A stretch of 64,000 nucleotides of DNA from Candidatus Micrarchaeia archaeon. GTDB lineage: Archaea; Micrarchaeota; Micrarchaeia; Burarchaeales; JACRGF01. The stretch covers positions 575 through 64,574 of the forward strand of contig JAWAFC010000003.1 in NCBI GenBank assembly GCA_038890815.1. Reading direction: 5' to 3'. The first letter of the stretch is position 1. The number at the start of each line of letters is the position of its first letter. Positions 1 through 64,000 of this stretch are shown here, one piece after another. A program made the position numbers and the translations under genes. The notes below the pieces were generated by a model, which was given only the letters and a program-made list of their open reading frames with translations, did no database searches and was not told the origin of the DNA.

Positions 1-2345
1 ATTGGGCGCCCTTGTTTCCCTATCGAGGGCGTACCGCCCCAGCCAAACTATCCATCTGCTGCTGTCCTTGTGACAGTTAGACACAATGCAGCCTTTGAGT
101 GGTGTTACACTTTCGCCTATCCGCAACCCGAAAGCTGCGGCATCAACGGCTCCCACTTACGCTCCGCAAAGGCAACATTGCATCAACAGCAGACTATAGT
201 AAAGCTCCACGGGGTCTTCGTTTCCCCCTAGGAGTCCTCGGCATCTTCACCGAGCAGTAAGTTCACCAGGTCCCGGGTAGGGACAGTGGGACGCTCGTTA
301 CGCCCTTCATGCAAGTCACCAATTAAGCGACGAGGTATTACGCTACCTCAAGAGGGTCAGAGTTACCCCCGCTCTTTGCCGGCGCTTCGCTCCCTTGGAA
401 GGGAGTTTGACGTACCGGTAGTGAGCAGGCGTCGCCCCCCATACTAGGCCTTTCGACTTAGCGGGGAGCTGTGTTTTTGGTAAACAGTCGGCGTCCCCTT
501 GTCACTGCGACCTGCAGTTGCACCTTGCGGCACAACCGCAGGCAAGGCTTCTCCCGAAGTTACGCCTCCAACTTGCCGAATTCCCTTACCCGAGTTCCCC
601 TGCCACGCCTTGGCTTTTTCTGCCAGGGGCACCTGTACTGGTTCTAGGTACGGGCTCGCGGGATCGTTCCCGGCTCTCTTTTCACGGGCTCAGGGGATTG
701 ACGGAACCTCCTTTCGAAGGCCTTCCTGCAGTTGAACAGCTTCTCCTCATAACGAGCCTCCGCTGTGCTGCTGCAGTTAAATGGGCTCTCGCCCACTCCG
801 CCTACCCCCAAGCGTCAAGAGCCGGGCATGTGTTGCCACGCCTACCCGCGAGGCACAGGAATTTTAACCTGTTTCCCTTTCGTCTCCGAGTAATTGGCTG
901 GAGACTTAGGACCGGCTTACTCTTGGCTGACGAACGTTGCCAAGAAACCCGTGCCCTATCCGGCGTTCAGGATTCTCACCTGAATTCGCTGCTACTAATA
1001 CCAGGATATTCATTCCACGCCGCTCCACGGGACCTCACGGCCCCGCTTCTGCGCAGCGCGGACGCCCTCCTACCAGATGACGAGCACAGCTCGTCCTCCG
1101 GGGTCTCGGCGGCTGGCTTAGCCCCGTACATCTTCGGAGCGTGCGTTCTCGGCTGGTCCGCTATTACGCGTTGTTTAAAGGATGGCTGCTTCTAAGCCTA
1201 CCTCCCAGCTGTCTGGGAACGGGCGCTCCTTGTGGATTAGCACTTAGCCAGCTCTTAGGGGCCTTAACCTCGGTCTCGGTCGTTCCCGTCCCGGCCCGCT
1301 AGCTTACCCAGCGGAGCCCTACTCCTGCCTTCTACGGCGCGCACAGATTCGGAGTTTGAGAGGATGGCGGTCCCTTTCGGAACCATTCCACCCAATCAGT
1401 GCTCTACCCCGTGCGCTGCCTCTGGCAGAGCCATCCTGAGGGATGCTTCGGAGGGGACCCGCTATCGCCAAGTTCGATTGGACTTTCACCCCTAAACGTG
1501 GGTCACCCGAGCGGATATACCAGCACCGGTTGCGGGCCTCCACCATCCGGAAGGACGGCTTCGCCCTGCCCACGCTTAGATCACATTGGCTTCGGGTCTC
1601 CAGGAAGTGACTGGCCGCGCTTTCGCACGGCGCCCCTCGCGCTTGCGCGCTGCGGGCTATCGCTTTCGCTACGGCTTTCGCCTCGCCACTTCCAGGAACT
1701 CCCTGGCTCTTGCTTCAAGAAGAACGACGCAACACTGGTTGGTGCGCATCGCTCCCACGCTCTCGCGAGGTTGCTTTTGCGCACGGCATTCCTTTCGCGC
1801 TGCGTCGAACTGTCGCCATCCAGTTTCGGGCTCTTTTAACTCCCCTCCCGGGGTGCTTTTCAGCTTTCGCTCGCGCTACTTGTGCGCTATCGGTCTCGGG
1901 TTATATTTAGGGTTGGAGGTTGCTCCCCCCATTTTCGCGCCCAAAACTCGATGGACGCTACTCTGCGCGCGCCCTCTCCCCTCTCCCTGCCTACGAGGCT
2001 ATCACTCTGTATCGCGGGGCTTTCCAGCCCACTTCGACAGAGTTTGGGGAATGAGTTGGCGCGCACCACATCTTACCCCCGGTTGCCCGGAGGAATTCGG
2101 TTTGCCCTGTGCGGCTTTCAATCGCCTTTACTCACCGCATCCCAATTGGTTTCTTCTCCTGCGGGTACTAAGATGTTTCAATTCCCCGCGTAGCTGCGTG
2201 TTCCCACGCAATCGGCAATCCCGGGTTCAAAGGCTGCATGCGCCTACCCCGGGCTTATCGCAGCTTGCCACGGCCTTAGGCTACCCGAGCCAAGCCGTCC
2301 ACTGGATGGCTTAATCGCTCGTGTGTAGATGCCTTTGGTTGTCCC
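1..2345 (-). rRNA. 23S rRNA, partial (5' ~2.3 kb; 3' end lies beyond the window start)
   Basis: The reverse complement carries conserved 23S blocks. GGAAACGAAGACCCCGTGGAGCTTTACTATAG (E. coli ~2060-2090 region) lies at ~170-200. The 5'-domain block GCCGTGGCAAGCTGCGATAAGCC lies near 2290-2330. The six-frame ORFs inside this region are spurious. Confidence 0.88.
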
Positions 2346-2489
2346 TTCATCCACATGCGGGTTTCGTCATAGCCCCTAAGGGCTGGAAACGTCATCCCGT
2401 TCCCGGTTTCCCGGGACGCGGTCTTTCGCGAATTGTGCAGCATGAACTCCCGCGCCACAACCGGCGGGGAGGAATCCCTGATTCAGGAA

Positions 2490-2632
2490 TGGACCTGGCG
2501 AGAGTCTCGCGCCACGCGCCTGCAACCGGGCGCGCGGTTCGGTTCGAACTCGCGGCCTCCTCGTTGCAAACGAGGCGCTCTCTCATGGAAGCTTCCGCAT
2601 CGCGGAAAGCCCTACCATTGAGCTACAGGCCC
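2490..2632 (-). tRNA. tRNA-Ala(UGC) in the 16S-23S spacer, interrupted by two non-canonical introns (~31 nt in the D-loop; ~39 nt after the T-loop at ~59/60)
   Basis: Read on the minus strand and after removing two inserts, every stem pairs perfectly. The elements are acceptor GGGCCTG/CAGGTCC with G3-U70, D-stem GCTC/GAGC, anticodon stem CCTCG/CGAGG with loop TTTGCAA (anticodon TGC), T-stem GCGAG/CTCGC with T-loop TTCGAAC, and discriminator A. Confidence 0.7.
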
Positions 2633-3053
2633 ATGCTTCAAGGAACGAGAGACTTTTGCAGGAGCGTCCGCGAGCGCCTTGCACATCGTGACTCTTCCAA
2701 ATGGAAGAGTCAAAGGAGGTGATCTATCCGCAGGTTCCCCTACGGATACCTTGTTACGACTTAGCCCTCCTCACGAAACTCCGGCTCGACACTGGCAATA
2801 ACCAGCGCCTCATCGGAGCCTCGCTTGGATGACTTGACGGGCGGTGTGTGCAAGGAGCGGGGACGTATTCGCCGCTCGATGTTGACAAGCGACTACTAGG
2901 GATTCCAGCTTCATGAGGGCGGGTTTCAGCCCTCAATCCGAACTTAGGCCGAGTTTCCCCCCCATTTCCAGTTAGAAAATGGGTTTAGGGGATTAGCTTC
3001 GCCTCTCGGCGTCGCAACCCATTGTCTCGGCCATTGTATGCCACGTGTGGCCT

Positions 3054-3084
<31 letters not shown>

Positions 3085-3131
3085 CCCACTCCTTCCTCGG
3101 TTTTAACAACCGCGGTCCCCACAGAGTGCCC

Positions 3132-3671
3132 TCACCCCGGAGGATGAGGTAGCAACTGTGGGCGTGGGTCTCGCTCGTTTCCGGGCCACAGAGCCTTACA
3201 GACAGAATGTCTGCAAAAAGGAAGGATGAAAGATGCAAACGCGCGCGATGGCCAAACGAACAGTCTGCGCCTCACGCGCCGAGTTCTGAAACCGAGGCGA
3301 TTCAGCAGAAATTCATCCTCGCTGTCCGCGCGCGTCAGAAAGGGGAGGCCCTTCTCCGCGCCGCCACAGGCATCAAACCAGCCCGCGATGTATGCGGCAC
3401 TCTTGGCATTTTTCCTCGAAAATAGCCGCAGCCTCTCCCGCTCGCACTCCTGGAAGAATGCGCGTAGCCTGCTGTGATAGAAGAAAACCTTCTGCCCGCG
3501 GAGCTGTAGCCTGTCGGCAGTGGTGAGCTTCTGCGCGAGAACCTCGCGGATGAAGATCTCCGCTAGCTCGCCGCGTGCGGCAATGCCGACTCCCTCTGAA
3601 GTTGCTCTGGCCTTCCACATTCCAAGGATGTGGGCAAGAGCTGGGCTGAGCCTGAGCTTCATGCGCCTCAT
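3132..3671 (-). CDS. LAGLIDADG-family homing endonuclease (intron-encoded; the reading frame continues 16 codons into the downstream 16S exon)
   Basis: A 179-aa ORF with the motif AAYIAGWFDACGG near residue 92 and a degenerate first motif (HILGMWKARATSEGVG) near residue 15. The size and two-motif layout resemble I-DmoI and I-PorI type enzymes. Confidence 0.6.
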   Translation of the reverse strand: MRRMKLRLSPALAHILGMWKARATSEGVGIAARGELAEIFIREVLAQKLTTADRLQLRGQKVFFYHSRLRAFFQECERERLRLFSRKNAKSAAYIAGWFDACGGAEKGLPFLTRADSEDEFLLNRLGFRTRRVRRRLFVWPSRAFASFILPFCRHSVCKALWPGNERDPRPQLLPHPPG

Positions 3672-3704
3672 TCCTCATTTATTAATAATAGGGCTCTGCG
3701 GCTT
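3181..3704 (-). mobile_element. Archaeal rRNA intron inside 16S (between GTTAAGTCCGGT and AACGAGCGAGACCC, E. coli ~1090-1100), carrying a homing endonuclease ORF
   Basis: About 520 nt interrupt two conserved 16S blocks that are normally contiguous. The intron is AT-richer than the flanking rRNA and contains a LAGLIDADG ORF on the same strand. Confidence 0.75.
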
Positions 3705-3851
3705 ACCGGACTTAACCGGACAGTTCACACCACGAGCTGACGATGGCCATGCACCACCTCTCGGCTCGTCTGGCAAGGTCTTCAGCCTGGCCTTCATACT
3801 GCCGTCGCTCCCAGTAATGTTCCCGGCGTTGAATCCAATTGAACCGCAGCA

Positions 3852-3895
<44 letters not shown>

Positions 3896-4078
3896 CCTTG
3901 CGGCCGTACTCCCCAGGTGGCAGACTTAACACTTACGCTACGGCACTGCACCGGCTCTAAGCCGGTGCAACACCTCAGTCTGCATCATTTACTGCTAGGG
4001 CTACTCGGGTATCTAATCCGATTCGTTCTCCTAGCCTTCGTCCCTCACTGTCGGACGCGTTTTGGTCGAGCGCCTTTT

Positions 4079-4128
4079 GTGGAACCTTTTTTCGTCAACG
4101 TTTTTTCGTATCGACGAAAAAAGGTTGC
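4079..4128 (-). other. AT-rich ~50-nt palindromic hairpin insertion in 16S between CCAGTGGCG and AAGGCG (E. coli ~720; h22/h23 region); possible mini-intron or expansion segment
   Basis: The 16S-sense sequence CAACCTTTTTTCGTCGATACGAAAAAACGTTGACGAAAAAAGGTTCCACA has 14-bp inverted repeats (AACCTTTTTTCGTC / GACGAAAAAAGGTT). It also has a 3-nt bulge (CGC) four bp from the helix base. The equivalent archaeal 16S region normally has no insertion. Confidence 0.5.
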
Positions 4129-5107
4129 GCCACTGGTGGTCCTCACAGGATTAACGGATTTTACCCCTACCCCGTGAGTACCCTCGACCTCCCCCGCTCC
4201 CAAGCCTGCCAGTATTCCCTGCGCGCGCTGAGGTTAAGCCCCAGCATTTCACAGGGAACTTAACAGGCCAGCTACGGACTCTTTAAACCCAATATTCGTG
4301 GGCACCACTTGTGTTGCCGGTATTACCGCGGCGGCTGGCACCGGTCTTACCCAACACTTATTCAGCGAGTTGTTTGGACTCGCTAAAAGCCGAGCGCGTA
4401 GCCCGGCACTCCGAGTTCCCTCGTCACGCTTGCGCGCATTGCGAAGGTTTCGCGCCTGCTGCATCCCGTAGGACTAGGGCCCTTGGACCGGGCTGACCAC
4501 CTGCGAAGCTGGTCATCCCGTTTGTCTCAGTGCCCTTCTCGGGGCTCCAACTCCCATTGCCCCCACCGATTATCGGCTTGGTGAGCCGTTACCTCACCAA
4601 CAACCTAATCGGCCGCAGTCTCATCCTGGGGCGGACGCGCTCCAATTCGCGCGCCTTTTGAGTCGCGGGGGAGTTCCACCTCCCGCGGCCTGCCGGGGGT
4701 TAGCCACACTTTCGCGTGGTTATCCCCGTCCCCAGGGTAGATTGACTACGTGTTACTGAGCCGTACGCCGCCCGCCCAAGTGGGCGAGCAGACTTGCATG
4801 GCTTAGTCGAACTCGGATAGCAGTGCCCTCCAGCGGGATCAACTGGAGTTTGGACTGCCGTTCTGACAGTCCGCACACGCAGGAGTACCACCGCTTAGCG
4901 GTGGAAGCACTCACGATGCTCCTCTTGCCGTCTCTCGCCATTCCTTGAAGCCCAAGTCCAACCCGAATTACCTCGGGTTGCCATCGCGAAACCGAGCCGC
5001 TCGAAGGTGTACGCTGCAGTGGAAGGCAAACTTCATCGCCGCGAACTTAGAATTCGCGCTTCATCCAGCCGGGACTGCAGCCTCTCGGTAAGCTCGATTT
5101 TTGAGCA

Positions 5108-5124
5108 AACTTATTTAAATATGT
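5108..5124 (-). promoter_or_regulatory. Putative TATA box of the rRNA operon promoter (ATATTTAAATAA on the minus strand)
   Basis: An AT-rich TATA-like motif ~260 nt upstream of the 16S 5' end, in the only intergenic gap between ORF-A and the rRNA. Confidence 0.3.
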
Positions 5125-5153
5125 TTCGGCGGATGACGAATTGCCCCAGGCCT

Positions 5154-8100
5154 TCAACTCTGTGGAGAGGGGGAGCTACTCTCCTGCAGTTGTTTCATTC
5201 CCTCTATTATCTCATCAATATCATCTTTAATTACACCTATGCGTCTCAATGTTATTTCCTTGTCAGACCTCGAGCTGTCTGCAATATCATTTTTTATCAC
5301 ATCGGCTGTTGAGGAAAGCATTTCGAGAGCTTTAATATGTACTTTGATTTGCTCCTTGAGATCCCCTGGAAGCTGCACATGGGCGAAATAAGCATTCCTG
5401 TAGTTAGCCAGAAGTTTATCGAGCCCTTCCTCTTTTCCGCTGACTGTTTTCATTGCCTCTACTCCCGCATCGGCTGACCCGAAACCGGCCAGCACTTTTT
5501 CTTCCAGGCTCCGCAGCTCGCCCGTTATCCGCTCCTCTGATGCGCTGTCATGCGCTGCCTTAAACAGCGCTTCCCGCTGCTCCTCTGTGGACAGCACGCC
5601 GAGTGAGAAGAGCTTTCCGCCAAGCACATAGGCGCTCGCATCGTTACTATCCATGAAATCCCGCTGGTTGGCCTCCCAGCCTCCCAATGATGAGCGTGCC
5701 AGGTTTGCCTGGTTCTGAAGCAATGCAATCTTTCCCTCGAGTTCATTCAGCTCTTCCTTCACGGCATTCAGCCTTCTCACTTTTTCCTTGTACGCAAGAT
5801 AGTCCTCGGGCAGAGAAATCTCGTATTTAAATTTATCCTCGTATTTACCGCCGTATTTCTCGATGAGCTTTCTCTCGGCCTCCTCAATTTCATGCTCGTA
5901 TTTTTGTATGAGATCCTTCAACTTGTTTATCCGACCGCTTGTTTCATCAACTTTCTCGTCCAACTCCTTCCACTCCTTGTAACTCTTTTCTATGGCCGTG
6001 CCATTCTTTTTGAAGAGAAAGTCGCCTATCTCAATCGCGGCTTGGAGATACGGCATGCCTGAGATGGCTGATGGTAATGCGCTGGCGCGCTCAAATGCAT
6101 CTTTTTTGGCTTCGAGATTTTCTTGTGCATTGACTAACTCTAAATTGGCTTTTGCCGCGGCCTCCATAGATAAGGCGAGCTCATTGAATTTCTTTATTTC
6201 AGGAGGGGGCGACTCGCCCTCGAATATTATGGTGCCGTCGGCATTGTATTGAAGTTTTATGTTATTTTTTATAGCATAGTCGACAACGTCCGCGTACGCA
6301 TTCTCGAAGGCCTCGCGCTCTTTTTTTGAAAGTATTGCCAGCTGTTTTTCATAGTTTTTCTCTGCGGCATCCAGCCTGTCGCGCGCCAGCCTGTACTCCG
6401 CCTCTGCTTTCACAAGATCCAACGCCTCACCAATACCCTTAGCGGCATTCAGCTTCTCCAAGCCGCTTTTGACGGCTTCTTTGTTGTTATTATAGTCGGA
6501 GACGAGAGCGTTTGCCTTTTCTACAACATCTTTTGGCACTTCGGCGAGCTTTATGCTACCATCTTCGAAGCTCACCTGAAAGCCGTGCTTCGCCGCGAGC
6601 TCGAACAGCTGCTCTCGCGCGCTGGACATTTTTGAATAAGCATCCTTGATATCGGCCATGAGCCGGTTAGCATCTTCCTCGGCTTCACGCGTAAGTTTGG
6701 CGTTCCAGAAGTTGTCATTGAAAGTTTCGCACAACGCGAGGACTTCGTCCTGCTCGCGTTTCATCACATTTTTTTCTTTCATGTCCTTTTCCAAAGCCTC
6801 GCGATCAATATGGCCAGCAAGGGGACCCTCTGTGATGAATTTCAGCGAAATGCCGAGTTTTTTTGCAAGCTTTTCCAGCTTTTCTTTCGCTTCATCAGCC
6901 TTTTTCTGATACTCTTTGCTTCCCGGCTGTTCCTTTATTGTGCGCTCGAGCCGAGCAAATACAATGGCCTCTTCCAGCGCCGGAATGCGTGGGTCGTCTG
7001 GATTTTCCGCTCTGAGCCTGTTGAGCTCTGCTTCCATCTTATCCAATTTCGAGGTGATAGCATCGTTCAACCCTGCCATAAAGCTGCCCGTGGCAGGAGC
7101 AATCCCGCTGTCCCTCATACCCGTGTGCATGAGCAGCTGCGCCCTGCCGAGTTTGAGGAGTACTAACGATTGGTTTATCGCGCTCAATCCGTAGGCAAGA
7201 GCGTGAAGCCACAGCGGCCCGGCCGCTTTCTCCTTCGCAAACTCAGCATACTTGGCCTCCCACGTATCAAGTGTTTTAACTATCCAGCCTGCTGCCGGGC
7301 CTACTATCGGGATTTTCCTGGCAACCTCGGCACGTGTGAGCGGGCCACGGGCACCCCTTACGAGTCTCACCCTACCTGTGATAGCACCAGCAAGGTATGC
7401 AGGATTAGTATAAAGTGCGGCATAACGCACAGCCTTGCGCGAGTACTTCGCCGTCTGCTCAACTGCCACCATCCCCCATCCAAACGGGGTGTATTTGGCG
7501 AACCAGGTGTATTTGCCCTTTTCGTCGCGCAGCATTCTGGCAAACTGTCCACGGAGCTTCCCAAACGGTTTGCCTTGATACGAGGACCATCTGCCCGACA
7601 ACATCAGCATCAGCGGACTGAATTTTTTCCCTATGGCCTCTTGCTCTTGCTGGAAAAGTTGCTCCCTTTGCTTAATTGCTACATCAAGCTGCTTCTTGAG
7701 CGTAATGACTTCTTGTGTGTTCTTTGCATTCTTTATCTTAGTTTTCAGCTCTTTTATCGTGTTATTCAATTCCCTTCCTCTCTCGCTTCTGTTCACCCTT
7801 GCGGCCGCAGCCACCGCTATGCCGGATTGGATGAGTGCTGCGATGGAGGCGGTTGATATCATCATTGCTTGAGGCCCTCTCAGCCGCACCCTCGGGGGCG
7901 ACACGCGCGCGGTGAGGTCGAGCACGCCGAATGGATTGCGCCCGCTGGCGAACATCGCGGCGACCAAAAAGCTGACGATCAGGATGAGGGGGAAGCATTG
8001 GGTGAGGGTGAAGAGCGGCGGGATGCCGCCGGTGAGGCCCGAGGAGGAGTTGCTGGGCTGGAAGAGGTTATCGCCCTTGAAGAATGCGACCACCTCAAAG

Positions 8101-8810
8101 CTCTCGCCCTGCCCGGGCAGTGCGTACGAAACGAAGGCATATCCCTTCTCATCGGTGATCTGGCTTATGGGCGTTTCGCCGGGCAGGCAGCATCCCGTGC
8201 GGCAGCTCAGCTCATCAAGCCCGCACGCTCTCTGGCCCACAAAGCCGCAGTCCTCCACGGGCACATCGACCTCGATCTCGCGTGTCTGGCAGCAGAATGC
8301 GCAGTTTTCAAAGCTTGTGCCGGGCGGGCAGCCGTTTGGATAAGCGCCCTTGAAAGCGCCGCTGGCATTACAGCAGATGGCAGTGGATGGCGGGCAGGGC
8401 GCGCTGCCCGCAGGACATGCGCCGGCTATCTTTTTTATCCAAGGAGTGGCTGAATAGGCATCCTCGCAGCAGCCGACTCCCTTGCTGCACTTGTGCGTGC
8501 CGGCGGGGCATTGAGCCTCGTCTGGGTCGGCATAGCAGCAGCCCGTGAGGTTTGCGCAGAAGCGATAGAGCGTGGGGTCGCCGCACGAGCTCGCGCACCT
8601 CTGAAAATAGATTGTCCTCTGTGGAAGGGGGATGAGCATGCGGCGTACGGCATCGAGCGCGGCCAGGCGCGCCCTCGCCTCGAGCGTGCCCTGCTCCGGG
8701 TTTGTTTTTGTGGTGAGGGTGATGACTGTGGGTGATTTGGGGGCTGGGCAACCTTCCTCCTGCGCCCACGCCACAGAAGCCAACAGGAGGGCGAGCAAGA
8801 GCGCGCGCAT
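5154..8810 (-). CDS. Large membrane-anchored protein: signal peptide, ~270-aa cysteine-rich ectodomain, TM segment(s), and a ~900-aa K/E-rich coiled-coil region
   Basis: A 1218-aa ORF. The N-terminus MRALLLALLLASVAWAQEEG is followed by ~40 Cys in CC/CxC clusters (GCCYADPDEAQCPAGTHKC, AICCNASG, NCAFCCQ, CRTGCCLPGET). The hydrophobic stretches PLFTLTQCFPLILIVSFLVAAMFA and ISTASIAALIQSGIAVAAAA follow. The remainder is heptad-rich (EKLEKLAKKLG and similar). Confidence 0.75.
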   Translation of the reverse strand: MRALLLALLLASVAWAQEEGCPAPKSPTVITLTTKTNPEQGTLEARARLAALDAVRRMLIPLPQRTIYFQRCASSCGDPTLYRFCANLTGCCYADPDEAQCPAGTHKCSKGVGCCEDAYSATPWIKKIAGACPAGSAPCPPSTAICCNASGAFKGAYPNGCPPGTSFENCAFCCQTREIEVDVPVEDCGFVGQRACGLDELSCRTGCCLPGETPISQITDEKGYAFVSYALPGQGESFEVVAFFKGDNLFQPSNSSSGLTGGIPPLFTLTQCFPLILIVSFLVAAMFASGRNPFGVLDLTARVSPPRVRLRGPQAMMISTASIAALIQSGIAVAAAARVNRSERGRELNNTIKELKTKIKNAKNTQEVITLKKQLDVAIKQREQLFQQEQEAIGKKFSPLMLMLSGRWSSYQGKPFGKLRGQFARMLRDEKGKYTWFAKYTPFGWGMVAVEQTAKYSRKAVRYAALYTNPAYLAGAITGRVRLVRGARGPLTRAEVARKIPIVGPAAGWIVKTLDTWEAKYAEFAKEKAAGPLWLHALAYGLSAINQSLVLLKLGRAQLLMHTGMRDSGIAPATGSFMAGLNDAITSKLDKMEAELNRLRAENPDDPRIPALEEAIVFARLERTIKEQPGSKEYQKKADEAKEKLEKLAKKLGISLKFITEGPLAGHIDREALEKDMKEKNVMKREQDEVLALCETFNDNFWNAKLTREAEEDANRLMADIKDAYSKMSSAREQLFELAAKHGFQVSFEDGSIKLAEVPKDVVEKANALVSDYNNNKEAVKSGLEKLNAAKGIGEALDLVKAEAEYRLARDRLDAAEKNYEKQLAILSKKEREAFENAYADVVDYAIKNNIKLQYNADGTIIFEGESPPPEIKKFNELALSMEAAAKANLELVNAQENLEAKKDAFERASALPSAISGMPYLQAAIEIGDFLFKKNGTAIEKSYKEWKELDEKVDETSGRINKLKDLIQKYEHEIEEAERKLIEKYGGKYEDKFKYEISLPEDYLAYKEKVRRLNAVKEELNELEGKIALLQNQANLARSSLGGWEANQRDFMDSNDASAYVLGGKLFSLGVLSTEEQREALFKAAHDSASEERITGELRSLEEKVLAGFGSADAGVEAMKTVSGKEEGLDKLLANYRNAYFAHVQLPGDLKEQIKVHIKALEMLSSTADVIKNDIADSSRSDKEITLRRIGVIKDDIDEIIEGMKQLQESSSPSPQS

Positions 8811-8831
8811 GATGATGAAAAAACGTCCATG

Positions 8832-8841
8832 TTTATAAATA
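8832..8841. promoter_or_regulatory. Shared, near-palindromic TATA box (TTTATAAATA) for two divergent leaderless genes (ORF-A on minus, ORF-B on plus)
   Basis: It sits 22-31 nt upstream of the minus-strand ATG (8810) and 20-29 nt upstream of the plus-strand GTG (8861). The whole intergenic region is only 50 bp. Confidence 0.5.
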
Positions 8842-8860
8842 CCTTTGAAGATGGAATGGC

Positions 8861-10078
8861 GTGCGGCGTGTGGTCTTGTTGCTTCTGCTCGCAGGCTGTA
8901 TCTCCCAGCCTCCCGCCAACATCACGCTAGCCAACGTCACCCTGCCCGCCAACATCACACAGGCGAACATCACTCCCGTGAATCTCACGCAGCCAAGCGC
9001 GGAGAACATAACGCTCCCAATCGTAACCATCTCTCCATGCAACAGAATTTCCGCCCAGCCCGAGAGGGATGCCTGCGTGGCCGAGGTCGCGCTGAGGCTG
9101 AAAGAGGCGGGGCTGTGCGCGCAGGTGGCCGCGCGCGATAGAAGGTTTGCCTGCGCGCTGTCTGTGGCGAGCGCCACGCGGAATGCCAGCGCCTGCCTTC
9201 AGCTCGGTGAGGAGGCGGGCAGGTGTGTGCTGTTCTTGGTGCCGAACATCGGAGGTGAGGGCTGTGCGCTCATCAGCGGGCCTGAGCGGGAGATGTGCGA
9301 GGGCCTGGCGGCCTCCCTGAGAGGCGCTGAGGCGTGCGTTGCGCTTGCCGGCAGGGCGAGGGAGGTGTGCGCAAGGCAGGTGGCCCAGAATACGGGTAAT
9401 ACGAGCGTGTGCGAGCTGCTGGCTGGCGCGGCGAGGGAGGGGTGTAGTGCCGGCGCGCGGAGAGCAATTGGGATTAACATTAGCTGGAGCTCCTGCGCCG
9501 ATGCCCCGCAGGCAGCAAGGGATGGATGTTATTACCAGCAGGGAGTGGCGCGCGGCGATCCGGCCCTCTGCATGAGGATATCGAATGCAGATATGAGGGA
9601 GGGCTGCCTTGTGGTGCAGGACGATGGGGCGCTGAGCGCAGCCGCGCTCAATCAATCAAATCCATCGGCATTGTACTGCAAGTACATTCGAGCGCCAGAG
9701 ATGCGGGATGCCTGTTATGAGTGGGTGGCCATCTACCTGCTCGATCAGGGCCCGTGCGCTTTTGTCTCGCACAAGGACATCAAGGATGCCTGCTTTGCCT
9801 TCTCAAAGGCAAGCGATGCCCTTGAGCGAATTGTGGCCTTTGGCAATCCGGAAGGATGCGCGGTGCTGAATTTTCTCGGGGAGAAGGATGCCTGCTACGC
9901 CCGCATCGCTGCGGCCAAAGGAGACGCAACAATATGCGAAAAAATCACAAAAGAGCCCATGAGGGTGGAGTGCGCGCTGTCCCTGCTGTCGCAGCAGAAT
10001 GCCGCGACAGTGGCCGCGATATGCGAGGGGCTGACCAATGAGGAGGTGAAGGCGAATTGCACACACGCGCTTGGCTGA
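8861..10078 (+). CDS. Secreted/lipoprotein-like glycoprotein: N-terminal NxT sequon-rich stalk followed by ~12 Cys-pair repeats
   Basis: A 405-aa ORF starting MRRVVLLLLLAGC. It carries NITLANVTLPANITQANITPVNLTQPSAENITL and then repeats of (R/K)(D/E)xC-13..25-C, for example ERDACVAEVALRLKEAGLC, PEREMCEGLAASLRGAEAC and EMRDACYEWVAIYLLDQGPC. Confidence 0.7.
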   Translation: MRRVVLLLLLAGCISQPPANITLANVTLPANITQANITPVNLTQPSAENITLPIVTISPCNRISAQPERDACVAEVALRLKEAGLCAQVAARDRRFACALSVASATRNASACLQLGEEAGRCVLFLVPNIGGEGCALISGPEREMCEGLAASLRGAEACVALAGRAREVCARQVAQNTGNTSVCELLAGAAREGCSAGARRAIGINISWSSCADAPQAARDGCYYQQGVARGDPALCMRISNADMREGCLVVQDDGALSAAALNQSNPSALYCKYIRAPEMRDACYEWVAIYLLDQGPCAFVSHKDIKDACFAFSKASDALERIVAFGNPEGCAVLNFLGEKDACYARIAAAKGDATICEKITKEPMRVECALSLLSQQNAATVAAICEGLTNEEVKANCTHALG

Positions 10079-11829
10079 TTTTGCTTGCGGTGATGGGGCT
10101 GGCCATCGCCCAGCCGACATGCAGCGATCCGGCAACTGACACAAGGTATGGAGTGTGTTTCTCGCCTGGCTCGGGCACGGAGGAGCCATTTGAGTGCCCT
10201 AATGTCACGGATAAGTGGGGGAACAAACACAACAATTCGCAGTGGCTCAAGCAGACTCCCCTCGGGGATTTCGCCCTGTCGTGCGATGACCTCAATCCAT
10301 GCACTGAGGATTTTTTCGATGAGGACAAGGGGAAATGCATGTGCAGAGCAGTGCAGGATGGCTTCTATGGGGAGTGCGCGGGGCCGGATATGAGCGCGAG
10401 CAATGCGGCCTGCACCGAAAAGCGTTGCATTGGGGGAGTTTGCAAAACAATCACCGTTAAGGGAATAACCCCCATGTGCTCGGCAAGTGCTACCTACGAT
10501 TCACCTTGCAAGATAAATGTGTGCGAGAGCGGCGTCTGCACCGGGCCGAGGATTATTGGAGTGAATTTTGATTCGCAACGGGCGTGCTGCGGCAACGGCG
10601 AGCTGGAAGGCGATGAGAAGGATTGGTGCTGTGCAGACCTGCAGGCGACCGGCACGGGCCTGCCTGAGGGAAAGGAGTGCATCGGTGGCATAATGGTCAC
10701 AAAGAGCTATCTGGAGAGGGACCTTCAGCCCTTCATCAGGGCATTTCCATCGTGGGGGCCCGTCATCGTGCTCGCCCTTCTTATAGGCTATTTCCTCGCC
10801 GCGCTGGGCTACATGGCCGCGAGCTTTTTCAGGATGCCCGAGCTCGAGGCATGGGCAAAGAACGAGCTGGCTGAGGTGAGCGCAAGCGCGTTTTTTGCGG
10901 CCAATGCGATTTTTTTCATCGGGCTGATTGATGCGGCAGCTGTTGAGCTCATTGGGAAAGATTACTTCACCGTGGCGGCGAGCTTCCTCAACCTCCTGGC
11001 GGGCGAGACAGCGGCCATCATGGCCGAGCTGACGAGGGCGCAGTTCATTCTCGGATTCGGCTCAATGCTTGGAGTGCAGTTTGGTGTGCCTATATTTATT
11101 GTGATCGGATTCCTCGTGCCGGGCATGACGGCCTATCCTCTCGTGGGGGCTCGCATCATCACCACGGCGCTCGCCACCTATGGGAATGTCGCCACAATGA
11201 GCCTGATGAGCGCGCTCGGCATGGCCGTACTGCTGGAGTTCATAAACAGGTATGCGCTGACCGTCATACTGCCCGCTGGCATTGTGTTGAGGTGCTTCAC
11301 GCTGACGAGGCGGCTGGGGGCAACGCTCATGGCCATCGCAGTGGGCCTGTACGTGTTTTACCCACTGTCGCTGGCATGGAACGGCATGATATACGGCAAT
11401 GTGGAGAGGCCCAGCACGGGCGGCGTTTCGTTCATGAGCATCATAAACAACATCGTCGATCCCACGCCATTCCTTGAGATATTCGGCGGGCCCCCATTCA
11501 GGAGGTTCTGCGTGCACTGGTATGACTGGGTATGGTGCTGGTGGTATGCCATCATATGGTGGATCATCAACATGGTCATCGCATTCATCCAGCTTACCAT
11601 AGCGCTGGCCATGCTGTATTATGTTGGGCTTGCGACCACGCCCATAGGCGGCATCGGCGTGCTTGCATACGACTATTTTGTCGGTCTCATACCATCCATG
11701 ATTAGAACGATGGCGGGGGCATTCCTCTTCCCACTCATAGATCTAATTATAGTGGTTACGGCCATACGCTCGATATCGCCCGCCATTGGCGGGGAAACGA
11801 GGATAACGGGGCTGGTGGAGTTCATATGA
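10057..11829 (+). CDS. Membrane protein, paralog 1 of a six-member family, with an extra N-terminal ~200-aa cysteine-rich (EGF-like CxC) ectodomain
   Basis: A 590-aa ORF with a signal peptide and Cys-rich region. It then carries the family motifs GYMAASFFRMPELEAWAKNELAEV and LPAGIVLRCFTLTRRLGATLMAIAVGLYVFYP, plus the C-tail GETRITGLVEFI. Confidence 0.75.
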   Translation: MHTRAWLILLAVMGLAIAQPTCSDPATDTRYGVCFSPGSGTEEPFECPNVTDKWGNKHNNSQWLKQTPLGDFALSCDDLNPCTEDFFDEDKGKCMCRAVQDGFYGECAGPDMSASNAACTEKRCIGGVCKTITVKGITPMCSASATYDSPCKINVCESGVCTGPRIIGVNFDSQRACCGNGELEGDEKDWCCADLQATGTGLPEGKECIGGIMVTKSYLERDLQPFIRAFPSWGPVIVLALLIGYFLAALGYMAASFFRMPELEAWAKNELAEVSASAFFAANAIFFIGLIDAAAVELIGKDYFTVAASFLNLLAGETAAIMAELTRAQFILGFGSMLGVQFGVPIFIVIGFLVPGMTAYPLVGARIITTALATYGNVATMSLMSALGMAVLLEFINRYALTVILPAGIVLRCFTLTRRLGATLMAIAVGLYVFYPLSLAWNGMIYGNVERPSTGGVSFMSIINNIVDPTPFLEIFGGPPFRRFCVHWYDWVWCWWYAIIWWIINMVIAFIQLTIALAMLYYVGLATTPIGGIGVLAYDYFVGLIPSMIRTMAGAFLFPLIDLIIVVTAIRSISPAIGGETRITGLVEFI

Positions 11830-12803
11830 GGGCTTGGCTCATCGTGCTTGCACTCCTCCTTGCCGGCTGCACAGCCGAGCCACTCGCCGAGCTGCCTGGA
11901 TGCATCGCCCTGAGCGTGCGTGAGGAGCCGGAGCTGTATGGGTTGGTATTCGTGGCGCTGGTGGGCGTGCTGTTTGCCATCGCCATCGGCTACATGGCAG
12001 CCCAGCTTTTCAGGAGGCCTGACTGGGAAGCCATGGTGAGAGTGGAGCTCACCCAGACACTGCTGGGTGCGAGCATGATTTTCATCGCTGTGTGGCTGAG
12101 CGCATTCTCCTGCTCGATAAGCTATGAGCTTGCCGGGGGGGATACATTTGCCAAGGCAAACGCATACCTCGCAGGACTGACTTACGGGGAAATGATTCCG
12201 GCCATCATGAGGCTGTACGACAAGGCATGGCAGGCGGAGAAGCTGACGGCCTGGATCATTGGCATTTCCTCCTGCATGAGCGGCGTGTGTTTCCAGCCCT
12301 ATGCAGGCTACAGCATGGTTAGCTACAACCTCGGAACTGTGGCCGGCCTGCTCGCTCCCATCGTCACTTCGCTCATGGTGCAGATGCTCGCCCTCCAATT
12401 CATACAGCAGTTCGCATTTGTTTATCTGCTTCCGCTCGGCCTGCTGCTCAAGGCCGTGCCCTTCACAAGGGAAGCCGGCGCATTTCTCATCGCGCTCGCC
12501 ATCGGGCTGTATGTGGTCCTCCCGCTCACCTATATTTTCAATGCGAGAGTCATGGCGGACATCGGGCCGAGCATCACTGCGGGGAGCTACTGCGCGCTGA
12601 AGGCCGGGCCGGGTGACAAGCCAGGCGGGCAGGCGCTCGACAGCACGCTGGAGGGCGTTGGTGGGTTGTGCTCCACGGTCATTGCAGTTGTCGGGAAGAT
12701 TCTTCCGCAGGCAGTTTTCCTGCCCGCCCTCAACATAGTCATAACGCTCGCCTTTACAAGGACGATGGCGAGGATATTCACGCGGGATTACATGTTGGGG
12801 TAA
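11826..12803 (+). CDS. Membrane protein, paralog 2 (FtsX/MacB-like topology; novel family)
   Basis: A 325-aa ORF with an ATGA overlap to the upstream gene. Its motifs are IGYMAAQLFRRPDWEAMVRVELTQ and LPLGLLLKAVPFTREAGAFLIALAIGLYVVLP. Confidence 0.75.
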   Translation: MRAWLIVLALLLAGCTAEPLAELPGCIALSVREEPELYGLVFVALVGVLFAIAIGYMAAQLFRRPDWEAMVRVELTQTLLGASMIFIAVWLSAFSCSISYELAGGDTFAKANAYLAGLTYGEMIPAIMRLYDKAWQAEKLTAWIIGISSCMSGVCFQPYAGYSMVSYNLGTVAGLLAPIVTSLMVQMLALQFIQQFAFVYLLPLGLLLKAVPFTREAGAFLIALAIGLYVVLPLTYIFNARVMADIGPSITAGSYCALKAGPGDKPGGQALDSTLEGVGGLCSTVIAVVGKILPQAVFLPALNIVITLAFTRTMARIFTRDYMLG

Positions 12804-12807
12804 TGGC

Positions 12808-14025
12808 ATGCGGAAGATGATACACTTTGTGCTGCTTTGGCTTCTGCTTGCCAACAGCGTGGCTGCCGAACAGCAGTGTGAGGGCACGCGCATGTGCACG
12901 CTGTTCGCCAACTGGGCGCCCATCACTGCCATGGTCATACTCATCTCTCTCTTCGTTGTGTCGCTGGCCTTCATGGTGGGCAAGGGCCTCGGCATGCGGG
13001 ACATTGAGATGTTCGCCAAGGAGGAGCTGTACCAGTGCATTGCCAGCGCACTCATCCTCGGTGTGTTCATCAGTTTTGCGGCGCTCCTTGAGAGCACCTC
13101 GCAGCAGCTGGCCGGTGACATACTGACGGCCGGCACTCAGGGCACGACATTCGGCACACCAATCACAATGCGCTGGGAGTACACGGGCGACAGGAGCATG
13201 CGCTGGAGGACGACGGGCGCGCTCACCATAGAGAGATGCGGAGCTAACGACCCATTTCCCGATAAGAAATGCCACTTTTATTTGGCCAGGGCATTTTTGG
13301 GCAGCACGTTCGAAAAGCTGTCTGGGCAGGCGAGGGAGGTCGTAAAGCTGTATGGGCTCAGCATACTGTTTGACACCACATCCGTAAGCCTGGGGCTGCT
13401 TATCTTCGGACCCGTGTTTGGATTGGGGTTTGGCGTACCCCTTTTCGGTGGCAACAGCCTCCTGTACGAAACGCTCGAAACCATCTTCTCGGTCATGGCG
13501 AAGACGATGCTGCTGCTGAAATTCCAGGAGGTATCGCTCATGTACATCGAGAGGGGAATTTTCCCAGGCCTCATGATTGCCGGCCTCGTCTTCCGCTCCA
13601 TCTGGTTCATGCGGAAGCTCGGTGGGCTGCTGCTCGCGCTCGCCATCGGGCTATACACAATATTGCCGTTCATGTACATACTCAGCTGGTATACGATGGA
13701 TGCCGCACAGGCGAGGTATGATGTGAGCGCGCTGACCACCGCGCTTCAGAATAGGCAGAGCGCAGCGCAGGCCGTGATGGAGGAGCGGGGGCGTGATGTG
13801 GGGATAGGGCTATTTTTCCACCATGAGTACAGTGTGCTATTCACACACTACAGGTCTGATGGCAGCGTTGAGTACTATGGCATGCTCGATCTGGCCGGCA
13901 GGTATGCGCTCATAGCCATGGCAACGCCCACCATCGCGCTGTTCGTGCTGCTTGGTTTCGTGAGAGAACTGTCCGGCTTCCTGGGAGGGGACATTGAGAT
14001 CGCCGGACTGACGAGGATATTGTGA
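12808..14025 (+). CDS. Membrane protein, paralog 3
   Basis: A 405-aa ORF with the motifs LAFMVGKGLGMRDIEMFAKEELYQ and FPGLMIAGLVFRSIWFMRKLGGLLLALAIGLYTILP, and the C-tail GGDIEIAGLTRIL. Confidence 0.75.
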   Translation: MRKMIHFVLLWLLLANSVAAEQQCEGTRMCTLFANWAPITAMVILISLFVVSLAFMVGKGLGMRDIEMFAKEELYQCIASALILGVFISFAALLESTSQQLAGDILTAGTQGTTFGTPITMRWEYTGDRSMRWRTTGALTIERCGANDPFPDKKCHFYLARAFLGSTFEKLSGQAREVVKLYGLSILFDTTSVSLGLLIFGPVFGLGFGVPLFGGNSLLYETLETIFSVMAKTMLLLKFQEVSLMYIERGIFPGLMIAGLVFRSIWFMRKLGGLLLALAIGLYTILPFMYILSWYTMDAAQARYDVSALTTALQNRQSAAQAVMEERGRDVGIGLFFHHEYSVLFTHYRSDGSVEYYGMLDLAGRYALIAMATPTIALFVLLGFVRELSGFLGGDIEIAGLTRIL

Positions 14026-15212
14026 TGGCAACGAGAGCTGTGCTCAGCGTGCTGTTGCTTTTGGCTATGGGAGGGGCTGCCTGGGCGCAGGCAGCATGGG
14101 CTCCTGGCTGGATGAGCGTGGCTTTCCTGGCGCTGTTGGTTTCCTATTTCATGATAGGACTGGCCTTCATGTATGCCATAGGCTTCCAGGACGCCAGGAT
14201 GGAGGCCTGGTGCAGGCACGAGTTTTACCAGAACAGCGCCACGGCTGTTTTGCTGGGCATGCTCGTGGGGGTGAGCGCGCTGCTCGACAACACGCTGTAT
14301 CCGGCGTTCTGGAGCACGTCAATACTCAATCCTGAAAGCCAGAGGGCCAGCGCGAGCGTCTGCCCCAGCTCCACGCTGTCGGTGCCTGGGTTTGGGCTCT
14401 CGGTGACGCTCAACTCGCTGCGGTACAGCCCGCCAAGGGGAGGAAGGGGATTTGGAAACATACAAAATCATGTTGTGGGATATGTGGGGTGCCTTAGAAC
14501 GGCGGTCACAAAATACCTACTCGAGCTAAATCTCGGCGGTGTGTTCTTCGGCTTCATCTCCTCGCTGATGTTCAGTTTCGAGTTTGTGGAAATCAAGTTT
14601 GGCATGCTCAACATAATGCCGGGCGTTGTGATGAAGCCGGTGACGGACATGCTCGGCTACATAAACACGCTCGTGGCCATGCTCTTCCTGCAGCTCAGGG
14701 TGCAGGAGCTTGTGCTGACTTTCGCCCGCGATTATGCATTCTCTTTCCTGCTGCCTCTCGGCGTTGCCCTCAGGGCATTCACTTTCACGCGCGGGGCGGG
14801 TGGGGCGCTCATCGCCATCGCTGTCGGATTCTACATCGTGCTGCCCATCACCTATCTCTTCCAAGAGGAGATAACTGCTGATTACTGCGCGCGCCATGAC
14901 TGCCAGCGCTCGCTGCTCGCCAGATTTGGGTATGCGGGCAATCTGTATGACATCATTGTGGGGCTCATGGCAAGCGCACAAAGCGGCGGCATTGGCAGAG
15001 GGCTCACTGTGGCAGGCTCATTTGGGCAGGGCTACTCGCTGTCCGAGCTGATGTCGCTCAATGGACCTTTCGGGCCCGTGATATTCGTAGCCGGCATATC
15101 GGGGGCCGTGCTGCCCGCGCTCGGGCTCATCACGACATTCATATTTATGAAGTCCTTCGCGAACCTCATGGGAAGTGATGTGGACTTCAGCACGCTGATA
15201 AAAATTGTTTAG
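14022..15212 (+). CDS. Membrane protein, paralog 4
   Basis: A 396-aa ORF with an ATGA overlap. Its motifs are LAFMYAIGFQDARMEAWCRHEFYQ and LPLGVALRAFTFTRGAGGALIAIAVGFYIVLP, and the C-tail is GSDVDFSTLIKIV. Confidence 0.75.
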   Translation: MMATRAVLSVLLLLAMGGAAWAQAAWAPGWMSVAFLALLVSYFMIGLAFMYAIGFQDARMEAWCRHEFYQNSATAVLLGMLVGVSALLDNTLYPAFWSTSILNPESQRASASVCPSSTLSVPGFGLSVTLNSLRYSPPRGGRGFGNIQNHVVGYVGCLRTAVTKYLLELNLGGVFFGFISSLMFSFEFVEIKFGMLNIMPGVVMKPVTDMLGYINTLVAMLFLQLRVQELVLTFARDYAFSFLLPLGVALRAFTFTRGAGGALIAIAVGFYIVLPITYLFQEEITADYCARHDCQRSLLARFGYAGNLYDIIVGLMASAQSGGIGRGLTVAGSFGQGYSLSELMSLNGPFGPVIFVAGISGAVLPALGLITTFIFMKSFANLMGSDVDFSTLIKIV

Positions 15213-15220
15213 GTGGAAAC

Positions 15221-16258
15221 GTGAGCGTGTGTGCTGACCTGGCGAACTGGCCATCCGCCTGGTACACGGTTGCGGCCATCGGCATCGTGGCATCGGGCGC
15301 CGTCATTGGGTTGGTCTACATGATTGGGGTGACGCTCGGCAATCCCGGGCTCACCGCGCGCGCAAAGAACGAGATCTACCAAGTGGTGGCAACGCTGTGC
15401 ATGCTTGCCCTTGCCGTTGGGTTTGTGGGATTCGCCTGCACGGCCGATCTCAGCGGTTTCGGAGTGAGCGGAACGATCTATTCCGCCGCCGAGGCCTACC
15501 TCTCGTGGCTCGCCAGCCGCTCCATGTACGTGCTGGAGAGAATGATGCACCTGGCAGGGACGTGGGGATTTCTGGGCAGCATCGGCATGGGGATCACGAT
15601 AAGCGGCATAGGCTTCTCTTTCAACCCTTTCTCGGGCCTTTTTGGGCTTGTCAACATACTCAACATATTCATGTCGACAGCGCTCATCCTGTCGCTCACA
15701 ACGGCCGCGCAGTATGTGGTGTTCAAGTTCGCGCTTGAGGGCTTTCTGGGCTACCTCCTGCCTGTTGGTCTGGTGTGCAGGTGCTTCCCATTCACCCGCG
15801 ACTTCGGGGGCGCGCTGATTGCGCTCAGCGTAGGCTTCTCGCTGTTCTATCCATTCCTGTTCGCAGTGGACTGGGCGCTGGTGGGGCAGCCAACCAAGAG
15901 TACAATTGGAGGAGGGGGAGGAGATTTTGACAGGTGGGCGGTGGTGGATACGCTTGTGGGGTGGTATGTCTCCTTTGTAGTCGAGACTGTTGGTATCGTT
16001 ACCTTCTTTGCCGTCGTTGGAGTTCCGCTCATAATCCCGCCCATCCCGATTGTGAGCATACTGAAAATGCTCATGGAAATCTCCATCATGTTCCTTGATT
16101 CGATGATGCAGAGCGCGCTTATGCCGATAGGCGAAATACTTGTGGGCGGGCTTTTCCTGCCCGCGCTGAACGGCATCATACTTGTGGCTGTGGTGAGAGA
16201 TCTGTCGCGCGTGCTCGGCGAGGAGGTTGACATAACGACGCTGACGAGGATGGTTTGA
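15221..16258 (+). CDS. Membrane protein, paralog 5
   Basis: A 345-aa ORF with the motifs LVYMIGVTLGNPGLTARAKNEIYQ and LPVGLVCRCFPFTRDFGGALIALSVGFSLFYP, and the C-tail GEEVDITTLTRMV. Confidence 0.75.
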   Translation: MSVCADLANWPSAWYTVAAIGIVASGAVIGLVYMIGVTLGNPGLTARAKNEIYQVVATLCMLALAVGFVGFACTADLSGFGVSGTIYSAAEAYLSWLASRSMYVLERMMHLAGTWGFLGSIGMGITISGIGFSFNPFSGLFGLVNILNIFMSTALILSLTTAAQYVVFKFALEGFLGYLLPVGLVCRCFPFTRDFGGALIALSVGFSLFYPFLFAVDWALVGQPTKSTIGGGGGDFDRWAVVDTLVGWYVSFVVETVGIVTFFAVVGVPLIIPPIPIVSILKMLMEISIMFLDSMMQSALMPIGEILVGGLFLPALNGIILVAVVRDLSRVLGEEVDITTLTRMV

Positions 16259-17304
16259 TGACGTGGGAGACGAGCGCTGCTGATGTATACAAGACTTTCG
16301 GGGGCTATGGCTGGCTGGAAGTGGCCATGCTCGCCCTGCTCACCGCATTCCTGTCTGTCGCGCTCGCCTACATGCTCGCCATAGGGTTCAACCTGCCGAA
16401 CCTGAGGAGGTGGGCGAAAGCGGAATTTTATCAGGCTGCCGCGAGCGCCATGCTGGTGGCCCTCGTGTTCACGTTTGTTGAGGGAACAGATCTCCTGACT
16501 GGGGAAAGCCTGAAGTACTCGGCCGGCATCCAGCTGCTCCAGAAAAACACCGAGCTGTTTGCTGGCGACATCGTGGCGCCCGGCCAGAGGGGAAGGGTGA
16601 GGCCATTCAATGTTGTTTATGCACACGTGACCAACATGATAAACTGCGCCAGAGAAAAATACCTCAATGCCCTTGGCGAAACACAATGGCGGGAGTGGCT
16701 GACGCAGATTGTGATCACCCTGTCGATATATAAGATCGATTTGGTGATTCCGTTCCAGCTTCTCCTCTGGCCCCTCTACACGAACATCGTTGAGAACCAT
16801 GTCCTCGCCAACAGCCTTGTGTGGACGCTCATGGCCCTCTACTTCCAGCAGTCCTTCCTGCAGTGGGTTGAGACCTCGATGCTGACTGTGTTCTTCCCGC
16901 TCGGCATCATTTTGAGAATACTGCCCATCACGAGGGGAGCCGGAGCCGTGCTCATCGCCATCTCGCTGGGGCTCTACATCGTCTACCCGCTGCTGTTCAT
17001 ACTCATCGCCACAGCAGTGACTCCACCGAGCGGCTGCGCAAGGACCGAGATAACTCTCGAGCAGCCGCCCGAGATATGCGTCAGCGACCCATCGTCTTTC
17101 GTGCAGTTCCTAAAGGCAGCCGCACAGAGCAGAGGCACGCTCTACAGCGGGCAGGAGGCAAGCATGATGGCCCAGCTCACCATGTACGCCTTTTTCTATC
17201 CCCTCGTGATGATACTCATTGTGGTCATCTTTGTCAGGACGGCCTCCTCATTCCTCGGCGCAGAGATCACTGAGGTCGGGAGGGGGCTCTTCAGGCTGAT
17301 TTGA
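16255..17304 (+). CDS. Membrane protein, paralog 6
   Basis: A 349-aa ORF with an ATGA overlap. Its motifs are LAYMLAIGFNLPNLRRWAKAEFYQ and FPLGIILRILPITRGAGAVLIAISLGLYIVYP, and the C-tail is GAEITEVGRGLFRLI. Confidence 0.75.
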   Translation: MMTWETSAADVYKTFGGYGWLEVAMLALLTAFLSVALAYMLAIGFNLPNLRRWAKAEFYQAAASAMLVALVFTFVEGTDLLTGESLKYSAGIQLLQKNTELFAGDIVAPGQRGRVRPFNVVYAHVTNMINCAREKYLNALGETQWREWLTQIVITLSIYKIDLVIPFQLLLWPLYTNIVENHVLANSLVWTLMALYFQQSFLQWVETSMLTVFFPLGIILRILPITRGAGAVLIAISLGLYIVYPLLFILIATAVTPPSGCARTEITLEQPPEICVSDPSSFVQFLKAAAQSRGTLYSGQEASMMAQLTMYAFFYPLVMILIVVIFVRTASSFLGAEITEVGRGLFRLI

Positions 17305-17951
17305 TGCGCGCGTTCATCAAAAGAAACTTTCGGGCAGCGCTGGCGGCTGCGGCGTTCACTCTCGCCATACTGCTGGCCGCGCTTGCCTTTGTTGCCACAC
17401 CTCCACCATCCCAGCCTCCCCTCCCAGCGCAGGCTGAAGAAGTCCAGCCATCGGTGTGGGAGCCATTCCTGCCGCAGAACTGTAGCCCTTTCTTTGCCCC
17501 GACGACTGCCTCGTATGTCTATGCGGTGCGGTTCTCTGCTGGGGGCACTGACATAACAGGGCAGGTAAGCCATGAGCTCATATCGAGCAATGACTCATAC
17601 ACCATGAGGGATGTGCTGACAACGCCATTCGGAAAGTCTGCAATAGTTTGGGAGCTTGCGCCTGACCTGAGCTGCCGCCGGGTGCGCGCGAGCGCGGAGA
17701 TGAGCGGCATGCAGAGGGTGGACCGAGAGCTTCCGTGCGTGCCGCCCATTCCGTTTTTTGGGGCACCCTGCAGGGAGGAGATGGTGCTGAAGGGACTTAC
17801 AAACGCCAGCACGCCTTTCGGCACGATACCGGCAAAGGTTTATCATGCTACATCATCCAATGCTACATACATTGTGGCGAACAACATCGATGTGCCTCTC
17901 AAATTCGCCATTGGCAACATGCAGGGGGAGCTGATAAGATATGAAGAGTAG
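17301..17951 (+). CDS. Small N-terminally anchored or secreted protein of the same operon
   Basis: A 216-aa ORF with an ATGA overlap upstream and an 11-nt overlap with the downstream giant gene. It has a hydrophobic N-terminus followed by a Pro-rich linker. Confidence 0.55.
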   Translation: MMRAFIKRNFRAALAAAAFTLAILLAALAFVATPPPSQPPLPAQAEEVQPSVWEPFLPQNCSPFFAPTTASYVYAVRFSAGGTDITGQVSHELISSNDSYTMRDVLTTPFGKSAIVWELAPDLSCRRVRASAEMSGMQRVDRELPCVPPIPFFGAPCREEMVLKGLTNASTPFGTIPAKVYHATSSNATYIVANNIDVPLKFAIGNMQGELIRYEE

Positions 17952-20900
17952 AGTGCTCCTGCCGCTGCTTTTGGCGGCTGTGGTGCTGTCGAGCTGCGTG
18001 CTCAAGATAACCCCCAGGGTATCGCTGCCGACCTTCTCGCCCTCGCTAGGAGTGGCCGAGGCGCCATCAACCTGCAAAGAGCCGCCTTGCTACTGCATGG
18101 TGGAGGAGCAGCGCTATCGCTACAAGACATGGAGCTGCACGGGCAGTGCGGCCTCTGTGTGCGGCGAATTTGCCGGCGCAGCGGCCTGTTTCTTCAACTC
18201 AAGCGAGGGGGACTGGTGTGAGTATGTCGGAGGGGGAAGCGGCGGGCAGGGTAATTATCTGTGCTTTCAGTGGAATGGCTGCTATGACCCGGGAGGCTAC
18301 TATGTGCATGTCAAATGCAACTGCTGGTTCCAGGATGACATCGAGGTAGATTTCCTAGGTACAAAGAAGCCGGAGGATTTCAAATGCGGCTGCTTCATCT
18401 GTCCGGGCTGCCCGAGCACAAAGCTGAAATGCTGCGATCCGGAGTGCGCCACGCTCAACCTCACCTATGCCAAGCTTGCTGACGGCAGCGATGACACGGC
18501 CAGGCCGACCGGCATACAGAGGGATGCCGCAACAAACGCCCCACTGATAACGCGCAGGAAATGTGGGGAGGTGAGGCCGAGCATTCCTGGGCTGGGGAGC
18601 GGGCCTGCCATGGAAACGGCCTTTGCGCCCGGGCCGGCTGGATGTAGGGTGAACTGCACTTACGGCGACACAGCAAACTACTATTGCTATAAGAAAACGG
18701 CCAACGAGTTCAGCATCCACAGGAACTGCAAGACAGCATGGCTCTCCACGCTGCAGGGCGGAAGGCTGCTCACTGTCATTCCGTGCGATGCGCAGGAGAT
18801 GGCGCGCATCGTGAATTCGCCAACAAAAAAGCTCGTGCTTTTCAAAATAGGGCAGGGCCAGAGCCTCCAGGACTTCGAGTTTGCTAAGCAGCAGTGCCGG
18901 CTCGTCCCGCCCGATGTGCACAGGGTCACCATGGGCAAGCTCACTTTTGAGCCGACAGAGGCGAGCGTGCCGAGCTATGTGCGCTTCTGTTTCGAGAACA
19001 AAGACATCAAGCCACACAGCGTTTGCCAGAGCCAGGCAGGAGCGTGCATGCCCAATGGCCTCGCCTTTGACATCAAGCCCGAGGCCAGCGCCTGCATTGA
19101 GAGCGATGGCCTGGAGAGGCTTGGGGAGGGCAGCCACACCTTCATGGATGGCTTTTCAAAAGAGGAGTTCGTGCTCACGATAAAAAAGGCCGAGGCAGTC
19201 TTCGCCCTGCGCGATGCCATAAGCCCGCCCTATCTCGTGGGCTTTGAGAATGTTGGCGTGCGCTTTGAAAGCTATGCTGACATCGATAGGGAGATTCGGC
19301 CCATCGGCTTCTTTGACAGCATGCCGCCATTCAGTGTGCCGGCTAGGGGCCAGACAACCATGCAATTCAGGCCAGGGGTGTGGATGCTGAACGATACGGC
19401 GACCGGCACGCTCGCCACGCTGTTCGTGCTGAGCGAGACAAGAGATGTGAGGATTGGCGATGACATGGGGCCGGAGCGCATCGCCATACTCAGCGGCAGT
19501 GAGGTTTGCTTCAACAACACGCGCGGGGAACCCGTAGAGCTCGAAATATACGAGCGCTATGTGGGCGGCTTTTCGTACATCATGAACAAGAGCGTCGTGC
19601 CCGGAGGAAAGTGCTGTTGGACTCCGGAGCCTGGCAAGTATTTCGTCAATGCCAGCGGGGTTGGGGGAAACACGACGATATTTGTGGGAGAGGAGGCAGG
19701 GGCTGTGTTTGTCAGGATAAACAATCCAGAGTACTCGCCGCCTGAGCTGCTAACAAAGGTCGGCATGCGGGTGTGCTTTGTCAATCCATCAACAAAGGAA
19801 AGGACTGTGAGCGGTGGCGGCGCGTCGCTGGCCATACCGGCAAAATCGTTTGATTGCTCGTGCGTGCGCGTGCCGTGCCTCGTTGTTGAATCTGAAGGCA
19901 CGAACACATACGAGGACAGCGTCACCAAGGCCGTGTTCAAGGTCAGCGCGACGAGGAAGGAGAACAAGTTCATGAACATCACCGCTTACGGCATTTTCCC
20001 GCAGGGCGTGCTGTTCGATGGGCCCGGCAGCGTCTGCTTTGCCAACAAGGACAATGTCGAGCATGAGGTGAAGCTTGCCGAGAAATATCTCCATGTCGGT
20101 GGTGCTGTCAGACGATTGGCGGGCACGGAGAGCGTTAGGGTGGCAGCAGGCGACATCGGCTGCATCGAGCTGCCCGATGCCAATGGCTCTTTTGTGTTCA
20201 CCACATCCGGCAGGGCCGGCGAGCTAGTTGGGGTTGCTGTGAGAAACGATGCCCCGCCGAAAGCCGATCTGGCCGATCCAGTGGCGCGCAAGGCGGCTGA
20301 GGGCGTGGCGCGCATATACTTCACGCGGGCTGGGCCATTCCCGCGCGTACAGAGGGTGGGGAGCTTTGGCGACATCGAGCTGTGGAACGCCGACAACAAG
20401 CCGCACACTGTGACTGTGAACACTCAGACGCCATGCGACCAGCCTGATGCCTCGGGGGTAACGCACAGGCTGTGCCCCACCGTGAGCCTGAAAACATGCG
20501 ATGGGGGCGGGTGTGGGGGAGTCATCTGGCAGAGCAGGATGAAGTTCAAGCCCACAGACCCTCCGGCCATCGAGATACCCCCAAAGACCTACACATTCAC
20601 GGACGCTGGGAATAAGGCGAGCGTTGAGGTCATCAGCAAGGGCTTTGAGGTCGAGCTGGAGGCCATGGGCATTCCCACGCCATCCATTGCATCGCCACAG
20701 ACGATGGGCGGGAACCTGAACCTCATAAACCTGTTCAGGAGCGGGCCCATGCCTAAGACAACGCTGATGGCGCTCAGGGGATACATCCACCAGAACATCA
20801 TACCGGTCATCACGACATCGTTCGGCGGGCCGGGGCAGAGGGTTGTTGAGGAGATAGTCAAAACAGAGAGCGTGGAGACTTTGGAGTCTACGGCCGGCAG

Positions 20901-23900
20901 CAATCTCATCATCTACAACGGCGACAGGGTGGCGCACAAGGTCGCATTCGGTGCGCTGTTATATGATTATCCGGCATTGCTGGATTGGTTTGGGGACAAG
21001 GAGCTGCCGCCATGCGGCAACTGCGATGTTACAGACCCGACCAGCGATTGTGCAAAGAGATGCGCCATTTATTTCAATGAGAGCGGCACTTGGTGGGCGA
21101 GCGATGATGAAACAGCAGGGAAGGTGGAAAACGATCCTCCTGCAGTGCGCCCAATGCCGGCTGGCATATTTGTCGTGATCGACATCGGGTATGGCCAGAA
21201 CATTGAGGAATACAATGAATATGTGGCTTGCGGCGAGGATGCGGGCTGCAGAGTCAGCAAAGGGATTGCGCTATTCTGGAGAGTGCTTTATGGAGAGCCG
21301 ATTCCAGCAAAAGTTTACGGGATTTTTGTTGCGAGCGGGGAGAAAGAGCTTGAGGTTTCGCTGGACAGAACAAAAGAAACTGGATGGGGATGTGCTGGCT
21401 ATTGCCAGTTTGATGAGAGATGCCTCGACACAAACTCGGAGTATTACAAGCTCTTCAAGGATTTCTGCGATGCTCCGGCCGAGATAAAGGATCAGGGCGG
21501 AAACATAATATGGAGTGGCAGCAAAAGAGATTGTTATAATCGGTGCAAAAACAGCATCAGCAGCAGTGCCGTTGATCTGAGACTCAAAAACAGCGAGTCC
21601 GACAACTCGGCCCGCGTCTGCTTCAGGAATGATGGCTGGAAGACGAGGCACCTGCGCGTGCTCGACTGGCTTGTTGCAAAAGATGATGGAGGCTCCGTGA
21701 GCCTGCCTTATCATGGAACTAACCAGCATCCGATAAACGAGAGCTACACTGTGTTTAAGGAAAGTGGCGGCACATATTCAAAGGCATTTGATATAATTCT
21801 CGCAACGGACATCCCCGAGCCTGAGGTGATCATCGGCGATGAGAGGGAGTTCGCCACGCGCAATTACGCCGATTCGCTACGCTTTGTTTCGCCGACACAG
21901 ATAAAATTCAGCATCAAGACGAGCGACAAGAGGGAGCTGTTCTACAGGGAAAAGGCTGACGGGGAGTGGAAGCCCTTCCTGCTTGTGAACGGCGTGGATG
22001 ATGGCAGGGGATGGAAGGCGATTGCAAGCAATGGCCAGACGCTCTATTTCCCAACAGATTTCAGCGGCTTTGGCCAGGATTGGCATGGCCAGATAGACAT
22101 TCTGGACAACGGCACAATTCTCCCTGGATGCACTTTGATACCGATGCCATTTGGTTGTGCCGGCCCCGGTATTGTTGTGGATGCCTCCTATGATGCGAGC
22201 GACGATTCCTTCTCTGGTTTCTCGGGTTGTGATGTGAGCCGGTATGAAAAAACCGTGAAGGGGGATGTCGTCTATGACTCTACCAACATGTACCAGAAGT
22301 GCCTTTCTGACGCTCGCGCGGAATGCGATGCGCAGGCTAAGAAATACGCTGATGAGATGTGCAGGCAGGACCCGGCTACCACGCCGTGCAAAAACAATGG
22401 ACCATGCCAGGCCAACCCAGACCCAAATGTGGGTGGAGACTGCTGCGCTGACTCCGACTGCTCCTGCCCGAGAAGCTGTGAACAGGGAGCTGGTTGCGAG
22501 CCTGACTATAGCTGCATCGACGAATGCAATGTCAAGTGGCAGAACTACATTGCCTGCATCTCGCCTTCTGGCGACTACTACAGCTCAAACTACGGTGCAT
22601 GCTATGCTGAGAAAAGCGCCGAGTGCGAGGCCAATTGGAGGAAGGACGTGACGCTCACCTATAAGAACGTCACCTGCAGCGGCCTGGCGACTACGGACGT
22701 GCCCTATGAGCACATCATCTACACGCCGCCAAACAGAGTGGTGTGGTGGTACAAGTTGGAAAATGGCCGGCTCGAAGAGCTGTTTAACTTCGGCTTGTCG
22801 GACAGCTTTGTTAATGGAGTCAACTCCTACTTTTATGTAGTCAGCAACGATAGCATGCTCGTTGGCTCGAGCGATGAGAGCATCATCCCAGTGCCAAAAA
22901 ACAACAAAATCACCTTCCAGTACGTTTTCACTTACAGATATCAGCTCACAAAGGGCAGCAACAAAATCATCAGGCTTGAATATGGCCTGCCTGTCGATGT
23001 CAAAAATGCCAGGCTGAACGTTATGCTTCCTGTCGACTCGCCCGTGTTCAGCTGGAAAGGGGATGCTATGATAAACCAGACCTATGATGATGATAAGATC
23101 AGGAACATCCCGCCGGGCGAGATGGGGTGCTTTGAGGCGCCTTTCCCAAGCTGGCCAACAAACAAGGGCTATGATCAGCTCGATGGCTATGTGATTTATG
23201 ATGCTGACGAGCTGGAGGACTACACGCGGTTGAAAAATAAGAATTTCTATAAAGAAGTCGGCCAGAGCTGGAGCAATGATAATGATAGGCTGTTCAACCA
23301 CGTGTGGGCTTACCAGTTCTTCGGAAGCAGTGCAGTGCCAAACAACCTCTATCCAGAGGCAACGAGGTTTGTCGAGCTTGCCGACTTTGACTGGGGGACA
23401 AGGCTGGGTGCTGTGGCGACATCGCCCGGAGGCTCGGTGACGCTCAAGAACAAAGCCGAAAGCGATGCGGTTGGCATAACGAACCACATAACCTATGAGG
23501 TGAGCAACGGCCTGTACCAGCATGTGTGTCCGGGTTATAAATGCCCTGATGGAGTTGATGGCAAGATCGTCCCGCCCATAAAACCGGATAAACCGAGCGA
23601 GAGGTATTCAGAAGATGATTGCAAGGGCGAAAACCCGCGTGCAGGGTGCCGGTACTTCTTCAGGGTTGATGGAGGTGGTGCCCTCACGCTTGCCGGGCTG
23701 GAGCCGGGCAGCTACAAAATAACTGAGAGCGTCAGCGACAAATCCATAGTCATAAACTCAAAGAGGACAGACATCGTGCTGCCGCTTATCTATGAAAGCT
23801 GGGACCCGACATTCTCCACCGTGATGAGCGGCAGTGAGATTTGCGTGAGGAACACCGATGAAAAGCCCAGGACTGTGACGCTGAAGGGTGGGTGTGGATG

Positions 23901-24978
23901 GGTTGAGAAGTGCATAATATGCATTGGACAGATGTGTTTTGGCTGTTATAACAGTTGGGAATGTAGCAGCAATATGGGAAGCAAAGAGATGCGGAATGGT
24001 GAGCTGTGGTGTCCTGTGGCGAGCGCAAACCAGAACTATGCATTTGTCGATGAGCTGACAGGCGCCATACTGCCCGTTGAGGTCAAGAGCGCATGCGATG
24101 GCAGTGAGCTGGAGCCGATTGCCAAGAGGCTTGTCAGCTACGATCCGCCGGAGAGCGTTTGGAGGCTGCCCGAGTTTGACAGGTACAGCGACTACAACCC
24201 GCACGGGCCTGCCGTGCCATCGATCGTCACCGCGCCTGTCGGGCTGCCAAACGAGGGGTGGGCAAAGGACTGCATAGCCAACGCGCTCAGGAATATCAAA
24301 GAGAAATGCCCCAACTGTACGAGCGTGTTGCCCGTGCCAAACGACATCCCGCTCGATGAGCAGAAGGCATTCATCAACTTCTACAGGAACGATGCGGACA
24401 GGTGGAAGTACGTTGATCTCGTGGGGCAGTTCGCCTTCCTCGGCGAGAGAGGGGTGTGCAACGCCACCCAGCTGATGCGGGACAAAATCAACATCTCGCA
24501 GTATGCTGTGTGGTCGCCCCCGGGCACGCAGGGCGCTCGGTCGAGGCTCAGCATACTGCTCGGCTATGGCATTCCGGATGCGTCCGTGAGCGCGTGGGGG
24601 GGCAGCGGGTGCTTTAGCGGCATGGGGCAGAGCGAGGCGAGGAAGGAGGCAGCGCTCGCCTTCAAAGAGGTGTTTGAGGTGCTGCTGCCCGAGATGATTG
24701 GCAGTGGGATGGTGGGCATGTCGATGCACTGCCTGACCGATGGCAGCTGCCTGCCATGGGCGCAGAGCGGGGGCAAGGCGCTCCCGCTTGGGCTCTATGA
24801 TTCCAGTGGGGAGAAGGACCCGGCGGCCCAGATGTGGTGGAAGAAATGCGGTAGCTACTTCTATGCTGGCGAGGGCCTACTGCCAGTGCTGGGAGCAGCT
24901 GAGGAAACAAACGCGAGCACATGCGACCCCTCGAGGCTGTGGGCAGCTTATCAGCAATATAAATGTGGCGTTGTATAA
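17941..24978 (+). CDS. Giant secreted cysteine-rich protein (2345 aa), probably a multi-domain beta-rich surface or adhesin-like protein
   Basis: A single uninterrupted 7-kb ORF with signal peptide MKSRVLLPLLLAAVVLSSC. Cys clusters run throughout (CYCMVEE, CNCWF, CGCFICPGCPSTKLKCCDPEC, CCADSDCSCPRSCEQGAGCEPDYSCIDEC) and there are many NxS/T sequons. There is no C-terminal TM segment. Confidence 0.8.
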   Translation: MKSRVLLPLLLAAVVLSSCVLKITPRVSLPTFSPSLGVAEAPSTCKEPPCYCMVEEQRYRYKTWSCTGSAASVCGEFAGAAACFFNSSEGDWCEYVGGGSGGQGNYLCFQWNGCYDPGGYYVHVKCNCWFQDDIEVDFLGTKKPEDFKCGCFICPGCPSTKLKCCDPECATLNLTYAKLADGSDDTARPTGIQRDAATNAPLITRRKCGEVRPSIPGLGSGPAMETAFAPGPAGCRVNCTYGDTANYYCYKKTANEFSIHRNCKTAWLSTLQGGRLLTVIPCDAQEMARIVNSPTKKLVLFKIGQGQSLQDFEFAKQQCRLVPPDVHRVTMGKLTFEPTEASVPSYVRFCFENKDIKPHSVCQSQAGACMPNGLAFDIKPEASACIESDGLERLGEGSHTFMDGFSKEEFVLTIKKAEAVFALRDAISPPYLVGFENVGVRFESYADIDREIRPIGFFDSMPPFSVPARGQTTMQFRPGVWMLNDTATGTLATLFVLSETRDVRIGDDMGPERIAILSGSEVCFNNTRGEPVELEIYERYVGGFSYIMNKSVVPGGKCCWTPEPGKYFVNASGVGGNTTIFVGEEAGAVFVRINNPEYSPPELLTKVGMRVCFVNPSTKERTVSGGGASLAIPAKSFDCSCVRVPCLVVESEGTNTYEDSVTKAVFKVSATRKENKFMNITAYGIFPQGVLFDGPGSVCFANKDNVEHEVKLAEKYLHVGGAVRRLAGTESVRVAAGDIGCIELPDANGSFVFTTSGRAGELVGVAVRNDAPPKADLADPVARKAAEGVARIYFTRAGPFPRVQRVGSFGDIELWNADNKPHTVTVNTQTPCDQPDASGVTHRLCPTVSLKTCDGGGCGGVIWQSRMKFKPTDPPAIEIPPKTYTFTDAGNKASVEVISKGFEVELEAMGIPTPSIASPQTMGGNLNLINLFRSGPMPKTTLMALRGYIHQNIIPVITTSFGGPGQRVVEEIVKTESVETLESTAGSNLIIYNGDRVAHKVAFGALLYDYPALLDWFGDKELPPCGNCDVTDPTSDCAKRCAIYFNESGTWWASDDETAGKVENDPPAVRPMPAGIFVVIDIGYGQNIEEYNEYVACGEDAGCRVSKGIALFWRVLYGEPIPAKVYGIFVASGEKELEVSLDRTKETGWGCAGYCQFDERCLDTNSEYYKLFKDFCDAPAEIKDQGGNIIWSGSKRDCYNRCKNSISSSAVDLRLKNSESDNSARVCFRNDGWKTRHLRVLDWLVAKDDGGSVSLPYHGTNQHPINESYTVFKESGGTYSKAFDIILATDIPEPEVIIGDEREFATRNYADSLRFVSPTQIKFSIKTSDKRELFYREKADGEWKPFLLVNGVDDGRGWKAIASNGQTLYFPTDFSGFGQDWHGQIDILDNGTILPGCTLIPMPFGCAGPGIVVDASYDASDDSFSGFSGCDVSRYEKTVKGDVVYDSTNMYQKCLSDARAECDAQAKKYADEMCRQDPATTPCKNNGPCQANPDPNVGGDCCADSDCSCPRSCEQGAGCEPDYSCIDECNVKWQNYIACISPSGDYYSSNYGACYAEKSAECEANWRKDVTLTYKNVTCSGLATTDVPYEHIIYTPPNRVVWWYKLENGRLEELFNFGLSDSFVNGVNSYFYVVSNDSMLVGSSDESIIPVPKNNKITFQYVFTYRYQLTKGSNKIIRLEYGLPVDVKNARLNVMLPVDSPVFSWKGDAMINQTYDDDKIRNIPPGEMGCFEAPFPSWPTNKGYDQLDGYVIYDADELEDYTRLKNKNFYKEVGQSWSNDNDRLFNHVWAYQFFGSSAVPNNLYPEATRFVELADFDWGTRLGAVATSPGGSVTLKNKAESDAVGITNHITYEVSNGLYQHVCPGYKCPDGVDGKIVPPIKPDKPSERYSEDDCKGENPRAGCRYFFRVDGGGALTLAGLEPGSYKITESVSDKSIVINSKRTDIVLPLIYESWDPTFSTVMSGSEICVRNTDEKPRTVTLKGGCGWVEKCIICIGQMCFGCYNSWECSSNMGSKEMRNGELWCPVASANQNYAFVDELTGAILPVEVKSACDGSELEPIAKRLVSYDPPESVWRLPEFDRYSDYNPHGPAVPSIVTAPVGLPNEGWAKDCIANALRNIKEKCPNCTSVLPVPNDIPLDEQKAFINFYRNDADRWKYVDLVGQFAFLGERGVCNATQLMRDKINISQYAVWSPPGTQGARSRLSILLGYGIPDASVSAWGGSGCFSGMGQSEARKEAALAFKEVFEVLLPEMIGSGMVGMSMHCLTDGSCLPWAQSGGKALPLGLYDSSGEKDPAAQMWWKKCGSYFYAGEGLLPVLGAAEETNASTCDPSRLWAAYQQYKCGVV

Positions 24979-24985
24979 TGACGAC

Positions 24986-25231
24986 ATGGCTCAGGTCGCT
25001 GCGGTCGTGAGGATTTTCCCGCAGGATGCGGAGAGGGTCGAGGAGCTGAGGCAGAGAGTGGAGAGCGAGCTGCGCCCGAGCAGGATCGAGATCGAAGACA
25101 TAGGCTTTGGCGTGAAGGCGCTGCGGATCACGCTCATCCTCAGCGATGAGACGGGCGGCGATGTAGAGGAAAGGGTGAGGAGGATACCTGGCGTCAGCGA
25201 GGTGAGTGTGGAGAGCGTGGGGAGGCTTTAG
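24986..25231 (+). CDS. Translation elongation factor aEF-1 beta
   Basis: The sequence MAQVAAVVRIFPQDAERVEEL...IGFGVKALRITLILSDETGG...IPGVSEVSVESVGRL matches the conserved aEF1B layout. The longer track ORF starting at 24740 is an upstream extension that overlaps ORF-J. Confidence 0.75.
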   Translation: MAQVAAVVRIFPQDAERVEELRQRVESELRPSRIEIEDIGFGVKALRITLILSDETGGDVEERVRRIPGVSEVSVESVGRL

Positions 25232-25709
25232 TCATCTCCCTGAGCATCGCCATTATCCTCTCAACCCCGCGCGTGATTTTTTTCCAATGGCTTCCCTCCC
25301 AGTAGATCTGGCCACATCCATCGCAAAGCCAGAAGGTGGCATGCCGGGCTGTGAGGTCAGCGTGCACCCTCCCCTGCACTGCCTCGCGCCCCACGGTGCG
25401 CAGCCTGCCATTGCACTTTGGGCACAGCGTGCGCGAGGGAAAGTCCTCAATCGGTATTTCAAAATCGTGCGCGAGCTTGGCGAGCGCCTGCTCTGTGCTC
25501 AGCCCGCGCGGCACGAGGTAGGCGCGCACGCGATGCCGTCTCGCCCTGGCGGCGAGCTCAACATCCTGGGTGAGCAGCACTGCCCCCTTTTCCTTCGCCA
25601 GCGCCAGCAGGGCGTCGTCGCTGGCATCGGTGGGGTACAGCGTCTCGATGCCGAGGATGCGCAGCCAGCGGGCGAGCTTTTTCAGCATGACATCGGCGAC
25701 AAATATCAT
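25194..25709 (-). CDS. Mut7-C / DUF82 PIN-like RNase domain protein with a C-terminal zinc ribbon
   Basis: The N-terminus MIFVADVMLKKLARWLRILG is the canonical Mut7-C opening. The C-terminus carries CPKCNG...CDGCGQIYWEGSHW. Confidence 0.6.
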   Translation of the reverse strand: MIFVADVMLKKLARWLRILGIETLYPTDASDDALLALAKEKGAVLLTQDVELAARARRHRVRAYLVPRGLSTEQALAKLAHDFEIPIEDFPSRTLCPKCNGRLRTVGREAVQGRVHADLTARHATFWLCDGCGQIYWEGSHWKKITRGVERIMAMLREMTKASPRSPHSPR

Positions 25710-25745
25710 GAGATTAAAATGTTATCTGCTATTTTAAAGCACGGG

Positions 25746-28046
25746 GTCGCATTGATTCGTCGCATTCGGTTGGAAAATTGGAGAAGCCATCGCGCCACTG
25801 AGCTCACCTTCTCGAAAGGCACCAACCTGCTCGTTGGGCCCATGGGCGCGGGCAAGACGAGCGTTGTGGAGGCGGTGTGCTTCGCGCTGTATGGAACTTT
25901 TCCGGCGCTGCGGAGAAAGGAGGTTGAGCTGGATGCCGTGATAACGAGGGGGGAGAAAAGCGCGGCCGTTGAGCTCGAGTTCGAGCTGGATGGCCGGAGC
26001 TATAGCGTGCGGCGGGAGTTCGGGCGGGAGAGCAAAGCCAGGCTGGAGATCGATGGCAGGCTCGTGATCGAACAGCCGAAAAGGGTCACGGAGGAGCTGG
26101 AGAGGGCGCTCAGAGCTGACTACGAGGTTTTCGCGCGCGCCATATATGCCGAGCAGAACGGCATTGACGAGCTGCTGAGGCTCAGCCCAAAGGAAAGGAA
26201 AAAGAGGGTGGATGAGATACTGGGCATTCTGTTTTTTGAAAGGGCTGGTGATGGGGCAGGCCAGGTGGCTCGCAAAATCAAAGAGAGAAGCGAGGAGCTC
26301 GCAGCGCGGCTGGCCGAGTTGAAAGCCGAGGAGCTCGAGGTTGAGGTGGACGCGCTCAAGCGCGAGCTGGCCGAGGCAAAGGAGGAGGAAAAAAGGCTCG
26401 ACGAAGAGCTGCGCAGGCTTGGGGATGTCGCCGAAGCCAAGCAAGCGAGGGTGCGCGAGCTGGAGAGGAAGGAGAAGGAAGTGCGCGAGCTGCGCGAGGA
26501 GCTCGAAAGAAAGCGTGGCGAGCTGCTGGGCATGAAAGTGGAAAGGCCGGTGAGCGAGGACGAGCTCGCGCGCCTGGAGAGGGAGCTCAAAGAGGTCACC
26601 GCAAAGCTGAGGAATGCCGCAGAGCGGAGGAGGAGGGCTGAGGCCGACAAGAACGCAGCATCGCGCGCGCTCTGGGAAGTTGAGCGGCGGTACGAGGAGC
26701 TGACCGCACAGCTGAACAGGAAAAGGGAGCTGGAGAAGAAAAAGGGCGCGCTGGGCGTGACATATGCTGTGGCGCTCTCGGAGATTAAGGGTGCGCGGGA
26801 CAGGATAGAAAAGAGCCGCGCATGGCTTGCCATGCAGAGCAGTGTGCTGTCAGACCTGCGAGGCATCATGGCCGAGCTGGCCAGGCAGGGCACGACGTGC
26901 CCGGTGTGTGGCGGCCCGCTCACTGAGGAGAAGAGGCAGCACCTGCTCGAGGAGAAGAAAAAGCTGAAAGAGCATATCGAGGAGACGGTGGCGCAGAAGG
27001 AGGAGGAAATTAAGTTGCAGGAGAGAGAATTGGAAAACCTCGAGAAAAACGCGCGCATCCTTCAAGAGATTGAGGCTGAACTCTCACGTCTTGCCGTGAC
27101 ACAGGAGGAAGTTGAGAAAGTTGAGAAGGCGAAAGATGAGGCCCAAAGGGCGGAGCGCGAGGCTGCCGCGATGGCCGAGCAGGCTGAGGCGGAGGAAAAC
27201 GAGCTGCGGCATAGCCAGATACGGCTCAGCCAGGCAGTGATGGAGGCCAAGAAGGCGCTGAATGAGAGGGCGCGCGCCGAGAGGCTGAGGAAAGAAGTGA
27301 GCGAGCTTGAGGCGGAACTGGCTGAGAAGGCGTTCGATGAGAGGGAGCTCAAAGAGGCGAGGGAAGATGCCCAGCGGGTAATGCTTGCGATGGTAGAGTT
27401 AAAAGAGAAGATTTCCGGCAAGAGGAGCGTTGAGGAGGAGAAAGAGAAAAGGCTTGAGCTACTCCAGGGGAGGATCGCCGAGGCGCAAGAGCTCAGGAGG
27501 GAGGCCGAAATGGCTGCGAGAGCCGCAGAGCGAGTGGCCGCATGGGAGAATGCGCTGCGCGCAACACAGGCAGCACTGAGGGAGGTCTACATCGCAGAGA
27601 TAAATGGCGCGCTGGGGCTCATATGGCGCCAAATCTATCCCCATGCTGACTTCACTGAGGCGAGGATGAGAGTGGGTGAGGAGGACTACTCGCTCGAGTT
27701 AAAAGCTGGCAGCGAGTGGATTCCCGTGGAGGGGAGGGTGAGCGGAGGGGAGAGGGCCTGCGCCGCGCTCGCGCTGCGCATAGCGTTCGCCACCGTGCTC
27801 GTGCCCAATCTGTCCTGGCTTTTCCTTGATGAGCCCACGCACAACTTGGACGCTGAGGGTGTGGCCGCGCTGGCAAGGGCACTGCGTGAGGAGATACCGA
27901 AAGCGAAGGTGGAGCAGATCATCGTCATCACACACGATGAGAGACTGAGGGCGGCTGCCAGCGGGCAACTTTATGTGCTGTCGCGCGATAAGGCCACGGG
28001 GGGTGCGAGTGTGGCGGAGGCCGCGCGCGAGCTCGCGCTCATCTAG
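25746..28046 (+). CDS. rad50: Rad50/SbcC-family DNA repair ATPase (probable GTG or TTG start; the track ORF from 25206 is an artefactual N-terminal extension)
   Basis: It opens IRRIRLENWRSH with Walker A GPMGAGKTS. It has long coiled coils, a central zinc hook CPVCGGPL, the signature SGGERACAALALRIAF, Walker B LFLDEPTHNLD and an H-loop ITHDE. Confidence 0.8.
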   Translation, partial: VALIRRIRLENWRSHRATELTFSKGTNLLVGPMGAGKTSVVEAVCFALYGTFPALRRKEVELDAVITRGEKSAAVELEFELDGRSYSVRREFGRESKARLEIDGRLVIEQPKRVTEELERALRADYEVFARAIYAEQNGIDELLRLSPKERKKRVDEILGILFFERAGDGAGQVARKIKERSEELAARLAELKAEELEVEVDALKRELAEAKEEEKRLDEELRRLGDVAEAKQARVRELERKEKEVRELREELERKRGELLGMKVERPVSEDELARLERELKEVTAKLRNAAERRRRAEADKNAASRALWEVERRYEELTAQLNRKRELEKKKGALGVTYAVALSEIKGARDRIEKSRAWLAMQSSVLSDLRGIMAELARQGTTCPVCGGPLTEEKRQHLLEEKKKLKEHIEETVAQKEEEIKLQERELENLEKNARILQEIEAELSRLAVTQEEVEKVEKAKDEAQRAEREAAAMAEQAEAEENELRHSQIRLSQAVMEAKKALNERARAERLRKEVSELEAELAEKAFDERELKEAREDAQRVMLAMVELKEKISGKRSVEEEKEKRLELLQGRIAEAQELRREAEMAARAAERVAAWENALRATQAALREVYIAEINGALGLIWRQIYPHADFTEARMRVGEEDYSLELKAGSEWIPVEGRVSGGERACAALALRIAFATVLVPNLSWLFLDEPTHNLDAEGVAALARALREEIPKAKVEQIIVITHDERLRAAASGQLYVLSRDKATGGASVAEAARELALI

Positions 28047-28083
28047 GGGAAATAATAAATAGCAAACATAACAAAAGGATTGT

Positions 28084-28623
28084 ATGGTCGGAGAGGCCGT
28101 TGAGGGCGAGATAGGCAAGTGTTCTGAGCTTTATGATTCGGGGCTCAATGAGGAGGCGCTGCGGTGTTATGATGAGATAGTGCGTTTCATGCCCGAGCTG
28201 GGCATAGGGTGGTATCTCAAGGGGATGTGCCTGTACAAGCTGAACAGGTTCGATGAGGCCATCGCCTGCTTTGAGAAGGCCGGAAGCCTTGATAAGGACC
28301 AGTACCTGCCCTGGCAGGCCAAAGGCATGGCGCTCGTGAGGCTGTTCAAGTTTGAGGAGGCCATCGTCAGCTTCAAGGAGGCGCTTGAGAGAAATCCGCG
28401 CGATGTCGAGACGATGTTCCTTGTCGCGGCATGCTTCATTTTCATGGGGGATGATGAGAGGGCGCGCGAATGGGTGCGCACGGCCATGCGCTTCGATCCG
28501 CTCAAAACGAAGTCCTTGCTACAGACATTTTTTGAGACATTCGTGTTGCGCGATGAGAACATCACTGTGGATGAGAAGCTCAATATCCAGCACATGATAG
28601 ATGAGCTGGGGAAGGAGGAGTGA
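28084..28623 (+). CDS. TPR-repeat protein
   Basis: It has several 34-aa repeats with the W/LG/Y/A/F/A/P pattern (YLKGMCLYKLNRFDEAIACFEKA and similar). Confidence 0.6.
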   Translation: MVGEAVEGEIGKCSELYDSGLNEEALRCYDEIVRFMPELGIGWYLKGMCLYKLNRFDEAIACFEKAGSLDKDQYLPWQAKGMALVRLFKFEEAIVSFKEALERNPRDVETMFLVAACFIFMGDDERAREWVRTAMRFDPLKTKSLLQTFFETFVLRDENITVDEKLNIQHMIDELGKEE

Positions 28624-28814
28624 GCTACAGGATCTGAGGGAATATCCTTCTCACGTTGTCGAGATTTTCTTTCGGCAGGGAGGCGCGCACGCTGCTCAGG
28701 AAATCCTTGGGGCTCGGCCTCGGTGCAAACCAGGCGTATTGACCGGGCTTCACAACAGGGCTCGTGGTTTTTTTGGGCATACAGCCCTTTTGACCGGCCG
28801 CCTATTTAAATCCA

Positions 28815-29009
28815 TCAGGTGGCGGTGAACGCCATTTTCCTGCCACAGCATAGCGGAATATCGCGCGCCTTCCCGCAGTACTCGCACGCCAGCATGCCCT
28901 TCTCGAGCACCATCTCCTCGCCGCAGCACAGCGGGATGTCGATGGTACGGCCGCAGGCCGAGCACTTGAGCTTGTCAGGCGTGGTCGTGACTTTTTGTTT
29001 TCTGGCCAT
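28815..29009 (-). CDS. Small duplicated zinc-ribbon protein
   Basis: A 64-aa ORF in which CSACGRTIDIPLCCGEEM and CEYCGKARDIPLCCGRKM form a tandem Cys4-like duplication. Confidence 0.4.
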   Translation of the reverse strand: MARKQKVTTTPDKLKCSACGRTIDIPLCCGEEMVLEKGMLACEYCGKARDIPLCCGRKMAFTAT

Positions 29010-29609
29010 AAAACCACTTTAGAGGAGCAAGGGATAAAACTTCTTTCGGAAGGTTTTAAAAAGTGGAAAATTCAAAAAGGAAACATGCCCGTAGCGATGA
29101 AAGGACCTGAAACGGAACAGATTTATGAAAAGTGGAAACGATTAACCATAGAAGAGAAAATCAACGTGATAGGAAAGGTCAACCTTCCGGATGAAAAGAT
29201 GTACGAACTGTGGCAACTGCTTACCCCAGAAGAGAAAAAGCGCTTACGAGAATGGGCCAACAACCTATTTACCCATGAGGGGCTTGTAGCTTACAAATTT
29301 ATCCAAAGAGTAGAGAGGGCTATGGTGAGTAGAATAGAGGCATTGAGAGAGGCAGGGCCGCAGGAGAAAGAACAGATTTATGGAATGTGGAAACGATTAA
29401 CCATAGAAGAGAAAATCAACGTGATAGGAAAGGTCAACCTTCCGGATGAAAAGATGTACGAACTGTGGCAACTGCTTACCCCAGAAGAGAAACAGTATGT
29501 CCAAACTAACGTCGACCCATTCACCCCAGAGGGGCTCATACTCTTCAAATTTATGGAGATAGTAAAAAACGTTGAAAAGCAAAAGATGGAAAAGCAAAAG
29601 ATGGAATAG
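28995..29609 (+). CDS. Hypothetical K/E-rich protein with an internal 35-aa duplication; it lies in an AT-rich island and the true start may be ~29085
   Basis: A 204-aa ORF. EQIYxxWKRLTIEEKINVIGKVNLPDEKMYELWQLLTPEEK occurs twice, encoded by a 106-nt perfect DNA repeat. Confidence 0.45.
   Translation: MFSGHKTTLEEQGIKLLSEGFKKWKIQKGNMPVAMKGPETEQIYEKWKRLTIEEKINVIGKVNLPDEKMYELWQLLTPEEKKRLREWANNLFTHEGLVAYKFIQRVERAMVSRIEALREAGPQEKEQIYGMWKRLTIEEKINVIGKVNLPDEKMYELWQLLTPEEKQYVQTNVDPFTPEGLILFKFMEIVKNVEKQKMEKQKME
29133..29238 (+). repeat. Copy 1 of a 106-nt perfect direct repeat (copy 2 at 29388-29493)
   Basis: The sequence is identical from tggaaacgattaaccatagaag to ccagaagagaaa, and the two copies are 255 nt apart. 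Confidence 0.85.
29388..29493 (+). repeat. Copy 2 of the 106-nt perfect direct repeat
   Basis: Identical to 29133-29238. Confidence 0.85.
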
Positions 29610-29641
29610 AAAAGAAAAATCTCTATAACACACCGACCTTA

Positions 29642-30385
29642 ATGATATGCCAGATCGGGTGCTTAGGATCGACGGAAGAATTTATTTTCTCATTAAAACA
29701 GGCGAGACGCGAGAGGTGTGAGGAAACGCAAAAATTCCTCGAGCCGATAGCACACATTAAGCCGAAGAAAGAACTGCCCACAGTAAGGGAAGGTGTGATT
29801 TCTAAAAAAGAGCTTGAGGCGCTAAGGAAAAATAGCTTGGAGGTGGCGTTGCCCGATGGCAGAAAGGTTATGCTCGATCCTGAAAAGGCTGAGGTGAGGG
29901 TAAGGGATGGCGTACAGAGGTTTGATGTGAGGGCTGTGGGTAGTGCTGAGGCGCTGAGAAATGCCGACTTCGCCGCGAACAGTTATGGTGCCTATATCGC
30001 GGTGGGCGGGAAGCTCTACACAATAGATTTCAAAAGAGGAAAGGTGGAGGGGGAGATTCTGGAGGATGTTGAGAGAAAGGAGGGGAGACTTGGGCGCATG
30101 GCGCTGAGTGCTGGCGAGGAAAGCTTTTTCGTTGTCCCTGATGGGGGTGGAGGCTTGTATGCCTTCTCGTCAGTAAAACGGAGGATAGATTATGTTCCTC
30201 TCAAAACCATCCGGTCGCAGGAGGGAAGCATAGAGAACCCAAGCATCGCCTATCTCAATGGTTTTGTGTTCATCACGGGAAACGGCAAGCATGGCGTTTT
30301 CAAAAACCTTTATGCCGTAGATGTCTCGGCGCTCGGCTCGGGCAAGGGCGTTCCTGTGATAATCCGCAGCATCCCTTTTTTTTGA
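29642..30385 (+). CDS. Hypothetical protein (AT-rich island)
   Basis: A 247-aa ORF with no recognisable motif. Its lower GC contrasts with the flanking genes. Confidence 0.4.
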   Translation: MICQIGCLGSTEEFIFSLKQARRERCEETQKFLEPIAHIKPKKELPTVREGVISKKELEALRKNSLEVALPDGRKVMLDPEKAEVRVRDGVQRFDVRAVGSAEALRNADFAANSYGAYIAVGGKLYTIDFKRGKVEGEILEDVERKEGRLGRMALSAGEESFFVVPDGGGGLYAFSSVKRRIDYVPLKTIRSQEGSIENPSIAYLNGFVFITGNGKHGVFKNLYAVDVSALGSGKGVPVIIRSIPFF

Positions 30386-30516
30386 CGAGAAGAAAGGGAA
30401 AAATCCCATGATGAAGGTAGTAAGAGGTAAGCTTTACCTGAGCGCAGAAGGCTGGAAACACGTGTACGTGTTCGATCCTACGACGAACTTTGTTGAAAAA
30501 TTGAGGATTGAGTGAA

Positions 30517-31521
30517 TCATTCTCTCAGCGCCCGTGCGGCCTCTTCCGGCGGCAGGGAATTGATGTAGAGGCCGGTGCAGAACTCGTAGCCCGCCCACAG
30601 CGACAGGCGAGGGGTGAGCTCGAGGTGGCAGTGGTAGGATGGCTCGCCCGCCAGCGGACCAGTGTGCAGGTGGAAGTTGTATGGTGGGTGGTTGAGCATG
30701 GCATCGAGGCGGGCAAGCACGGCCTTGAGCGCGCGGGCCAGCGAGAGGCGCTCTTCTTCGGTCAGCTCTGTGAGCTGGTCGGTGTGCCTCTTTGGCACAA
30801 ACCATGTCTCAAAGTGAAAGCGCGAGGCGAAGGGACAGAAGGCGAAGGTGTGCTCATCCTCGAACACAAGGCGGTCGGCCTCGAGCCGCCGCGCCGCGCA
30901 GAAGTAGCAGGCTCCCTGCCTGGCCGCAAAGGCCCGGTTGCCGGCGATCTCATCCTCAATGAGCGGAGGTACGATGTCCTGCGAGATGAGCTGGGTGTGG
31001 GTGTGGCGCAGTGAAGCGCCCGCCTCGCGCCCCTCGTTCTTGAATATGGCGACATAGCGAAGCCTTCGGTTGTCGCGCAGGGCATTCGTGCGCTCGCAGT
31101 AAACATCGATGATGCGGGCGATGTGCTCGGCGGGCAGCTCGCTGAGCGTGCGTTCATGCTCTGGTGTCTCAACGATGACTTCGTGCGTGCCATAGGCGGC
31201 CGGAAAGTCGGGCGAGGTGGCATTGAATTTGTTCGGGAAAACGCGGATGAGCCAGCCACCCTGCTGGGTGGGCACGCTGCCGGCCGCCACATCGGCCGGG
31301 GCAGGGAGAAATCGGTAGGGGGGGTTTGCCTCCACGCGTGCGATCTCGGGCGGGGTGAGATGCTCATTGCCGGGGCAGAAGAAGCATGTGCCCTCCTCAG
31401 CGACAGCCCTCTGCTGGATGAAGTCGGTTGGCCTCTTGGCTCTGTTCTTGGCGATGATGACGCCACGCCTGAGGATTGGGTCCCAGCGCAGCTCGTTCTT
31501 CTCCATGCTGAGCGCATGCAT
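30517..31521 (-). CDS. galT: Galactose-1-phosphate uridylyltransferase (HIT family)
   Basis: It has the Zn site CFFCPGNEH, the active-site HxHxQ (RHTHTQLI) and a second half-domain HCHLELTP. Confidence 0.75.
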   Translation of the reverse strand: MHALSMEKNELRWDPILRRGVIIAKNRAKRPTDFIQQRAVAEEGTCFFCPGNEHLTPPEIARVEANPPYRFLPAPADVAAGSVPTQQGGWLIRVFPNKFNATSPDFPAAYGTHEVIVETPEHERTLSELPAEHIARIIDVYCERTNALRDNRRLRYVAIFKNEGREAGASLRHTHTQLISQDIVPPLIEDEIAGNRAFAARQGACYFCAARRLEADRLVFEDEHTFAFCPFASRFHFETWFVPKRHTDQLTELTEEERLSLARALKAVLARLDAMLNHPPYNFHLHTGPLAGEPSYHCHLELTPRLSLWAGYEFCTGLYINSLPPEEAARALRE

Positions 31522-31526
31522 TCCGT

Positions 31527-33029
31527 TTATAAAAAGGCTTCTACATCCTGCTTTCGCTTTGCCTGCGCGGCCTCAAAGTTTTTGGCGAGCAATGAGAAGC
31601 TTTCCCCCCGGCTGCTGGCCTTGCTCCTGCGCTGGCGGATGCGAATGAACACTGGCTGGCTCACGGCCTCGCCCACCAGCAGGGCCTCGCCCGTGCGCAG
31701 CGTGGTGATGGCATCCAGCATGGCCTTGTCGATGCCTTCACAGGACTCGCCGATGTGCTGGATGTCATAGGGATTGGTGACTCTGAGGATGAGGTGGGAA
31801 TTGCACTGCGACAGGGCTGTTGTGGAGAGGTGTTTTGGCCTCTGCGAGATGAGCACCAGCGAGGCGCCGAACTTGCGCCCCTCTCGCGCAATTGTTATGA
31901 TGGGCCCTCTCGAGAGGGCCTCGCTCTGAGCGGTCTTCTCGGGCGCGAAGTTGTGCGCCTCCTCGATGAACAGCACGAATGGAGGGATTTTCTCCTTCTT
32001 CCTGGCCTTGAAAAGGCGGCGGGCGAAGTGCGCCACGATGAGCTGCTTCTTCTTCTGGTTGTCGATTGGCGAGAGATCGAGCACGCATAGCCGGCCCGGC
32101 TGAGCGAGCTCATCGAGCGAGGGCTTGTCGGCCTTACCGAAAAGTTTGAGGCTCTGCAGCTCGGCCAGCCAGGCAATGAGCGAGGCCTTCGTCTTCCTGT
32201 CCTCATCGCTGGCCGATATGGCGGCCATGACATCATCAAGCCCGTATGCCTCGCCGTTGGCTTTCTTTCGCCTCTTCAGCTCGCTCACAATGGCGATGAG
32301 CGAGCGCCGCTGTGAGCGCGAGAGCTCGGGCAGGAATTCGGCGAGCGAGGCGGGCGCCAGGCGGTGCAGCGCGATGCGAATGTCCTTGCCATCGATGACT
32401 GTGGTGCGGGCGGCATAGTCGCCCGACTTGAAGCCTGTGTACTCGCCGTGCACATCGACAACGATCACTGCGGGGCGGCCTGCCTCCGGCTTGCGCTCGA
32501 GCAGCTCCTCGATGACAACGGATGTGGCGTAGGATTTCCCAGAGCCCGAGATCCCGAGGATGGCGAGATGTTTTTGGAGGAAGGCATCGAGGCGCAGGCA
32601 GGCGCTGATCGTGTGGTGCTCGAGCTGTCCGATGTTGAGCCCGCCCTCCTCGAAACCCAGGAAATCCCTGAGCAGGCCCTCATCGGCAGACAGCACTTTA
32701 GCCCCGGGTGCTGCCGGAAAGAGCGGCCTGCCGATCGTGCTGCCATTCACAACGCCCAGCGCGCGCGCATTTGCCACGGCATACTCCCACTCAGTGACAG
32801 GGAAGTTGAGGCGCAGGGGCGCGCCCCTCTCATACTCGGCCACCGACTCGGCCCTCTCGAAGTAGCGGTTGGCGCGCGTGATGTCGGTCACGCACGCCAG
32901 CAGAAGGCCATCCTCGGTCTGGGTCTGAACAAACTGGCCCTTGCGCACGCCCTTACTCGTGATGACGAAGGAGAAGCTGGCTGTTGAGGGACCATCAAAT
33001 GTGGATATGACCGTGCCGAGCTCGTGCAT
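31527..33029 (-). CDS. herA: HerA-like (DUF87) hexameric ATPase
   Basis: The 500-aa size and Walker A ILGISGSGKSYATSVVIEELL fit. Walker B is VIVVDVHGEY and CVLDLS...FIEEAHNF is HerA-like. Confidence 0.55.
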   Translation of the reverse strand: MHELGTVISTFDGPSTASFSFVITSKGVRKGQFVQTQTEDGLLLACVTDITRANRYFERAESVAEYERGAPLRLNFPVTEWEYAVANARALGVVNGSTIGRPLFPAAPGAKVLSADEGLLRDFLGFEEGGLNIGQLEHHTISACLRLDAFLQKHLAILGISGSGKSYATSVVIEELLERKPEAGRPAVIVVDVHGEYTGFKSGDYAARTTVIDGKDIRIALHRLAPASLAEFLPELSRSQRRSLIAIVSELKRRKKANGEAYGLDDVMAAISASDEDRKTKASLIAWLAELQSLKLFGKADKPSLDELAQPGRLCVLDLSPIDNQKKKQLIVAHFARRLFKARKKEKIPPFVLFIEEAHNFAPEKTAQSEALSRGPIITIAREGRKFGASLVLISQRPKHLSTTALSQCNSHLILRVTNPYDIQHIGESCEGIDKAMLDAITTLRTGEALLVGEAVSQPVFIRIRQRRSKASSRGESFSLLAKNFEAAQAKRKQDVEAFL

Positions 33030-33043
33030 TCTGGCAAATTGGG

Positions 33044-33090
33044 CTTTCTGTTTTTAAATAAGCTTTGGTGGGGGAGTTCCGGTGAAGGCC
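33044..33090 (-). promoter_or_regulatory. herA promoter: TATA (TTATTTAAAAAC on minus) plus an upstream conserved element GCCTTCACCGGAACTCCCCCACCAAAGC. The element recurs at 47655-47705 and partly at 54815-54850
   Basis: The nearly identical 25-35 nt block GG(T)GGGGG.GGAGTTCCGGTGAA(G/A)GC lies next to a TTTAAA box. Both copies sit ~25-35 nt upstream of minus-strand starts. Confidence 0.4.
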
Positions 33091-33722
33091 TATGAGGGAA
33101 CCTGCTGGCGGTATTCCTTAGCCTGCTCTTCAGTGAGATGCTGGTAAACTACAACTTCACCATACTTATTGCGCGGGACTTCAAGTCCGTACTCTCCTTT
33201 TTCGGCGAGTTTTTCTATCTCTCCTAGACCCTTCACCTTAATATTGCGTGTCTCGGGGTTATAAACATAATATTTTCCGCCTAAGTATCCAGTTCTCTGC
33301 ATCGCGAGCTCGATTTTTTTCGTGCCCGTTCTCGTCAACGGCGCTGCGATGTTGTCCGCCTTTTTCTCAATGTCTTGGGCGATATCGTTTTTTCCTTCGC
33401 TGTAATTACTGGCTGCGAGCACATAATAGCTGAGCACTCGGCCAATCTGGGAGTCCGCGGTTATTTTGATGCCGTTGTTCTTTGCCCAATTAATCAGATC
33501 CTCAACTTTTTTAGCCAGCCGTTCAAATGTTTGGTGAAGATCAATATTTTGGAGATTTTGGGGAAAATATCCTCGTATTTTGCGGTATAGTTCTGAACTA
33601 AACATATCATAATAAAGTTTTTTGAAAAACAAAAACCCAAAAGTGCACTCTTCAATTAACTTTTTAATTTCCTCCCTTGACTTTTTAATTTCCTCCTGGC
33701 TTACAGACTGCTCTATGGGCAT
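33090..33722 (-). CDS. Hypothetical K/E-rich protein (AT-rich island)
   Basis: A 210-aa ORF of low GC with no recognisable motif. Confidence 0.4.
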   Translation of the reverse strand: MPIEQSVSQEEIKKSREEIKKLIEECTFGFLFFKKLYYDMFSSELYRKIRGYFPQNLQNIDLHQTFERLAKKVEDLINWAKNNGIKITADSQIGRVLSYYVLAASNYSEGKNDIAQDIEKKADNIAAPLTRTGTKKIELAMQRTGYLGGKYYVYNPETRNIKVKGLGEIEKLAEKGEYGLEVPRNKYGEVVVYQHLTEEQAKEYRQQVPS

Positions 33723-34046
33723 TTACGACACCCCCTCCTCCAGAACGGTGAATTCGCTTTTGGATATTTTATTCTCAAATTCCTTCATTTTGGAGTAATC
33801 GCCTGTGGCATAAGCGCCTGCGGCAATGCTCACGAGCTCGCTGTAAAGCTCAAAATAATCCCTTTCCTCGATTTTGCCGCTTTTTCTCAGGCTTTCCAGG
33901 AGCTTTTTCAGAGCCTCGTAGGAGTTTTCTATTTTCCTCCGAGCCTCTCTGAATTTTCTGAGCGGCTCGGGGCTGTTTTCCCGAAGCGCTTTGGCATATG
34001 CCTTCAGCAGGTTTTCGAAAAACTCTTCCTCCTCATCGCTCATCAT
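33723..34046 (-). CDS. Hypothetical acidic helical protein (AT-rich island), adjacent to or coupled with the downstream 210-aa ORF
   Basis: A 107-aa ORF whose stop abuts the start of the next ORF. Confidence 0.4.
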   Translation of the reverse strand: MMSDEEEEFFENLLKAYAKALRENSPEPLRKFREARRKIENSYEALKKLLESLRKSGKIEERDYFELYSELVSIAAGAYATGDYSKMKEFENKISKSEFTVLEEGVS

Positions 34047-34731
34047 GCTTTTCGACCTCTTTGTATGAAATCTCCGGAGCTCTTTTTTTGTATAGGTAGC
34101 TCTTCTTTAGATTGCTTCCAGTAAGCGAAAAATCTTCTCCCAAATCCTTCACAGCCGGCTCCAGTATTTCGGGCACTCCCTCCTCAGCGAGTATCCCGCT
34201 GATGCCTATCTCCCGCAGGCCGTATTCCTCGGTGAAGAGGAAGGCTGCTTTGCCGCCAATTATGAAGAGTGCCTTCTCTGAGGCCAACAGCGTGGCCTGC
34301 GCTATCCCAAGTTGGTATAGCCCGATGTCTTCACCTCTCCAGGCTATCAGCCTTCCGCTGTCATAAACCACGAGCGTTTTGCCCACAGCGAATGGTTGTG
34401 GGTGTGCCAGCGGGCTCCCGAGAGAGACATAGCTCAGCTGGTTATTTTCGATGCGATACAGGTGGCTGAATCCCCTGCCGAGGATGAATGTGCCTGCCCT
34501 TGTTCTGATGACATCGAACTGCCTGTCCCCCTCCATCCTCCTCACGGCACTGACGTCCAGCGCTTTTCCGAGCTCCTCAACGTAGATCACGTCCCCGAAG
34601 TTCCTGTAGCTGAGCCTGCTCAGCCCGGGCGCGCACGCGAGCGGCGAAAGCGCGAGCTCGGCGGCCAACACCGCTGCCGCGGCTCTTCTTGCCATTCTTG
34701 AGAAGGTGCGGGCGTGCTGCGTTTTGTGCAT
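34033..34731 (-). CDS. Hypothetical secreted protein
   Basis: A 232-aa ORF with a signal-peptide-like AAAAVLAAELALSPLACAPG. Confidence 0.4.
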   Translation of the reverse strand: MHKTQHARTFSRMARRAAAAVLAAELALSPLACAPGLSRLSYRNFGDVIYVEELGKALDVSAVRRMEGDRQFDVIRTRAGTFILGRGFSHLYRIENNQLSYVSLGSPLAHPQPFAVGKTLVVYDSGRLIAWRGEDIGLYQLGIAQATLLASEKALFIIGGKAAFLFTEEYGLREIGISGILAEEGVPEILEPAVKDLGEDFSLTGSNLKKSYLYKKRAPEISYKEVEKHDER

Positions 34732-34768
34732 GCGAAGATTATGCCTTTTTGTTTATAAAGAGCTTTGC

Positions 34769-35257
34769 CTAGCGTGCTGTCACGAGCAGGAGCAGTGTGT
34801 AGAGCAGGCGCAGCGTCCACTCGAGCGCGATGAGGAAGGCCGCGCTGGCGAGCAATGGGGGAAGGGGAATGGCGGCGGGCGAAAGCGAAAAGGTCAGTAT
34901 GGTGTGGGGGGAGAGCAGGATGGCGGCAAGCAGGGTGAGCGGGATGAGTTTGATGACCTCGTGCGCGATGCGCTCATCGTAATAGGCGAGCAGGCGCGTG
35001 GCTGCGATGACTGACGAGGACAGCGCGATGACCAGCTCGTAGTTCTGGCTCGGGGAGATGAGCAGCAGCGTCAGCGCGAGGATGATGAATGCCACGGCTG
35101 CATACAGGGGAAACAGGATGAGATACTTGAGGAAGAATACTGCGGCGCGGAGGAAGATGCGCACGCGCCTGAATGGCGCGCCTGGCTGCACGCGCGTGTC
35201 GACGCGCACGATGTCACGGTTCTGGAGCAGCAGTATGATCCGCCAGACGATGAGCAT
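34769..35257 (-). CDS. Hypothetical polytopic membrane protein
   Basis: A 162-aa ORF with four hydrophobic segments. Confidence 0.4.
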   Translation of the reverse strand: MLIVWRIILLLQNRDIVRVDTRVQPGAPFRRVRIFLRAAVFFLKYLILFPLYAAVAFIILALTLLLISPSQNYELVIALSSSVIAATRLLAYYDERIAHEVIKLIPLTLLAAILLSPHTILTFSLSPAAIPLPPLLASAAFLIALEWTLRLLYTLLLLVTAR

Positions 35258-35375
35258 GTATGCGGCGATGAAGAGGGTGAGGGTGGATAGGCTCAGGGCA
35301 TAGGCGGCCTCGAGGGGTATGCCAAGCCCCTGCGCGCTCTGTTGAACTGCAGCAGTATAGTTGAATGCGATGTGC

Positions 35376-36413
35376 TCACCTGAAAGGCCTGCTGTCCCTG
35401 CGCAGGCGCAGCGCGCTCGCCGACAGGCCTGCCGTGAGGACGAGCTCGCGATAGATGCGCTCGAGCTCGTCGCGCTCCAGCGCGGCGCGCAGATCGGCCT
35501 CTATGAGCACGGCTGGATAGGCATACTTCTCGTTGATGCAGGCGAGAGCGTAGGTGAGCGATGCCACGGCATCGGGTTGGACAGCGCCCCAGATGAACTC
35601 CGCCCGCAGAGGCCGGTCCTGCGCTCCGGGCTTTACATACAGCACTGCGATACGGCCACCCCAGACGCCAAAATCCTTAAGTATGCTGTGCTGGGCTGTG
35701 GGGGAGGAGAGCGGCAGGGCTGACGTGCGTTCGCCCTTGGCGAGCAGGAAGTGCAGGAAGGAGGTGTCGTTTGCATCGATTGGCTCGCCGAGCGCTCTTG
35801 CGAGCAGCTCGACGAACCTTTTCCCCCGGCTGTCCTTGACTATGCCGATGAGCATGCAGCCGGCTGAGATGGAGAGGTTGTAGAGGGAGATGAAGGCTTC
35901 AACCACCTCTCTGTAGAGCTGCTTGAGCTCGCTCTCCTCCCCGGGCCTGTCTGCGAGCTGAGGCACGAGCGAGCCATCGAGCAGCAGGGCGTGGGGGGAC
36001 CATTTGTTCAGGGCCTCGCTGGCGCAGGCCAGCTCTTTTTTTAGCCTGAAGAGCGACTTGTGCAGGTTGAAATCGTGCGTATCGAGCGCGCTCAGCGAGT
36101 CGGCATCGGGCTCTGGGAAGGCGCCTGGGTGATAGGCATAGTTTACCAGCGCGCCATTGTCATATTCAAACAGCACAGCGACGGCGCGGGACAGCACGAG
36201 GTCAACGCCATGGAACTCCTGGGCCACGAGGCCGCCATCGACGGCAACGATGCGGCCGTTGGGAGGGTTGTACTCCACTTTTCGGATGAGCTCGCGCTCG
36301 AGAGCTTCGGGCAGCAGGAGGTCGGGCTTTTGCCTGAGCGAGGCTGCCAGCTCCTTCCTCCGTCTCTCTCTTTCTGCCGCCTCCTTGAGAATGCGGGCGA
36401 GCTTCTCGCGCAC
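35376..36413 (-). CDS. nurA: NurA-like 5'-3' nuclease (tentative)
   Basis: A 345-aa ORF. The N-terminal IVAVDGGL and later LLLDGSLVP resemble the NurA catalytic Asp motifs. A herA gene lies nearby. Confidence 0.45.
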   Translation of the reverse strand: MREKLARILKEAAERERRRKELAASLRQKPDLLLPEALERELIRKVEYNPPNGRIVAVDGGLVAQEFHGVDLVLSRAVAVLFEYDNGALVNYAYHPGAFPEPDADSLSALDTHDFNLHKSLFRLKKELACASEALNKWSPHALLLDGSLVPQLADRPGEESELKQLYREVVEAFISLYNLSISAGCMLIGIVKDSRGKRFVELLARALGEPIDANDTSFLHFLLAKGERTSALPLSSPTAQHSILKDFGVWGGRIAVLYVKPGAQDRPLRAEFIWGAVQPDAVASLTYALACINEKYAYPAVLIEADLRAALERDELERIYRELVLTAGLSASALRLRRDSRPFR

Positions 36414-36463
36414 GCATTTAAATTGCGCGGTGGTTATTAAAAGCCTGCCAGGGCGGTGTTCCG

Positions 36464-36811
36464 ATGATGAAACAGGTCATCGTGGTGAGGAGCGACCTCA
36501 AGCTCGGTGTGGGGAAGATCGCCGCGCAGGTGGCGCATGCCTCGCTCGAGGCGCTCAGGGCAGCAAAGGCAAAAACGCCAGAAGTGGTTATGGAGTGGGA
36601 GAGGGAAGGGCAGAGGAAGGTTGTGGTGAAGATTGGAGGGGAGAGGGAGTTGCTGGAGCTGTATGAAATGGTGAGGAAGGAGTTGCCATGCGCGCTCATA
36701 CGCGATGCAGGCCTGACGCAGATCCCGCCCGGCACGCCCACTGCGATAGGCATTGGGCCTGGGGAGGAAAAAGTAATAGATAAATATACTGGCAAGCTAA
36801 AACTGCTGTGA
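36464..36811 (+). CDS. pth2: Peptidyl-tRNA hydrolase, archaeal type (Pth2)
   Basis: The sequence KQVIVVRSDLKLGVGKIAAQVAHASL...IRDAGLTQIPPGTPTAIGIGP matches Pth2. Confidence 0.8.
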   Translation: MMKQVIVVRSDLKLGVGKIAAQVAHASLEALRAAKAKTPEVVMEWEREGQRKVVVKIGGERELLELYEMVRKELPCALIRDAGLTQIPPGTPTAIGIGPGEEKVIDKYTGKLKLL

Positions 36812-36820
36812 GGTGGTGCC

Positions 36821-37777
36821 GTGAGAAGGATTGCCACCACAGGCCTCACTCTGAGAGTGCTGCTCACCAGCGCGCTCGTGTTCGGCGTGGTTGCTGGCGT
36901 GCTGGGAGTGCTGCTGTGGAGCAGTGGGGTAAAGGGGGCGGCCGGCATCGGGGCATGGCTGGGCATCTCGCTCATCTTCCTGTTCATTCAGTGGTGGTTC
37001 GGGCCCACGCTCATCCGCTGGAGCACGGGCGCGAGAGAGGTGAGCGAGCGCGAGGCTCCACAGCTCCATGCGCTCGTGAGCAGACTTGCCAAGCTGGCTG
37101 GTGTGCCGAAGCCAAAGCTCCTCATTGTCAACAGCCCAACACCAAATGCCTTTGCCTTTGGCAGAACGCAGGCCTCGAGTTATGTTGCCGTGCACACGGG
37201 CCTGCTTGAGAGGCTGAATAAGGAGGAGGTTGAAGCTGTGCTGGCGCATGAGATAGCACACATCCGGCACAGGGATGTGGCTGTCATGACGGTCGCCAGC
37301 ACCCTGCCGGTCATGCTTTACTATGCCTTCATATTGTTTGGGGGCTCCCTGCTCGGGGGGAGGGATAGGGAGGATAGGATGGGTTACATCACGGTATGGC
37401 TTGGGGCCATGCTCGCCCAGTTTCTCGGCACGCTGCTCGTGATGTTCCTTTCGAGAATGCGCGAATACTATGCCGATGCTTTCTCGGCGTATGCCACGGG
37501 CAAACCGCTTGCGCTTGCCAGCGCGCTGGTAAAAATAACATATTTCCCGGCGAGGGAGGCGCGCAGTCCTGTCATGGCGCTTTATGTTGCCGAGCCGGGC
37601 GCGCGCGGCCTCTCGCACGAGTTGGCCACTGCCATCGCGCACGGGGATGAGCGTGCATTGCACGAGGCCATTGAAAGAGAGAAGGAGCGTGGAGCACTTG
37701 AGCTTTTCATGACGCATCCGTTAACCTGGAAAAGGCTCAGCGCGCTGATGAGGATATACAGGGAGATGGCCGCCTAG
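36821..37777 (+). CDS. htpX: M48-family zinc metalloprotease HtpX homolog
   Basis: It has N-terminal TM segments, a HEIAHIRHRD (HExxH) motif and further C-terminal TM helices. Confidence 0.75.
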   Translation: MRRIATTGLTLRVLLTSALVFGVVAGVLGVLLWSSGVKGAAGIGAWLGISLIFLFIQWWFGPTLIRWSTGAREVSEREAPQLHALVSRLAKLAGVPKPKLLIVNSPTPNAFAFGRTQASSYVAVHTGLLERLNKEEVEAVLAHEIAHIRHRDVAVMTVASTLPVMLYYAFILFGGSLLGGRDREDRMGYITVWLGAMLAQFLGTLLVMFLSRMREYYADAFSAYATGKPLALASALVKITYFPAREARSPVMALYVAEPGARGLSHELATAIAHGDERALHEAIEREKERGALELFMTHPLTWKRLSALMRIYREMAA

Positions 37778-39678
37778 ATGCCGAGCTCTACTTTTGCCCT
37801 GAGTATTTCGGCGACGCTCCAGGCCTGCGAGAAGCAGCCATCGGGCCTCAGCGAGTCGGCCTCAAAAAGCTCGCTGACAGTGCCAAGGCCGTGCACGCGC
37901 AGGTGGTCTTCAAAGGGCTGCAGAAAAGGTGCCAGCTCGATGTGCGGCATGAGACGACGCATGGCGAGCAGGAATGCTCCCAGCAGCCAGGGCCACACTG
38001 CCCCTTGATGATAGGCGGCATCGCGCTCTCTCAGCGTGCCCCTATAAAATGGCCGGTAGTTTGGGTCTTTCGGGGAGAGCGTGCGCAGGCCGAGGGGAGT
38101 GTAGAGCTCCTGCCAGACTTTTCTGAGAACGAGGAGCTCCTTTTCCTCCTCAAGCGGCCTGAATGGCAGCGATAGCGCGATGAGCTGGTTTGGCCTGACA
38201 GAGGCATCGTTCGGCTCGATGACATCGTAAAGGCAGAGCTCGGCCTCATTCCAGAACTTCTGAAATGAGGCCTTTGCCATGCGCGCTGCTCGGGTGCATT
38301 CGCTGGCAAAGGCCGCATCGCCAAAGGCGTTGGCAAAATGTTCGCCAATGCGCAGAGCGTTGTACCACAGCGCGTTCACCTCCACGGGCTTGCCGGCCCT
38401 CGGGGTAACGGGCTGGCCGTCGATGCGGGCGTCCATCCAGGTGAGGCCTGCCGCCAGCGATAGCAGGCCATCCTTATCGAGCGTGATGCCGGGAAGGCCG
38501 TGCGCATAGGAGCGGATGATTTCTTTTATTTTGGGATAGAGCTCCTTCTCGATGAAGGAAAGGTCGCCCGAGGCGCTGGCGTATGCATAGGCGGCATTGA
38601 TGAACCACAGCGAGGCATCGGCCGAATTCACGGCCACCCCTTCTGGGGTTATCAGATTGGGCACGAGCGGGTTGGCGAGCAGCGCGAAGTGTCGCAACAC
38701 AGCGCGCGCCTCCTCAAACCGCTTGCTTGTAAGCAGGAGGCCGGGCAGAGCGATCATGGCATCGCGGCCCCATTCGCCGAACCAGGGATAGCCAGCCAGT
38801 ATGGTTGCTCCATGCTTTGTTCTGGCAAGGAAGGAATCGGCCGCCAGCGCGAGGGCGGTGGCGAGCTCGCTCTGCCGAATTCCAGTGTTGGCATAAAACG
38901 TGACTGCCGTGCGCTGGAGCCTTGCGCGCTCAAGCTCGATCAGCTCAGCAGGCCTGGGATGGGAGGTGGGCTCTGTGGTGCACACGATGTGGAAGCTCGT
39001 CTCGCCCCTGGGCAGTGCCAGCTCGAAGCTTCCCGGAGCAAACAGGTCCTCCTCAAACGCCTCCCCTCTCTCTTCATCGAGAGGATAGCGGATGTTGTAA
39101 AAGATGGTTGGGCTTGGCCTGAATTCGGCCAGGTCGCTCGAGATGCGGAGTGAGAGGGTGGGGAAGGAGAGCGTGAGCTCCCTCCATGCCTGCCTGGCCT
39201 CGTGCTGTGGCATCCCTCTCTTCAGCTCATGCGGCCTTCGATTGGTTATGAGTGGCGTTACCGAAAACTTCGCCGGGCGCTGGAGGGAGAAGGCATAGCA
39301 GAGCACGACAGTGTTCTCGCCGTGCACGAGCGCAATCGTTTTCTCAATGCGCGCATCGCCGAAGTCAAAGCGCGCGCGCGGAAGGGGGTCGAGCACAAAG
39401 CGCGTGATGCCGCCGAAGCCCTGGGGATGCACGGCGCCGGGATAGATGTTCGTAGATAGGGAAAAGCGCTCGCCATCCAGCTCGAGCCAATCCTCTGTGT
39501 TGGCCAGCAGCAGTGTGCGCCTGAGCGAGGGCTCGCTGGCCACCAGCAGGCCGTGCCATTTGCGCGCATTGCACAGAATGGCCGTTGAGGAGGCCCACCC
39601 TCCCAGGCCGTTTGACAGAAGCCACTCCCTCCTCAGTCCGGCCTCAAGGGAGAGCTCGGCTTTCCCCAGCGCGAGCAT
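37774..39678 (-). CDS. Glycogen debranching enzyme, archaeal type (amylo-alpha-1,6-glucosidase, GDE_C family)
   Basis: A 634-aa ORF in which ILAGYPWFGEWGRDAMIALPGLLL is characteristic of the GDE_C family. Confidence 0.7.
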   Translation of the reverse strand: MLALGKAELSLEAGLRREWLLSNGLGGWASSTAILCNARKWHGLLVASEPSLRRTLLLANTEDWLELDGERFSLSTNIYPGAVHPQGFGGITRFVLDPLPRARFDFGDARIEKTIALVHGENTVVLCYAFSLQRPAKFSVTPLITNRRPHELKRGMPQHEARQAWRELTLSFPTLSLRISSDLAEFRPSPTIFYNIRYPLDEERGEAFEEDLFAPGSFELALPRGETSFHIVCTTEPTSHPRPAELIELERARLQRTAVTFYANTGIRQSELATALALAADSFLARTKHGATILAGYPWFGEWGRDAMIALPGLLLTSKRFEEARAVLRHFALLANPLVPNLITPEGVAVNSADASLWFINAAYAYASASGDLSFIEKELYPKIKEIIRSYAHGLPGITLDKDGLLSLAAGLTWMDARIDGQPVTPRAGKPVEVNALWYNALRIGEHFANAFGDAAFASECTRAARMAKASFQKFWNEAELCLYDVIEPNDASVRPNQLIALSLPFRPLEEEKELLVLRKVWQELYTPLGLRTLSPKDPNYRPFYRGTLRERDAAYHQGAVWPWLLGAFLLAMRRLMPHIELAPFLQPFEDHLRVHGLGTVSELFEADSLRPDGCFSQAWSVAEILRAKVELGI

Positions 39679-39715
39679 GAAACAGGGTGGTGGTACTATT
39701 TATTAAAGCAGCTGC

Positions 39716-40408
39716 TCAGGTGGCAAGCTGCTCTTCTATAATGCGCTTGAAGGTGGCATAGGGCTGCGCGCCCACGACAACACGGCCGTTGATGAAAAAA
39801 GTTGGCGTGCCGCGCACGCCGTTGGCGAGCCCCTCGCTCTGGTGGGCTGCCACAATGCTCGCCTTCTGCCTGCTCTCAAGGCAGGCGGTGAAGCGCGGCA
39901 TATCGAGCGAGAGGTTTGCGGCGAGGGCGATGAATGAGCCCTCGCTGAGTGAGGCCTGATTGGCGAACAGGAGGTCGTGGTATTCCCAGAAATGCCCCTG
40001 CTCGCCGGCACACTCGGCGGCCTCGGCGGCCATCACGGCCAGCGGGTGTATGTTTTCGAGTGGAAAGTGCTTGTAGACGAAGCGCGCTTTTCCCGTTGAG
40101 AGGAAATCGCGCTGTATGGCCGGCAGGACTGCCCGCCAGAACTCGGCGCAGAATGGACACTGAAAGTCGCTGTACTCGACGATGACGACAGGCGCTGAGG
40201 GCTCGCCCATCGCCCAGGCATTGGAAAAATTGATTCTCGGCTGCGCGGAGGGTTTGGAAGGCGCTGTCTGATTTTGCTGGCAAGGCGTTTGCCACGCGCT
40301 CGCATAGATGGATGCCGCTATGAGGATGCCTGCGATCACTATGGCGAGCGCGATGAGCTTGGCATCGTCGGATATCTTCATTGTGCTCCCCCGAGCAGCG
40401 CCTCCCAC
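39716..40408 (-). CDS. DsbA-like thiol:disulfide oxidoreductase (thioredoxin fold), membrane-anchored or secreted
   Basis: It has an N-terminal hydrophobic segment, CPFC in EYSDFQCPFCAEF, and a C-terminal cis-Pro region GTPTFFINGR. Confidence 0.6.
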   Translation of the reverse strand: MGGAARGSTMKISDDAKLIALAIVIAGILIAASIYASAWQTPCQQNQTAPSKPSAQPRINFSNAWAMGEPSAPVVIVEYSDFQCPFCAEFWRAVLPAIQRDFLSTGKARFVYKHFPLENIHPLAVMAAEAAECAGEQGHFWEYHDLLFANQASLSEGSFIALAANLSLDMPRFTACLESRQKASIVAAHQSEGLANGVRGTPTFFINGRVVVGAQPYATFKRIIEEQLAT

Positions 40409-41016
40409 TCGCTCTGCGACAGCGCGCCGACAGCGCGCTTTCCATTAACAAAAAATGTCGGGGTGGCGCTCACTTTAAAGCGCGAGCCCTCGGCGGCATC
40501 CGACAGCACCTTTGGCAGCGCTGTGTGATTTGCCATGCAGGCATCAAAGCGCGACAGGTCAAGATTCAGCGAGGCGGCCAGAGCGCGCAGCCTGGCGTCG
40601 GAAAAGTCTGGCGCGCGGAATGCCCGCTGCGCGGCGATGTTTTCGGCGAACAGGAGGTCGTGGTATTCCCAGAAATGCCCCTGCTCGCCGGCACACTCGG
40701 CGGCCTCGGCGGCCGCACAGGCACGCGCATGGCCAGTGCCATGCAGGGCTGGATTGCAGGCGCTGTTGAGCGGGAAGTGCTTGTAGATGAACCGCACGCG
40801 CTGGCCATGGACGGCGAGCATGCGCGCGGCGCTGTCAGCGGCGAGGCCGCAGAATGGGCATTCGAAGTCACTGTATTCCACAACGGTGATGGGAGCATTG
40901 GGGTTTCCTCTGACGTGTGCGCCTGTCAGGTTGAAGGCATCGGCGGGCACATCGGGCCCTCCGCCCGCACAGCCGAGCAGGAAAATTGCGCACAGCAGCA
41001 CGGCCCGCATGCCCAT
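40378..41016 (-). CDS. Second DsbA-like thiol:disulfide oxidoreductase
   Basis: It has the lipobox-like LLGCAGG, then EYSDFECPFCGLA and ATPTFFVNGK. It overlaps the downstream paralog by 31 nt. Confidence 0.6.
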   Translation of the reverse strand: MGMRAVLLCAIFLLGCAGGGPDVPADAFNLTGAHVRGNPNAPITVVEYSDFECPFCGLAADSAARMLAVHGQRVRFIYKHFPLNSACNPALHGTGHARACAAAEAAECAGEQGHFWEYHDLLFAENIAAQRAFRAPDFSDARLRALAASLNLDLSRFDACMANHTALPKVLSDAAEGSRFKVSATPTFFVNGKRAVGALSQSEWEALLGGAQ

Positions 41017-41035
41017 ACATTGGCAACCTTTTTTT

Positions 41036-41329
41036 TTATTTTGTCATCGCACGCACGCGCTCGGTAGCGCGCGCCAGCAACGAGCTGACATCGATCTGCC
41101 ACACGAAATACAGGAGGGCAAAGAACAGCAGCACGAGCGCGAGAAGGAAGAGCTTTCTGTTAATCAGATAGAGAAAGGCCAGAGCGGAGAGTGTCAGTAT
41201 GGCCACAGCGATGTAGATGACGAGCTGCAATGGAAACAGAAAGAGCAACCCGGCGTCTATGAGCAGCGTGGCCACGATGACTTTGAGAAAAAATGCGAGG
41301 GTTTTTTTATCCACCATCGCTGGCCTCAT
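41036..41329 (-). CDS. Small membrane protein
   Basis: A 97-aa ORF with three hydrophobic helices. Its stop/start is coupled with ilvE. Confidence 0.35.
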
Positions 41330-42240
41330 ACGAAGTCAAGCCAGGCAAGATATTTCTTATCTTTGCCCTTGACTATGTCGAAGAACTTGCTCTGAATTTT
41401 CTCTGTTATCGGCCCGCGGCCGCCATTGCCTATCACGCGGCCATCCACCTCACGGATGGGTGTGACCTCGGCGGCAGTGCCGGTGAAGAAGGCCTCATCG
41501 GCCGTGAATATCTCCTCGCGCGGTAGCTCGCGCTCAACGACAGGGATGCCCATGTCGCGCGCTATGCGTATCACGCTGTCGCGCGTTATGCCGTACAGGA
41601 TGCCGGAGGAGGGTGGGGGTGTGATGAGCGTGCCGCGGCTGACGATGAAAATGTTCTCGCCGGGCCCCTCGCTGATGAGGCCGTTGATGTTTGGCACAAG
41701 GGCCTCATCATAGCCGCACTGCAGCGCCTCGAGTTTGGCCAGCACTGAGTTGAAGTAGTTGGCTGTGGCTTTGGCCTGTGGGGGCAGGATGCGCGTATCG
41801 ATGCGGCACCATGATGAGATCTTGCAGCGCACGCCGCGTCGCAGCCCTTCCTCGCCGAGATAGGTGCCCCATGGCCACACCGCGATGGCCACATCAACGG
41901 GGTTCTTGAGTGGATTCAGGCCCATCTCGCCATAGCCATAGAAGGCGATGGGGCGGATGTAGCAGGACTTGAGCTTGTTGGCGCGGATGAGCCGAAGCGT
42001 GGCCTCGTACAGCTCCCTCTCGGAATACGGGATTTTCATGAGGTAGATTTTTGCGGAGTTGAAAAGCCTGCGCAGATGGTCCTTGAGGCGGAAGACTGCC
42101 GGGCCCTTTTGAGTCTCATAGCAGCGTATGCCCTCAAAAACGCCCGTGCCGTAGTGCAGGGCATGCGTAAGCACGTGCACCTTTGCCTCCTTCCATGGTA
42201 CGAGCTTTCCGTTGAACCAGATGAACTCGGTCTCGATCAT
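41326..42240 (-). CDS. ilvE: Branched-chain amino acid aminotransferase (fold type IV)
   Basis: The sequence [13 protein letters not shown]...[17 protein letters not shown]...[10 protein letters not shown] matches class IV aminotransferases. Confidence 0.8.
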
Positions 42241-42296
42241 GCGCGCACCTCCACAAACGTTTAAGAATATGAGATTAAAACTTTTTTCGGGGGAGC

Positions 42297-43337
42297 ATGG
42301 CTATCGTCGAGGCCATAGCCAAACTCGTGGAGAGGCGCGACCTGACGCCCGCAGAGGCAGAGGCTGCCATGGCCGAGATAATGCGGGGGGAGGCCAGCGA
42401 GGCGCAGATAGCGGCCTTCCTGACCGCGCTGAGGATGAAGGGGGAGACGGTTGGTGAGATTGCGGCTTTCGCGCGCGTGATGAGGGCGAACTGCGTCAAG
42501 GTGGCCACGAGCGTGCCCACCATCGATACGTGTGGCACGGGGGGCGATGCCATAAAGACATTCAATGTCAGCACGTGCGCGGCCTTTGTGCTGGCAGGCG
42601 CAGGCCTGTATGTGGCAAAGCACGGCAATAGGGCTGTGACCAGCAGGGCGGGCAGTGCCGATGTGCTCGAGGAGCTGGGGGTCAATCTGAACCTGCCAGC
42701 CGCAGCCTGGGCTGGGGTGCTTGAGAAGGTGGGCATCGCATTCCTGTTCGCGCCCGTCTTCCACCCAGCCATGCGCCATGCGGTCAAGCCGCGCCGTGAC
42801 ATCCGCATCAGAACGGTGTTCAATGTGCTGGGGCCCATCACCAATCCCTTTGGGGCCAAGAGGCAGATCATGGGTGTGTATGCGCCAGAGCTGGTGGAGA
42901 AGATGGCTCATGTGCTCAAGGAGCTCGGCTGTGAGAGGGGATTTGTGGTGCACGGCATGGATGGCATCGATGAGGTATCGATCGTAGGCCGTACGCTGGT
43001 CGCCGAGATAGGCGCCGGCGAGGTGAGAAAGAGGGAGGTTGTGCCCGAGGATTTTGGCCTGCGCAGGGCGAGCGTTGAGGATATCTTGGGCGGCGATGCG
43101 GCCACCAACGCGCGCATCATAATCAGCATACTCAAAGGGGAAAAGGGCCCGCGCAGGGATGTTGTGGTGGCAAATGCCGCGCTTGGACTGATTGCCGGCG
43201 GCAAGGCCTTCGAGCTCCGTGAAGCAGTGGCAAAGGCGGAGAGGGCAATTGACTCGGGCAGGGCGCTCGCCAAACTCAGGGCACTCGTGACCGAGAGCGG
43301 AGGAAGCGAGGAGAAGCTGCGGGCGGCAGGAGCCTGA
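42297..43337 (+). CDS. trpD: Anthranilate phosphoribosyltransferase
   Basis: It has the motifs [27 protein letters not shown] and [18 protein letters not shown]. Confidence 0.85.
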
Positions 43338-43341
43338 GCGC

Positions 43342-44136
43342 ATGAGCTCCTTTCTGAAAAGAGTCATCCCGGGGATAGGAAGGCTGATCGACAGCGGCTA
43401 TTATGATGTGAGGTTCCCGCGCAAGGCAAGGCGCTCGCTGTTGGGCGCGGTGAGGGGAGCGGTGCGGGGCTCGGTGCCGCTCATCGCGGAGATAAAACCA
43501 GCCTCGCCGAGCGCCGGAAAGCTGTTCCAAGGGGATGTGCGCGAGGCCGCCCGTGCCATGGTCGCGGGCGGGGCGATCGCGCTGTCCGTGCTCACAGAGC
43601 CGAGATTTTTTGGTGGCAGCACATGGCTGCTGGCCGAGGACCTTGGCGTGCCGCTGCTACAGAAAGATTTCATAATCAGCGAGCGGCAGTTCCTCGGCGG
43701 GGCCGATGCCATCCTGCTCATTCAGTCGCTGCTCGATGCAGTTGGGGTCGATGCCGACGGGCTCATCGAGAAGGCGCATGCCAGGGGGCTCGAGGTGCTG
43801 CTCGAGGTCCATACGCTGGAGGAGTTCAGAAAGGCAAAAAACACGGATGCCGACCTCATCGGAATAAATAACAGGAGCCTGGCGAGCCTGAGGGTTGATC
43901 TTGGTGTGACGGAAAGGATACTGCGTGCCGAGGCGAAGGATAGACCGGTTGTCAGCGAGAGCGGCGTGCGGAGCAGGGCCGATGCGCTGAGGATGCTCAG
44001 GGCCGGTGCCGATGCCGTGCTGGTGGGCACGAGCCTGCTACGGGCTCGTGATGTTGAGAGGAAAGTAAGGGAAATCGTGTGGGGTATGGGCCCGAGGAGA
44101 TTTCCGCCAAAGGGAGAGAAATCCCCCCTGTTTTGA
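43342..44136 (+). CDS. trpC: Indole-3-glycerol phosphate synthase
   Basis: It carries LIAEIKPASPSAG, GINNRSLASLRVDL and ESGV. The last ~14 codons overlap a minus-strand tRNA gene. Confidence 0.8.
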   Translation: MSSFLKRVIPGIGRLIDSGYYDVRFPRKARRSLLGAVRGAVRGSVPLIAEIKPASPSAGKLFQGDVREAARAMVAGGAIALSVLTEPRFFGGSTWLLAEDLGVPLLQKDFIISERQFLGGADAILLIQSLLDAVGVDADGLIEKAHARGLEVLLEVHTLEEFRKAKNTDADLIGINNRSLASLRVDLGVTERILRAEAKDRPVVSESGVRSRADALRMLRAGADAVLVGTSLLRARDVERKVREIVWGMGPRRFPPKGEKSPLF

Positions 44137-44234
44137 ACTCCTGACCCGCGGCTGTCGCAGGCGCTCTCGCCAGATTTGTGTGCAAGAGAGCGTCGTATAA
44201 GACCGCTGCTCTGACCTGGCTGAGCTACGGGCCC
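44087..44234 (-). tRNA. Intron-containing tRNA: a ~42-nt insert in the anticodon loop and a ~31-nt insert after the T-loop (~59/60). The anticodon is unresolved (UAU if the intron is at 37/38; GCG if early in the loop)
   Basis: Read on the minus strand it gives acceptor GGGCCCG/CGGGCCC, D-stem GCTC/GAGC with loop AGCCAGGTCA, and anticodon stem GCGGT/GCCGC. The variable loop is GGGTC, the T-stem AGGAG/CTCCT with loop TTCAAAA, and the discriminator A. All stems complement perfectly once the two inserts are removed. Confidence 0.6.
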
Positions 44235-44270
44235 GCAAGATGTATATTATTACCATATTAAAATTATTTC

Positions 44271-45602
44271 ATGGATTTGGGGGCAGGGCTCAGGAAAGCG
44301 CTGGCAAAGCTGACAGGCGCGGCCATCGTGGATGAGAAGGCGATCAGAGAACTCGTCAGGGAAATGCAGAGGGTGTTGATAACGGCGGATGTCAATGTCA
44401 AGCTTGTTTTTGAGCTCACAAAGAGGATTGAGGAGAGAGCGCTCAAAGAAAAGCCGCCTGCCGGAATGAGCACGAAGGAATGGGTAGTGAAGGTGGTGTA
44501 TGATGAGCTGGTTAAGCTTGTTGGCGAAAAGCATGAGCCAAAACTCAGAAAACAGAAAATCCTGCTGCTTGGCCTGTTTGGCAGCGGGAAAACCACGACT
44601 GCAGCCAAAATAGCGCACTTTTTCAAAACGCGCGGACTCAGCGTTGGGGTCATTTGCGCGGATGTGGCGCGGCCGGCCGCATTTGAGCAACTGCAGCAGC
44701 TGGCGCAAAAGATAAAGGTTGATTTCTATGGCGAGAAGGGGGCTGGGGATGCTGCTGGGGTTGTCAGGCGCGGGCTGGAGAGAATGCGAGAGAGGGATGT
44801 CATACTCATTGACTCATCGGGGAGAAGCGCCTTCGATGCCGAGCTGGCAAGGGAGTTGAAGGAGATAAACGCCGTGGCCGCTCCCGAGGAGCGCATCCTC
44901 GTGGTGAGCGCCGATGTGGGCCAGGTCGCTGGCAGGCAGGCGGCCGAGTTCAACAAGGCGGTTGGTGTGACGGGCGTCGTCATCACGAAGATGGATGGGA
45001 GTGGGAAGGGGGGTGGGGCCATCAGCGCGGTGGCGGCCAGTGGAGCGCCGATAACCTTTCTGGGCATAGGCGAGAAGATAGAGGACCTTGAGGTGTTCGA
45101 TGCAAAAAAATTCGTTGGACGTCTGCTCGGCTTTCCAGACCTGGAAGGCTTGCTGGAGCGTGTGAGGAAGGTTGCTGAGGAGGAGGGGCTGCGGGAGGAG
45201 GCATTTGAGGAAAAGCTTACCATAAAAACTTTCTATGAGCAGCTGAAGGCTGCGAGGAAGCTGGGCCCGCTGCAGAGCGTGTTCAGCATGCTGGGCGCGC
45301 CAGATGTGCCGAAGGAGATGTTGCATCAGAGCGAGGCTAAGCTCAAGCGATACGAGGTCATCATCAATTCGATGACGCCTGCTGAGAGAGAGGATGCCAG
45401 CCTGCTGAGGCGTGAGAGAGGCAGGATAGAGAGGGTGGCGAGGGGGGCGGGCGTGAGCGTCGAGGAGGTCAAGGAGCTGCTGAGCCAGTTTGAGCGAGTG
45501 CAGAAGATGATGGATGCCGTGAGGCGGAACAGAGGGCTGCGCAGGAGAATTGAGGGGCTGCTGAAGGGAGGGAAGCTGCCCGGCCTCGGTTTTGGGATTT
45601 AA
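44271..45602 (+). CDS. srp54: Signal recognition particle protein SRP54 (archaeal type)
   Basis: The N-domain opens MDLGAGLRKALAKLTGAAIVDEK...ADVNVKLV and the G-domain carries LLGLFGSGKTTTAAK. The C-terminal M-domain follows. TATATTATT lies ~24 nt upstream of the ATG. Confidence 0.9.
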   Translation: MDLGAGLRKALAKLTGAAIVDEKAIRELVREMQRVLITADVNVKLVFELTKRIEERALKEKPPAGMSTKEWVVKVVYDELVKLVGEKHEPKLRKQKILLLGLFGSGKTTTAAKIAHFFKTRGLSVGVICADVARPAAFEQLQQLAQKIKVDFYGEKGAGDAAGVVRRGLERMRERDVILIDSSGRSAFDAELARELKEINAVAAPEERILVVSADVGQVAGRQAAEFNKAVGVTGVVITKMDGSGKGGGAISAVAASGAPITFLGIGEKIEDLEVFDAKKFVGRLLGFPDLEGLLERVRKVAEEEGLREEAFEEKLTIKTFYEQLKAARKLGPLQSVFSMLGAPDVPKEMLHQSEAKLKRYEVIINSMTPAEREDASLLRRERGRIERVARGAGVSVEEVKELLSQFERVQKMMDAVRRNRGLRRRIEGLLKGGKLPGLGFGI

Positions 45603-47333
45603 CTATTTCCTGTGCACATTGTTGCCGATGAGCGCTTTGGCCTTGAGGCTTGCGCTCCAGATGTAGAGCAGCGCGACGAGAAGGAGCAGGACGGCCAGGC
45701 CTGTGACAAGAAGTGGGGGAATCAGGGAGGTGGCGAGTGGCGACAGGAAGGCGATGGCTATGAGTGTGAAGGCGACGGCGAGATCGCGCATGAAAAGTGC
45801 GCCAGCCCGTCCCTCCTCCCTGAGCACTGTGGCCAGCGCCAGATCGATGACCCTCTTTATGCGCAGCGCGGCGAGGATGACTGATAGGAAGGCTGCCAGC
45901 ATGAGCACAGATATGGCCGCCAGCGCGAGCGTGCTGGCATCGGGCGCGAGCAACACCGCAAGCACGAGCGATGTCATGGCTGCGAAAAGGAAACCGACTG
46001 CCTGCAACGAGACTGGTAGGAGCTCGTCATAAACGCGCAATGGCGCCATGCCGGGAAGGCGGCGGGGTGCGAGCAGGGCCCCCCTCACCTCTCGCAGCCC
46101 TGCTGCCGTACGCCTCCCCATCCATAGGAGCTCGCCCGGCAACAACCGCACGGCCAAGGCATAAATCTCGTTCTCCCTGGTTATGAGCAGCGAGGTGGCC
46201 AGCATGCTGATGAATATCACCACGCTGGCTATGCTGAGCACATCGATGTCGATTATGGCCAGCGCCGCGCCCTCCCTCGCCACGAGCAGCGACACCTCGC
46301 TGAGCGTGAGCATGGCCACGCCGATAAAAGAGGCCGAGCGCCCGCGGAAGCCCGTGAAGTAGGCGCTGATGCTGGCGCCCGTGAATTTGCCAAAGATGGC
46401 TATGGCCGTGAAGGCGAGCGCGAGCGGCAGGTTTTGGATGAGCGCGCTGAGATCGACCAGCATGCCTATGGAGAAGAAAAACAGGGCTGAGAATAGCACA
46501 GCGAAGTGGCGTAGGCCCTCCCATATCTGCTTTGCCTCGGGAAGGCCGGCGAGCACGCTTCCGGCGAGAAAGGCACCTATGCTGGGCGATAGGCCAAGTG
46601 CCTCGCTGGCCCAAGCCATGCCGAGCGTTACTGCCAGTGCGGTGAGCAGCAGAGCCTCCTCGCTGTAGGCGACCGCGCGCACAAAGCGCTTGAGAAAGCC
46701 CGCGAGGATCACATAGGTAAAGGCGAATGCTGCGACAGTTTTTGCCAACGCGAGCGGCAGTGCCAGCGCTGCCGAGGGCTCGCGCGCCAGGCCGGTGAGG
46801 AAGGCGAGGCTGAAAACGGCAAAGACATCCTCGAGGATGAGCATGGCAACTATGAGTGGCACTTCGGCGCGCTCGATGAGGGCTCTCTCGCGCAGTATCC
46901 TGACAACGAGTGGGGTGGAGGACATGCTGAGTATGACGCCGATGAAAAGGCTGGCATGAACGCCGAAGCCAAAGGCGGCCGAGGCCGTGTAGCCAAGCAG
47001 GAAGACGAAGCCAAGTTTTATGAATGCGGCCAGCATTGCGCCCCAGCCAAGACGCTGAAGCCTGCCAAGGCTGAATTCCAAGCCTATCTCAAACAGCACA
47101 AGGATGGCCCCGATGGAGGCGAGGAAGTCGACAGTGCTCGTCTCGCTGAGGGTCAGCTGGCGGAGGTCGAAGGCATCGATGCGAATGCCCGCGAGCGGGG
47201 AGTGCGGGCCTAGCAGCATGCCGGCAAGAAGCACGCCGAGCACGAATGGAAGACGCAAACGGTTGAAAAGGAGCGTGATGGCTATGATGGCGAGCAGCAC
47301 TGTGCTCAGCGACAGAACGGAGAAGGACGCCAC
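45603..47333 (-). CDS. Monovalent cation:proton antiporter (CPA superfamily, Kef/NhaP-like)
   Basis: A 576-aa ORF with 12-13 TM helices and sodium/hydrogen exchanger-like N-terminal helices. Confidence 0.6.
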   Translation of the reverse strand: MASFSVLSLSTVLLAIIAITLLFNRLRLPFVLGVLLAGMLLGPHSPLAGIRIDAFDLRQLTLSETSTVDFLASIGAILVLFEIGLEFSLGRLQRLGWGAMLAAFIKLGFVFLLGYTASAAFGFGVHASLFIGVILSMSSTPLVVRILRERALIERAEVPLIVAMLILEDVFAVFSLAFLTGLAREPSAALALPLALAKTVAAFAFTYVILAGFLKRFVRAVAYSEEALLLTALAVTLGMAWASEALGLSPSIGAFLAGSVLAGLPEAKQIWEGLRHFAVLFSALFFFSIGMLVDLSALIQNLPLALAFTAIAIFGKFTGASISAYFTGFRGRSASFIGVAMLTLSEVSLLVAREGAALAIIDIDVLSIASVVIFISMLATSLLITRENEIYALAVRLLPGELLWMGRRTAAGLREVRGALLAPRRLPGMAPLRVYDELLPVSLQAVGFLFAAMTSLVLAVLLAPDASTLALAAISVLMLAAFLSVILAALRIKRVIDLALATVLREEGRAGALFMRDLAVAFTLIAIAFLSPLATSLIPPLLVTGLAVLLLLVALLYIWSASLKAKALIGNNVHRK

Positions 47334-47360
47334 ATTTAGATGATGACCTTAATAATTAAA

Positions 47361-47630
47361 TTAGTCGCCGTGGTTATTCCACAGCGCGCGCTTCTGCTGC
47401 AACAGCTCCTTGGCCACAGCGAGCAGCTGGGTCGAAAGGCGCAGCGCCTCGTCCGGCGAGAGCTTTATGGCCTGCGAGGCCGTGCTGTTCTGAAGGCGAA
47501 GTGTGATGGTGCCATCGCGGGGGAAGCCATTGCTCAGTTGTGGCGGCTCGCTCTCTATGCGCAGCACATTGCGGTGAGGCTCGCCCTTCTCGTCCCTCCA
47601 CCAGTGGATGAGCTCGTCCTCGACAACCAT
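47361..47630 (-). CDS. Small hypothetical protein upstream of the antiporter
   Basis: An 89-aa ORF. A TATA plus the conserved GGAGTTCCGGTGAA element lie ~30-70 nt upstream on the same strand. Confidence 0.3.
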   Translation of the reverse strand: MVVEDELIHWWRDEKGEPHRNVLRIESEPPQLSNGFPRDGTITLRLQNSTASQAIKLSPDEALRLSTQLLAVAKELLQQKRALWNNHGD

Positions 47631-47738
47631 ACTGTCGCCTCGCTGAGATTTCTGAGAGGGGATTTAAAAATGGTCTGGGGGTGGAGTTCCGGTGAAAGCG
47701 AGTCGTTTGTTTTTAAAGTTGAGCAGCAAATTCCCTTC

Positions 47739-48683
47739 ATGGTGCTGGTCGATGTGCTCGTGTTGCTCGTGGCGCTCGCCGTGCTGGAAAGAGCGAGCTC
47801 GAAAGTGATTGACAGCGCTGTGAAGCTGGCGCAGTTTTTCGGGGTGGCGGAGGCTGCGATAGGGTTTGTGCTCGTGTCGGTCTCGACGAGCCTGCCCGAG
47901 CTGGCCGTGTCGGTCATCGCCTCGAGCGCAAGGGAAGGCTCGATTGTTGCCGGAAACGTTTTCGGAAGCAACATCGCGGACTCCATGCTCATACTCGGCA
48001 TAATCGCGAGCTTCTATGTCATCCGCGTGGCGAGGCCGGATGTGAAAGAAATAGCGCTCGTGCTGCTCGCCACCTCGCTCATCACGAGCGGAATGATATA
48101 CACGACCGGGCTGGGAAGGCTCGAGGGCGCGCTGCTCATCCTGGCGTTCGTGGTGTACGTGTTTTACCTCACGCGCAAGCGCGTTTCGGTCTCCGGGCCG
48201 GACACGATAACAAAGGAGGTCGCGCTGAGAGCCTTCGCCTGGTTCTGCGCGGGCATCGTGCTGGTGCTGGTGAGCGCGCACTTTGTCGTTGAGAGCGCAG
48301 TGGCCATCGCCAACAAGCTGGAGCTCGCCAAGAGCTTTGTGGGCGCGACCATCGTGGCGGTGGGCACGAGCCTGCCCGAGCTGGCCATTGACATACAGGC
48401 GGTGAGAAAGAAGAGGTACGGGCTGGCGCTCGGCGATGCGATTGGCAGCATGATGGCTAACCTGACGCTCGTGTTGGGCCTCGCAGCCTTCATGAACCCC
48501 ATCATGCTTAACATGGTAGTGTTCCTGCCCATCATGCTGTTCGCAGTGGCAGCCAACACCATCCTGTTTTATTTCATGAGCACACAGAACAGGCTTGCAC
48601 GCAGGGAAGGTCTTGTCATGCTCGCCTTCTATGCACTCTACCTGTTCGTGATATTCAACGTTCAGATGATGGCCAGGGCATAG
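47739..48683 (+). CDS. Ca2+/Na+ antiporter (CaCA / YrbG family)
   Basis: Two alpha-repeat motifs, GTSLPELAVSVIA and GTSLPELAIDIQA, with GNVFGSNIAD. TTTTTAAAG lies ~22 nt upstream of the ATG at 47739. The track ORF from 47340 is an N-terminal over-extension. Confidence 0.7.
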   Translation: MVLVDVLVLLVALAVLERASSKVIDSAVKLAQFFGVAEAAIGFVLVSVSTSLPELAVSVIASSAREGSIVAGNVFGSNIADSMLILGIIASFYVIRVARPDVKEIALVLLATSLITSGMIYTTGLGRLEGALLILAFVVYVFYLTRKRVSVSGPDTITKEVALRAFAWFCAGIVLVLVSAHFVVESAVAIANKLELAKSFVGATIVAVGTSLPELAIDIQAVRKKRYGLALGDAIGSMMANLTLVLGLAAFMNPIMLNMVVFLPIMLFAVAANTILFYFMSTQNRLARREGLVMLAFYALYLFVIFNVQMMARA

Positions 48684-49502
48684 CTATGCCACTATCTCCC
48701 CCGGGCCGGGCCACCGCGAGACGACACGGCGGGCTGGGTTGAGCGGGCCATGGTAAAGGCGCTGGCCGAAGGGGCAAAGGCGGTAGAGCGGGCAACGGCC
48801 GCAGTTCGGCTTTCTGGCAGTGCACAGCGTGCGACCATGCTCGATCAGGTTTATGTGAAAAGAGAATTTCTTTGAGTCGGGCACAGCGCGCTCAAGCTGC
48901 TCTTGCACCCTGATGCGGTCGAAATGTTGAGGCACGAGCGCGAGCCTCTTGGCAACTCTGAAGATGTGGGTGTCGACGGGGAAAGCTGGCTTGCCGAATG
49001 CGAAGTTGAGCACGACAGCCGCGCTCTTCGGGCCAACGCCCTTTATGGAGGTGAGGAAAGCGCGCGCGCTGGCAAGAGGCCATCTGGCGAGGAAGGCGAG
49101 CGAGAGCCTTCCCCTCCTCCGCATTATCTCGGCCAGCGCGCCCTTGATGCGCGCTGCCTTGATGCGGGCCAGACCACTCGGCCTGATGGCCGCTGCGATG
49201 GATTGGGTGGGCGCGCTGGCAAGCGCGCGCCAGGTGGGAAAGCGCTGCCTCAGAGCCGCAAAGGCGCGCTCGGCATTGGCATCAGAGGTGTTCTGGCTCA
49301 GGATGGCGCGCACGAGGGAGGACAGGGGTTCGGCACGCGGGCGGCGCCGAACGCCATAAACGCGCTCGAGCGTCGAGATGATGCGGAGGAGTCTGCCTGC
49401 GGCCACAAGGCTTTCGGCGCAGGCTATTTTAAAAAGGTGCGCAAATACTGTGTGGTGATGGCGTGCCAGTCGTGAAGATCTATTCCACCCCAACCTGCCC
49501 AT
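48684..49502 (-). CDS. nth: Endonuclease III / HhH-GPD DNA glycosylase with a 4Fe-4S cluster loop
   Basis: It has HhH GVGPKSAAVVL, the catalytic-region VDTHIFRV and the cluster CTARKPNCGRCPLYRLC. Confidence 0.75.
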   Translation of the reverse strand: MGRLGWNRSSRLARHHHTVFAHLFKIACAESLVAAGRLLRIISTLERVYGVRRRPRAEPLSSLVRAILSQNTSDANAERAFAALRQRFPTWRALASAPTQSIAAAIRPSGLARIKAARIKGALAEIMRRRGRLSLAFLARWPLASARAFLTSIKGVGPKSAAVVLNFAFGKPAFPVDTHIFRVAKRLALVPQHFDRIRVQEQLERAVPDSKKFSFHINLIEHGRTLCTARKPNCGRCPLYRLCPFGQRLYHGPLNPARRVVSRWPGPGEIVA

Positions 49503-49699
49503 ACTGCGCCATGGCGAAGAGGTTTTTCGAGGAGAACGGGGTGAGATACATCGATGTGGATGTATCGCGCGACGAGGCTGCAGCGCGCGAGATGATAGCC
49601 AAGAGCGGGCAGATGGGCGTGCCGGTCATTGAGATAGATGGCCAGATAATCATCGGATTTGATGTGCCGGCCATACGCAGGGCGCTCGGGCTCGGATGA
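49463..49699 (+). CDS. Glutaredoxin-like protein
   Basis: A 78-aa ORF with YSTPTCPYCAMAKRFF (CPYC) and GVPVIEIDGQ. Confidence 0.75.
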   Translation: MPVVKIYSTPTCPYCAMAKRFFEENGVRYIDVDVSRDEAAAREMIAKSGQMGVPVIEIDGQIIIGFDVPAIRRALGLG

Positions 49700-49732
49700 G
49701 CGGCCAAGCTAAGTGCTTTGTGCAGCGACAAG

Positions 49733-52090
49733 TTACAGCTTTATCTGAGAAGGGGGAGGGGTCTGCACGGGCGTGGGTGGCGCAGGCGGAGCCGCGAAGC
49801 CGGCCTCGGCGCGCAGCGCGGCCTGCTCTCTCAAAAACTCCTCTATGAGCTGTTTGTACATTTTGTCCCACACGGGCTCGAGCTCGGCATAGTCGATCTC
49901 GCCGTTGGCCTTCTCCATGTCCTTGAGCAGTTTGTTGGCATGGGAGGAGCACTTCAGCACAAAATCCATCTCCATGAATGCCTTGTTGCCGGTCTCGCGC
50001 GCCGTGGCCACAATCTGTGAGTACATCTTGCCCTTAAAGAAGGCCTGTAGTATGAACTGGCGTGGATCGATGCCAACCTCAGCAGCACGGCGCTCGAGCG
50101 CCGGAGGAATGAAGACCAGCTCAAGCCTTTTGGCCAGGTCGGCCACGCTCACGCCGCTGAGGTCCCAGGCGTGCGCTTCTGGGTTTCTGAGGAAAAGACA
50201 GGCCACGCGCGAGCTCTTGATGTCCTGGCCTCTTTCAAAACGAAATACCTCGGTAAATTCCTTGTGCTGGGGATCCGACTCGAAAGATGCCCCGAGCACG
50301 CGGAAGATGCGGCCCTTTCTGCCGAAACGAATTTTCTTGAGGAAGGAATAACGGTCGGTCGCGAACATGGCCGCACCGGGCACGCCGAAAACGAGCTCAA
50401 GGCGCGAGCGGATGTCCTCGAGTGACTGGGCATGGAGGTTGTATAGGCAGAAAACACCGGGTTGGGTGTTCAACAGGTTGATGATGCCCTGTATGGCAAG
50501 GCGGGAGCGCACCTCATTGATGATGAGCGCGGCATCACCCATGCGCAGACTCGCGCCAGCCATGGTGACGAGGGATAGCTCGCTGCCGCGCTCCTCCTCC
50601 TCTTTCTCGCTGGCCATCACCCTCATTGTGCCGATGTGGAAACCGCGCTTGCGGTAGGCGATGGTGGGAATCTCCTCTATGTCCTGGATGGGCAGGATGC
50701 GGCGGCGCGTGCCGATGGCTAACATCTTGGCGGCCGTGAAGGCCGTCTTGCCCACTCCCTTGAGGCCCAGCACGGCCTCGCTGCAGCCCAGCGATACCAT
50801 GACATCGTCATAGCCTGCCGCAAAAGCGGACATGCTGTAGTTGGCCAGGTATTGGGCATAGGTGAATGGCGTTTCCTTTGTCATGCGCAGTGCGGCCTGC
50901 CTTTCGCCAAACGTGGCTGGCGGGCCCTGCAGGTGCACGCGCATATTCAGACGGGGCAGGAAGACATCGACGATGGGGTTATTGCGGTCAAACTTGCGGC
51001 CTTTGGCCTGAGCCATGATGTTGCGTATCATGTAGTCCATGAGATCGCGGGAATACCGCCACAGCGTATGGCACAGCCCGAACTTGGCATGCTCTATGTA
51101 CATCGGTGTGTTCTCGCTGTCTATGTAGATGTCGGTGATGTTGGCGCGGTCGAGCGCCATGTTCTCGATGGGCGCGCCCAGCCCAACGACCCATGCGACC
51201 GCCTCGCGCGCCATGGCGAGCGATTGCTCTGGTGTGATGGGAATTTTCTTCAGCGCGCACTGATTGAGGAAATACTGGCGAAACTCGTGCAGTTTTGTAT
51301 CGTACATGGCTGTGTAATCAACGGCCTCCTCGATGGTCTTTGTGCCCAGATTTGCCGCGATGGTGTCGCGTAGCATCTTTTTGAGCTCCTCTGGCAGATT
51401 TTCAAGTATGGGGTTCTCCTGGACATACAGGTTGGCCTCGCTCTTCTCCAACTCGTATATCCTGACTTTGATGCCATAGTCCAGCTCGTAGCTTGCCTCT
51501 GGATCGGCGATTGGTTTGGCATCGGGAGGGATTTCGAGTGCCAGCATGTTCACGAAAGCTGCCTTCTTGAGCCCTATGAGCGAGACAAAAGCCTCGCGCA
51601 TGTCGCCCTTCTCCTTGACCAGCGCATACATGCGCGTGCGCTGCAGCCTCTGCAGAATGCCGGCGAGCGTGTTCTTGAATCGCTTGTAGCCATCCATGAA
51701 AACCGCGCGTGTGGGCAGTGGCTCTGACCACTCCTGTATGGCCTGCGCGGCGAGCAGTGGGTTCTGGAACAGTGCCTCGTAAATCTTCTGCAAGGCCTTC
51801 TTCCTCAGCGGGTAGGCATCGTCCTGCGGATGGCCGAAGGTTTCGGGATTTACCATGAGCGATTCCACATCGCGCGCCAAATCGATGTACTCCAGGATGA
51901 GCGCGGTCTTTTCCTCGTCCAGCCTGAAGACCAACTCCTCCTCGTACCGCGCGGTTTTGATGTTTTTTGTCTCGGCACGGATTGAAAGCTCCTTAAAGTG
52001 TGAGTTCACGCACTCGGGCGAGCAGAATTCGATGTAATCGGCCGCGCAGTCCATGACCGCCACGCGCCCCTCAATGCGCATGAGGCACAT
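49733..52090 (-). CDS. T2SSE / VirB11 / FlaI-family secretion ATPase, atypically long (785 aa) with a ~250-aa C-terminal extension
   Basis: An N-domain TDIYIDSENTPMYIEHAKFG...RLNMRVHLQGPPATFG, Walker A GLKGVGKT and Walker B / Asp-box region AALIINEVRS. This gene is not adjacent to any pilin- or archaellin-like gene. Confidence 0.5.
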   Translation of the reverse strand: MCLMRIEGRVAVMDCAADYIEFCSPECVNSHFKELSIRAETKNIKTARYEEELVFRLDEEKTALILEYIDLARDVESLMVNPETFGHPQDDAYPLRKKALQKIYEALFQNPLLAAQAIQEWSEPLPTRAVFMDGYKRFKNTLAGILQRLQRTRMYALVKEKGDMREAFVSLIGLKKAAFVNMLALEIPPDAKPIADPEASYELDYGIKVRIYELEKSEANLYVQENPILENLPEELKKMLRDTIAANLGTKTIEEAVDYTAMYDTKLHEFRQYFLNQCALKKIPITPEQSLAMAREAVAWVVGLGAPIENMALDRANITDIYIDSENTPMYIEHAKFGLCHTLWRYSRDLMDYMIRNIMAQAKGRKFDRNNPIVDVFLPRLNMRVHLQGPPATFGERQAALRMTKETPFTYAQYLANYSMSAFAAGYDDVMVSLGCSEAVLGLKGVGKTAFTAAKMLAIGTRRRILPIQDIEEIPTIAYRKRGFHIGTMRVMASEKEEEERGSELSLVTMAGASLRMGDAALIINEVRSRLAIQGIINLLNTQPGVFCLYNLHAQSLEDIRSRLELVFGVPGAAMFATDRYSFLKKIRFGRKGRIFRVLGASFESDPQHKEFTEVFRFERGQDIKSSRVACLFLRNPEAHAWDLSGVSVADLAKRLELVFIPPALERRAAEVGIDPRQFILQAFFKGKMYSQIVATARETGNKAFMEMDFVLKCSSHANKLLKDMEKANGEIDYAELEPVWDKMYKQLIEEFLREQAALRAEAGFAAPPAPPTPVQTPPPSQIKL

Positions 52091-52186
52091 GGTAGCTTAG
52101 TCGCTCACGGGATTTTTATAGGTTTAGGGGGTGTGAAAGTTATTTTAAGTTAAGGCACCCAAGCCTTACCACACTGTGGTGAGAGA

Positions 52187-53320
52187 ATGGCCGAGACGAA
52201 AGAGGGGTTTAAGGTAACACTTTCTGCCATAAAGGCTGATGTGGGTGGCTTCACCGGGCATTCGAGCGTGCACCCGGCGCTTATCGAGGAGGCGACCAGG
52301 CACCTTGAGAAAGCGAAGAAGGCAAAGCTACTCATAGACTACCATGTGACCCGCTGTGGTGATGATCTAGAGCTCATCATGACGCACACTAAAGGGGTGG
52401 ATGCAGCACCCGTGCACGAGCTGGCCTGGAACACATTCAAAGCGTGTACTGAAGTTGCCAAGCAGCTAAAGCTTTATGGCGCTGGCCAGGACCTGCTTGT
52501 CGATGCTTTCACAGGCACGGTGAGGGGCATAGGGCCGGGCATAGCAGAGATGGAGTTCACCGAGCGAAAGAGCGAGCCGGTCATCGTGTTCATGATGGAC
52601 AAGACCGAGCCGGGCGCGTTCAACTTGCCCATCTACAGGACTTTTGCCGATCCCTTCAACACCATCGGACTTGTCATCGATCCGGCCATGCAGAGGGGCT
52701 TCAGGTTTGAGGTGTGGGACATCAAAGAGCATAAGAGAATATTTCTGAATATGCCTGACGAGATGTATGATGCGCTTACTTTAGTGGGCGCGCAGTCGAG
52801 ATATGTCATCAAGAGGGTTTATCCGAGGGAAGGGGGGAAGCTTCCGCCAGATGAGCCGGTTGCTGTGGTGAGCACCGAAAAACTCAGTGAGATAGCCGGC
52901 GGGTATGTGGGCAAGGACGATCCGGTGGCGGTGGTGAGGTGCCAGGCCGGCCTGCCAGCCCAGGGGGAAGTGCTCGAGCCCTACGCCTTTCCACACATCG
53001 TGGCGGGCTGGATGAGAGGGAGCCATAATGGTCCGCTGTTGCCGTGCTCAATTGAGAACGCCACGCCCACACGATTCGATGGCCCACCAAGGGTGGTGGC
53101 TCTTGGCTTCCAGCTCAACCACGGCCAGCTTGTGGGGCCATTCGATCTGTTTAAGGATGTCGCATTTGACCTGGCCAGACACCGCGCGCTTGAGATGGCC
53201 GACTATTTGAGGGCGCATGGGCCTTTTGAGCCCCATCGTCTTCCGCTGCCGGAGATGGAGTATACCACACTGCCAAAAGTCATCGCAAAACTCAAAGATA
53301 GGTGGCAGGCGCTGGGCTAG
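52187..53320 (+). CDS. fbp: Bifunctional fructose-1,6-bisphosphate aldolase/phosphatase (archaeal class V FBPase)
   Basis: The sequence FKVTLSAIKADVGGFTGHSSVHPALIEEA matches the hallmark N-terminus of this family. Confidence 0.85.
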   Translation: MAETKEGFKVTLSAIKADVGGFTGHSSVHPALIEEATRHLEKAKKAKLLIDYHVTRCGDDLELIMTHTKGVDAAPVHELAWNTFKACTEVAKQLKLYGAGQDLLVDAFTGTVRGIGPGIAEMEFTERKSEPVIVFMMDKTEPGAFNLPIYRTFADPFNTIGLVIDPAMQRGFRFEVWDIKEHKRIFLNMPDEMYDALTLVGAQSRYVIKRVYPREGGKLPPDEPVAVVSTEKLSEIAGGYVGKDDPVAVVRCQAGLPAQGEVLEPYAFPHIVAGWMRGSHNGPLLPCSIENATPTRFDGPPRVVALGFQLNHGQLVGPFDLFKDVAFDLARHRALEMADYLRAHGPFEPHRLPLPEMEYTTLPKVIAKLKDRWQALG

Positions 53321-54171
53321 TGGCGTAGCCTCTTGAAAACGCTGGGCAAATAATCGAGCAGATCGCTTGCCAAAATAGAGTATCCGAGCTCTGCAAAAGC
53401 AAGATCGCCAGCCGAACCATTGATAAAGGCTGCCAGACAGGCCGCCTCAAAGGGATCGTGGCCCTGGGCCAACAGGGCGCCCAGAACGCCAGCGAGAATG
53501 TCGCCGGTGCCGCCGACAGTCATGGCAGCATTGCCCGTCTTGTTGAATGCGATGCGCTCGCCATCACTCACAACGTCAACGACTCCCTTAAGTAAAATAA
53601 CCATGCCCAGCTCACGCGCGGCCTGGCGGACCTGCCTCGCGCGAGCCTCGAGCCCCCCTTCCGGTGCGCCAAAGCCAAGACGTTTGAACTCGCCCGCATG
53701 GGGTGTCAGCACGCCATTCTCATGCGCGGCAAAGCCGATGACATCGCCATCGATAACACACGGCCCATGCCAGTTGGATAGGATGGCTTTTGCTGTGCTG
53801 AGAGCGCTTTCCTGCTTTGTCAAGCCGTTCCCAATGACAAGGGCATCACATTTATCAGATATCTCCCTGAAAGCTGGGATGCTGCTATCATTGAGCACCT
53901 CGCCCTCAAAATCCCAAATTATCAGGTCGGGTGATAGCGCGGCGAGCGCTCTGGAGATGTAATCCGGCACAAGAAGGTATGCAAGATCGGCACCAGAGCG
54001 CAGCGCGGCCAGACCAACAAGTGCTGGCGCACCAAAATAACGTCTGGCCCCACCAACAACCAAAACTCGTCCGTTTTCGCCTTTATGTGAGTTTTGTTTT
54101 CTTGTTTTCAGAACCTTTCTCGCCCAACTTATAGTGATGGAATTGACCACCAACGCACCCCATACTTCCAA
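53317..54171 (-). CDS. nnrD: ADP-dependent (S)-NAD(P)H-hydrate dehydratase (YjeF C-terminal / Nnr family)
   Basis: It has LVVGGARRYFGAPALVG and the C-terminal GGTGDILAGVLGALLAQG. Confidence 0.75.
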   Translation of the reverse strand: MEVWGALVVNSITISWARKVLKTRKQNSHKGENGRVLVVGGARRYFGAPALVGLAALRSGADLAYLLVPDYISRALAALSPDLIIWDFEGEVLNDSSIPAFREISDKCDALVIGNGLTKQESALSTAKAILSNWHGPCVIDGDVIGFAAHENGVLTPHAGEFKRLGFGAPEGGLEARARQVRQAARELGMVILLKGVVDVVSDGERIAFNKTGNAAMTVGGTGDILAGVLGALLAQGHDPFEAACLAAFINGSAGDLAFAELGYSILASDLLDYLPSVFKRLRH

Positions 54172-54484
54172 TATTTGGCAAACAATATGTTTAAGAATTC
54201 AATGTAACTATAGTTACAATATGTTGCTATATTGTTTTGATTTAAAAATTAAAGGGGTTAAAGCCTACAATACTCTAAAAAGACGTTTCTACTATGCGCT
54301 ATCAAAACAAAAATTCAAAATACTCTCCAGAACAACAAAATCAGTCTTAATAACTCCAGATTCTTCGGAAAAAGATGTAGATGAATTTTTTTCTCAATTT
54401 GAAGGTTTTATAGAAGTATACAAAGCAAAGATTTCCAACATTGAGCGAATACTCTAAAAATAGTGGAAGTGTGGGGGGTGTCGC

Positions 54485-54802
54485 TTATTTAGAAAAACGG
54501 AAGCCCCCCCTCCCTTCCTCCAACTCACTTTCACTGAGCGGTTGTGTAGTCCCCTTTGTCACGATAACAACATCTTCAACAGACTTCACATTTTTATAAA
54601 GCACACTTTTTTCTCTTAAAATTTGCCTTGCCTCCTCTTTTGATACCGCATTCAACGGCTCCATCGTGATTCGGACAATCTCCCCCTTCTCAAAATCAAG
54701 CACCAAATCCTGCACTCTCCCAAGAAACTTCCCCGTGTCAGTAAAGATATCCATATTATACAGCTTCGATATCCTCATGCTCACAACATCACCTACAGCC
54801 AA
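54485..54802 (-). CDS. PRC-barrel domain protein
   Basis: A 105-aa ORF. The pattern GKFLGRVQDLVLDFEKGEIVRITMEP is typical of PRC-barrel proteins. Confidence 0.55.
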   Translation of the reverse strand: MAVGDVVSMRISKLYNMDIFTDTGKFLGRVQDLVLDFEKGEIVRITMEPLNAVSKEEARQILREKSVLYKNVKSVEDVVIVTKGTTQPLSESELEEGRGGFRFSK

Positions 54803-55197
54803 ACCGGCGCTGTGCTTTCTCTAACCTTATTTAAATAAGTTTTGGTGGTCAGCGCCCTATCTGCTCGCACCTGAGCTCGGTTTTCGTCTCCTCTCGGCCC
54901 ACTATGGCGCCATCCCTGCCATAACCAAAAACAATGAGTTGAATAGGATAAAGATCAGGGTAACTCCTGGGGCTTGCATATATTTTACACCTCCCACTCC
55001 CCCTCCCTCCTGGCTCGATTATGCCTATCCTCAGACGGCCTCTTGTGAGCGGCCTGTCGGGCGCCAGCGACACAGCGTCGGGCACGATCACATCACACTC
55101 AAACCAACACAACACACCTGAATTGTTCTCCACATCAATTGTCAGCTCAACCTCACTTCTCATAAACGCCACGAGGCGTAGGGGGTAAAAGCGTGGG

Positions 55198-55740
55198 ATG
55201 AGTCTGAAAAGAGGCATGAAGGAAAAAAGGTGCTCGTATTTAAAAAACTCTCTCCAAAAGTTTTTTGGCATGGCACTCTCAATCCCCGAAGCACAGCTCA
55301 TCCAAGGTGAGGTTATCCTGCGCGACCTTTCGCTGACGCAGGATGTGAAAATGACAAGGAAGAGCCTCGTGCGCTGGATCGCGCTGGCAGCCGGCCTCAT
55401 ATCACCAAACGAGTCAAGGAAAACACTTCTCGATTTGCTCGAGGTGCTGTTTGCCTTCCAGCTTGGTGAGGGCAAAGACCCCGATATCCATGACATCATG
55501 CAGGGTATGTGGAGGTTGAACCAAAAGCACCGGGAAAAAACTGTGCGCTACCATCTTTTCCAGCTTAAGAGAAAGGGATTTATTTCACGTGTGAGGGGGA
55601 AGTATTTCTTCACCATCCCACCTTTCTCGGAGAAGGGTGATGTGGCAGCTTCATTCGAGTATGTCCTGAAGAGCAGGAGTGAGGTCGCGCTGGCCAAGCT
55701 CAGAGAGGCTCTGCGCGCGCTCAAGAGTCTATACAGCTAG
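55198..55740 (+). CDS. Putative winged-helix transcription regulator
   Basis: A 180-aa ORF in which RYHLFQLKRKGFISRVRGKYFFT is a wHTH-like recognition helix plus wing. Confidence 0.4.
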   Translation: MSLKRGMKEKRCSYLKNSLQKFFGMALSIPEAQLIQGEVILRDLSLTQDVKMTRKSLVRWIALAAGLISPNESRKTLLDLLEVLFAFQLGEGKDPDIHDIMQGMWRLNQKHREKTVRYHLFQLKRKGFISRVRGKYFFTIPPFSEKGDVAASFEYVLKSRSEVALAKLREALRALKSLYS

Positions 55741-56499
55741 CTGTTTGACGCAGAACTCACACTCCACATCGCCCGTTCCCCAGCACCGCGTCTCAGCAAC
55801 GTTCACCGATTCGCTGTGGAAGAATGCCGCATAAGCCCCCCTTATCAGTCCTCTTATGAAGCCGCACAACGGCTTTCCCACTGGTGGCAGGCCATAGGCG
55901 AAGGCACTCTCGCGCACTATGAAGACGACATCCCCACCACCACCCACCTCAGCGATGCCGATGCCCTCATTTTTCAAGAAATCAACGATCGCCTTGGCGA
56001 GCGCATCTTTGTTCTTGGCGTCGCGGGCCAGCGTCCTGCCGATGGTGTCGCCAGCCTGTACGGCCACCCTTTCCCTCTGGTATTCCCCGAGCACTTTGTC
56101 GGGCGCGTGTATGGCTATTGCCTGGAGTGCGAGCAGGCCGGCGCGGCCCCCCAAATTTGTCCTTTCAGGCACTGCAAATCCTTCCTCCTCAGCCTTTCCG
56201 TTGGCTATTACCTCGCTTGCATCGACTTTGATGCCGGCAGCCTTTGCGATGTCCTCCACGAGCTTCTGTATCTTCGGCACAGCTGCTGGTAGCGCCTTTT
56301 CGAGCGATTCCCGCGTGCCACTTAAATGCGTCACACGCAGCTTTCCATTGCTGAACAGGATGACGTTCAGGCCGTCGAGTCTGGCATACAAAAAATTTCT
56401 CTCTCCGGGCGGCGATTTCAGCACGGCGTTGCCCTTCTTCACCCTCTCGATGTCAATCTTTCTACCCAAATCATATATGAACGAGGTCGGCTCGGCCAT
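55729..56499 (-). CDS. V4R-domain-like protein (tentative)
   Basis: A 256-aa ORF whose C-terminal half (GKPLCGFIRGLIRGAYAAFFHSESVNVAETRCWGTGDVECEFCV) resembles V4R small-molecule-binding domains. It is operonic with the KaiC-like gene. Confidence 0.35.
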   Translation of the reverse strand: MAEPTSFIYDLGRKIDIERVKKGNAVLKSPPGERNFLYARLDGLNVILFSNGKLRVTHLSGTRESLEKALPAAVPKIQKLVEDIAKAAGIKVDASEVIANGKAEEEGFAVPERTNLGGRAGLLALQAIAIHAPDKVLGEYQRERVAVQAGDTIGRTLARDAKNKDALAKAIVDFLKNEGIGIAEVGGGGDVVFIVRESAFAYGLPPVGKPLCGFIRGLIRGAYAAFFHSESVNVAETRCWGTGDVECEFCVKQLAV

Positions 56500-57191
56500 C
56501 AGTACACCTTCTCGCCCACATACACCTCAATGCCGTTTGGCGTGAACTTCATCGGCACGAGGTCGCGCACGTGATCTGTGCCCCGCATTTTCAACACCTC
56601 AAGCGCGCGCAGCCTCTTCTCGCCCCTCTCGAGGTTATACATGATGATGACGCCATCGGCCACGAACTGCTCGAGCCCGAAACGCATCCTCTCGCGGCTC
56701 GCATTGGACAGCTCGGCGGTCAGCACGACGGTACAGTCGAGATTTCTGAGGAAAGACAGGAAGTCAAACAACCTGCGCCTGAACTCAACCGGGTCATCGA
56801 ATGACATCTTGAGTATGGTCGCGCTGTCCACCACCGCGCGCTTCACACCGTGCTGGGTGATGAACGATTGCAGCATGTCACTGAAGTTGACGAAATTGTG
56901 GCGGTCTGGCTTTATCACAAACATCTTCTCCTCCTCGATGAGCTTATCGAGCTCAGTCCAGCCTGGGAAGGCGGCCTTGGCGTTCTCGATTATCTCTCGA
57001 GGTTCCTCTTCGAGTGTGATGTAAACGCCCTTCTCGCCCTCTTTTGCACCGCTGTAGATGTATTGCACAGCGAAGAGCGTCTTTCCCGTACCGGGCCCGC
57101 CGCATACGAGCACATGGCGCCGCGCGGGGATTCCACCCCTGAGCATCTCATCGAGCCCACGTATGCCAGTCCTCACCCTCTGCTCCGCCAT
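56499..57191 (-). CDS. KaiC-like / RecA-superfamily ATPase (single domain)
   Basis: It has GIRGLDEMLRGGIPARRHVLVCGGPGTGKTLFAVQYIY and GEKGVYITLEE. Confidence 0.75.
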   Translation of the reverse strand: MAEQRVRTGIRGLDEMLRGGIPARRHVLVCGGPGTGKTLFAVQYIYSGAKEGEKGVYITLEEEPREIIENAKAAFPGWTELDKLIEEEKMFVIKPDRHNFVNFSDMLQSFITQHGVKRAVVDSATILKMSFDDPVEFRRRLFDFLSFLRNLDCTVVLTAELSNASRERMRFGLEQFVADGVIIMYNLERGEKRLRALEVLKMRGTDHVRDLVPMKFTPNGIEVYVGEKVY

Positions 57192-57590
57192 AAAATCACT
57201 TCAACGATTGCGCTGCGCTGTTTAAATATGTTTTTATAGCTGGGAGGACATAATGAATGCATGCTCGCCCAGCCAGGGCTGAAGAAGAAAGCCGAAGGCT
57301 CCATCGAGCTAGAGGTGCAAAGACAGACTGCAGATGTTTTTGCAGACAAATTGATCATCGAAGAGATAGGCATACTGCGCAGAGCGCTACAGGCCGATGA
57401 GAAGAGATTTGAGCGCGTTGGCAGGGAGAGCATGAGGCTTGAGAAGAGCGCGCGCGCTGACATGGAGCAGAGCGTTGCCCGCGAGAAAATGAGACTTGTC
57501 ATGGCAGCTGGGCCGAAGAGGAAGCTCAAGCCAGGCAAGCACCGCAAAGCTGCCGATGAGCCTGGGAAGCACGGCTGAGTTTCTGTTTCT

Positions 57591-60332
57591 ATGCTGTCCG
57601 AGAAGATGAGGAGGCTGCTGGCCAAGCGTGGCTTTGCCTCCCTCACAAAAATACAGGAGCTCGCCATTCCGGTCGTAGCCAGCGGCAAGCATACGCTCAT
57701 CATCGCTCCGACGGGTTTTGGCAAAACGGAGGCCGCCCTTCTCCCTCTTCTGGAGAGGATTGGTGCTGAGCGCGGTGTGGGCATCCTGTACATCACCCCC
57801 CTGCGCGCGCTAAATCGAGACCTGTTGGAAAGGATAAGTTGGTGGGCGAGGGAGCTGGGCATAACGCTCGGCGTGCGGCATGGCGACACGAGCGCCAAGG
57901 AGCGCGCGGCGCAGGCAAAGCTCCCCCCTCAGCTGCTCATCACAACACCCGAGTCGCTGCAGGCCATGCTGTGCGCGCCTAAGATGTGCGCCCACCTCCT
58001 GCGCGTCAGCGCAGTCATTGTGGATGAGGTGCACGAGCTTTTCTGTGACAAGAGGGGGGCACAGCTTGCGCTTGGCCTTGAGCGCCTTGAAGCAAAGAAG
58101 ATGGCGGCGGGCCTGCCAGCTTTCCAGCGCGTTGGGCTCAGCGCCACCGTGGGCGATGCCGCTGAGGTCAGCCGCTTCCTGTGTGGGGCAAGGGAATGCC
58201 AGATCGCCGCCCTTCCGGCCAGCAGGGCGCTTGTCCTGCGCGTGATATCACCAGAACCGACAGCCGAAGACCTAGAGCTGGCCGAACGTCTATTCCTCGA
58301 GCCCGGCGCGGTGGCGCGCCTACGCCTGCTTGATGCGCTCGTGCGCGCCCGCAAGACGCTCATTTTTGTAAATACCCGCAGCATTGCCGAAACGCTTGCC
58401 TCGCGGCTGCTGCGCCTTGCTGCCAGCATAGGCATCCATCACGGCTCGCTGGCGCGCGAGGTTCGCGTTGCGACAGAGCAGAAGTTCAAACACAGCGAGC
58501 TGAGAGGGCTCGTGGCCACCTCATCGCTCGAGCTGGGCATAGACATCGGAGATGTCGAGGGTGTGGTGCAGTACATGTCACCAAGACAGGCCGTGCGGCT
58601 CGTTCAGCGCGTTGGCCGCAGCGGCCATGCCGTCACCAAAACGCCAAGGGGAGAGATCATAGCCAGCGATGCCGATGACATCCTTGAGGCGGCCGCCATT
58701 GCCAAGTTCGCCTCCGTTGGCCATCTCGAAAAGGCGCGCATGGCATCGGGCGCGCTCGATGTGTTGGCCCATCAGCTTGCTGGCCTGGCGCTTGACTATG
58801 GGAGCATTGGCATCGATGCCGTCATGGCCATTGTCAGCAGGGCCGGCCCATATGCCACGATTGGGAGGGATGTGGTCGAGGAGGTCGCGCGCCAGCTCGC
58901 CAGCGAGAGATTGATCCGCTTTGATGGCGGGATGATTGAGAAAAACGCCAGCACGCGCGCCTACTATTACCTGAATTTGTCCACAATTCCGAGCGAGAGA
59001 AAATTCCGCGTGAGGAATGCCGCAACCAACGGCGTTGTGGGCTCGTTGGACGAGGGCTTTGTGGCGAGCCTTGAGGCCGGCTCGTTGTTCATCACAAAGG
59101 GCGTGCCGTGGAGGGTTCTGGATATCGCTGAGGAGGAGATCGTCGTTGAGCCCGCCGAGACATTCGAGGCTGCCATCCCTGACTGGGAGGGCGAGGACAT
59201 ACCAGTGTCGCGAGAGGTCGCGGCCGAGGCCAGTCGGCTGAGAAGGCGGCTGGTTGAGGAGGATATCGGCGCCCTTGCCAGGGAATACTCAACCGAGCCG
59301 GCCGCGCTCGAGCGCGTGCGTGGCATGCTGCTCGGCCAGCATCCCCTGCCGGATGACAAAACCATCCTCATCGAATGTGTCGAAAACATCTGCGTCATCC
59401 ACATTGCGATGGGCTCGCTCGCCAATGCCGCGCTCGCCAAGGCGCTGGCCGCCCGCCTCACCGCCTGGTTTGGGAGCAGTGTGAGGTGCGACAGCGATGC
59501 CTATCGCATACTGTTGCAGCTTCCCAAGCCCACAAAGAGCTCGCGCATCAGGGAAGTGTTGCTCGGCCTCGGTGAGCTGCGGGCCATACTGGATGCACAC
59601 CTGCCAAAAACGACTCTATTCAGATACAAGCTGACCCACGTGGCCAGAGCTTTTGGCCTCATCGCCGAGAACGCGCGTATCGGAGCACGTTTTGTCGACA
59701 AGCTCTCGGGCACGCCGGTGTTCAAGGAGGCGCTCAGGGAAATGTACACAAACTACTTGGATGTGGAAACGGCGCAACAGTTCCTCAGGCAGGCAAGGGA
59801 GGGCAACATCCGCATACTCGCGCTCGATGCCAGCGAGCTCAGCCCGCTCGGCAGGCTCGCGCTCGATAGGGTGCGCGGTGGCGAGCTGGTGGCGCCCATC
59901 GAGCCGAGCAGCGAGATTTTGCGCGCCTTCAAGGCCGGCCTGCTCGCCCAGAACCAGAGGTTTCTGTGCACATACTGCGGCAGAATCACTTGGTGGAAGC
60001 TGGCCGATCTCCCCCCTCAGCCAACCTGCCCGCACTGCTGGAGCCCGCTGCTCGCGCCCATTGAGCGTGGTGACGAGAAAATATGGGGGAAGGAACGATG
60101 GAAAAGAGAAAAGGAGGAGGAGAAGCGCGCGGGCGAGATAGCGCGCATGGCCTCACTCATCTCTGCCTATGGCAGGAGAGCTGCCTGGGCGCTGGCCACG
60201 TACGGCGTGGGGCCAGAGACGGCCGCGCGCGCTCTTGCAAAGCTGATACGCGATGACGATGTGTTCTTTGCCGAGCTGCTCGAGGCGCAGAAAAGGTTTA
60301 TCAGGACAAAGAGGTACTGGAAAGCTGGTTGA
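57591..60332 (+). CDS. lhr: Lhr-type large ATP-dependent helicase (superfamily 2)
   Basis: A 913-aa ORF with motif I IAPTGFGKTEAALLP, DEVH (VIVDEVHEL), motif VI QRVGRSGH, an Lhr-like C-terminal domain and a terminal zinc-finger CTYCG...CPHC. Confidence 0.8.
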   Translation: MLSEKMRRLLAKRGFASLTKIQELAIPVVASGKHTLIIAPTGFGKTEAALLPLLERIGAERGVGILYITPLRALNRDLLERISWWARELGITLGVRHGDTSAKERAAQAKLPPQLLITTPESLQAMLCAPKMCAHLLRVSAVIVDEVHELFCDKRGAQLALGLERLEAKKMAAGLPAFQRVGLSATVGDAAEVSRFLCGARECQIAALPASRALVLRVISPEPTAEDLELAERLFLEPGAVARLRLLDALVRARKTLIFVNTRSIAETLASRLLRLAASIGIHHGSLAREVRVATEQKFKHSELRGLVATSSLELGIDIGDVEGVVQYMSPRQAVRLVQRVGRSGHAVTKTPRGEIIASDADDILEAAAIAKFASVGHLEKARMASGALDVLAHQLAGLALDYGSIGIDAVMAIVSRAGPYATIGRDVVEEVARQLASERLIRFDGGMIEKNASTRAYYYLNLSTIPSERKFRVRNAATNGVVGSLDEGFVASLEAGSLFITKGVPWRVLDIAEEEIVVEPAETFEAAIPDWEGEDIPVSREVAAEASRLRRRLVEEDIGALAREYSTEPAALERVRGMLLGQHPLPDDKTILIECVENICVIHIAMGSLANAALAKALAARLTAWFGSSVRCDSDAYRILLQLPKPTKSSRIREVLLGLGELRAILDAHLPKTTLFRYKLTHVARAFGLIAENARIGARFVDKLSGTPVFKEALREMYTNYLDVETAQQFLRQAREGNIRILALDASELSPLGRLALDRVRGGELVAPIEPSSEILRAFKAGLLAQNQRFLCTYCGRITWWKLADLPPQPTCPHCWSPLLAPIERGDEKIWGKERWKREKEEEKRAGEIARMASLISAYGRRAAWALATYGVGPETAARALAKLIRDDDVFFAELLEAQKRFIRTKRYWKAG

Positions 60333-61062
60333 GGACGTGGAAGCGAAGATAGGATGCTGTGGATGGGGCTTTTTCAGGCCAGCGGACCATTTCGGAAAGG
60401 ACTGGAAGAAAAAGTTCCCCTCCACGCTCGCTGCCTATGCCAGCCTTTTCTCTCTCGTCGAAGTCAACTCAACTTTCTACAGGATCCCAAAAGTCCAAAC
60501 CGCCGCGCGATGGCTGGAACAGGCCAGAAAAGCCAACCCAACATTCGAATTCACCATAAAGGCCTTTCAGGGCATAACGCACGAGGACGGCGGGTTTGGG
60601 CCTGCCTCGCTGTCACACTGGCAGAGAATGCGCGCGGTTGCCGAAGCGCTGAGGGTGAAAGTCGTGCTGTTTCAGTCCCCTGCCTCTTTCAGGCCAACCG
60701 CGGCAAACGAGCGGAGGATGGAAAAATTTTTCGGGCAGGCGGAGAGGGGGGAGCTCCTGTTTGCGTGGGAGCCGAGGGGAGCGTGGTGGGAGGAGGGCGC
60801 GGTGAGGAAAATCTGCGCCGAGCTCGGCCTCATCGCCTGCGTCGATCCCCTGCGCAATCTTCCTGATTGGCTGGCCGAGCAGTCGCTCCTTTACTTCCGC
60901 CTGCACGGATTCGGCAAGCCGAGCATGTACAACTATCGCTTTTCGGATGCAGAGCTGGCCAAGGTCAAGCAAGCAGCCACTTCGCTCAGCCGCCCTGCGT
61001 ACATCCTGTTCAACAACTTTGCCATGTACGAGGATGCACTCCGTTTTCAAAAAATGTTTTAA
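60253..61062 (+). CDS. DUF72-family protein (the true start is probably ~60330, downstream of the helicase stop)
   Basis: It has KIGCCGWGFF and YRIPKVQTAARWLEQA, and its length suits DUF72. Confidence 0.5.
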   Translation: MTMCSLPSCSRRRKGLSGQRGTGKLVEDVEAKIGCCGWGFFRPADHFGKDWKKKFPSTLAAYASLFSLVEVNSTFYRIPKVQTAARWLEQARKANPTFEFTIKAFQGITHEDGGFGPASLSHWQRMRAVAEALRVKVVLFQSPASFRPTAANERRMEKFFGQAERGELLFAWEPRGAWWEEGAVRKICAELGLIACVDPLRNLPDWLAEQSLLYFRLHGFGKPSMYNYRFSDAELAKVKQAATSLSRPAYILFNNFAMYEDALRFQKMF

Positions 61063-61082
61063 ACCCGTATTCTCAAACTCTC

Positions 61083-61489
61083 CCGTGCACGCGAAGGCTC
61101 TTCCCGCCATCATTCTGCTCGCGTTTCTGGCATCTGCGGCGTACCACGAGCCGACGCAGCCAGCGCCACAGGAGGAGTGGTTGCCGCTGCGGCTTCTCGT
61201 CGAGACCGGCGCGGTCCATGCGCTGGCCATCATCGTCTCGCTCGCCGGATTCTTTCTCGCGCTTTTGATGCGCAACGCGGTCGGCAAGATGATTAGGCCC
61301 ACTTACACCTGGACCGCGGTCGGGCTCTTCTTCCTCATGCTGACGCACTTCTTCCACTACCTCCTGCTGTTCGGCCTTCAGGAAAATCCCGACACAATTG
61401 TTTTAGTAGAGCACTTTTTCCACATCGCGGGCGTCTCGAGCATCCTCTACGGGCTTTGGAGGACTTATGAGTGCTGCAGGGTGGGTTAG
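61083..61489 (+). CDS. Small polytopic membrane protein (start uncertain)
   Basis: It has four hydrophobic helices, following the DUF72 stop. Confidence 0.3.
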
Positions 61490-61980
61490 TGGCGTCGGTT
61501 TCCGAAGAGCTCAGGGAAAACGACGTCCTGCTCGTCAAGGTCGCGCCCGAGAACTACGCCGCCTCGCTGGTCAGCGTGCTTGGCCAGCTCGGCAGGGGCG
61601 GCAGGACGTGCATTCTCCTTCTCTCCCGTCCCTACTCTGCCATAGCGAAGAAGCTGGGGCGCGGGGGCGACTACTTCTTCATAGCGATAGGGGAAGTTCC
61701 GAATGGGCTCGGTGTGGGGGTCGATTCGCCGGGCAACCTGTCCGATCTCGGCATCGCCTTCTCGACCGCGCTCAGGCAGAAGTGCAGCGCAGCGCTGCTC
61801 GAGTCGGTCTCGCTGCTGTTCATCCACGCCGAATACAATTCGGTGATGCGCTTTCTCTTCGACCTGGTGGCGAAGGCGAGGGGAGCCGGCTCGAAAATGG
61901 TTTTCCTGCTCAGCCGTGAGGACGAGCACGCAAAGGAGCTGTATCCATTCGTCGACAAGATCATCGCACTGAACGGCTGA
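61471..61980 (+). CDS. Hypothetical protein
   Basis: A 169-aa ORF with no confident motif. Confidence 0.35.
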   Translation: MLQGGLVASVSEELRENDVLLVKVAPENYAASLVSVLGQLGRGGRTCILLLSRPYSAIAKKLGRGGDYFFIAIGEVPNGLGVGVDSPGNLSDLGIAFSTALRQKCSAALLESVSLLFIHAEYNSVMRFLFDLVAKARGAGSKMVFLLSREDEHAKELYPFVDKIIALNG

Positions 61981-61981
61981 A

Positions 61982-62419
61982 TCAAGGATACTGCGTGGCG
62001 GACCGGTTCGTGGCATTGCGCATTGCCTCAAGGATGGCCTGCATCATCTCTGGCGTGAGCCCGGAAAGCCCTGTCAGGTTTCCGAGCGGAAGCCTGGCGA
62101 TTCCCGGCAACGGCAGGCCTGGCACCCCCGTCATGTTTCCCAGCACGCCGCTCTGCATGAGCAGCGGTAGGAGGGAGGAAAGCCGCGAGGCGTTCGCGCA
62201 GGCGTCCGCCGCAGCCTTGGCCTCACTGAGCTGCGCCTGCAGTGCTGCGTTTTGGCCTGCCAGCGCGGCCTTCTCGCTCTCAAGTTGCGCCACGCGCGCT
62301 GACAGCGAGGAGTTCTGCATCTGCAGCCACAGCGCGGCGATGAGCGCGAGGATCGCGACCAGCGCGCTCGCCGTTCCCAGCAGTTTGAACTTTCTTATCT
62401 CCTCTTCCGCAGCCGCCAC
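61982..62419 (-). CDS. Hypothetical N-terminally anchored coiled-coil protein
   Basis: A 145-aa ORF with a TM segment ASALVAILALIAALWL followed by a heptad region. Confidence 0.35.
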   Translation of the reverse strand: MAAAEEEIRKFKLLGTASALVAILALIAALWLQMQNSSLSARVAQLESEKAALAGQNAALQAQLSEAKAAADACANASRLSSLLPLLMQSGVLGNMTGVPGLPLPGIARLPLGNLTGLSGLTPEMMQAILEAMRNATNRSATQYP

Positions 62420-62443
62420 GCCCCCCTCTCTTCCTCCCCATTT

Positions 62444-63043
62444 TTATTTCTTTGTGTGAAGGAGCGCGAGGGCCGGCCGTTTTGCTTCCTTCGCAATGGC
62501 GTGCGCCGCGAGGGCAAATGCGATGCTCATCCCGACCGTCACGGGCAGCACGAAGCCTAGCGCCTCGTGCGGAAGAGGGGGGTGCGTGCCCAGGAAGTAG
62601 TCGCTGTAATCATGCAACAGGAACCAGCCTAGCACGGCGGGCAGGAACCAGGGCCTCACGCGGAATAGCCCAGGCAGGAGCAGCAGCGCCTCACCGAAAA
62701 GGCCGATGTGCGACACGAACAGCACCGCATACATCACTGCAGTCTGGGGGGTGAAGTACCACGCCGCGAAAGTGGTGAGGACGAAAACGGTCCAGAAGCC
62801 ATACTTGAGCGAGCCGGCTAAGGTGAAAAAAAGCAAAAAGTCTGCAAGCACCCCCCTCATGGTCCTTGCCACTATCATCACGATGGCAAAAAGCAGCGCG
62901 TAAAGCGGGCAGTCTGGCACGAAGGGCCAGAGCCAGAGCGGCGTGGTGGCCAGCTGGTCACCATAGAAATAGACAAAGCCCCAGCCCGCGCCAGCTAGGT
63001 TGGCCGCGAACACGAGCCAGAAGAGGATTTCACGCCCATTCAC
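62444..63043 (-). CDS. Polytopic membrane protein (DUF1405-like, tentative)
   Basis: A 199-aa ORF with six hydrophobic helices. Confidence 0.35.
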   Translation of the reverse strand: MNGREILFWLVFAANLAGAGWGFVYFYGDQLATTPLWLWPFVPDCPLYALLFAIVMIVARTMRGVLADFLLFFTLAGSLKYGFWTVFVLTTFAAWYFTPQTAVMYAVLFVSHIGLFGEALLLLPGLFRVRPWFLPAVLGWFLLHDYSDYFLGTHPPLPHEALGFVLPVTVGMSIAFALAAHAIAKEAKRPALALLHTKK

Positions 63044-63047
63044 TTTA

Positions 63048-64000
63048 TCACTTTCTCTTCTTGAATTTCTCGAAGCACTCGCGCGAGCAGAAGTAGTATG
63101 TCGTTCCGCCTCGCTCGAGCTTGAACTTCGCCGTAGTCTGGCTCACTTCCATTCCGCACACAGGGTCCTTCGCCATGCCGACACCTCCCTTCTTTTTCTC
63201 CTCAAGCACCCGCTCCGCCCTCATGAGGCTCTTGAGCGGGGGCTTGTAGAACTTCATGAGGTTGGCATTCGCGGCCACGGACACAGAGCTGAGCGCCATG
63301 GCCGCGCCCGCAATGACCGGATTGACAAGTATCCCAAATGATGGATATAATACCCCCGCCGCGAGCGGCACGCCGACCGCATTGTAGATGAAAGCCCAGA
63401 AGAGGTTTTCCTTTATCTTGCGCATGGCGTACCTGCTGAGGTGGATGGCCGTCACGACATCGCGCAGGTCGTCCTTGATCAGCACGACATCGCCCGTCTC
63501 TATGGCCACGTCAGTGCCGCTTCCTATGGCTATGCCGACGTCGCTCTGGGCCAGCGCGGGCGCATCGTTTATTCCATCGCCAACCATCGCCACGACTTTT
63601 CCCTCAGCTTGCAGCTTCCTGATTTCCTTCGCCTTTTCCTCCGGCAACACCTCAGCGAGCACCCTATCAATGCCAACGAGCCTGCCTATGGCATTCGCCG
63701 TGCGCGCGTTGTCGCCCGTTATCATGGCCACCCCAAGGCCCATGCGATGCAGCTCCGCCACTGCCTCGTGGCTGAATTCCTTGAGCGTGTCAGCCACCGC
63801 AATCACACCTGCAACCCGCCTCCCAACCGCGACAACCACAGCAGTCTTTCCCTCGCTCTCAAGCGCCCGCAGCGTCATCTCGATTTCTTCGGTGCGTATC
63901 CCGCCTTTCTCCATTAGCCTCCTGTTTCCAACCAGAATCGTTTTGCCCCCAACGCTGGCCATCACGCCATGTCCCGGCATTGCCTTGAACCCACTGGCCC
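63048..64000 (-). CDS. copA: Heavy-metal (Cu) P-type ATPase, C-terminal part (the N-terminus lies beyond the window end), with a C-terminal YHS/TRASH metal-binding domain
   Basis: It has the hinge motif VAMVGDGINDAPALA, ITGDN and C-terminal TM helices. The sequence then ends KDPVCGMEVSQTTAKFKLERGGTTYYFCSRECFEKFKKRK. Confidence 0.8.
   Translation of the reverse strand, partial: ASGFKAMPGHGVMASVGGKTILVGNRRLMEKGGIRTEEIEMTLRALESEGKTAVVVAVGRRVAGVIAVADTLKEFSHEAVAELHRMGLGVAMITGDNARTANAIGRLVGIDRVLAEVLPEEKAKEIRKLQAEGKVVAMVGDGINDAPALAQSDVGIAIGSGTDVAIETGDVVLIKDDLRDVVTAIHLSRYAMRKIKENLFWAFIYNAVGVPLAAGVLYPSFGILVNPVIAGAAMALSSVSVAANANLMKFYKPPLKSLMRAERVLEEKKKGGVGMAKDPVCGMEVSQTTAKFKLERGGTTYYFCSRECFEKFKKRK

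What the first reader, a model, noticed from the sequence alone, without database searches (positions are those of the whole stretch)
25746..36413. The DNA end-resection genes are dispersed: rad50 has no adjacent mre11, and herA and nurA-like are separated by an AT-rich insert
In thermophilic archaea herA, mre11, rad50 and nurA are almost always one operon. Here rad50 (25746-28046) stands alone, transcribed divergently from a Mut7-C nuclease gene. No Mre11-like phosphoesterase is present in the window. HerA-like (31527-33029) and NurA-like (35376-36413) are on the same strand but 2.3 kb apart, with four unrelated genes between them. Two of those genes form an AT-rich block (33090-34046). Either an insertion broke the operon, or the HerA-like ATPase belongs to a different system such as a defence system.
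Basis: partly seen in the sequence, partly recalled or inferred. Interest (0 to 1): 0.55.

Follow-up and report, generated by a model that had tools for sequence, protein, structure and literature searches.

The report
Micrarchaeota-type nurA–herA–rad50 gene neighbourhood
The DNA-end-resection genes in this window are real, but their loose layout without an adjacent mre11 is the normal, conserved arrangement of this group of tiny archaea (Micrarchaeota), and the AT-rich block between nurA and herA is a small insert of orphan genes found only in this lineage.

Summary
The window carries a true Rad50, HerA and NurA. It has no Mre11. Four ORFs (2,346 bp) separate nurA from herA, and two of them are AT-rich.

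The window comes from a Candidatus Micrarchaeia (DPANN) MAG. Across about 80 related genomes the same neighbourhood recurs: PTH2 | nurA – variable slot – herA – galT-like … rad50 (convergent) | Mut7-C (divergent).
- The nurA–herA spacer ranges from 13 bp to 4.4 kb and holds unrelated cargo.
- None of the 26 Micrarchaeota-labelled loci has mre11 beside rad50.
- All 5 Aenigmatarchaeota-like loci have mre11–rad50 at the equivalent place.

So the genes are not dispersed. They form a conserved loose cluster that never was the crenarchaeal four-gene operon.

A real insertion did occur. A 1.74-kb three-gene block with low GC3 (g232–g107–g210, about 33030–34768) is shared with a sister species. It is absent from the next relative, where the g162 gene abuts herA. 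herA keeps its own TATA-like promoter.

The defence-system reading is not supported.

I could not determine whether mre11 lies elsewhere in the genome or is lost.

Verdict: ordinary, a new member of a known kind, with one modestly interesting open point.

The parts
24989..25231 (+). aEF-1beta-like gene upstream of rad50. It belongs to the conserved aS21–EF1beta–rad50 stretch.
   Evidence: The ORF's C-terminal 80 aa resemble cluster c5. The c5 counterparts in relatives carry PF00736 EF1_GNE next to rad50. The window copy was assigned by eye and was not scanned.
25194..25709 (-). Mut7-C (PIN-like) nuclease-domain gene, divergent from rad50.
   Evidence: Pfam Mut7-C 145.6 bits. The same divergent pairing occurs in 12 of 26 Micrarchaeota loci.
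25752..28046 (+). rad50. TTG start at 25752, with an alternative ATG at 25719.
   Evidence: Pfam SMC_N and Rad50_zn_hook. PDB Rad50 hits at E 3e-37. NCBIfam best family is Rad50 at 207 bits. ATPase motifs and the CPVC hook are intact. Start-codon check.
28084..28623 (+). TPR protein immediately downstream of rad50. It is conserved in close relatives at 93% and 87% identity.
   Evidence: Pfam TPR families. tblastn against relatives.
28986..30516 (+). Second hypervariable slot, holding orphan genes g204 (28995–29609) and g247 (29642–30385). It has low GC3.
   Evidence: blastn shows 70 bp at this place in L008 and different content in L004. GC3 is 0.48 and 0.57. No family hits. g204 has an internal 126-nt duplication.
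30517..31521 (-). GalT/HIT-family nucleotidyl-transferase gene, 5 bp downstream of herA.
   Evidence: Pfam GalP_UDP_transf, HIT and DUF4921. It follows herA in 36 of 79 loci.
31527..33029 (-). herA, the hexameric DNA translocase/helicase that partners NurA.
   Evidence: DUF87 106.5 bits. PDB hits T. kodakarensis HerA 9x1l (1e-34) and S. solfataricus HerA 4d2i (1e-32). Walker A, Walker B and REGRK motifs are present. Orthologues at 49–88% identity in 79 loci.
33030..33089 (-). herA promoter region with a conserved element and a TATA-like box (TTATTTAAAAA) about 24 nt upstream of the ATG.
   Evidence: Conserved in the window, L008 and L004 in the DNA alignment. Upstream sequences. Promoter function is inferred, not shown.
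33090..34731 (-). Inserted three-gene orphan cassette: g232 (34033–34731, with an N-terminal hydrophobic, signal-like segment), g107 (33723–34046) and g210 (33090–33722). The genes overlap or abut, and a TATA-like box lies upstream of g232.
   Evidence: Absent in L004, present in L089 and L008. GC3 is 0.67, 0.60 and 0.47. No family hits. No relatives in viral or JGI metagenome contigs. Intergenic distances.
34769..35257 (-). g162, a hydrophobic orphan ORF with native-like composition. It is the older occupant of the nurA–herA slot.
   Evidence: GC3 is 0.84. Homologues at 69–78% identity lie directly after nurA in L089 and directly before herA in L004.
35376..36413 (-). nurA, the 5'-3' nuclease partner of HerA.
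   Evidence: Pfam NurA 47.5 bits, model positions 2–249 of 254. AF2 model at pLDDT 91. Foldseek top hits are NurA 2YGK, 9x1m_G and 3TAL. D59, E127 and D146 are invariant in 32 orthologues.
36464..36811 (+). PTH2 peptidyl-tRNA hydrolase, divergent from nurA. It is the conserved left border of the neighbourhood.
   Evidence: Pfam PTH2 141.9 bits. PTH2|nurA recurs.

Best explanation
This is the housekeeping double-strand-break end-processing gene set of a Micrarchaeia (DPANN) archaeon, in the arrangement typical of that phylum.

**Inferred mechanism (from the families, not tested here).** NurA forms a nuclease dimer and HerA a hexameric ATP-driven DNA translocase. Together they form the HerA–NurA resection machine. 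Rad50 is an SMC-like ATPase with a zinc hook that recognises and tethers DNA ends.

**Layout.** The genes lie in a loose cluster inherited across the phylum: PTH2 | nurA – slot – herA – galT-like – slot – rad50 (convergent) | Mut7-C. It is not an operon. nurA, the inserted cassette, herA and probably galT each have their own TATA-like promoter sequence.

**The two slots.** They flank herA–galT and tolerate insertions, and different lineages hold unrelated cargo there. In the common ancestor of this organism and its sister species, a 1.74-kb cassette of three orphan genes with low GC3 entered the nurA–herA slot next to the older occupant g162. These genes are most likely passengers.

**mre11.** It left its position upstream of rad50 at or near the base of Micrarchaeota. 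Most likely it is encoded elsewhere in the genome.
For: **Taxon and orthology.** The exact HerA and NurA are annotated in an NCBI Micrarchaeia MAG, and orthologues run through the phylum.

**Identity of the three proteins.**

**Synteny.**
- Individual loci are shown.
- 80 GTDB-representative loci were fetched and compared by tblastn and clustering.
- nurA lies upstream of herA on the same strand in 19 loci, with a gap of 13–4,362 bp.
- rad50 is convergent with herA in 35 of 36 loci.
- Mut7-C is divergent from rad50 in 12 loci.

**Slot cargo is heterogeneous.** It includes a Yip1 membrane protein, a PfkB kinase, an aspartyl protease, a CDF transporter and orphan genes.

**Dating the insertion.** L004 has g162 followed directly by herA. 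The window and JZ-2 bin178 have nurA–g162–g232–g107–g210–herA.

**Composition.** GC3 values are.

**Independent assemblies.** The same order appears in a Logan contig and in the NCBI MAG of the sister species.

**Mre11.**
- It is adjacent to rad50 only in the 5 Aenigmatarchaeota-like loci.
- It is not adjacent in any of the 26 Micrarchaeota loci.

**Promoter-like sequences.**
Against: - No transcription data exist, so the promoters are inferred from sequence only.
- 'Passenger' is a default, because the cassette genes have no detectable homologues or usable fold model. g107 is 95% identical between species whose HerA is 88% identical. That argues for strong constraint or recent exchange, not neutrality.
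- No Micrarchaeota mre11 was found anywhere, so 'encoded elsewhere' is an assumption.
- HerA and Rad50 score far below NCBIfam equivalog cut-offs.
- Taxon labels of loci are the depositors' own.
Confidence: 0.8

Rival explanations
1. Mre11 has been lost from Micrarchaeota altogether. Rad50 then works without it, or with a different nuclease such as the divergently encoded Mut7-C PIN-like protein or NurA–HerA.
For: - No mre11 lies next to rad50 in 26 Micrarchaeota loci.
- None lies within about 10 kb of herA in about 75 loci, or in the 64-kb window.
- All 5 Aenigmatarchaeota-like loci have mre11–rad50 at the syntenic site.
- Mut7-C|rad50 is a recurrent divergent pair, with spacers of 9–66 bp in eight of the eleven pairs and overlapping ORF calls in the other three.
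- The 120 best hits of a DPANN Mre11 profile carried only Aenigmatarchaeota or plain 'archaeon' labels.
- D. radiodurans is cited as doing resection with HerA–NurA alone (PMC12977600).
Against: - Only the herA/rad50 neighbourhood of each genome was sampled. That is about 1–2% of a roughly 1-Mb genome.
- Rad50 keeps all motifs and the hook. In every characterised system it acts with Mre11/SbcD (established knowledge).
- Mut7-C is missing from half of the loci.
Confidence: 0.15
2. The HerA-like ATPase belongs to a defence system, and the genes between nurA and herA are its variable sensor or effector cargo. A known precedent is the nurA–csm6–herA cluster in Pyrobaculum.
For: - PADLOC HerA models score up to 188 bits.
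- Anti-phage HerA structures are among the PDB hits.
- A variable slot between nurA and herA resembles a cargo site.
- The nurA–csm6–herA precedent is cited in PMC12977600.
Against: - Repair-HerA models and structures score higher than anti-phage ones.
- No Sir2, DUF4297 or Csm6 partner is present, and no neighbour gives a meaningful PADLOC hit.
- The gene is a conserved orthologue flanked by housekeeping genes across the phylum.
- Slot cargo is metabolic or membrane-related, or orphan, and the slot is empty in four loci.
Confidence: 0.05
3. The AT-rich insert is an assembly or binning artefact, a chimeric join of foreign DNA.
For: There are sharp drops in GC at 33.1–34.1 kb and 28.9–30.0 kb.
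Against: - The identical gene order is present in an independent Logan assembly (L001).
- The nurA–g162–g232 and g107–g210–herA joins are present in the sister species' assemblies.
- ORFs abut or overlap cleanly.
Confidence: 0.02

Closest known systems
herA–mre11–rad50–nurA operon of Sulfolobales and Thermococcales (reviewed in PMC8708640 and PMC12977600)
   Same: The same three protein families are present: Rad50 with a zinc hook, HerA and NurA. They are confirmed by profile, sequence and fold. The genes are still linked within 11 kb.
   Different: There is no mre11 in the cluster. The order is nurA…herA and then a convergent rad50. Unrelated genes are interspersed, and the genes appear to have separate promoters.
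T. kodakarensis HerA–NurA complex (PDB 9x1l–9x1p) and S. solfataricus HerA (4D2I) and NurA (2YGK)
   Same: These are the best structural and sequence matches for both proteins. The nuclease acidic residues and ATPase motifs are conserved.
   Different: Identity is low: NurA 11–17% in Foldseek alignments. NurA here is short (345 aa), like the Sulfolobus type rather than the roughly 400–430-aa Thermococcales chains. The HAS-barrel is only weakly detected.
Aenigmatarchaeota-type locus: herA followed by a convergent rad50–mre11
   Same: The convergent herA/rad50 geometry is the same, and HerA is about 50% identical.
   Different: Those loci keep mre11 abutting or overlapping rad50 (5 of 5). The Micrarchaeota loci do not (0 of 26).
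Bacterial herA–nurA of Deinococcus–Thermus
   Same: A HerA–NurA pair is encoded without an adjacent Mre11–Rad50 (PMC12977600).
   Different: Those genes form a two-gene operon in bacteria. Here the genome is archaeal, rad50 is nearby and the pair is split by cargo.
Anti-phage HerA systems (Sir2–HerA, DUF4297–HerA)
   Same: The HerA ATPase core is homologous.
   Different: There is no effector partner. The partner here is NurA, and the locus is a phylum-wide housekeeping one.

Membership tests
Rad50 | ABC-type ATPase head with Walker A, signature motif, Walker B/D-loop and H-loop split by a long coiled coil | tested here: met
   GPMGAGKTS, SGGER, LFLDEPTHNLD and ITHD are present. Pfam SMC_N spans residues 4–745. 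PDB Rad50 heads match at E 3e-37.
Rad50 | CxxC zinc hook at the apex of the coiled coil | tested here: met
   CPVC lies at 385–388 of 766. Pfam Rad50_zn_hook scores 28.0 bits against a 24.3 cut-off.
Rad50 | Reaches the NCBIfam Rad50 equivalog cut-off | tested here: not met
   The best score is 207 bits against a cut-off of 700. Rad50 models still rank first, ahead of arcadin-4 at 161 bits.
Rad50 | Encoded next to, and complexed with, Mre11/SbcD | tested here: not met
   No Mre11 is in the window or beside rad50 in 26 related loci. Complex formation cannot be tested here.
HerA (repair type) | DUF87/FtsK-like RecA core with Walker A, Walker B and an arginine finger | tested here: met
   Pfam DUF87 scores 106.5 bits. 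GISGSGKSY, VLFIEEAH and REGRKFG are present.
HerA (repair type) | N-terminal HAS-barrel | tested here: inconclusive
   Pfam HAS-barrel scores 17.7 bits, below the 25.2 cut-off. Several orthologues carry a precomputed PF09378 hit.
HerA (repair type) | Genomic partnership with NurA | tested here: met
   nurA lies 2.3 kb upstream on the same strand. It is adjacent or near in 19 related loci.
HerA (repair type) | Reaches the NCBIfam HerA equivalog cut-off | tested here: not met
   It scores 160 bits against a cut-off of 970. The repair models outrank the anti-phage models at 130 bits.
NurA | Pfam PF09376 above the gathering score over the whole domain | tested here: met
   47.5 bits against a cut-off of 21, covering model positions 2–249 of 254.
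NurA | RNase H-like NurA fold | tested here: met
   The AF2 model has pLDDT 91. Foldseek top hits are 2YGK (E 2.5e-12, TM 0.56/0.61), 9x1m_G and 3TAL.
NurA | Conserved catalytic acidic residues | tested here: inconclusive
   D59, E127 and D146 are invariant in 32 orthologues. Their equivalence to the published catalytic residues was not checked by superposition.
Canonical herA–mre11–rad50–nurA operon | Four contiguous co-oriented genes | tested here: not met
   mre11 is absent, rad50 is convergent with herA and other genes are interspersed.
Anti-phage HerA systems | Adjacent Sir2 or DUF4297 effector | tested here: not met
   Pfam and PADLOC scans of all neighbours gave no such domain.

The most novel reading that the evidence does not exclude
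Micrarchaeota as a phylum have dispensed with Mre11 but retained an intact zinc-hook Rad50 next to HerA–NurA. Rad50 would then act alone or with a non-Mre11 nuclease. The recurrently divergent Mut7-C PIN-like gene and NurA are the candidates.
Probability: 0.12. Interest if true: 0.7.

Novelty: new member of a known kind. Interest (0 to 1): 0.25.

Why it matters
The four-gene operon rule comes from a few cultivated thermophiles and does not transfer to DPANN archaea. Here the repair genes form a conserved but loose neighbourhood interrupted by slots that tolerate insertions. Annotators should therefore not read such spacing as operon decay or as a defence island.

The one point with wider interest is the missing mre11. 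It is consistently absent beside rad50 across Micrarchaeota, while the sister lineage keeps it at the same site. If mre11 is truly absent from these genomes, they would offer a natural case of Rad50 working without Mre11.

Tried and rejected
- **Reading beyond the window.** I looked up two edge ORFs with the look-up of encoding contigs. Neither exact product is on record.
- **Is there a Micrarchaeota mre11 elsewhere?** The evidence is inconclusive.
  - A word-indexed search with a DPANN Mre11 profile returned only Aenigmatarchaeota-type hits in its top 120.
  - An exhaustive representative search found 1,705 hits but gives no taxonomy.
  - Two cluster-name look-ups gave only 'Euryarchaeota archaeon' and 'DPANN group archaeon'.
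- **Literature.**
  - Seven full-text searches found no paper that treats Mre11/Rad50/HerA/NurA in Micrarchaeota.
  - The supplements of the 163-genome Micrarchaeota paper hold none of the six search terms (three KO numbers and the names Mre11, Rad50, HerA).
- **Function of the orphan genes.**
  - Pfam, NCBIfam, PADLOC and PHROGs gave nothing meaningful.
  - The g210 single-sequence AlphaFold model has pLDDT 51.5, so I did not search with it.
  - Viral and JGI metagenome scans for g107 and g210 found no real relatives.
- **Local duplication.** g232 and g247 are not paralogues: hhalign probability is 4.8% and pairwise BLAST is not significant.
- **Mobile-element signs.** No long direct or inverted repeats flank either AT-rich block. 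The window has no tRNA gene.
- **Hidden Mre11 near herA or rad50 in relatives.** Pfam at E ≤ 1 found only weak FecR and HIT hits in unannotated 290–350-aa neighbours.

Full report
**1. What is in the window**

The region has about 60% G+C with sharp low-GC dips. Profile searches identify the genes listed below.

| Coordinates | Strand | Gene |
|---|---|---|
| 25194–25709 | − | Mut7-C |
| 25746–28046 | + | Rad50 (SMC_N plus Rad50_zn_hook) |
| 28084–28623 | + | TPR protein |
| 28995–29609, 29642–30385 | + | two ORFs with no family (g204, g247) |
| 30517–31521 | − | GalT/HIT-family enzyme |
| 31527–33029 | − | HerA/DUF87 |
| 33090–35257 | − | four ORFs with no family: g210, g107, g232, g162 |
| 35376–36413 | − | NurA |
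| 36464 onward | mixed | PTH2, an M48 protease and a glycogen-debranching enzyme |

- **Rad50.**
  - Its best PDB sequence matches are M. jannaschii and P. furiosus Rad50 (E 3e-37 to 4e-30), far above SMC.
  - All ATPase motifs and a central CPVC hook are intact.
The start is ATG 25719 or TTG 25752.
- **HerA.** Its best PDB matches are the T. kodakarensis and S. solfataricus repair HerA proteins.
- **NurA.**
  - It has no sequence-level PDB hit.
  - An AlphaFold model built on 32 orthologues (pLDDT 91) matches S. solfataricus NurA 2YGK best.
  - The NurA chains of the T. kodakarensis HerA–NurA complex and P. furiosus NurA come next.
- **Mre11.**
  - I searched all stop-to-stop ORFs of 80 aa or more with a PDB-verified P. 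furiosus Mre11 and with an HMM of five DPANN Mre11.
  - Neither finds anything in the window.
- **Spacer and composition.**
  - The spacer is 2,346 bp and holds four ORFs.
  - g210 and g107 have GC 0.42 and 0.48, and GC3 0.47 and 0.60.
  - Flanking genes have GC3 0.74–0.84.

**2. Where it comes from**

The exact HerA and NurA proteins are annotated in an NCBI MAG of Candidatus Micrarchaeia, on a 128.6-kb contig. The identical ten-gene stretch occurs in an independent Logan assembly. HerA orthologues of 49–88% identity run through Micrarchaeota. The close relatives' isolate names (JZ, DRTY) look like site codes of the Tengchong geothermal-spring survey, PMC11094006, which one search listed but I did not read.

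**3. Comparative synteny**

I fetched 80 loci from GTDB species representatives, with ±10 kb around herA. I mapped the window's proteins onto them and clustered all ORFs. A conserved neighbourhood emerges:

PTH2(−) | nurA(+) – slot – herA(+) – galT-like(+) – slot – rad50(−) | Mut7-C(+) – EF1β

- **nurA and herA.**
  - nurA precedes herA on the same strand in 19 loci.
  - The gap ranges from 13 to 4,362 bp, with a median of 878 bp.
  - The gap is under 100 bp in four loci.
- **Slot cargo.** Where the slot is filled, the cargo differs from lineage to lineage. It includes a Yip1 plus zinc-ribbon membrane protein, a PfkB kinase, an aspartyl protease, a CDF transporter, lipoprotein-like ORFs and orphans.
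- **rad50.**
  - It is convergent with herA in 35 of 36 loci, 0.2–8.5 kb away.
  - The distance in the window is 3.5 kb.
- **Mut7-C.** It is divergent from rad50 in 12 of 26 Micrarchaeota loci.
- **Anstonellaceae-like subgroup.**
  - nurA has separated from herA.
  - In one genome nurA stays with GDE–PTH2 about 60 kb from herA on the same contig.
- **Surrounding genes.** They are housekeeping genes such as AlaRS, SAM synthetase, EF1β and aS21.

The genes are therefore not dispersed relative to their own lineage. This is the ancestral Micrarchaeota layout.

**4. The insertion**

- **Sister species (JZ-2 bin178).**
  - HerA is 88% identical and NurA 84%.
  - The order is the same: nurA–g162–g232 | g107–g210–herA. 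The bar marks a contig break.
- **Next relative (L004 and L088).**
  - HerA is 81% identical and NurA 74%.
  - The g162 homologue is followed about 110 bp later by herA.
- **The cassette.**
  - g232–g107–g210 spans about 33030–34768 (1.74 kb).
  - It entered after that split and joined the older occupant g162, whose GC3 of 0.84 looks native.
  - Its three genes overlap or abut (−14 and 0 bp) and follow a TATA-like box.
- **herA promoter.** A conserved element and a TATA-like box sit just upstream of herA in all three lineages. herA expression therefore need not depend on nurA read-through. This is inferred, not shown.
- **Second variable slot.**
  - The block 28986–30516 (g204 and g247) corresponds to 70 bp in the sister species.
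  - It corresponds to different content in L004.
- **No mobile-element or virus link.**
  - No flanking repeats or tRNA genes mark either block.
  - The cassette genes have no relatives in viral or JGI metagenome contigs and no family hits.
  - The g210 model is unusable.

**5. Defence hypothesis**

- PADLOC and NCBIfam anti-phage HerA models do hit HerA, as expected for homologous ATPases.
- Repair HerA models and structures score higher.
- No effector partner is present.
- The slot cargo is not defence-like.
- The locus is a phylum-wide housekeeping one.
- The nurA–csm6–herA cluster of Pyrobaculum is a known precedent for cargo between these genes (PMC12977600). Nothing comparable is seen here.

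**6. Mre11**

- In five loci that are Aenigmatarchaeota-labelled or unclassified DPANN, mre11 abuts or overlaps the start of rad50, at the site syntenic with the Micrarchaeota rad50.
- In all 26 Micrarchaeota loci where the region upstream of rad50 is visible, mre11 is missing. Mut7-C (divergent), a small 77–102-aa ORF or EF1β lies there instead.
- The mre11–rad50 pair was therefore broken at or near the base of Micrarchaeota.
- I could not decide whether mre11 moved or was lost.
  - The protein searches cannot be restricted by taxon, and hit names were uninformative.
  - The sequence outside the window was not retrievable.
  - The searchable literature is silent on the point.
- I consider relocation the more likely outcome, because only about 1–2% of each genome was sampled.

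**7. Verdict**

The operon-disruption reading is right only at the small scale of one orphan cassette specific to this lineage. The defence reading is not supported. The arrangement is the normal one for Micrarchaeota. It is a new member of known families with a lineage-typical gene order.

Interest is low to modest (0.25). It is raised slightly by the consistent absence of mre11 beside rad50 across the sampled Micrarchaeota, and one hmmsearch over complete genomes would settle that point.

Noticed in passing
window 28986-30516: This is a second hypervariable slot, between galT and the TPR–rad50 unit. It holds orphan genes g204 and g247, which have low GC3. The block corresponds to 70 bp in the sister species and to about 2.6 kb of other ORFs in L004. 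g204 contains an internal 126-nt duplication that is 98% identical (29115–29240 and 29370–29495).
   Followed up: partly
window 25194-25752 and loci L012, L013, L017, L022, L025, L029, L030, L037, L039, L043, L048: A Mut7-C (PIN-like) gene is divergently paired with rad50 in 12 of 26 Micrarchaeota loci. It occupies the side where mre11 sits in Aenigmatarchaeota-like loci. The spacer is 9–66 bp in eight of the eleven related loci, with overlapping ORF calls in the other three.
   Followed up: partly
window 54134-54457 (+), within the low-GC island 53901-55000: A 107-aa ORF resembles by eye the small protein (cluster c11, 77–102 aa) that lies directly upstream of rad50 in Anstonellaceae-like Micrarchaeota. 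In this genome it is unlinked from rad50 and sits in the most AT-rich island of the window, where GC falls to a minimum of 0.33.
   Followed up: no
window 30517-31521 and 36 related loci: A GalT/HIT-family nucleotidyl-transferase gene follows herA across Micrarchaeota. It lies 5 bp downstream here. In L007 a weakly HIT-like 291-aa ORF also lies upstream of rad50. I did not explore a possible functional link.
   Followed up: no
window 33723-34046 compared with L008 49-366: The orphan g107 is 95% identical in protein between two species. Between the same two species HerA is 88%, NurA 84%, Rad50 62% and neighbouring g210 58% identical. The N-terminal third of g210 is rearranged, while its C-terminal part is conserved.
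   Followed up: partly
window 28084-28623: The TPR protein just downstream of rad50 is 93% and 87% identical in the two close relatives. Rad50 itself is only 62% identical in both.
   Followed up: no
window 17941-24978 (+): A 2,345-aa cysteine-rich ORF with an N-terminal hydrophobic, signal-like segment ends just upstream of the EF1β-like gene. It contains a low-GC stretch at 22701–23300.
   Followed up: no
L004 1-100 and about 600-800: The JGI contig starts with a 50-nt direct duplication. The 3' end of its g162 homologue appears tandemly duplicated in the alignment, giving 221 aa instead of 162. This could be an assembly artefact or a real repeat.
   Followed up: no
L091 (JAOAJL010000002.1): In an Anstonellaceae-like genome nurA stays with GDE–PTH2, while herA–galT–rad50 lies about 60 kb away on the same contig. 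The ancestral cluster has therefore been split in that subgroup.
   Followed up: partly

Follow-up and report, generated by a model that had tools for sequence, protein, structure and literature searches.

A tRNA-Ile(UAU) gene with two predicted BHB introns overlaps trpC at its 3' end in a Micrarchaeota archaeon

The initial annotation of the window (the whole stretch of 64,000 nt analysed here) had placed a tRNA interrupted by two inserts antisense to the last 50 nt of trpC, and this arrangement holds in our analysis. By the structural and comparative evidence given below, the locus at 44087-44234 is a genuine isoleucine tRNA gene interrupted by two inserts. We consider it very probable that the whole is to be read as a tRNA-Ile(UAU) with two BHB introns whose splicing is predicted, and that its overlap with trpC is a secondary accident of deletion. 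The mature product would be the decoder of AUA codons in the source archaeon, a member of the Micrarchaeota (DPANN). The features of the locus are collected in Table 1.

Table 1. Coordinates of the trpC/tRNA-Ile(UAU) locus within the window
Feature	Position	Strand	Basis
trpC (indole-3-glycerol-phosphate synthase), 264 aa + stop	43342..44136	plus	ORF, Pfam IGPS, homologues
Lineage-specific TrpC tail MGPRRFPPKGEKSPLF, residues 249-264	44086..44133	plus	codon map, alignment
trpC stop TGA, reverse complement of T-loop U55-C56-A57 (UCA)	44134..44136	plus	
Stretch common to trpC (+) and tRNA gene (-), 50 nt	44087..44136	both	
Pre-tRNA-Ile(UAU) gene, 148 nt, three exons and two introns, CCA unencoded	44087..44234	minus	ARAGORN on spliced product, full-cloverleaf scan, orthologues
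Exon 1: acceptor 5' strand, D arm, anticodon-stem 5' strand, loop through A37 (…CUUAUA)	44196..44234	minus	
Intron 1, 42 nt, canonical position 37/38, relaxed BHB (predicted)	44154..44195	minus	reported by ARAGORN after removal of intron 2
Exon 2: A38, anticodon-stem 3' strand, variable loop, T-stem 5' strand, T loop through position 59 (UUCAAA)	44132..44153	minus	
Intron 2, 31 nt, T-loop position 59/60, relaxed BHB (predicted)	44101..44131	minus	absent from L003 and L134
Exon 3: U60, T-stem 3' strand, acceptor 3' strand, discriminator A73	44087..44100	minus	
AT-rich spacer, 36 nt, from tRNA 5' end to divergent SRP54 start codon (44271)	44235..44270		

The 5' half, T stem and acceptor stem first recognized from the letters are present on the minus strand with exact outer limits. 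The strand reads GGGCCCG-TA-GCTC-AGCCAGGTCA-GAGC at its 5' end, and contains the anticodon stem GCGGT/GCCGC and the T stem AGGAG/CTCCT; CGGGCCC forms the 3' strand of the acceptor stem, and A is the discriminator. When 42 nt (44195-44154) and 31 nt (44131-44101) were removed in silico, ARAGORN called a 75-nt tRNA-Ile(tat) with a complete cloverleaf drawing: acceptor stem of 7 bp, D stem of 4 bp, anticodon and T stems of 5 bp each, and the conserved U8, A14, D-loop GG (G18G19), U33, T loop UUCAAAU and A73. The insert of about 42 nt suspected in the anticodon region is thereby supported at its precise length, at 37/38. A full-cloverleaf scan that tolerated a single insert at 37/38 and another in the T loop gave one match in the window, at this very site, and none in 100 dinucleotide-preserving shuffles; it was used in place of a looser structural scan, which was unspecific (1.5 matches per shuffled window).

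Generic searches do not find the gene. On the unspliced window, ARAGORN with default settings, with or without the anticodon-loop intron option, reports zero tRNA, and at a lowered score threshold its 174 calls over the window are non-specific and of no use. A search against Rfam at gathering or E-value thresholds gave no tRNA match in the window, and near the tRNA-Ile site only chance-level matches, such as sR53 at E = 1.3. Elsewhere in the window, a weak Rfam CRISPR-DR match at 52976 was not accompanied by a repeat array.

The anticodon had been left open between UAU and GCG. It is unambiguously UAU, within the 7-nt loop CUUAUAA; GCG was rejected, as it needs an 8-nt loop or disrupts the anticodon stem. 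The assignment to tRNA-Ile(UAU) combines this loop with orthology to intron-less genes. AUA codons are common in the window, at 18 per 1000 codons, and account for 31% of the codons for Ile (38 long ORFs), and no other tRNA-Ile was seen in the 64 kb.

To judge from the helices and bulges that their flanks can form, both inserts are archaeal BHB introns of relaxed type, predicted to be spliced. The central helix of intron 1 consists of C-G, UxC, U.G and A-U, with bulges UAC and ACA; its inner helix has eight pairs including one mismatch, and its outer helix is the anticodon stem. That of intron 2 consists of U-A, U.G, C-G and AxC, with bulges AAA and AAU, the T stem serving as outer helix. The strict hBHBh' motif (two 3-nt bulges and a fully paired 4-bp helix) is found in neither intron; the relaxed form is found in both, with three of four central pairs, 3-nt bulges, an outer exon helix and an inner helix. 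The initial annotation had held that the tRNA reading would fall if the flanks could form no BHB-like motif, and both inserts show a BHB geometry whose register coincides exactly with the splice sites. Alternative BHB registers for intron 1 reach numerically equal scores, yet restore no tRNA.

For intron 2, the presence and length of the proposed insert stood, and its boundary moved one base earlier. It had been placed after TTCAAAA, which would leave a loop UUCAAAA; we rejected this boundary and prefer 59/60, between TTCAAA and T, because the intron-less orthologues carry UUCAAAU and the BHB register scores best there. Owing to the run of A at this boundary, neighbouring cut positions yield an identical mature loop.

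The orthologous trpD-trpC-tRNA-SRP54 loci settle, at the sequence level, the reading as a tRNA with two introns. This order, with the tRNA on the minus strand, is common to the window and to two related loci, L002 (TrpC 81% identical) and L003 (TrpC 62%), and a short contig, L134, carries the tRNA-SRP54 stretch as in the window. Two further candidates, L004 (TrpC 55% identical) and L135 (SRP54 68% identical), were rejected as relatives of this kind, synteny being missing in both, and a metagenome scan with TrpC found no close relative (best match 43% identical). The tRNA exons are identical at 74 of 75 positions between the window and the orthologous loci, and the introns differ. Exon 1 is the same in L002, L003 and L134 save for one C/T in the D loop. 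Intron 1 is 82-88% identical to introns of 43 nt (L002) and 40 nt (L003), the differences being mostly interior. L003 and L134 have no T-loop intron at all, and their loop TTCAAAT is the predicted spliced loop of the window tRNA, whereas L002 has a different, 79-nt intron at 59/60, with a strict BHB motif whose central helix has four of four pairs. Intron 2 is thus a presence/absence polymorphism at one exact site. Homology between the 31-nt and 79-nt introns is weakly supported, five of 500 shuffles scoring equally well.

The same tRNA is widespread beyond these relatives. Of 123 pattern matches, 109 resolve into a 75-nt tRNA-Ile(UAU) that aligns position by position with the window product, all from DPANN archaea except a few bacterial records; about 30 of the matches are wholly without insert. 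Genes of this family carry zero, one or two inserts and show many compensatory stem changes. The stem pairing figures (92/92) are partly circular, because extraction of the loci required pairing, and their informative part is the diversity of pair types only. A T-loop insert also occurs in 20 of these loci, three of which are repeats of another (L001 represents the L002 locus in a second assembly, and L125 coincides with the window). Of the 20, 14 have their best BHB register at 59/60 and four at 58/59. Two-intron genes that likewise combine a 37/38 intron with a T-loop intron (best register 59/60 or 58/59) are found in L023, L027, L040, L054, L065, L074, L090, L115, L120, L137 and others. Their intron sequences and lengths (26-100 nt) are unrelated to those of the window or very different, and, unlike in the window, no convergent protein ORF terminates inside the tRNA.

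tRNAs of this type with two introns have been described before in Micrarchaeota (PMC3239211), which makes the present case much less unusual. In 2011, Fujishima et al. described tRNA-Ile(UAU), 59/60 introns and a broad-specificity ε2 endonuclease in the Micrarchaeota ARMAN-2 (PMC3239211). The pre-tRNA-Ile(UAU) of Candidatus Micrarchaeum acidiphilum ARMAN-2 shares with ours the phylum-level group, the isoacceptor and the 37/38 intron. The ε2 splicing endonuclease excises that intron in vitro (PMC3239211). It is the only intron of the ARMAN-2 gene and has 25 nt and a strict hBHBh' motif (PMC3239211), whereas the window gene has a 42-nt intron 1 with a UxC non-pair, an additional T-loop intron and the trpC overlap. 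The 59/60 introns of ARMAN-2 lie in other tRNAs: tRNA-Cys and tRNA-Pro provide precedents for a non-canonical T-loop intron at exactly this position, cleaved by ε2 and in one case with a relaxed motif (PMC3239211). Both precedents differ from the window gene in isoacceptor; that of tRNA-Cys has a 13-nt intron of hBH type, and that of tRNA-Pro has both its introns in the T arm (53/54 and 59/60), compared with 37/38 and 59/60 here (PMC3239211). Further afield, tRNA genes of Thermoproteales and Thaumarchaeota carry as many as three BHB introns each, in canonical as well as non-canonical positions (PMC8450103), in another archaeal lineage with an (αβ)2 instead of an ε2 endonuclease. The tRNAscan-SE 2.0 paper reports that multi-intron tRNA genes escape generic finders and are detected by intron-aware archaeal modes (PMC8450103).

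Could the gene be decaying to a pseudogene? On that account, which we consider very unlikely, shortening of the T-loop intron and loss of the downstream spacer by deletion would have harmed both BHB motifs as well as the terminator region, and AUA would be decoded by a different gene elsewhere in the genome. It would fit the one non-pair in each central BHB helix, compared with the four paired positions in the T-loop intron of L002, and the fact that the tRNA gene now overlaps trpC. It would also fit the unconstrained minimum-energy fold (-69.4 kcal/mol), which forms neither the anticodon stem nor the intron-1 BHB; the cloverleaf-constrained fold of the precursor is 10.7 kcal/mol worse, and we did not retain thermodynamic folding alone as support for the introns, since it fails to recover this motif. 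However, the exons are almost unchanged relative to orthologues whose TrpC is just 62-81% identical, every tRNA stem is intact, and AUA codons are in common use. Moreover, the UxC non-pair of intron 1 is seen in all four related loci and hence appears to be tolerated. ARMAN genomes use tRNA-Ile(UAU) for AUA, and the ARMAN-2 ε2 endonuclease cleaves strict as well as relaxed BHB motifs in vitro; TiaS and tRNA-Ile(CAU) are missing there (PMC3239211).

A functional tRNA-Ile(UAU) gene with two introns therefore stays our preferred reading, and the peculiarity of the locus is its partner on the opposite strand. The Pfam IGPS match (2.7e-54) spans TrpC residues 29-244 and the domain is complete. The ORF has no in-frame stop before 44134-44136, so that a bona fide protein ORF continues uninterrupted into the opposite-strand tRNA gene. 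The initial annotation had ascribed the C-terminal tail to the tRNA intron: this holds for FPPKGEKSPL (residues 254-263), antisense to intron 2, but MGPRR (residues 249-253) is antisense to exon 3, and the last codon (residue 264) straddles intron 2 and exon 2. The tail lies outside the IGPS domain. The alignment of TrpC C-termini with orthologues, which had been suggested as a check, shows it to be lineage-specific, unique among 16 aligned sequences with no counterpart in the 15 homologues.

How did the overlap arise? We did not find it conserved in related genomes. The tRNA lies 124 nt past the trpC stop in L002 and 369 nt past it in L003, which suggests that the overlap was made by a net deletion of 144 nt; in the DNA alignment, the distance from 'VWG' to the tRNA is 145 nt in L002 and 1 nt in the window. 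This deletion, in the lineage of the window, would have eliminated the stop codon of trpC together with the spacer and a small ORF that followed trpC. With the stop lost, trpC translation would now continue opposite the 3' exon of the tRNA and its T-loop intron as far as the TGA. The run-on would extend a protein whose IGPS domain is complete without it by 16 residues, probably of no function. The small ORF that seems to have gone with the spacer belongs to no Pfam family and has no second copy in the window. The overlap thus looks like a by-product, a derived state resulting from deletion and not a conserved arrangement, and the deletion looks recent. Short convergent 3'-end overlaps occur in compact genomes when a stop is lost and the next in-frame stop sits inside the neighbouring gene. 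What sets the present overlap apart is its partner, a tRNA gene with introns: part of the TrpC tail is encoded antisense to an RNA intron.

The deletion could instead be spurious, an assembly artefact having fused trpC to the tRNA gene of a genome that truly has a spacer like that of L002. The junction is known from one population only, the trpC-tRNA gaps of the relatives are those just given, and both assemblies with the junction may come from the same or related samples. Nevertheless, an artefact is very unlikely, as the independent, separately built Logan assembly L125 (SRR27730023) is identical over 6452 nt with 0 mismatches, the overlap junction included, the trpC ORF remains open and in frame, and no collapse-prone repeat was seen at the junction.

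Taking the deletion as real, nothing indicates a function for the overlap. The sequence of a trpC read-through transcript is perfectly complementary to the tRNA 3' exon and T-loop intron, and one could imagine a duplex masking the relaxed 59/60 BHB and coupling the trp operon to tRNA maturation. We regard this as a highly improbable speculation; if true, expression of the tryptophan operon would be linked to maturation of the only AUA-decoding tRNA, and the intron sequence would be doubly constrained, as BHB substrate and as coding sequence. Least likely of all is a use of the overlap in which pairing of the trpC mRNA 3' end with the pre-tRNA (3' exon and T-loop intron) would modulate tRNA-Ile(UAU) maturation or trpC mRNA stability, or in which the tail peptide is functional: convergent transcription across the 50 common bases is inevitable if both genes are expressed, and a strong oligo-T terminator was not seen between them, but no convergent ORF of at least 120 aa ends within the tRNA in about 110 other tRNA-Ile(UAU) loci, the closest relatives lack the arrangement, the tail is unconserved and outside the enzyme domain, and a simple deletion suffices as explanation.

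For the two-intron tRNA with its accidental overlap, a plausible course of expression can be proposed. The spacer between the tRNA and SRP54 contains a TATA-like box on the minus strand, TTTTAATAT, about 23-31 nt upstream of tRNA G1, and another on the plus strand, TATATTATT, about 20-28 nt upstream of the SRP54 ATG. Both AT-rich boxes are kept in L002 and L003, and from archaeal promoter architecture we infer a putative promoter role for them. The precursor would presumably be transcribed from this AT-rich spacer, common to the divergent SRP54. A broad-specificity splicing endonuclease of the ε2 type known from Micrarchaeota would then cleave both relaxed BHB motifs, and ligation and CCA addition would give the 75-nt tRNA.

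The overlap itself is a curiosity, in which a deletion in a shrinking genome would have left a protein to take its final residues and stop codon from the strand opposite a tRNA gene. Of wider use are the introns. The four related loci form a small natural series of tRNA intron turnover at one site, from a T-loop intron that is absent to one of 31 or 79 nt and from a strict to a relaxed motif, and this series could serve to probe the tolerance of the ε2 endonuclease. There is also a point of annotation, the tRNA-Ile(UAU) gene being missed by generic finders (ARAGORN and the Rfam tRNA model). These finders also overlook another tRNA of the window that has two introns, a tRNA-Ala, probably tRNA-Ala(UGC) in the rRNA spacer. 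Micrarchaeota gene sets built with tools of this kind will therefore seem short of essential tRNAs, the AUA decoder included.

Two inserts interrupt the tRNA-Ile gene on the minus strand. The gene starts at 44234 with GGGCCCG-TA-GCTC-AGCCAGGTCA-GAGC-A-GCGGT-CTTATA and runs into a 42-nt insert; A-GCCGC-GGGTC-AGGAG-TTCAAA then leads to a 31-nt insert, and T-CTCCT-CGGGCCC-A completes the gene at 44087. Neither default ARAGORN, even with its anticodon-loop intron option, nor Rfam, which returned only rRNA genes, reported a tRNA in the whole 64 kb, and lowering the ARAGORN threshold gave 174 non-specific calls. When both inserts were removed in silico, ARAGORN recognized a complete 75-nt cloverleaf, tRNA-Ile(tat); with the second insert alone removed, it again called this tRNA, now carrying an anticodon-loop intron of 42 nt. 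Furthermore, a strict cloverleaf scan, which required all four stems, U8, A14, the D-loop GG, U33, R37 and a T loop beginning with TTC, and tolerated a single insert at each of two sites (37/38 and the T loop), found this site as its single match in the window, against none in 100 dinucleotide-preserving shuffles. The two-insert tRNA proposed in the initial annotation thus stands. We did not rely on a looser structural scan, which was non-specific (1.5 matches per shuffle). A functional AUA decoder is indeed needed, as AUA is common in the window (18 per 1000 codons, 31% of the Ile codons).

Features of the window, and of the corresponding loci in relatives, with their coordinates
Feature	Position	Strand	Remarks
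trpC	43342..44136	plus	264-aa indole-3-glycerol-phosphate synthase; Pfam IGPS 2.7e-54, residues 29-244
pre-tRNA-Ile(UAU)	44234..44087	minus	148 nt
Intron 1 (37/38)	44195-44154	minus	42 nt; outer helix, anticodon stem; central helix C-G, UxC, U.G, A-U; bulges UAC and ACA; inner helix G-C, AxC, then seven pairs
Intron 2 (59/60)	44131-44101	minus	31 nt; outer helix, T stem; central helix U-A, U.G, C-G, AxC; bulges AAA and AAU; inner hairpin, three G.U and four Watson-Crick pairs
tRNA-SRP54 spacer	44235-44270		36 nt
tRNA-Ala(UGC)	2490-2632	minus	16S-23S spacer; G3.U70
tRNA-Ala D-loop insert	~2583-2612		30-32 nt; two BHB registers equally good
tRNA-Ala T-loop intron (59/60)	2504-2542		39 nt; central helix 4/4 paired
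SSU rRNA	2714-4849	minus	Rfam
LSU rRNA	1-2326		Rfam; truncated by window end
Small basic ORF, L002	3734-3856	plus	between trpC and tRNA
Small basic ORF, L003	~3960-4060	plus	between trpC and tRNA
Small basic ORF, L134	165-368	plus	between trpC and tRNA

The gene order trpD-trpC-tRNA(minus)-SRP54 is common to the window and two relatives, namely L002, the closest one compared (GCA_038870455.1; TrpC 81% and SRP54 87% identical to the window), and L003. The latter and L134, a short contig holding only the tRNA-SRP54 part, come from JGI metagenomes (TrpC 62%, SRP54 81-82% identical). While the neighbouring proteins diverge by 13-38%, the exons are nearly identical across the related loci (74/75), the sole difference being one D-loop base. 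The introns are polymorphic: L002 has a 43-nt anticodon-loop intron and a very different 79-nt intron at the same T-loop site, and L003 and L134 have a 40-nt anticodon-loop intron and an uninterrupted T loop, TTCAAAT. Intron 1 is 82-88% identical to its counterparts in L002 and L003, with changes mostly in its interior. The T loop predicted for the window with an insert at 59/60 is exactly the intact TTCAAAT, which places the boundary one base away from that initially drawn (after TTCAAAA) and indicates intron-like behaviour of the inserts. The 31-nt intron may have arisen by shortening of the 79-nt one, although in their alignment 5 of 500 shuffles did equally well, which is weak support.

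We then applied the canonical bulge-helix-bulge (BHB) geometry of an outer helix in the exons, a central helix of 4 bp flanked by two 3-nt bulges, and an inner helix in the intron, assuming a cut after the second nucleotide of each bulge. Both inserts fit it exactly in the register that restores the tRNA, and both motifs are relaxed rather than strict. The UxC non-pair of intron 1 is present in all four related loci and is evidently tolerated; the T-loop intron of L002 has a perfect TTCA/TGAA central helix. The unconstrained precursor fold (-69.4 kcal/mol, z = -4.26) keeps the acceptor and T stems and forms the intron-2 helix with 3 bp, with the D and anticodon region refolded, and forcing the cloverleaf costs 10.7 kcal/mol more; thermodynamics alone is no proof of the intron-1 motif.

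The tRNA belongs to a large family. Scanning species-representative genomes for an exact pattern, the 5′ half with its CTTATA loop, gave at least 120 loci (L005-L124). They share this D arm and are spread over well more than 100 genomes at the species level; nearly all the matches listed are from DPANN archaea (Micrarchaeota, Woesearchaeota, Pacearchaeota, Iainarchaeota, Nanoarchaeota), the others being a few bacterial records. Among the 123 matches listed, 109 resolve into the same 75-nt tRNA, with abundant compensatory changes in the acceptor, anticodon and T stems; their 100% stem pairing is partly imposed by the extraction, and the informative part is the variety of pair types. No insert is present in about 30 of the listed matches; about 60 have one at 37/38 only, and in 17-20 the T loop is interrupted too. 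In a table of 20 loci with a T-loop insert, three of them duplicates (L001 repeats the L002 locus from another assembly, and L125 and the window itself share one locus), 14 have 59/60 as their best BHB register and 4 have 58/59. The intron-less members set the loop as CUUAUAA, and the anticodon in the window is therefore UAU: the ambiguity between UAU and GCG initially reported disappears, GCG requiring an 8-nt loop. In most listed members the 37/38 intron ends in TAAGAGA or TAAGAAA, giving a strict central helix; in the window's clade it ends in TGCGAC, giving a relaxed one.

In L137, a more distant Micrarchaeota locus (SRP54 69% identical), tRNA-Ile(UAU) also adjoins SRP54 and carries anticodon-loop and T-loop inserts. 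Just upstream of the tRNA gene in L137 and in L138, another comparison locus, ~150-260 nt upstream of SRP54 on the minus strand, lies a tRNA-like element that begins GGGCCCATAGCTCAG and ends CTATGGGCCC, with no recognisable anticodon or T arm in between. Possible readings are a degenerate copy of the tRNA 5′ half and a tRNA that has been highly disrupted.

TrpC in the window keeps every residue invariant among 16 homologues, but its similarity to the closest relative stops at …VREIVWG (residue 248), and the tail MGPRRFPPKGEKSPLF that follows is lineage-specific, with no counterpart in any other aligned sequence. The codon map places the tRNA antisense to the last 50 nt of trpC, as first described; the tail, attributed to the intron, is so encoded only for FPPKGEKSPL, which is antisense to the T-loop intron, whereas MGPRR is antisense to the 3′ exon. 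The last codon (Phe) straddles the boundary of intron and exon, and the stop codon TGA is complementary to U55-C56-A57 in the T loop.

A single nucleotide separates the VWG codon from the tRNA in the window, compared with 145 nt in L002, where the tRNA 3′ end lies 124 nt past the trpC stop (369 nt in L003). The stretch absent from the window includes the ancestral trpC stop and a small basic ORF, and a net 144-nt deletion in the window's lineage is the simplest explanation. The small ORF protein (…EWEE…RREYIPFGRKVRPSRKSL) keeps the core …YIPFG[RK]KVRPSRK… in L002, L003 and L134; most of the nucleotide differences (4 of 7) are synonymous, and EWEEEGERK-type repeats precede it in L003 and L134. 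It matched no Pfam family, and no copy of it occurs anywhere in the 64-kb window. Among 112 tRNA-Ile(UAU) loci examined, the window and its duplicate L125 are the only ones in which a convergent ORF (120 aa or longer) stops within the tRNA gene; on this comparison the overlap is unique to this genome and derived. Most simply, the tail is a neutral appendage. A functional antisense coupling of trpC read-through with tRNA maturation is highly improbable; an overlap that is not conserved lends it no support.

Precedents for such a gene exist. In ARMAN-2, a Micrarchaeota representative, Fujishima et al. (2011) described a tRNA-Ile(UAU) whose 37/38 intron is 25 nt long, non-canonical 59/60 introns in tRNA-Cys and tRNA-Pro, two-intron tRNAs, the absence of TiaS and tRNA-Ile(CAU), and an ε2 endonuclease able to cleave both strict and relaxed motifs in vitro (PMC3239211). 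Multi-intron tRNAs are well known in Thermoproteales and Thaumarchaeota, and tRNAscan-SE 2.0 handles them (PMC8450103). The window gene therefore belongs to a known kind and its novelty is low; the initial observation is confirmed, and its interpretation supported with corrections. What is particular is that this tRNA-Ile(UAU) gene combines introns at 37/38 and 59/60, a pairing also present in other DPANN genomes, and that it overlaps trpC.

The tRNA 5′ end and the start codon of the divergent SRP54 gene are just 36 nt apart. Within this spacer lie two AT-rich, TATA-like boxes, one on each strand, and both are kept in L002 and L003. This arrangement implies promoters placed back to back and an SRP54 mRNA with no leader or almost none. 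The sequences themselves show the gene structure, its orthology, the intron polymorphism, a BHB-compatible geometry and the run-on ORF. Going by established knowledge and the ARMAN-2 work (PMC3239211), the pre-tRNA would be transcribed from this shared AT-rich spacer, a broad-specificity ε2 endonuclease would cut both relaxed motifs, and ligation, CCA addition and AUA decoding would follow.

The rRNA genes of the window are archaeal (Rfam), the nearest named relatives of TrpC and SRP54 are in 'Candidatus Micrarchaeia/Micrarchaeota archaeon' assemblies, and a Logan contig from SRR27730023 is identical to the window over 6452 nt. A second hidden two-intron tRNA, tRNA-Ala(UGC), was missed by default ARAGORN and Rfam on the window. 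It was first found by the looser scan, non-specific alone, and after in-silico splicing ARAGORN identified it as tRNA-Ala(tgc). The 16S rRNA gene is 2136 nt long against a 1478-nt model, and the unaligned insertions in its Rfam alignment (e.g. 40 and 53 nt) suggest rRNA introns or expansion segments.
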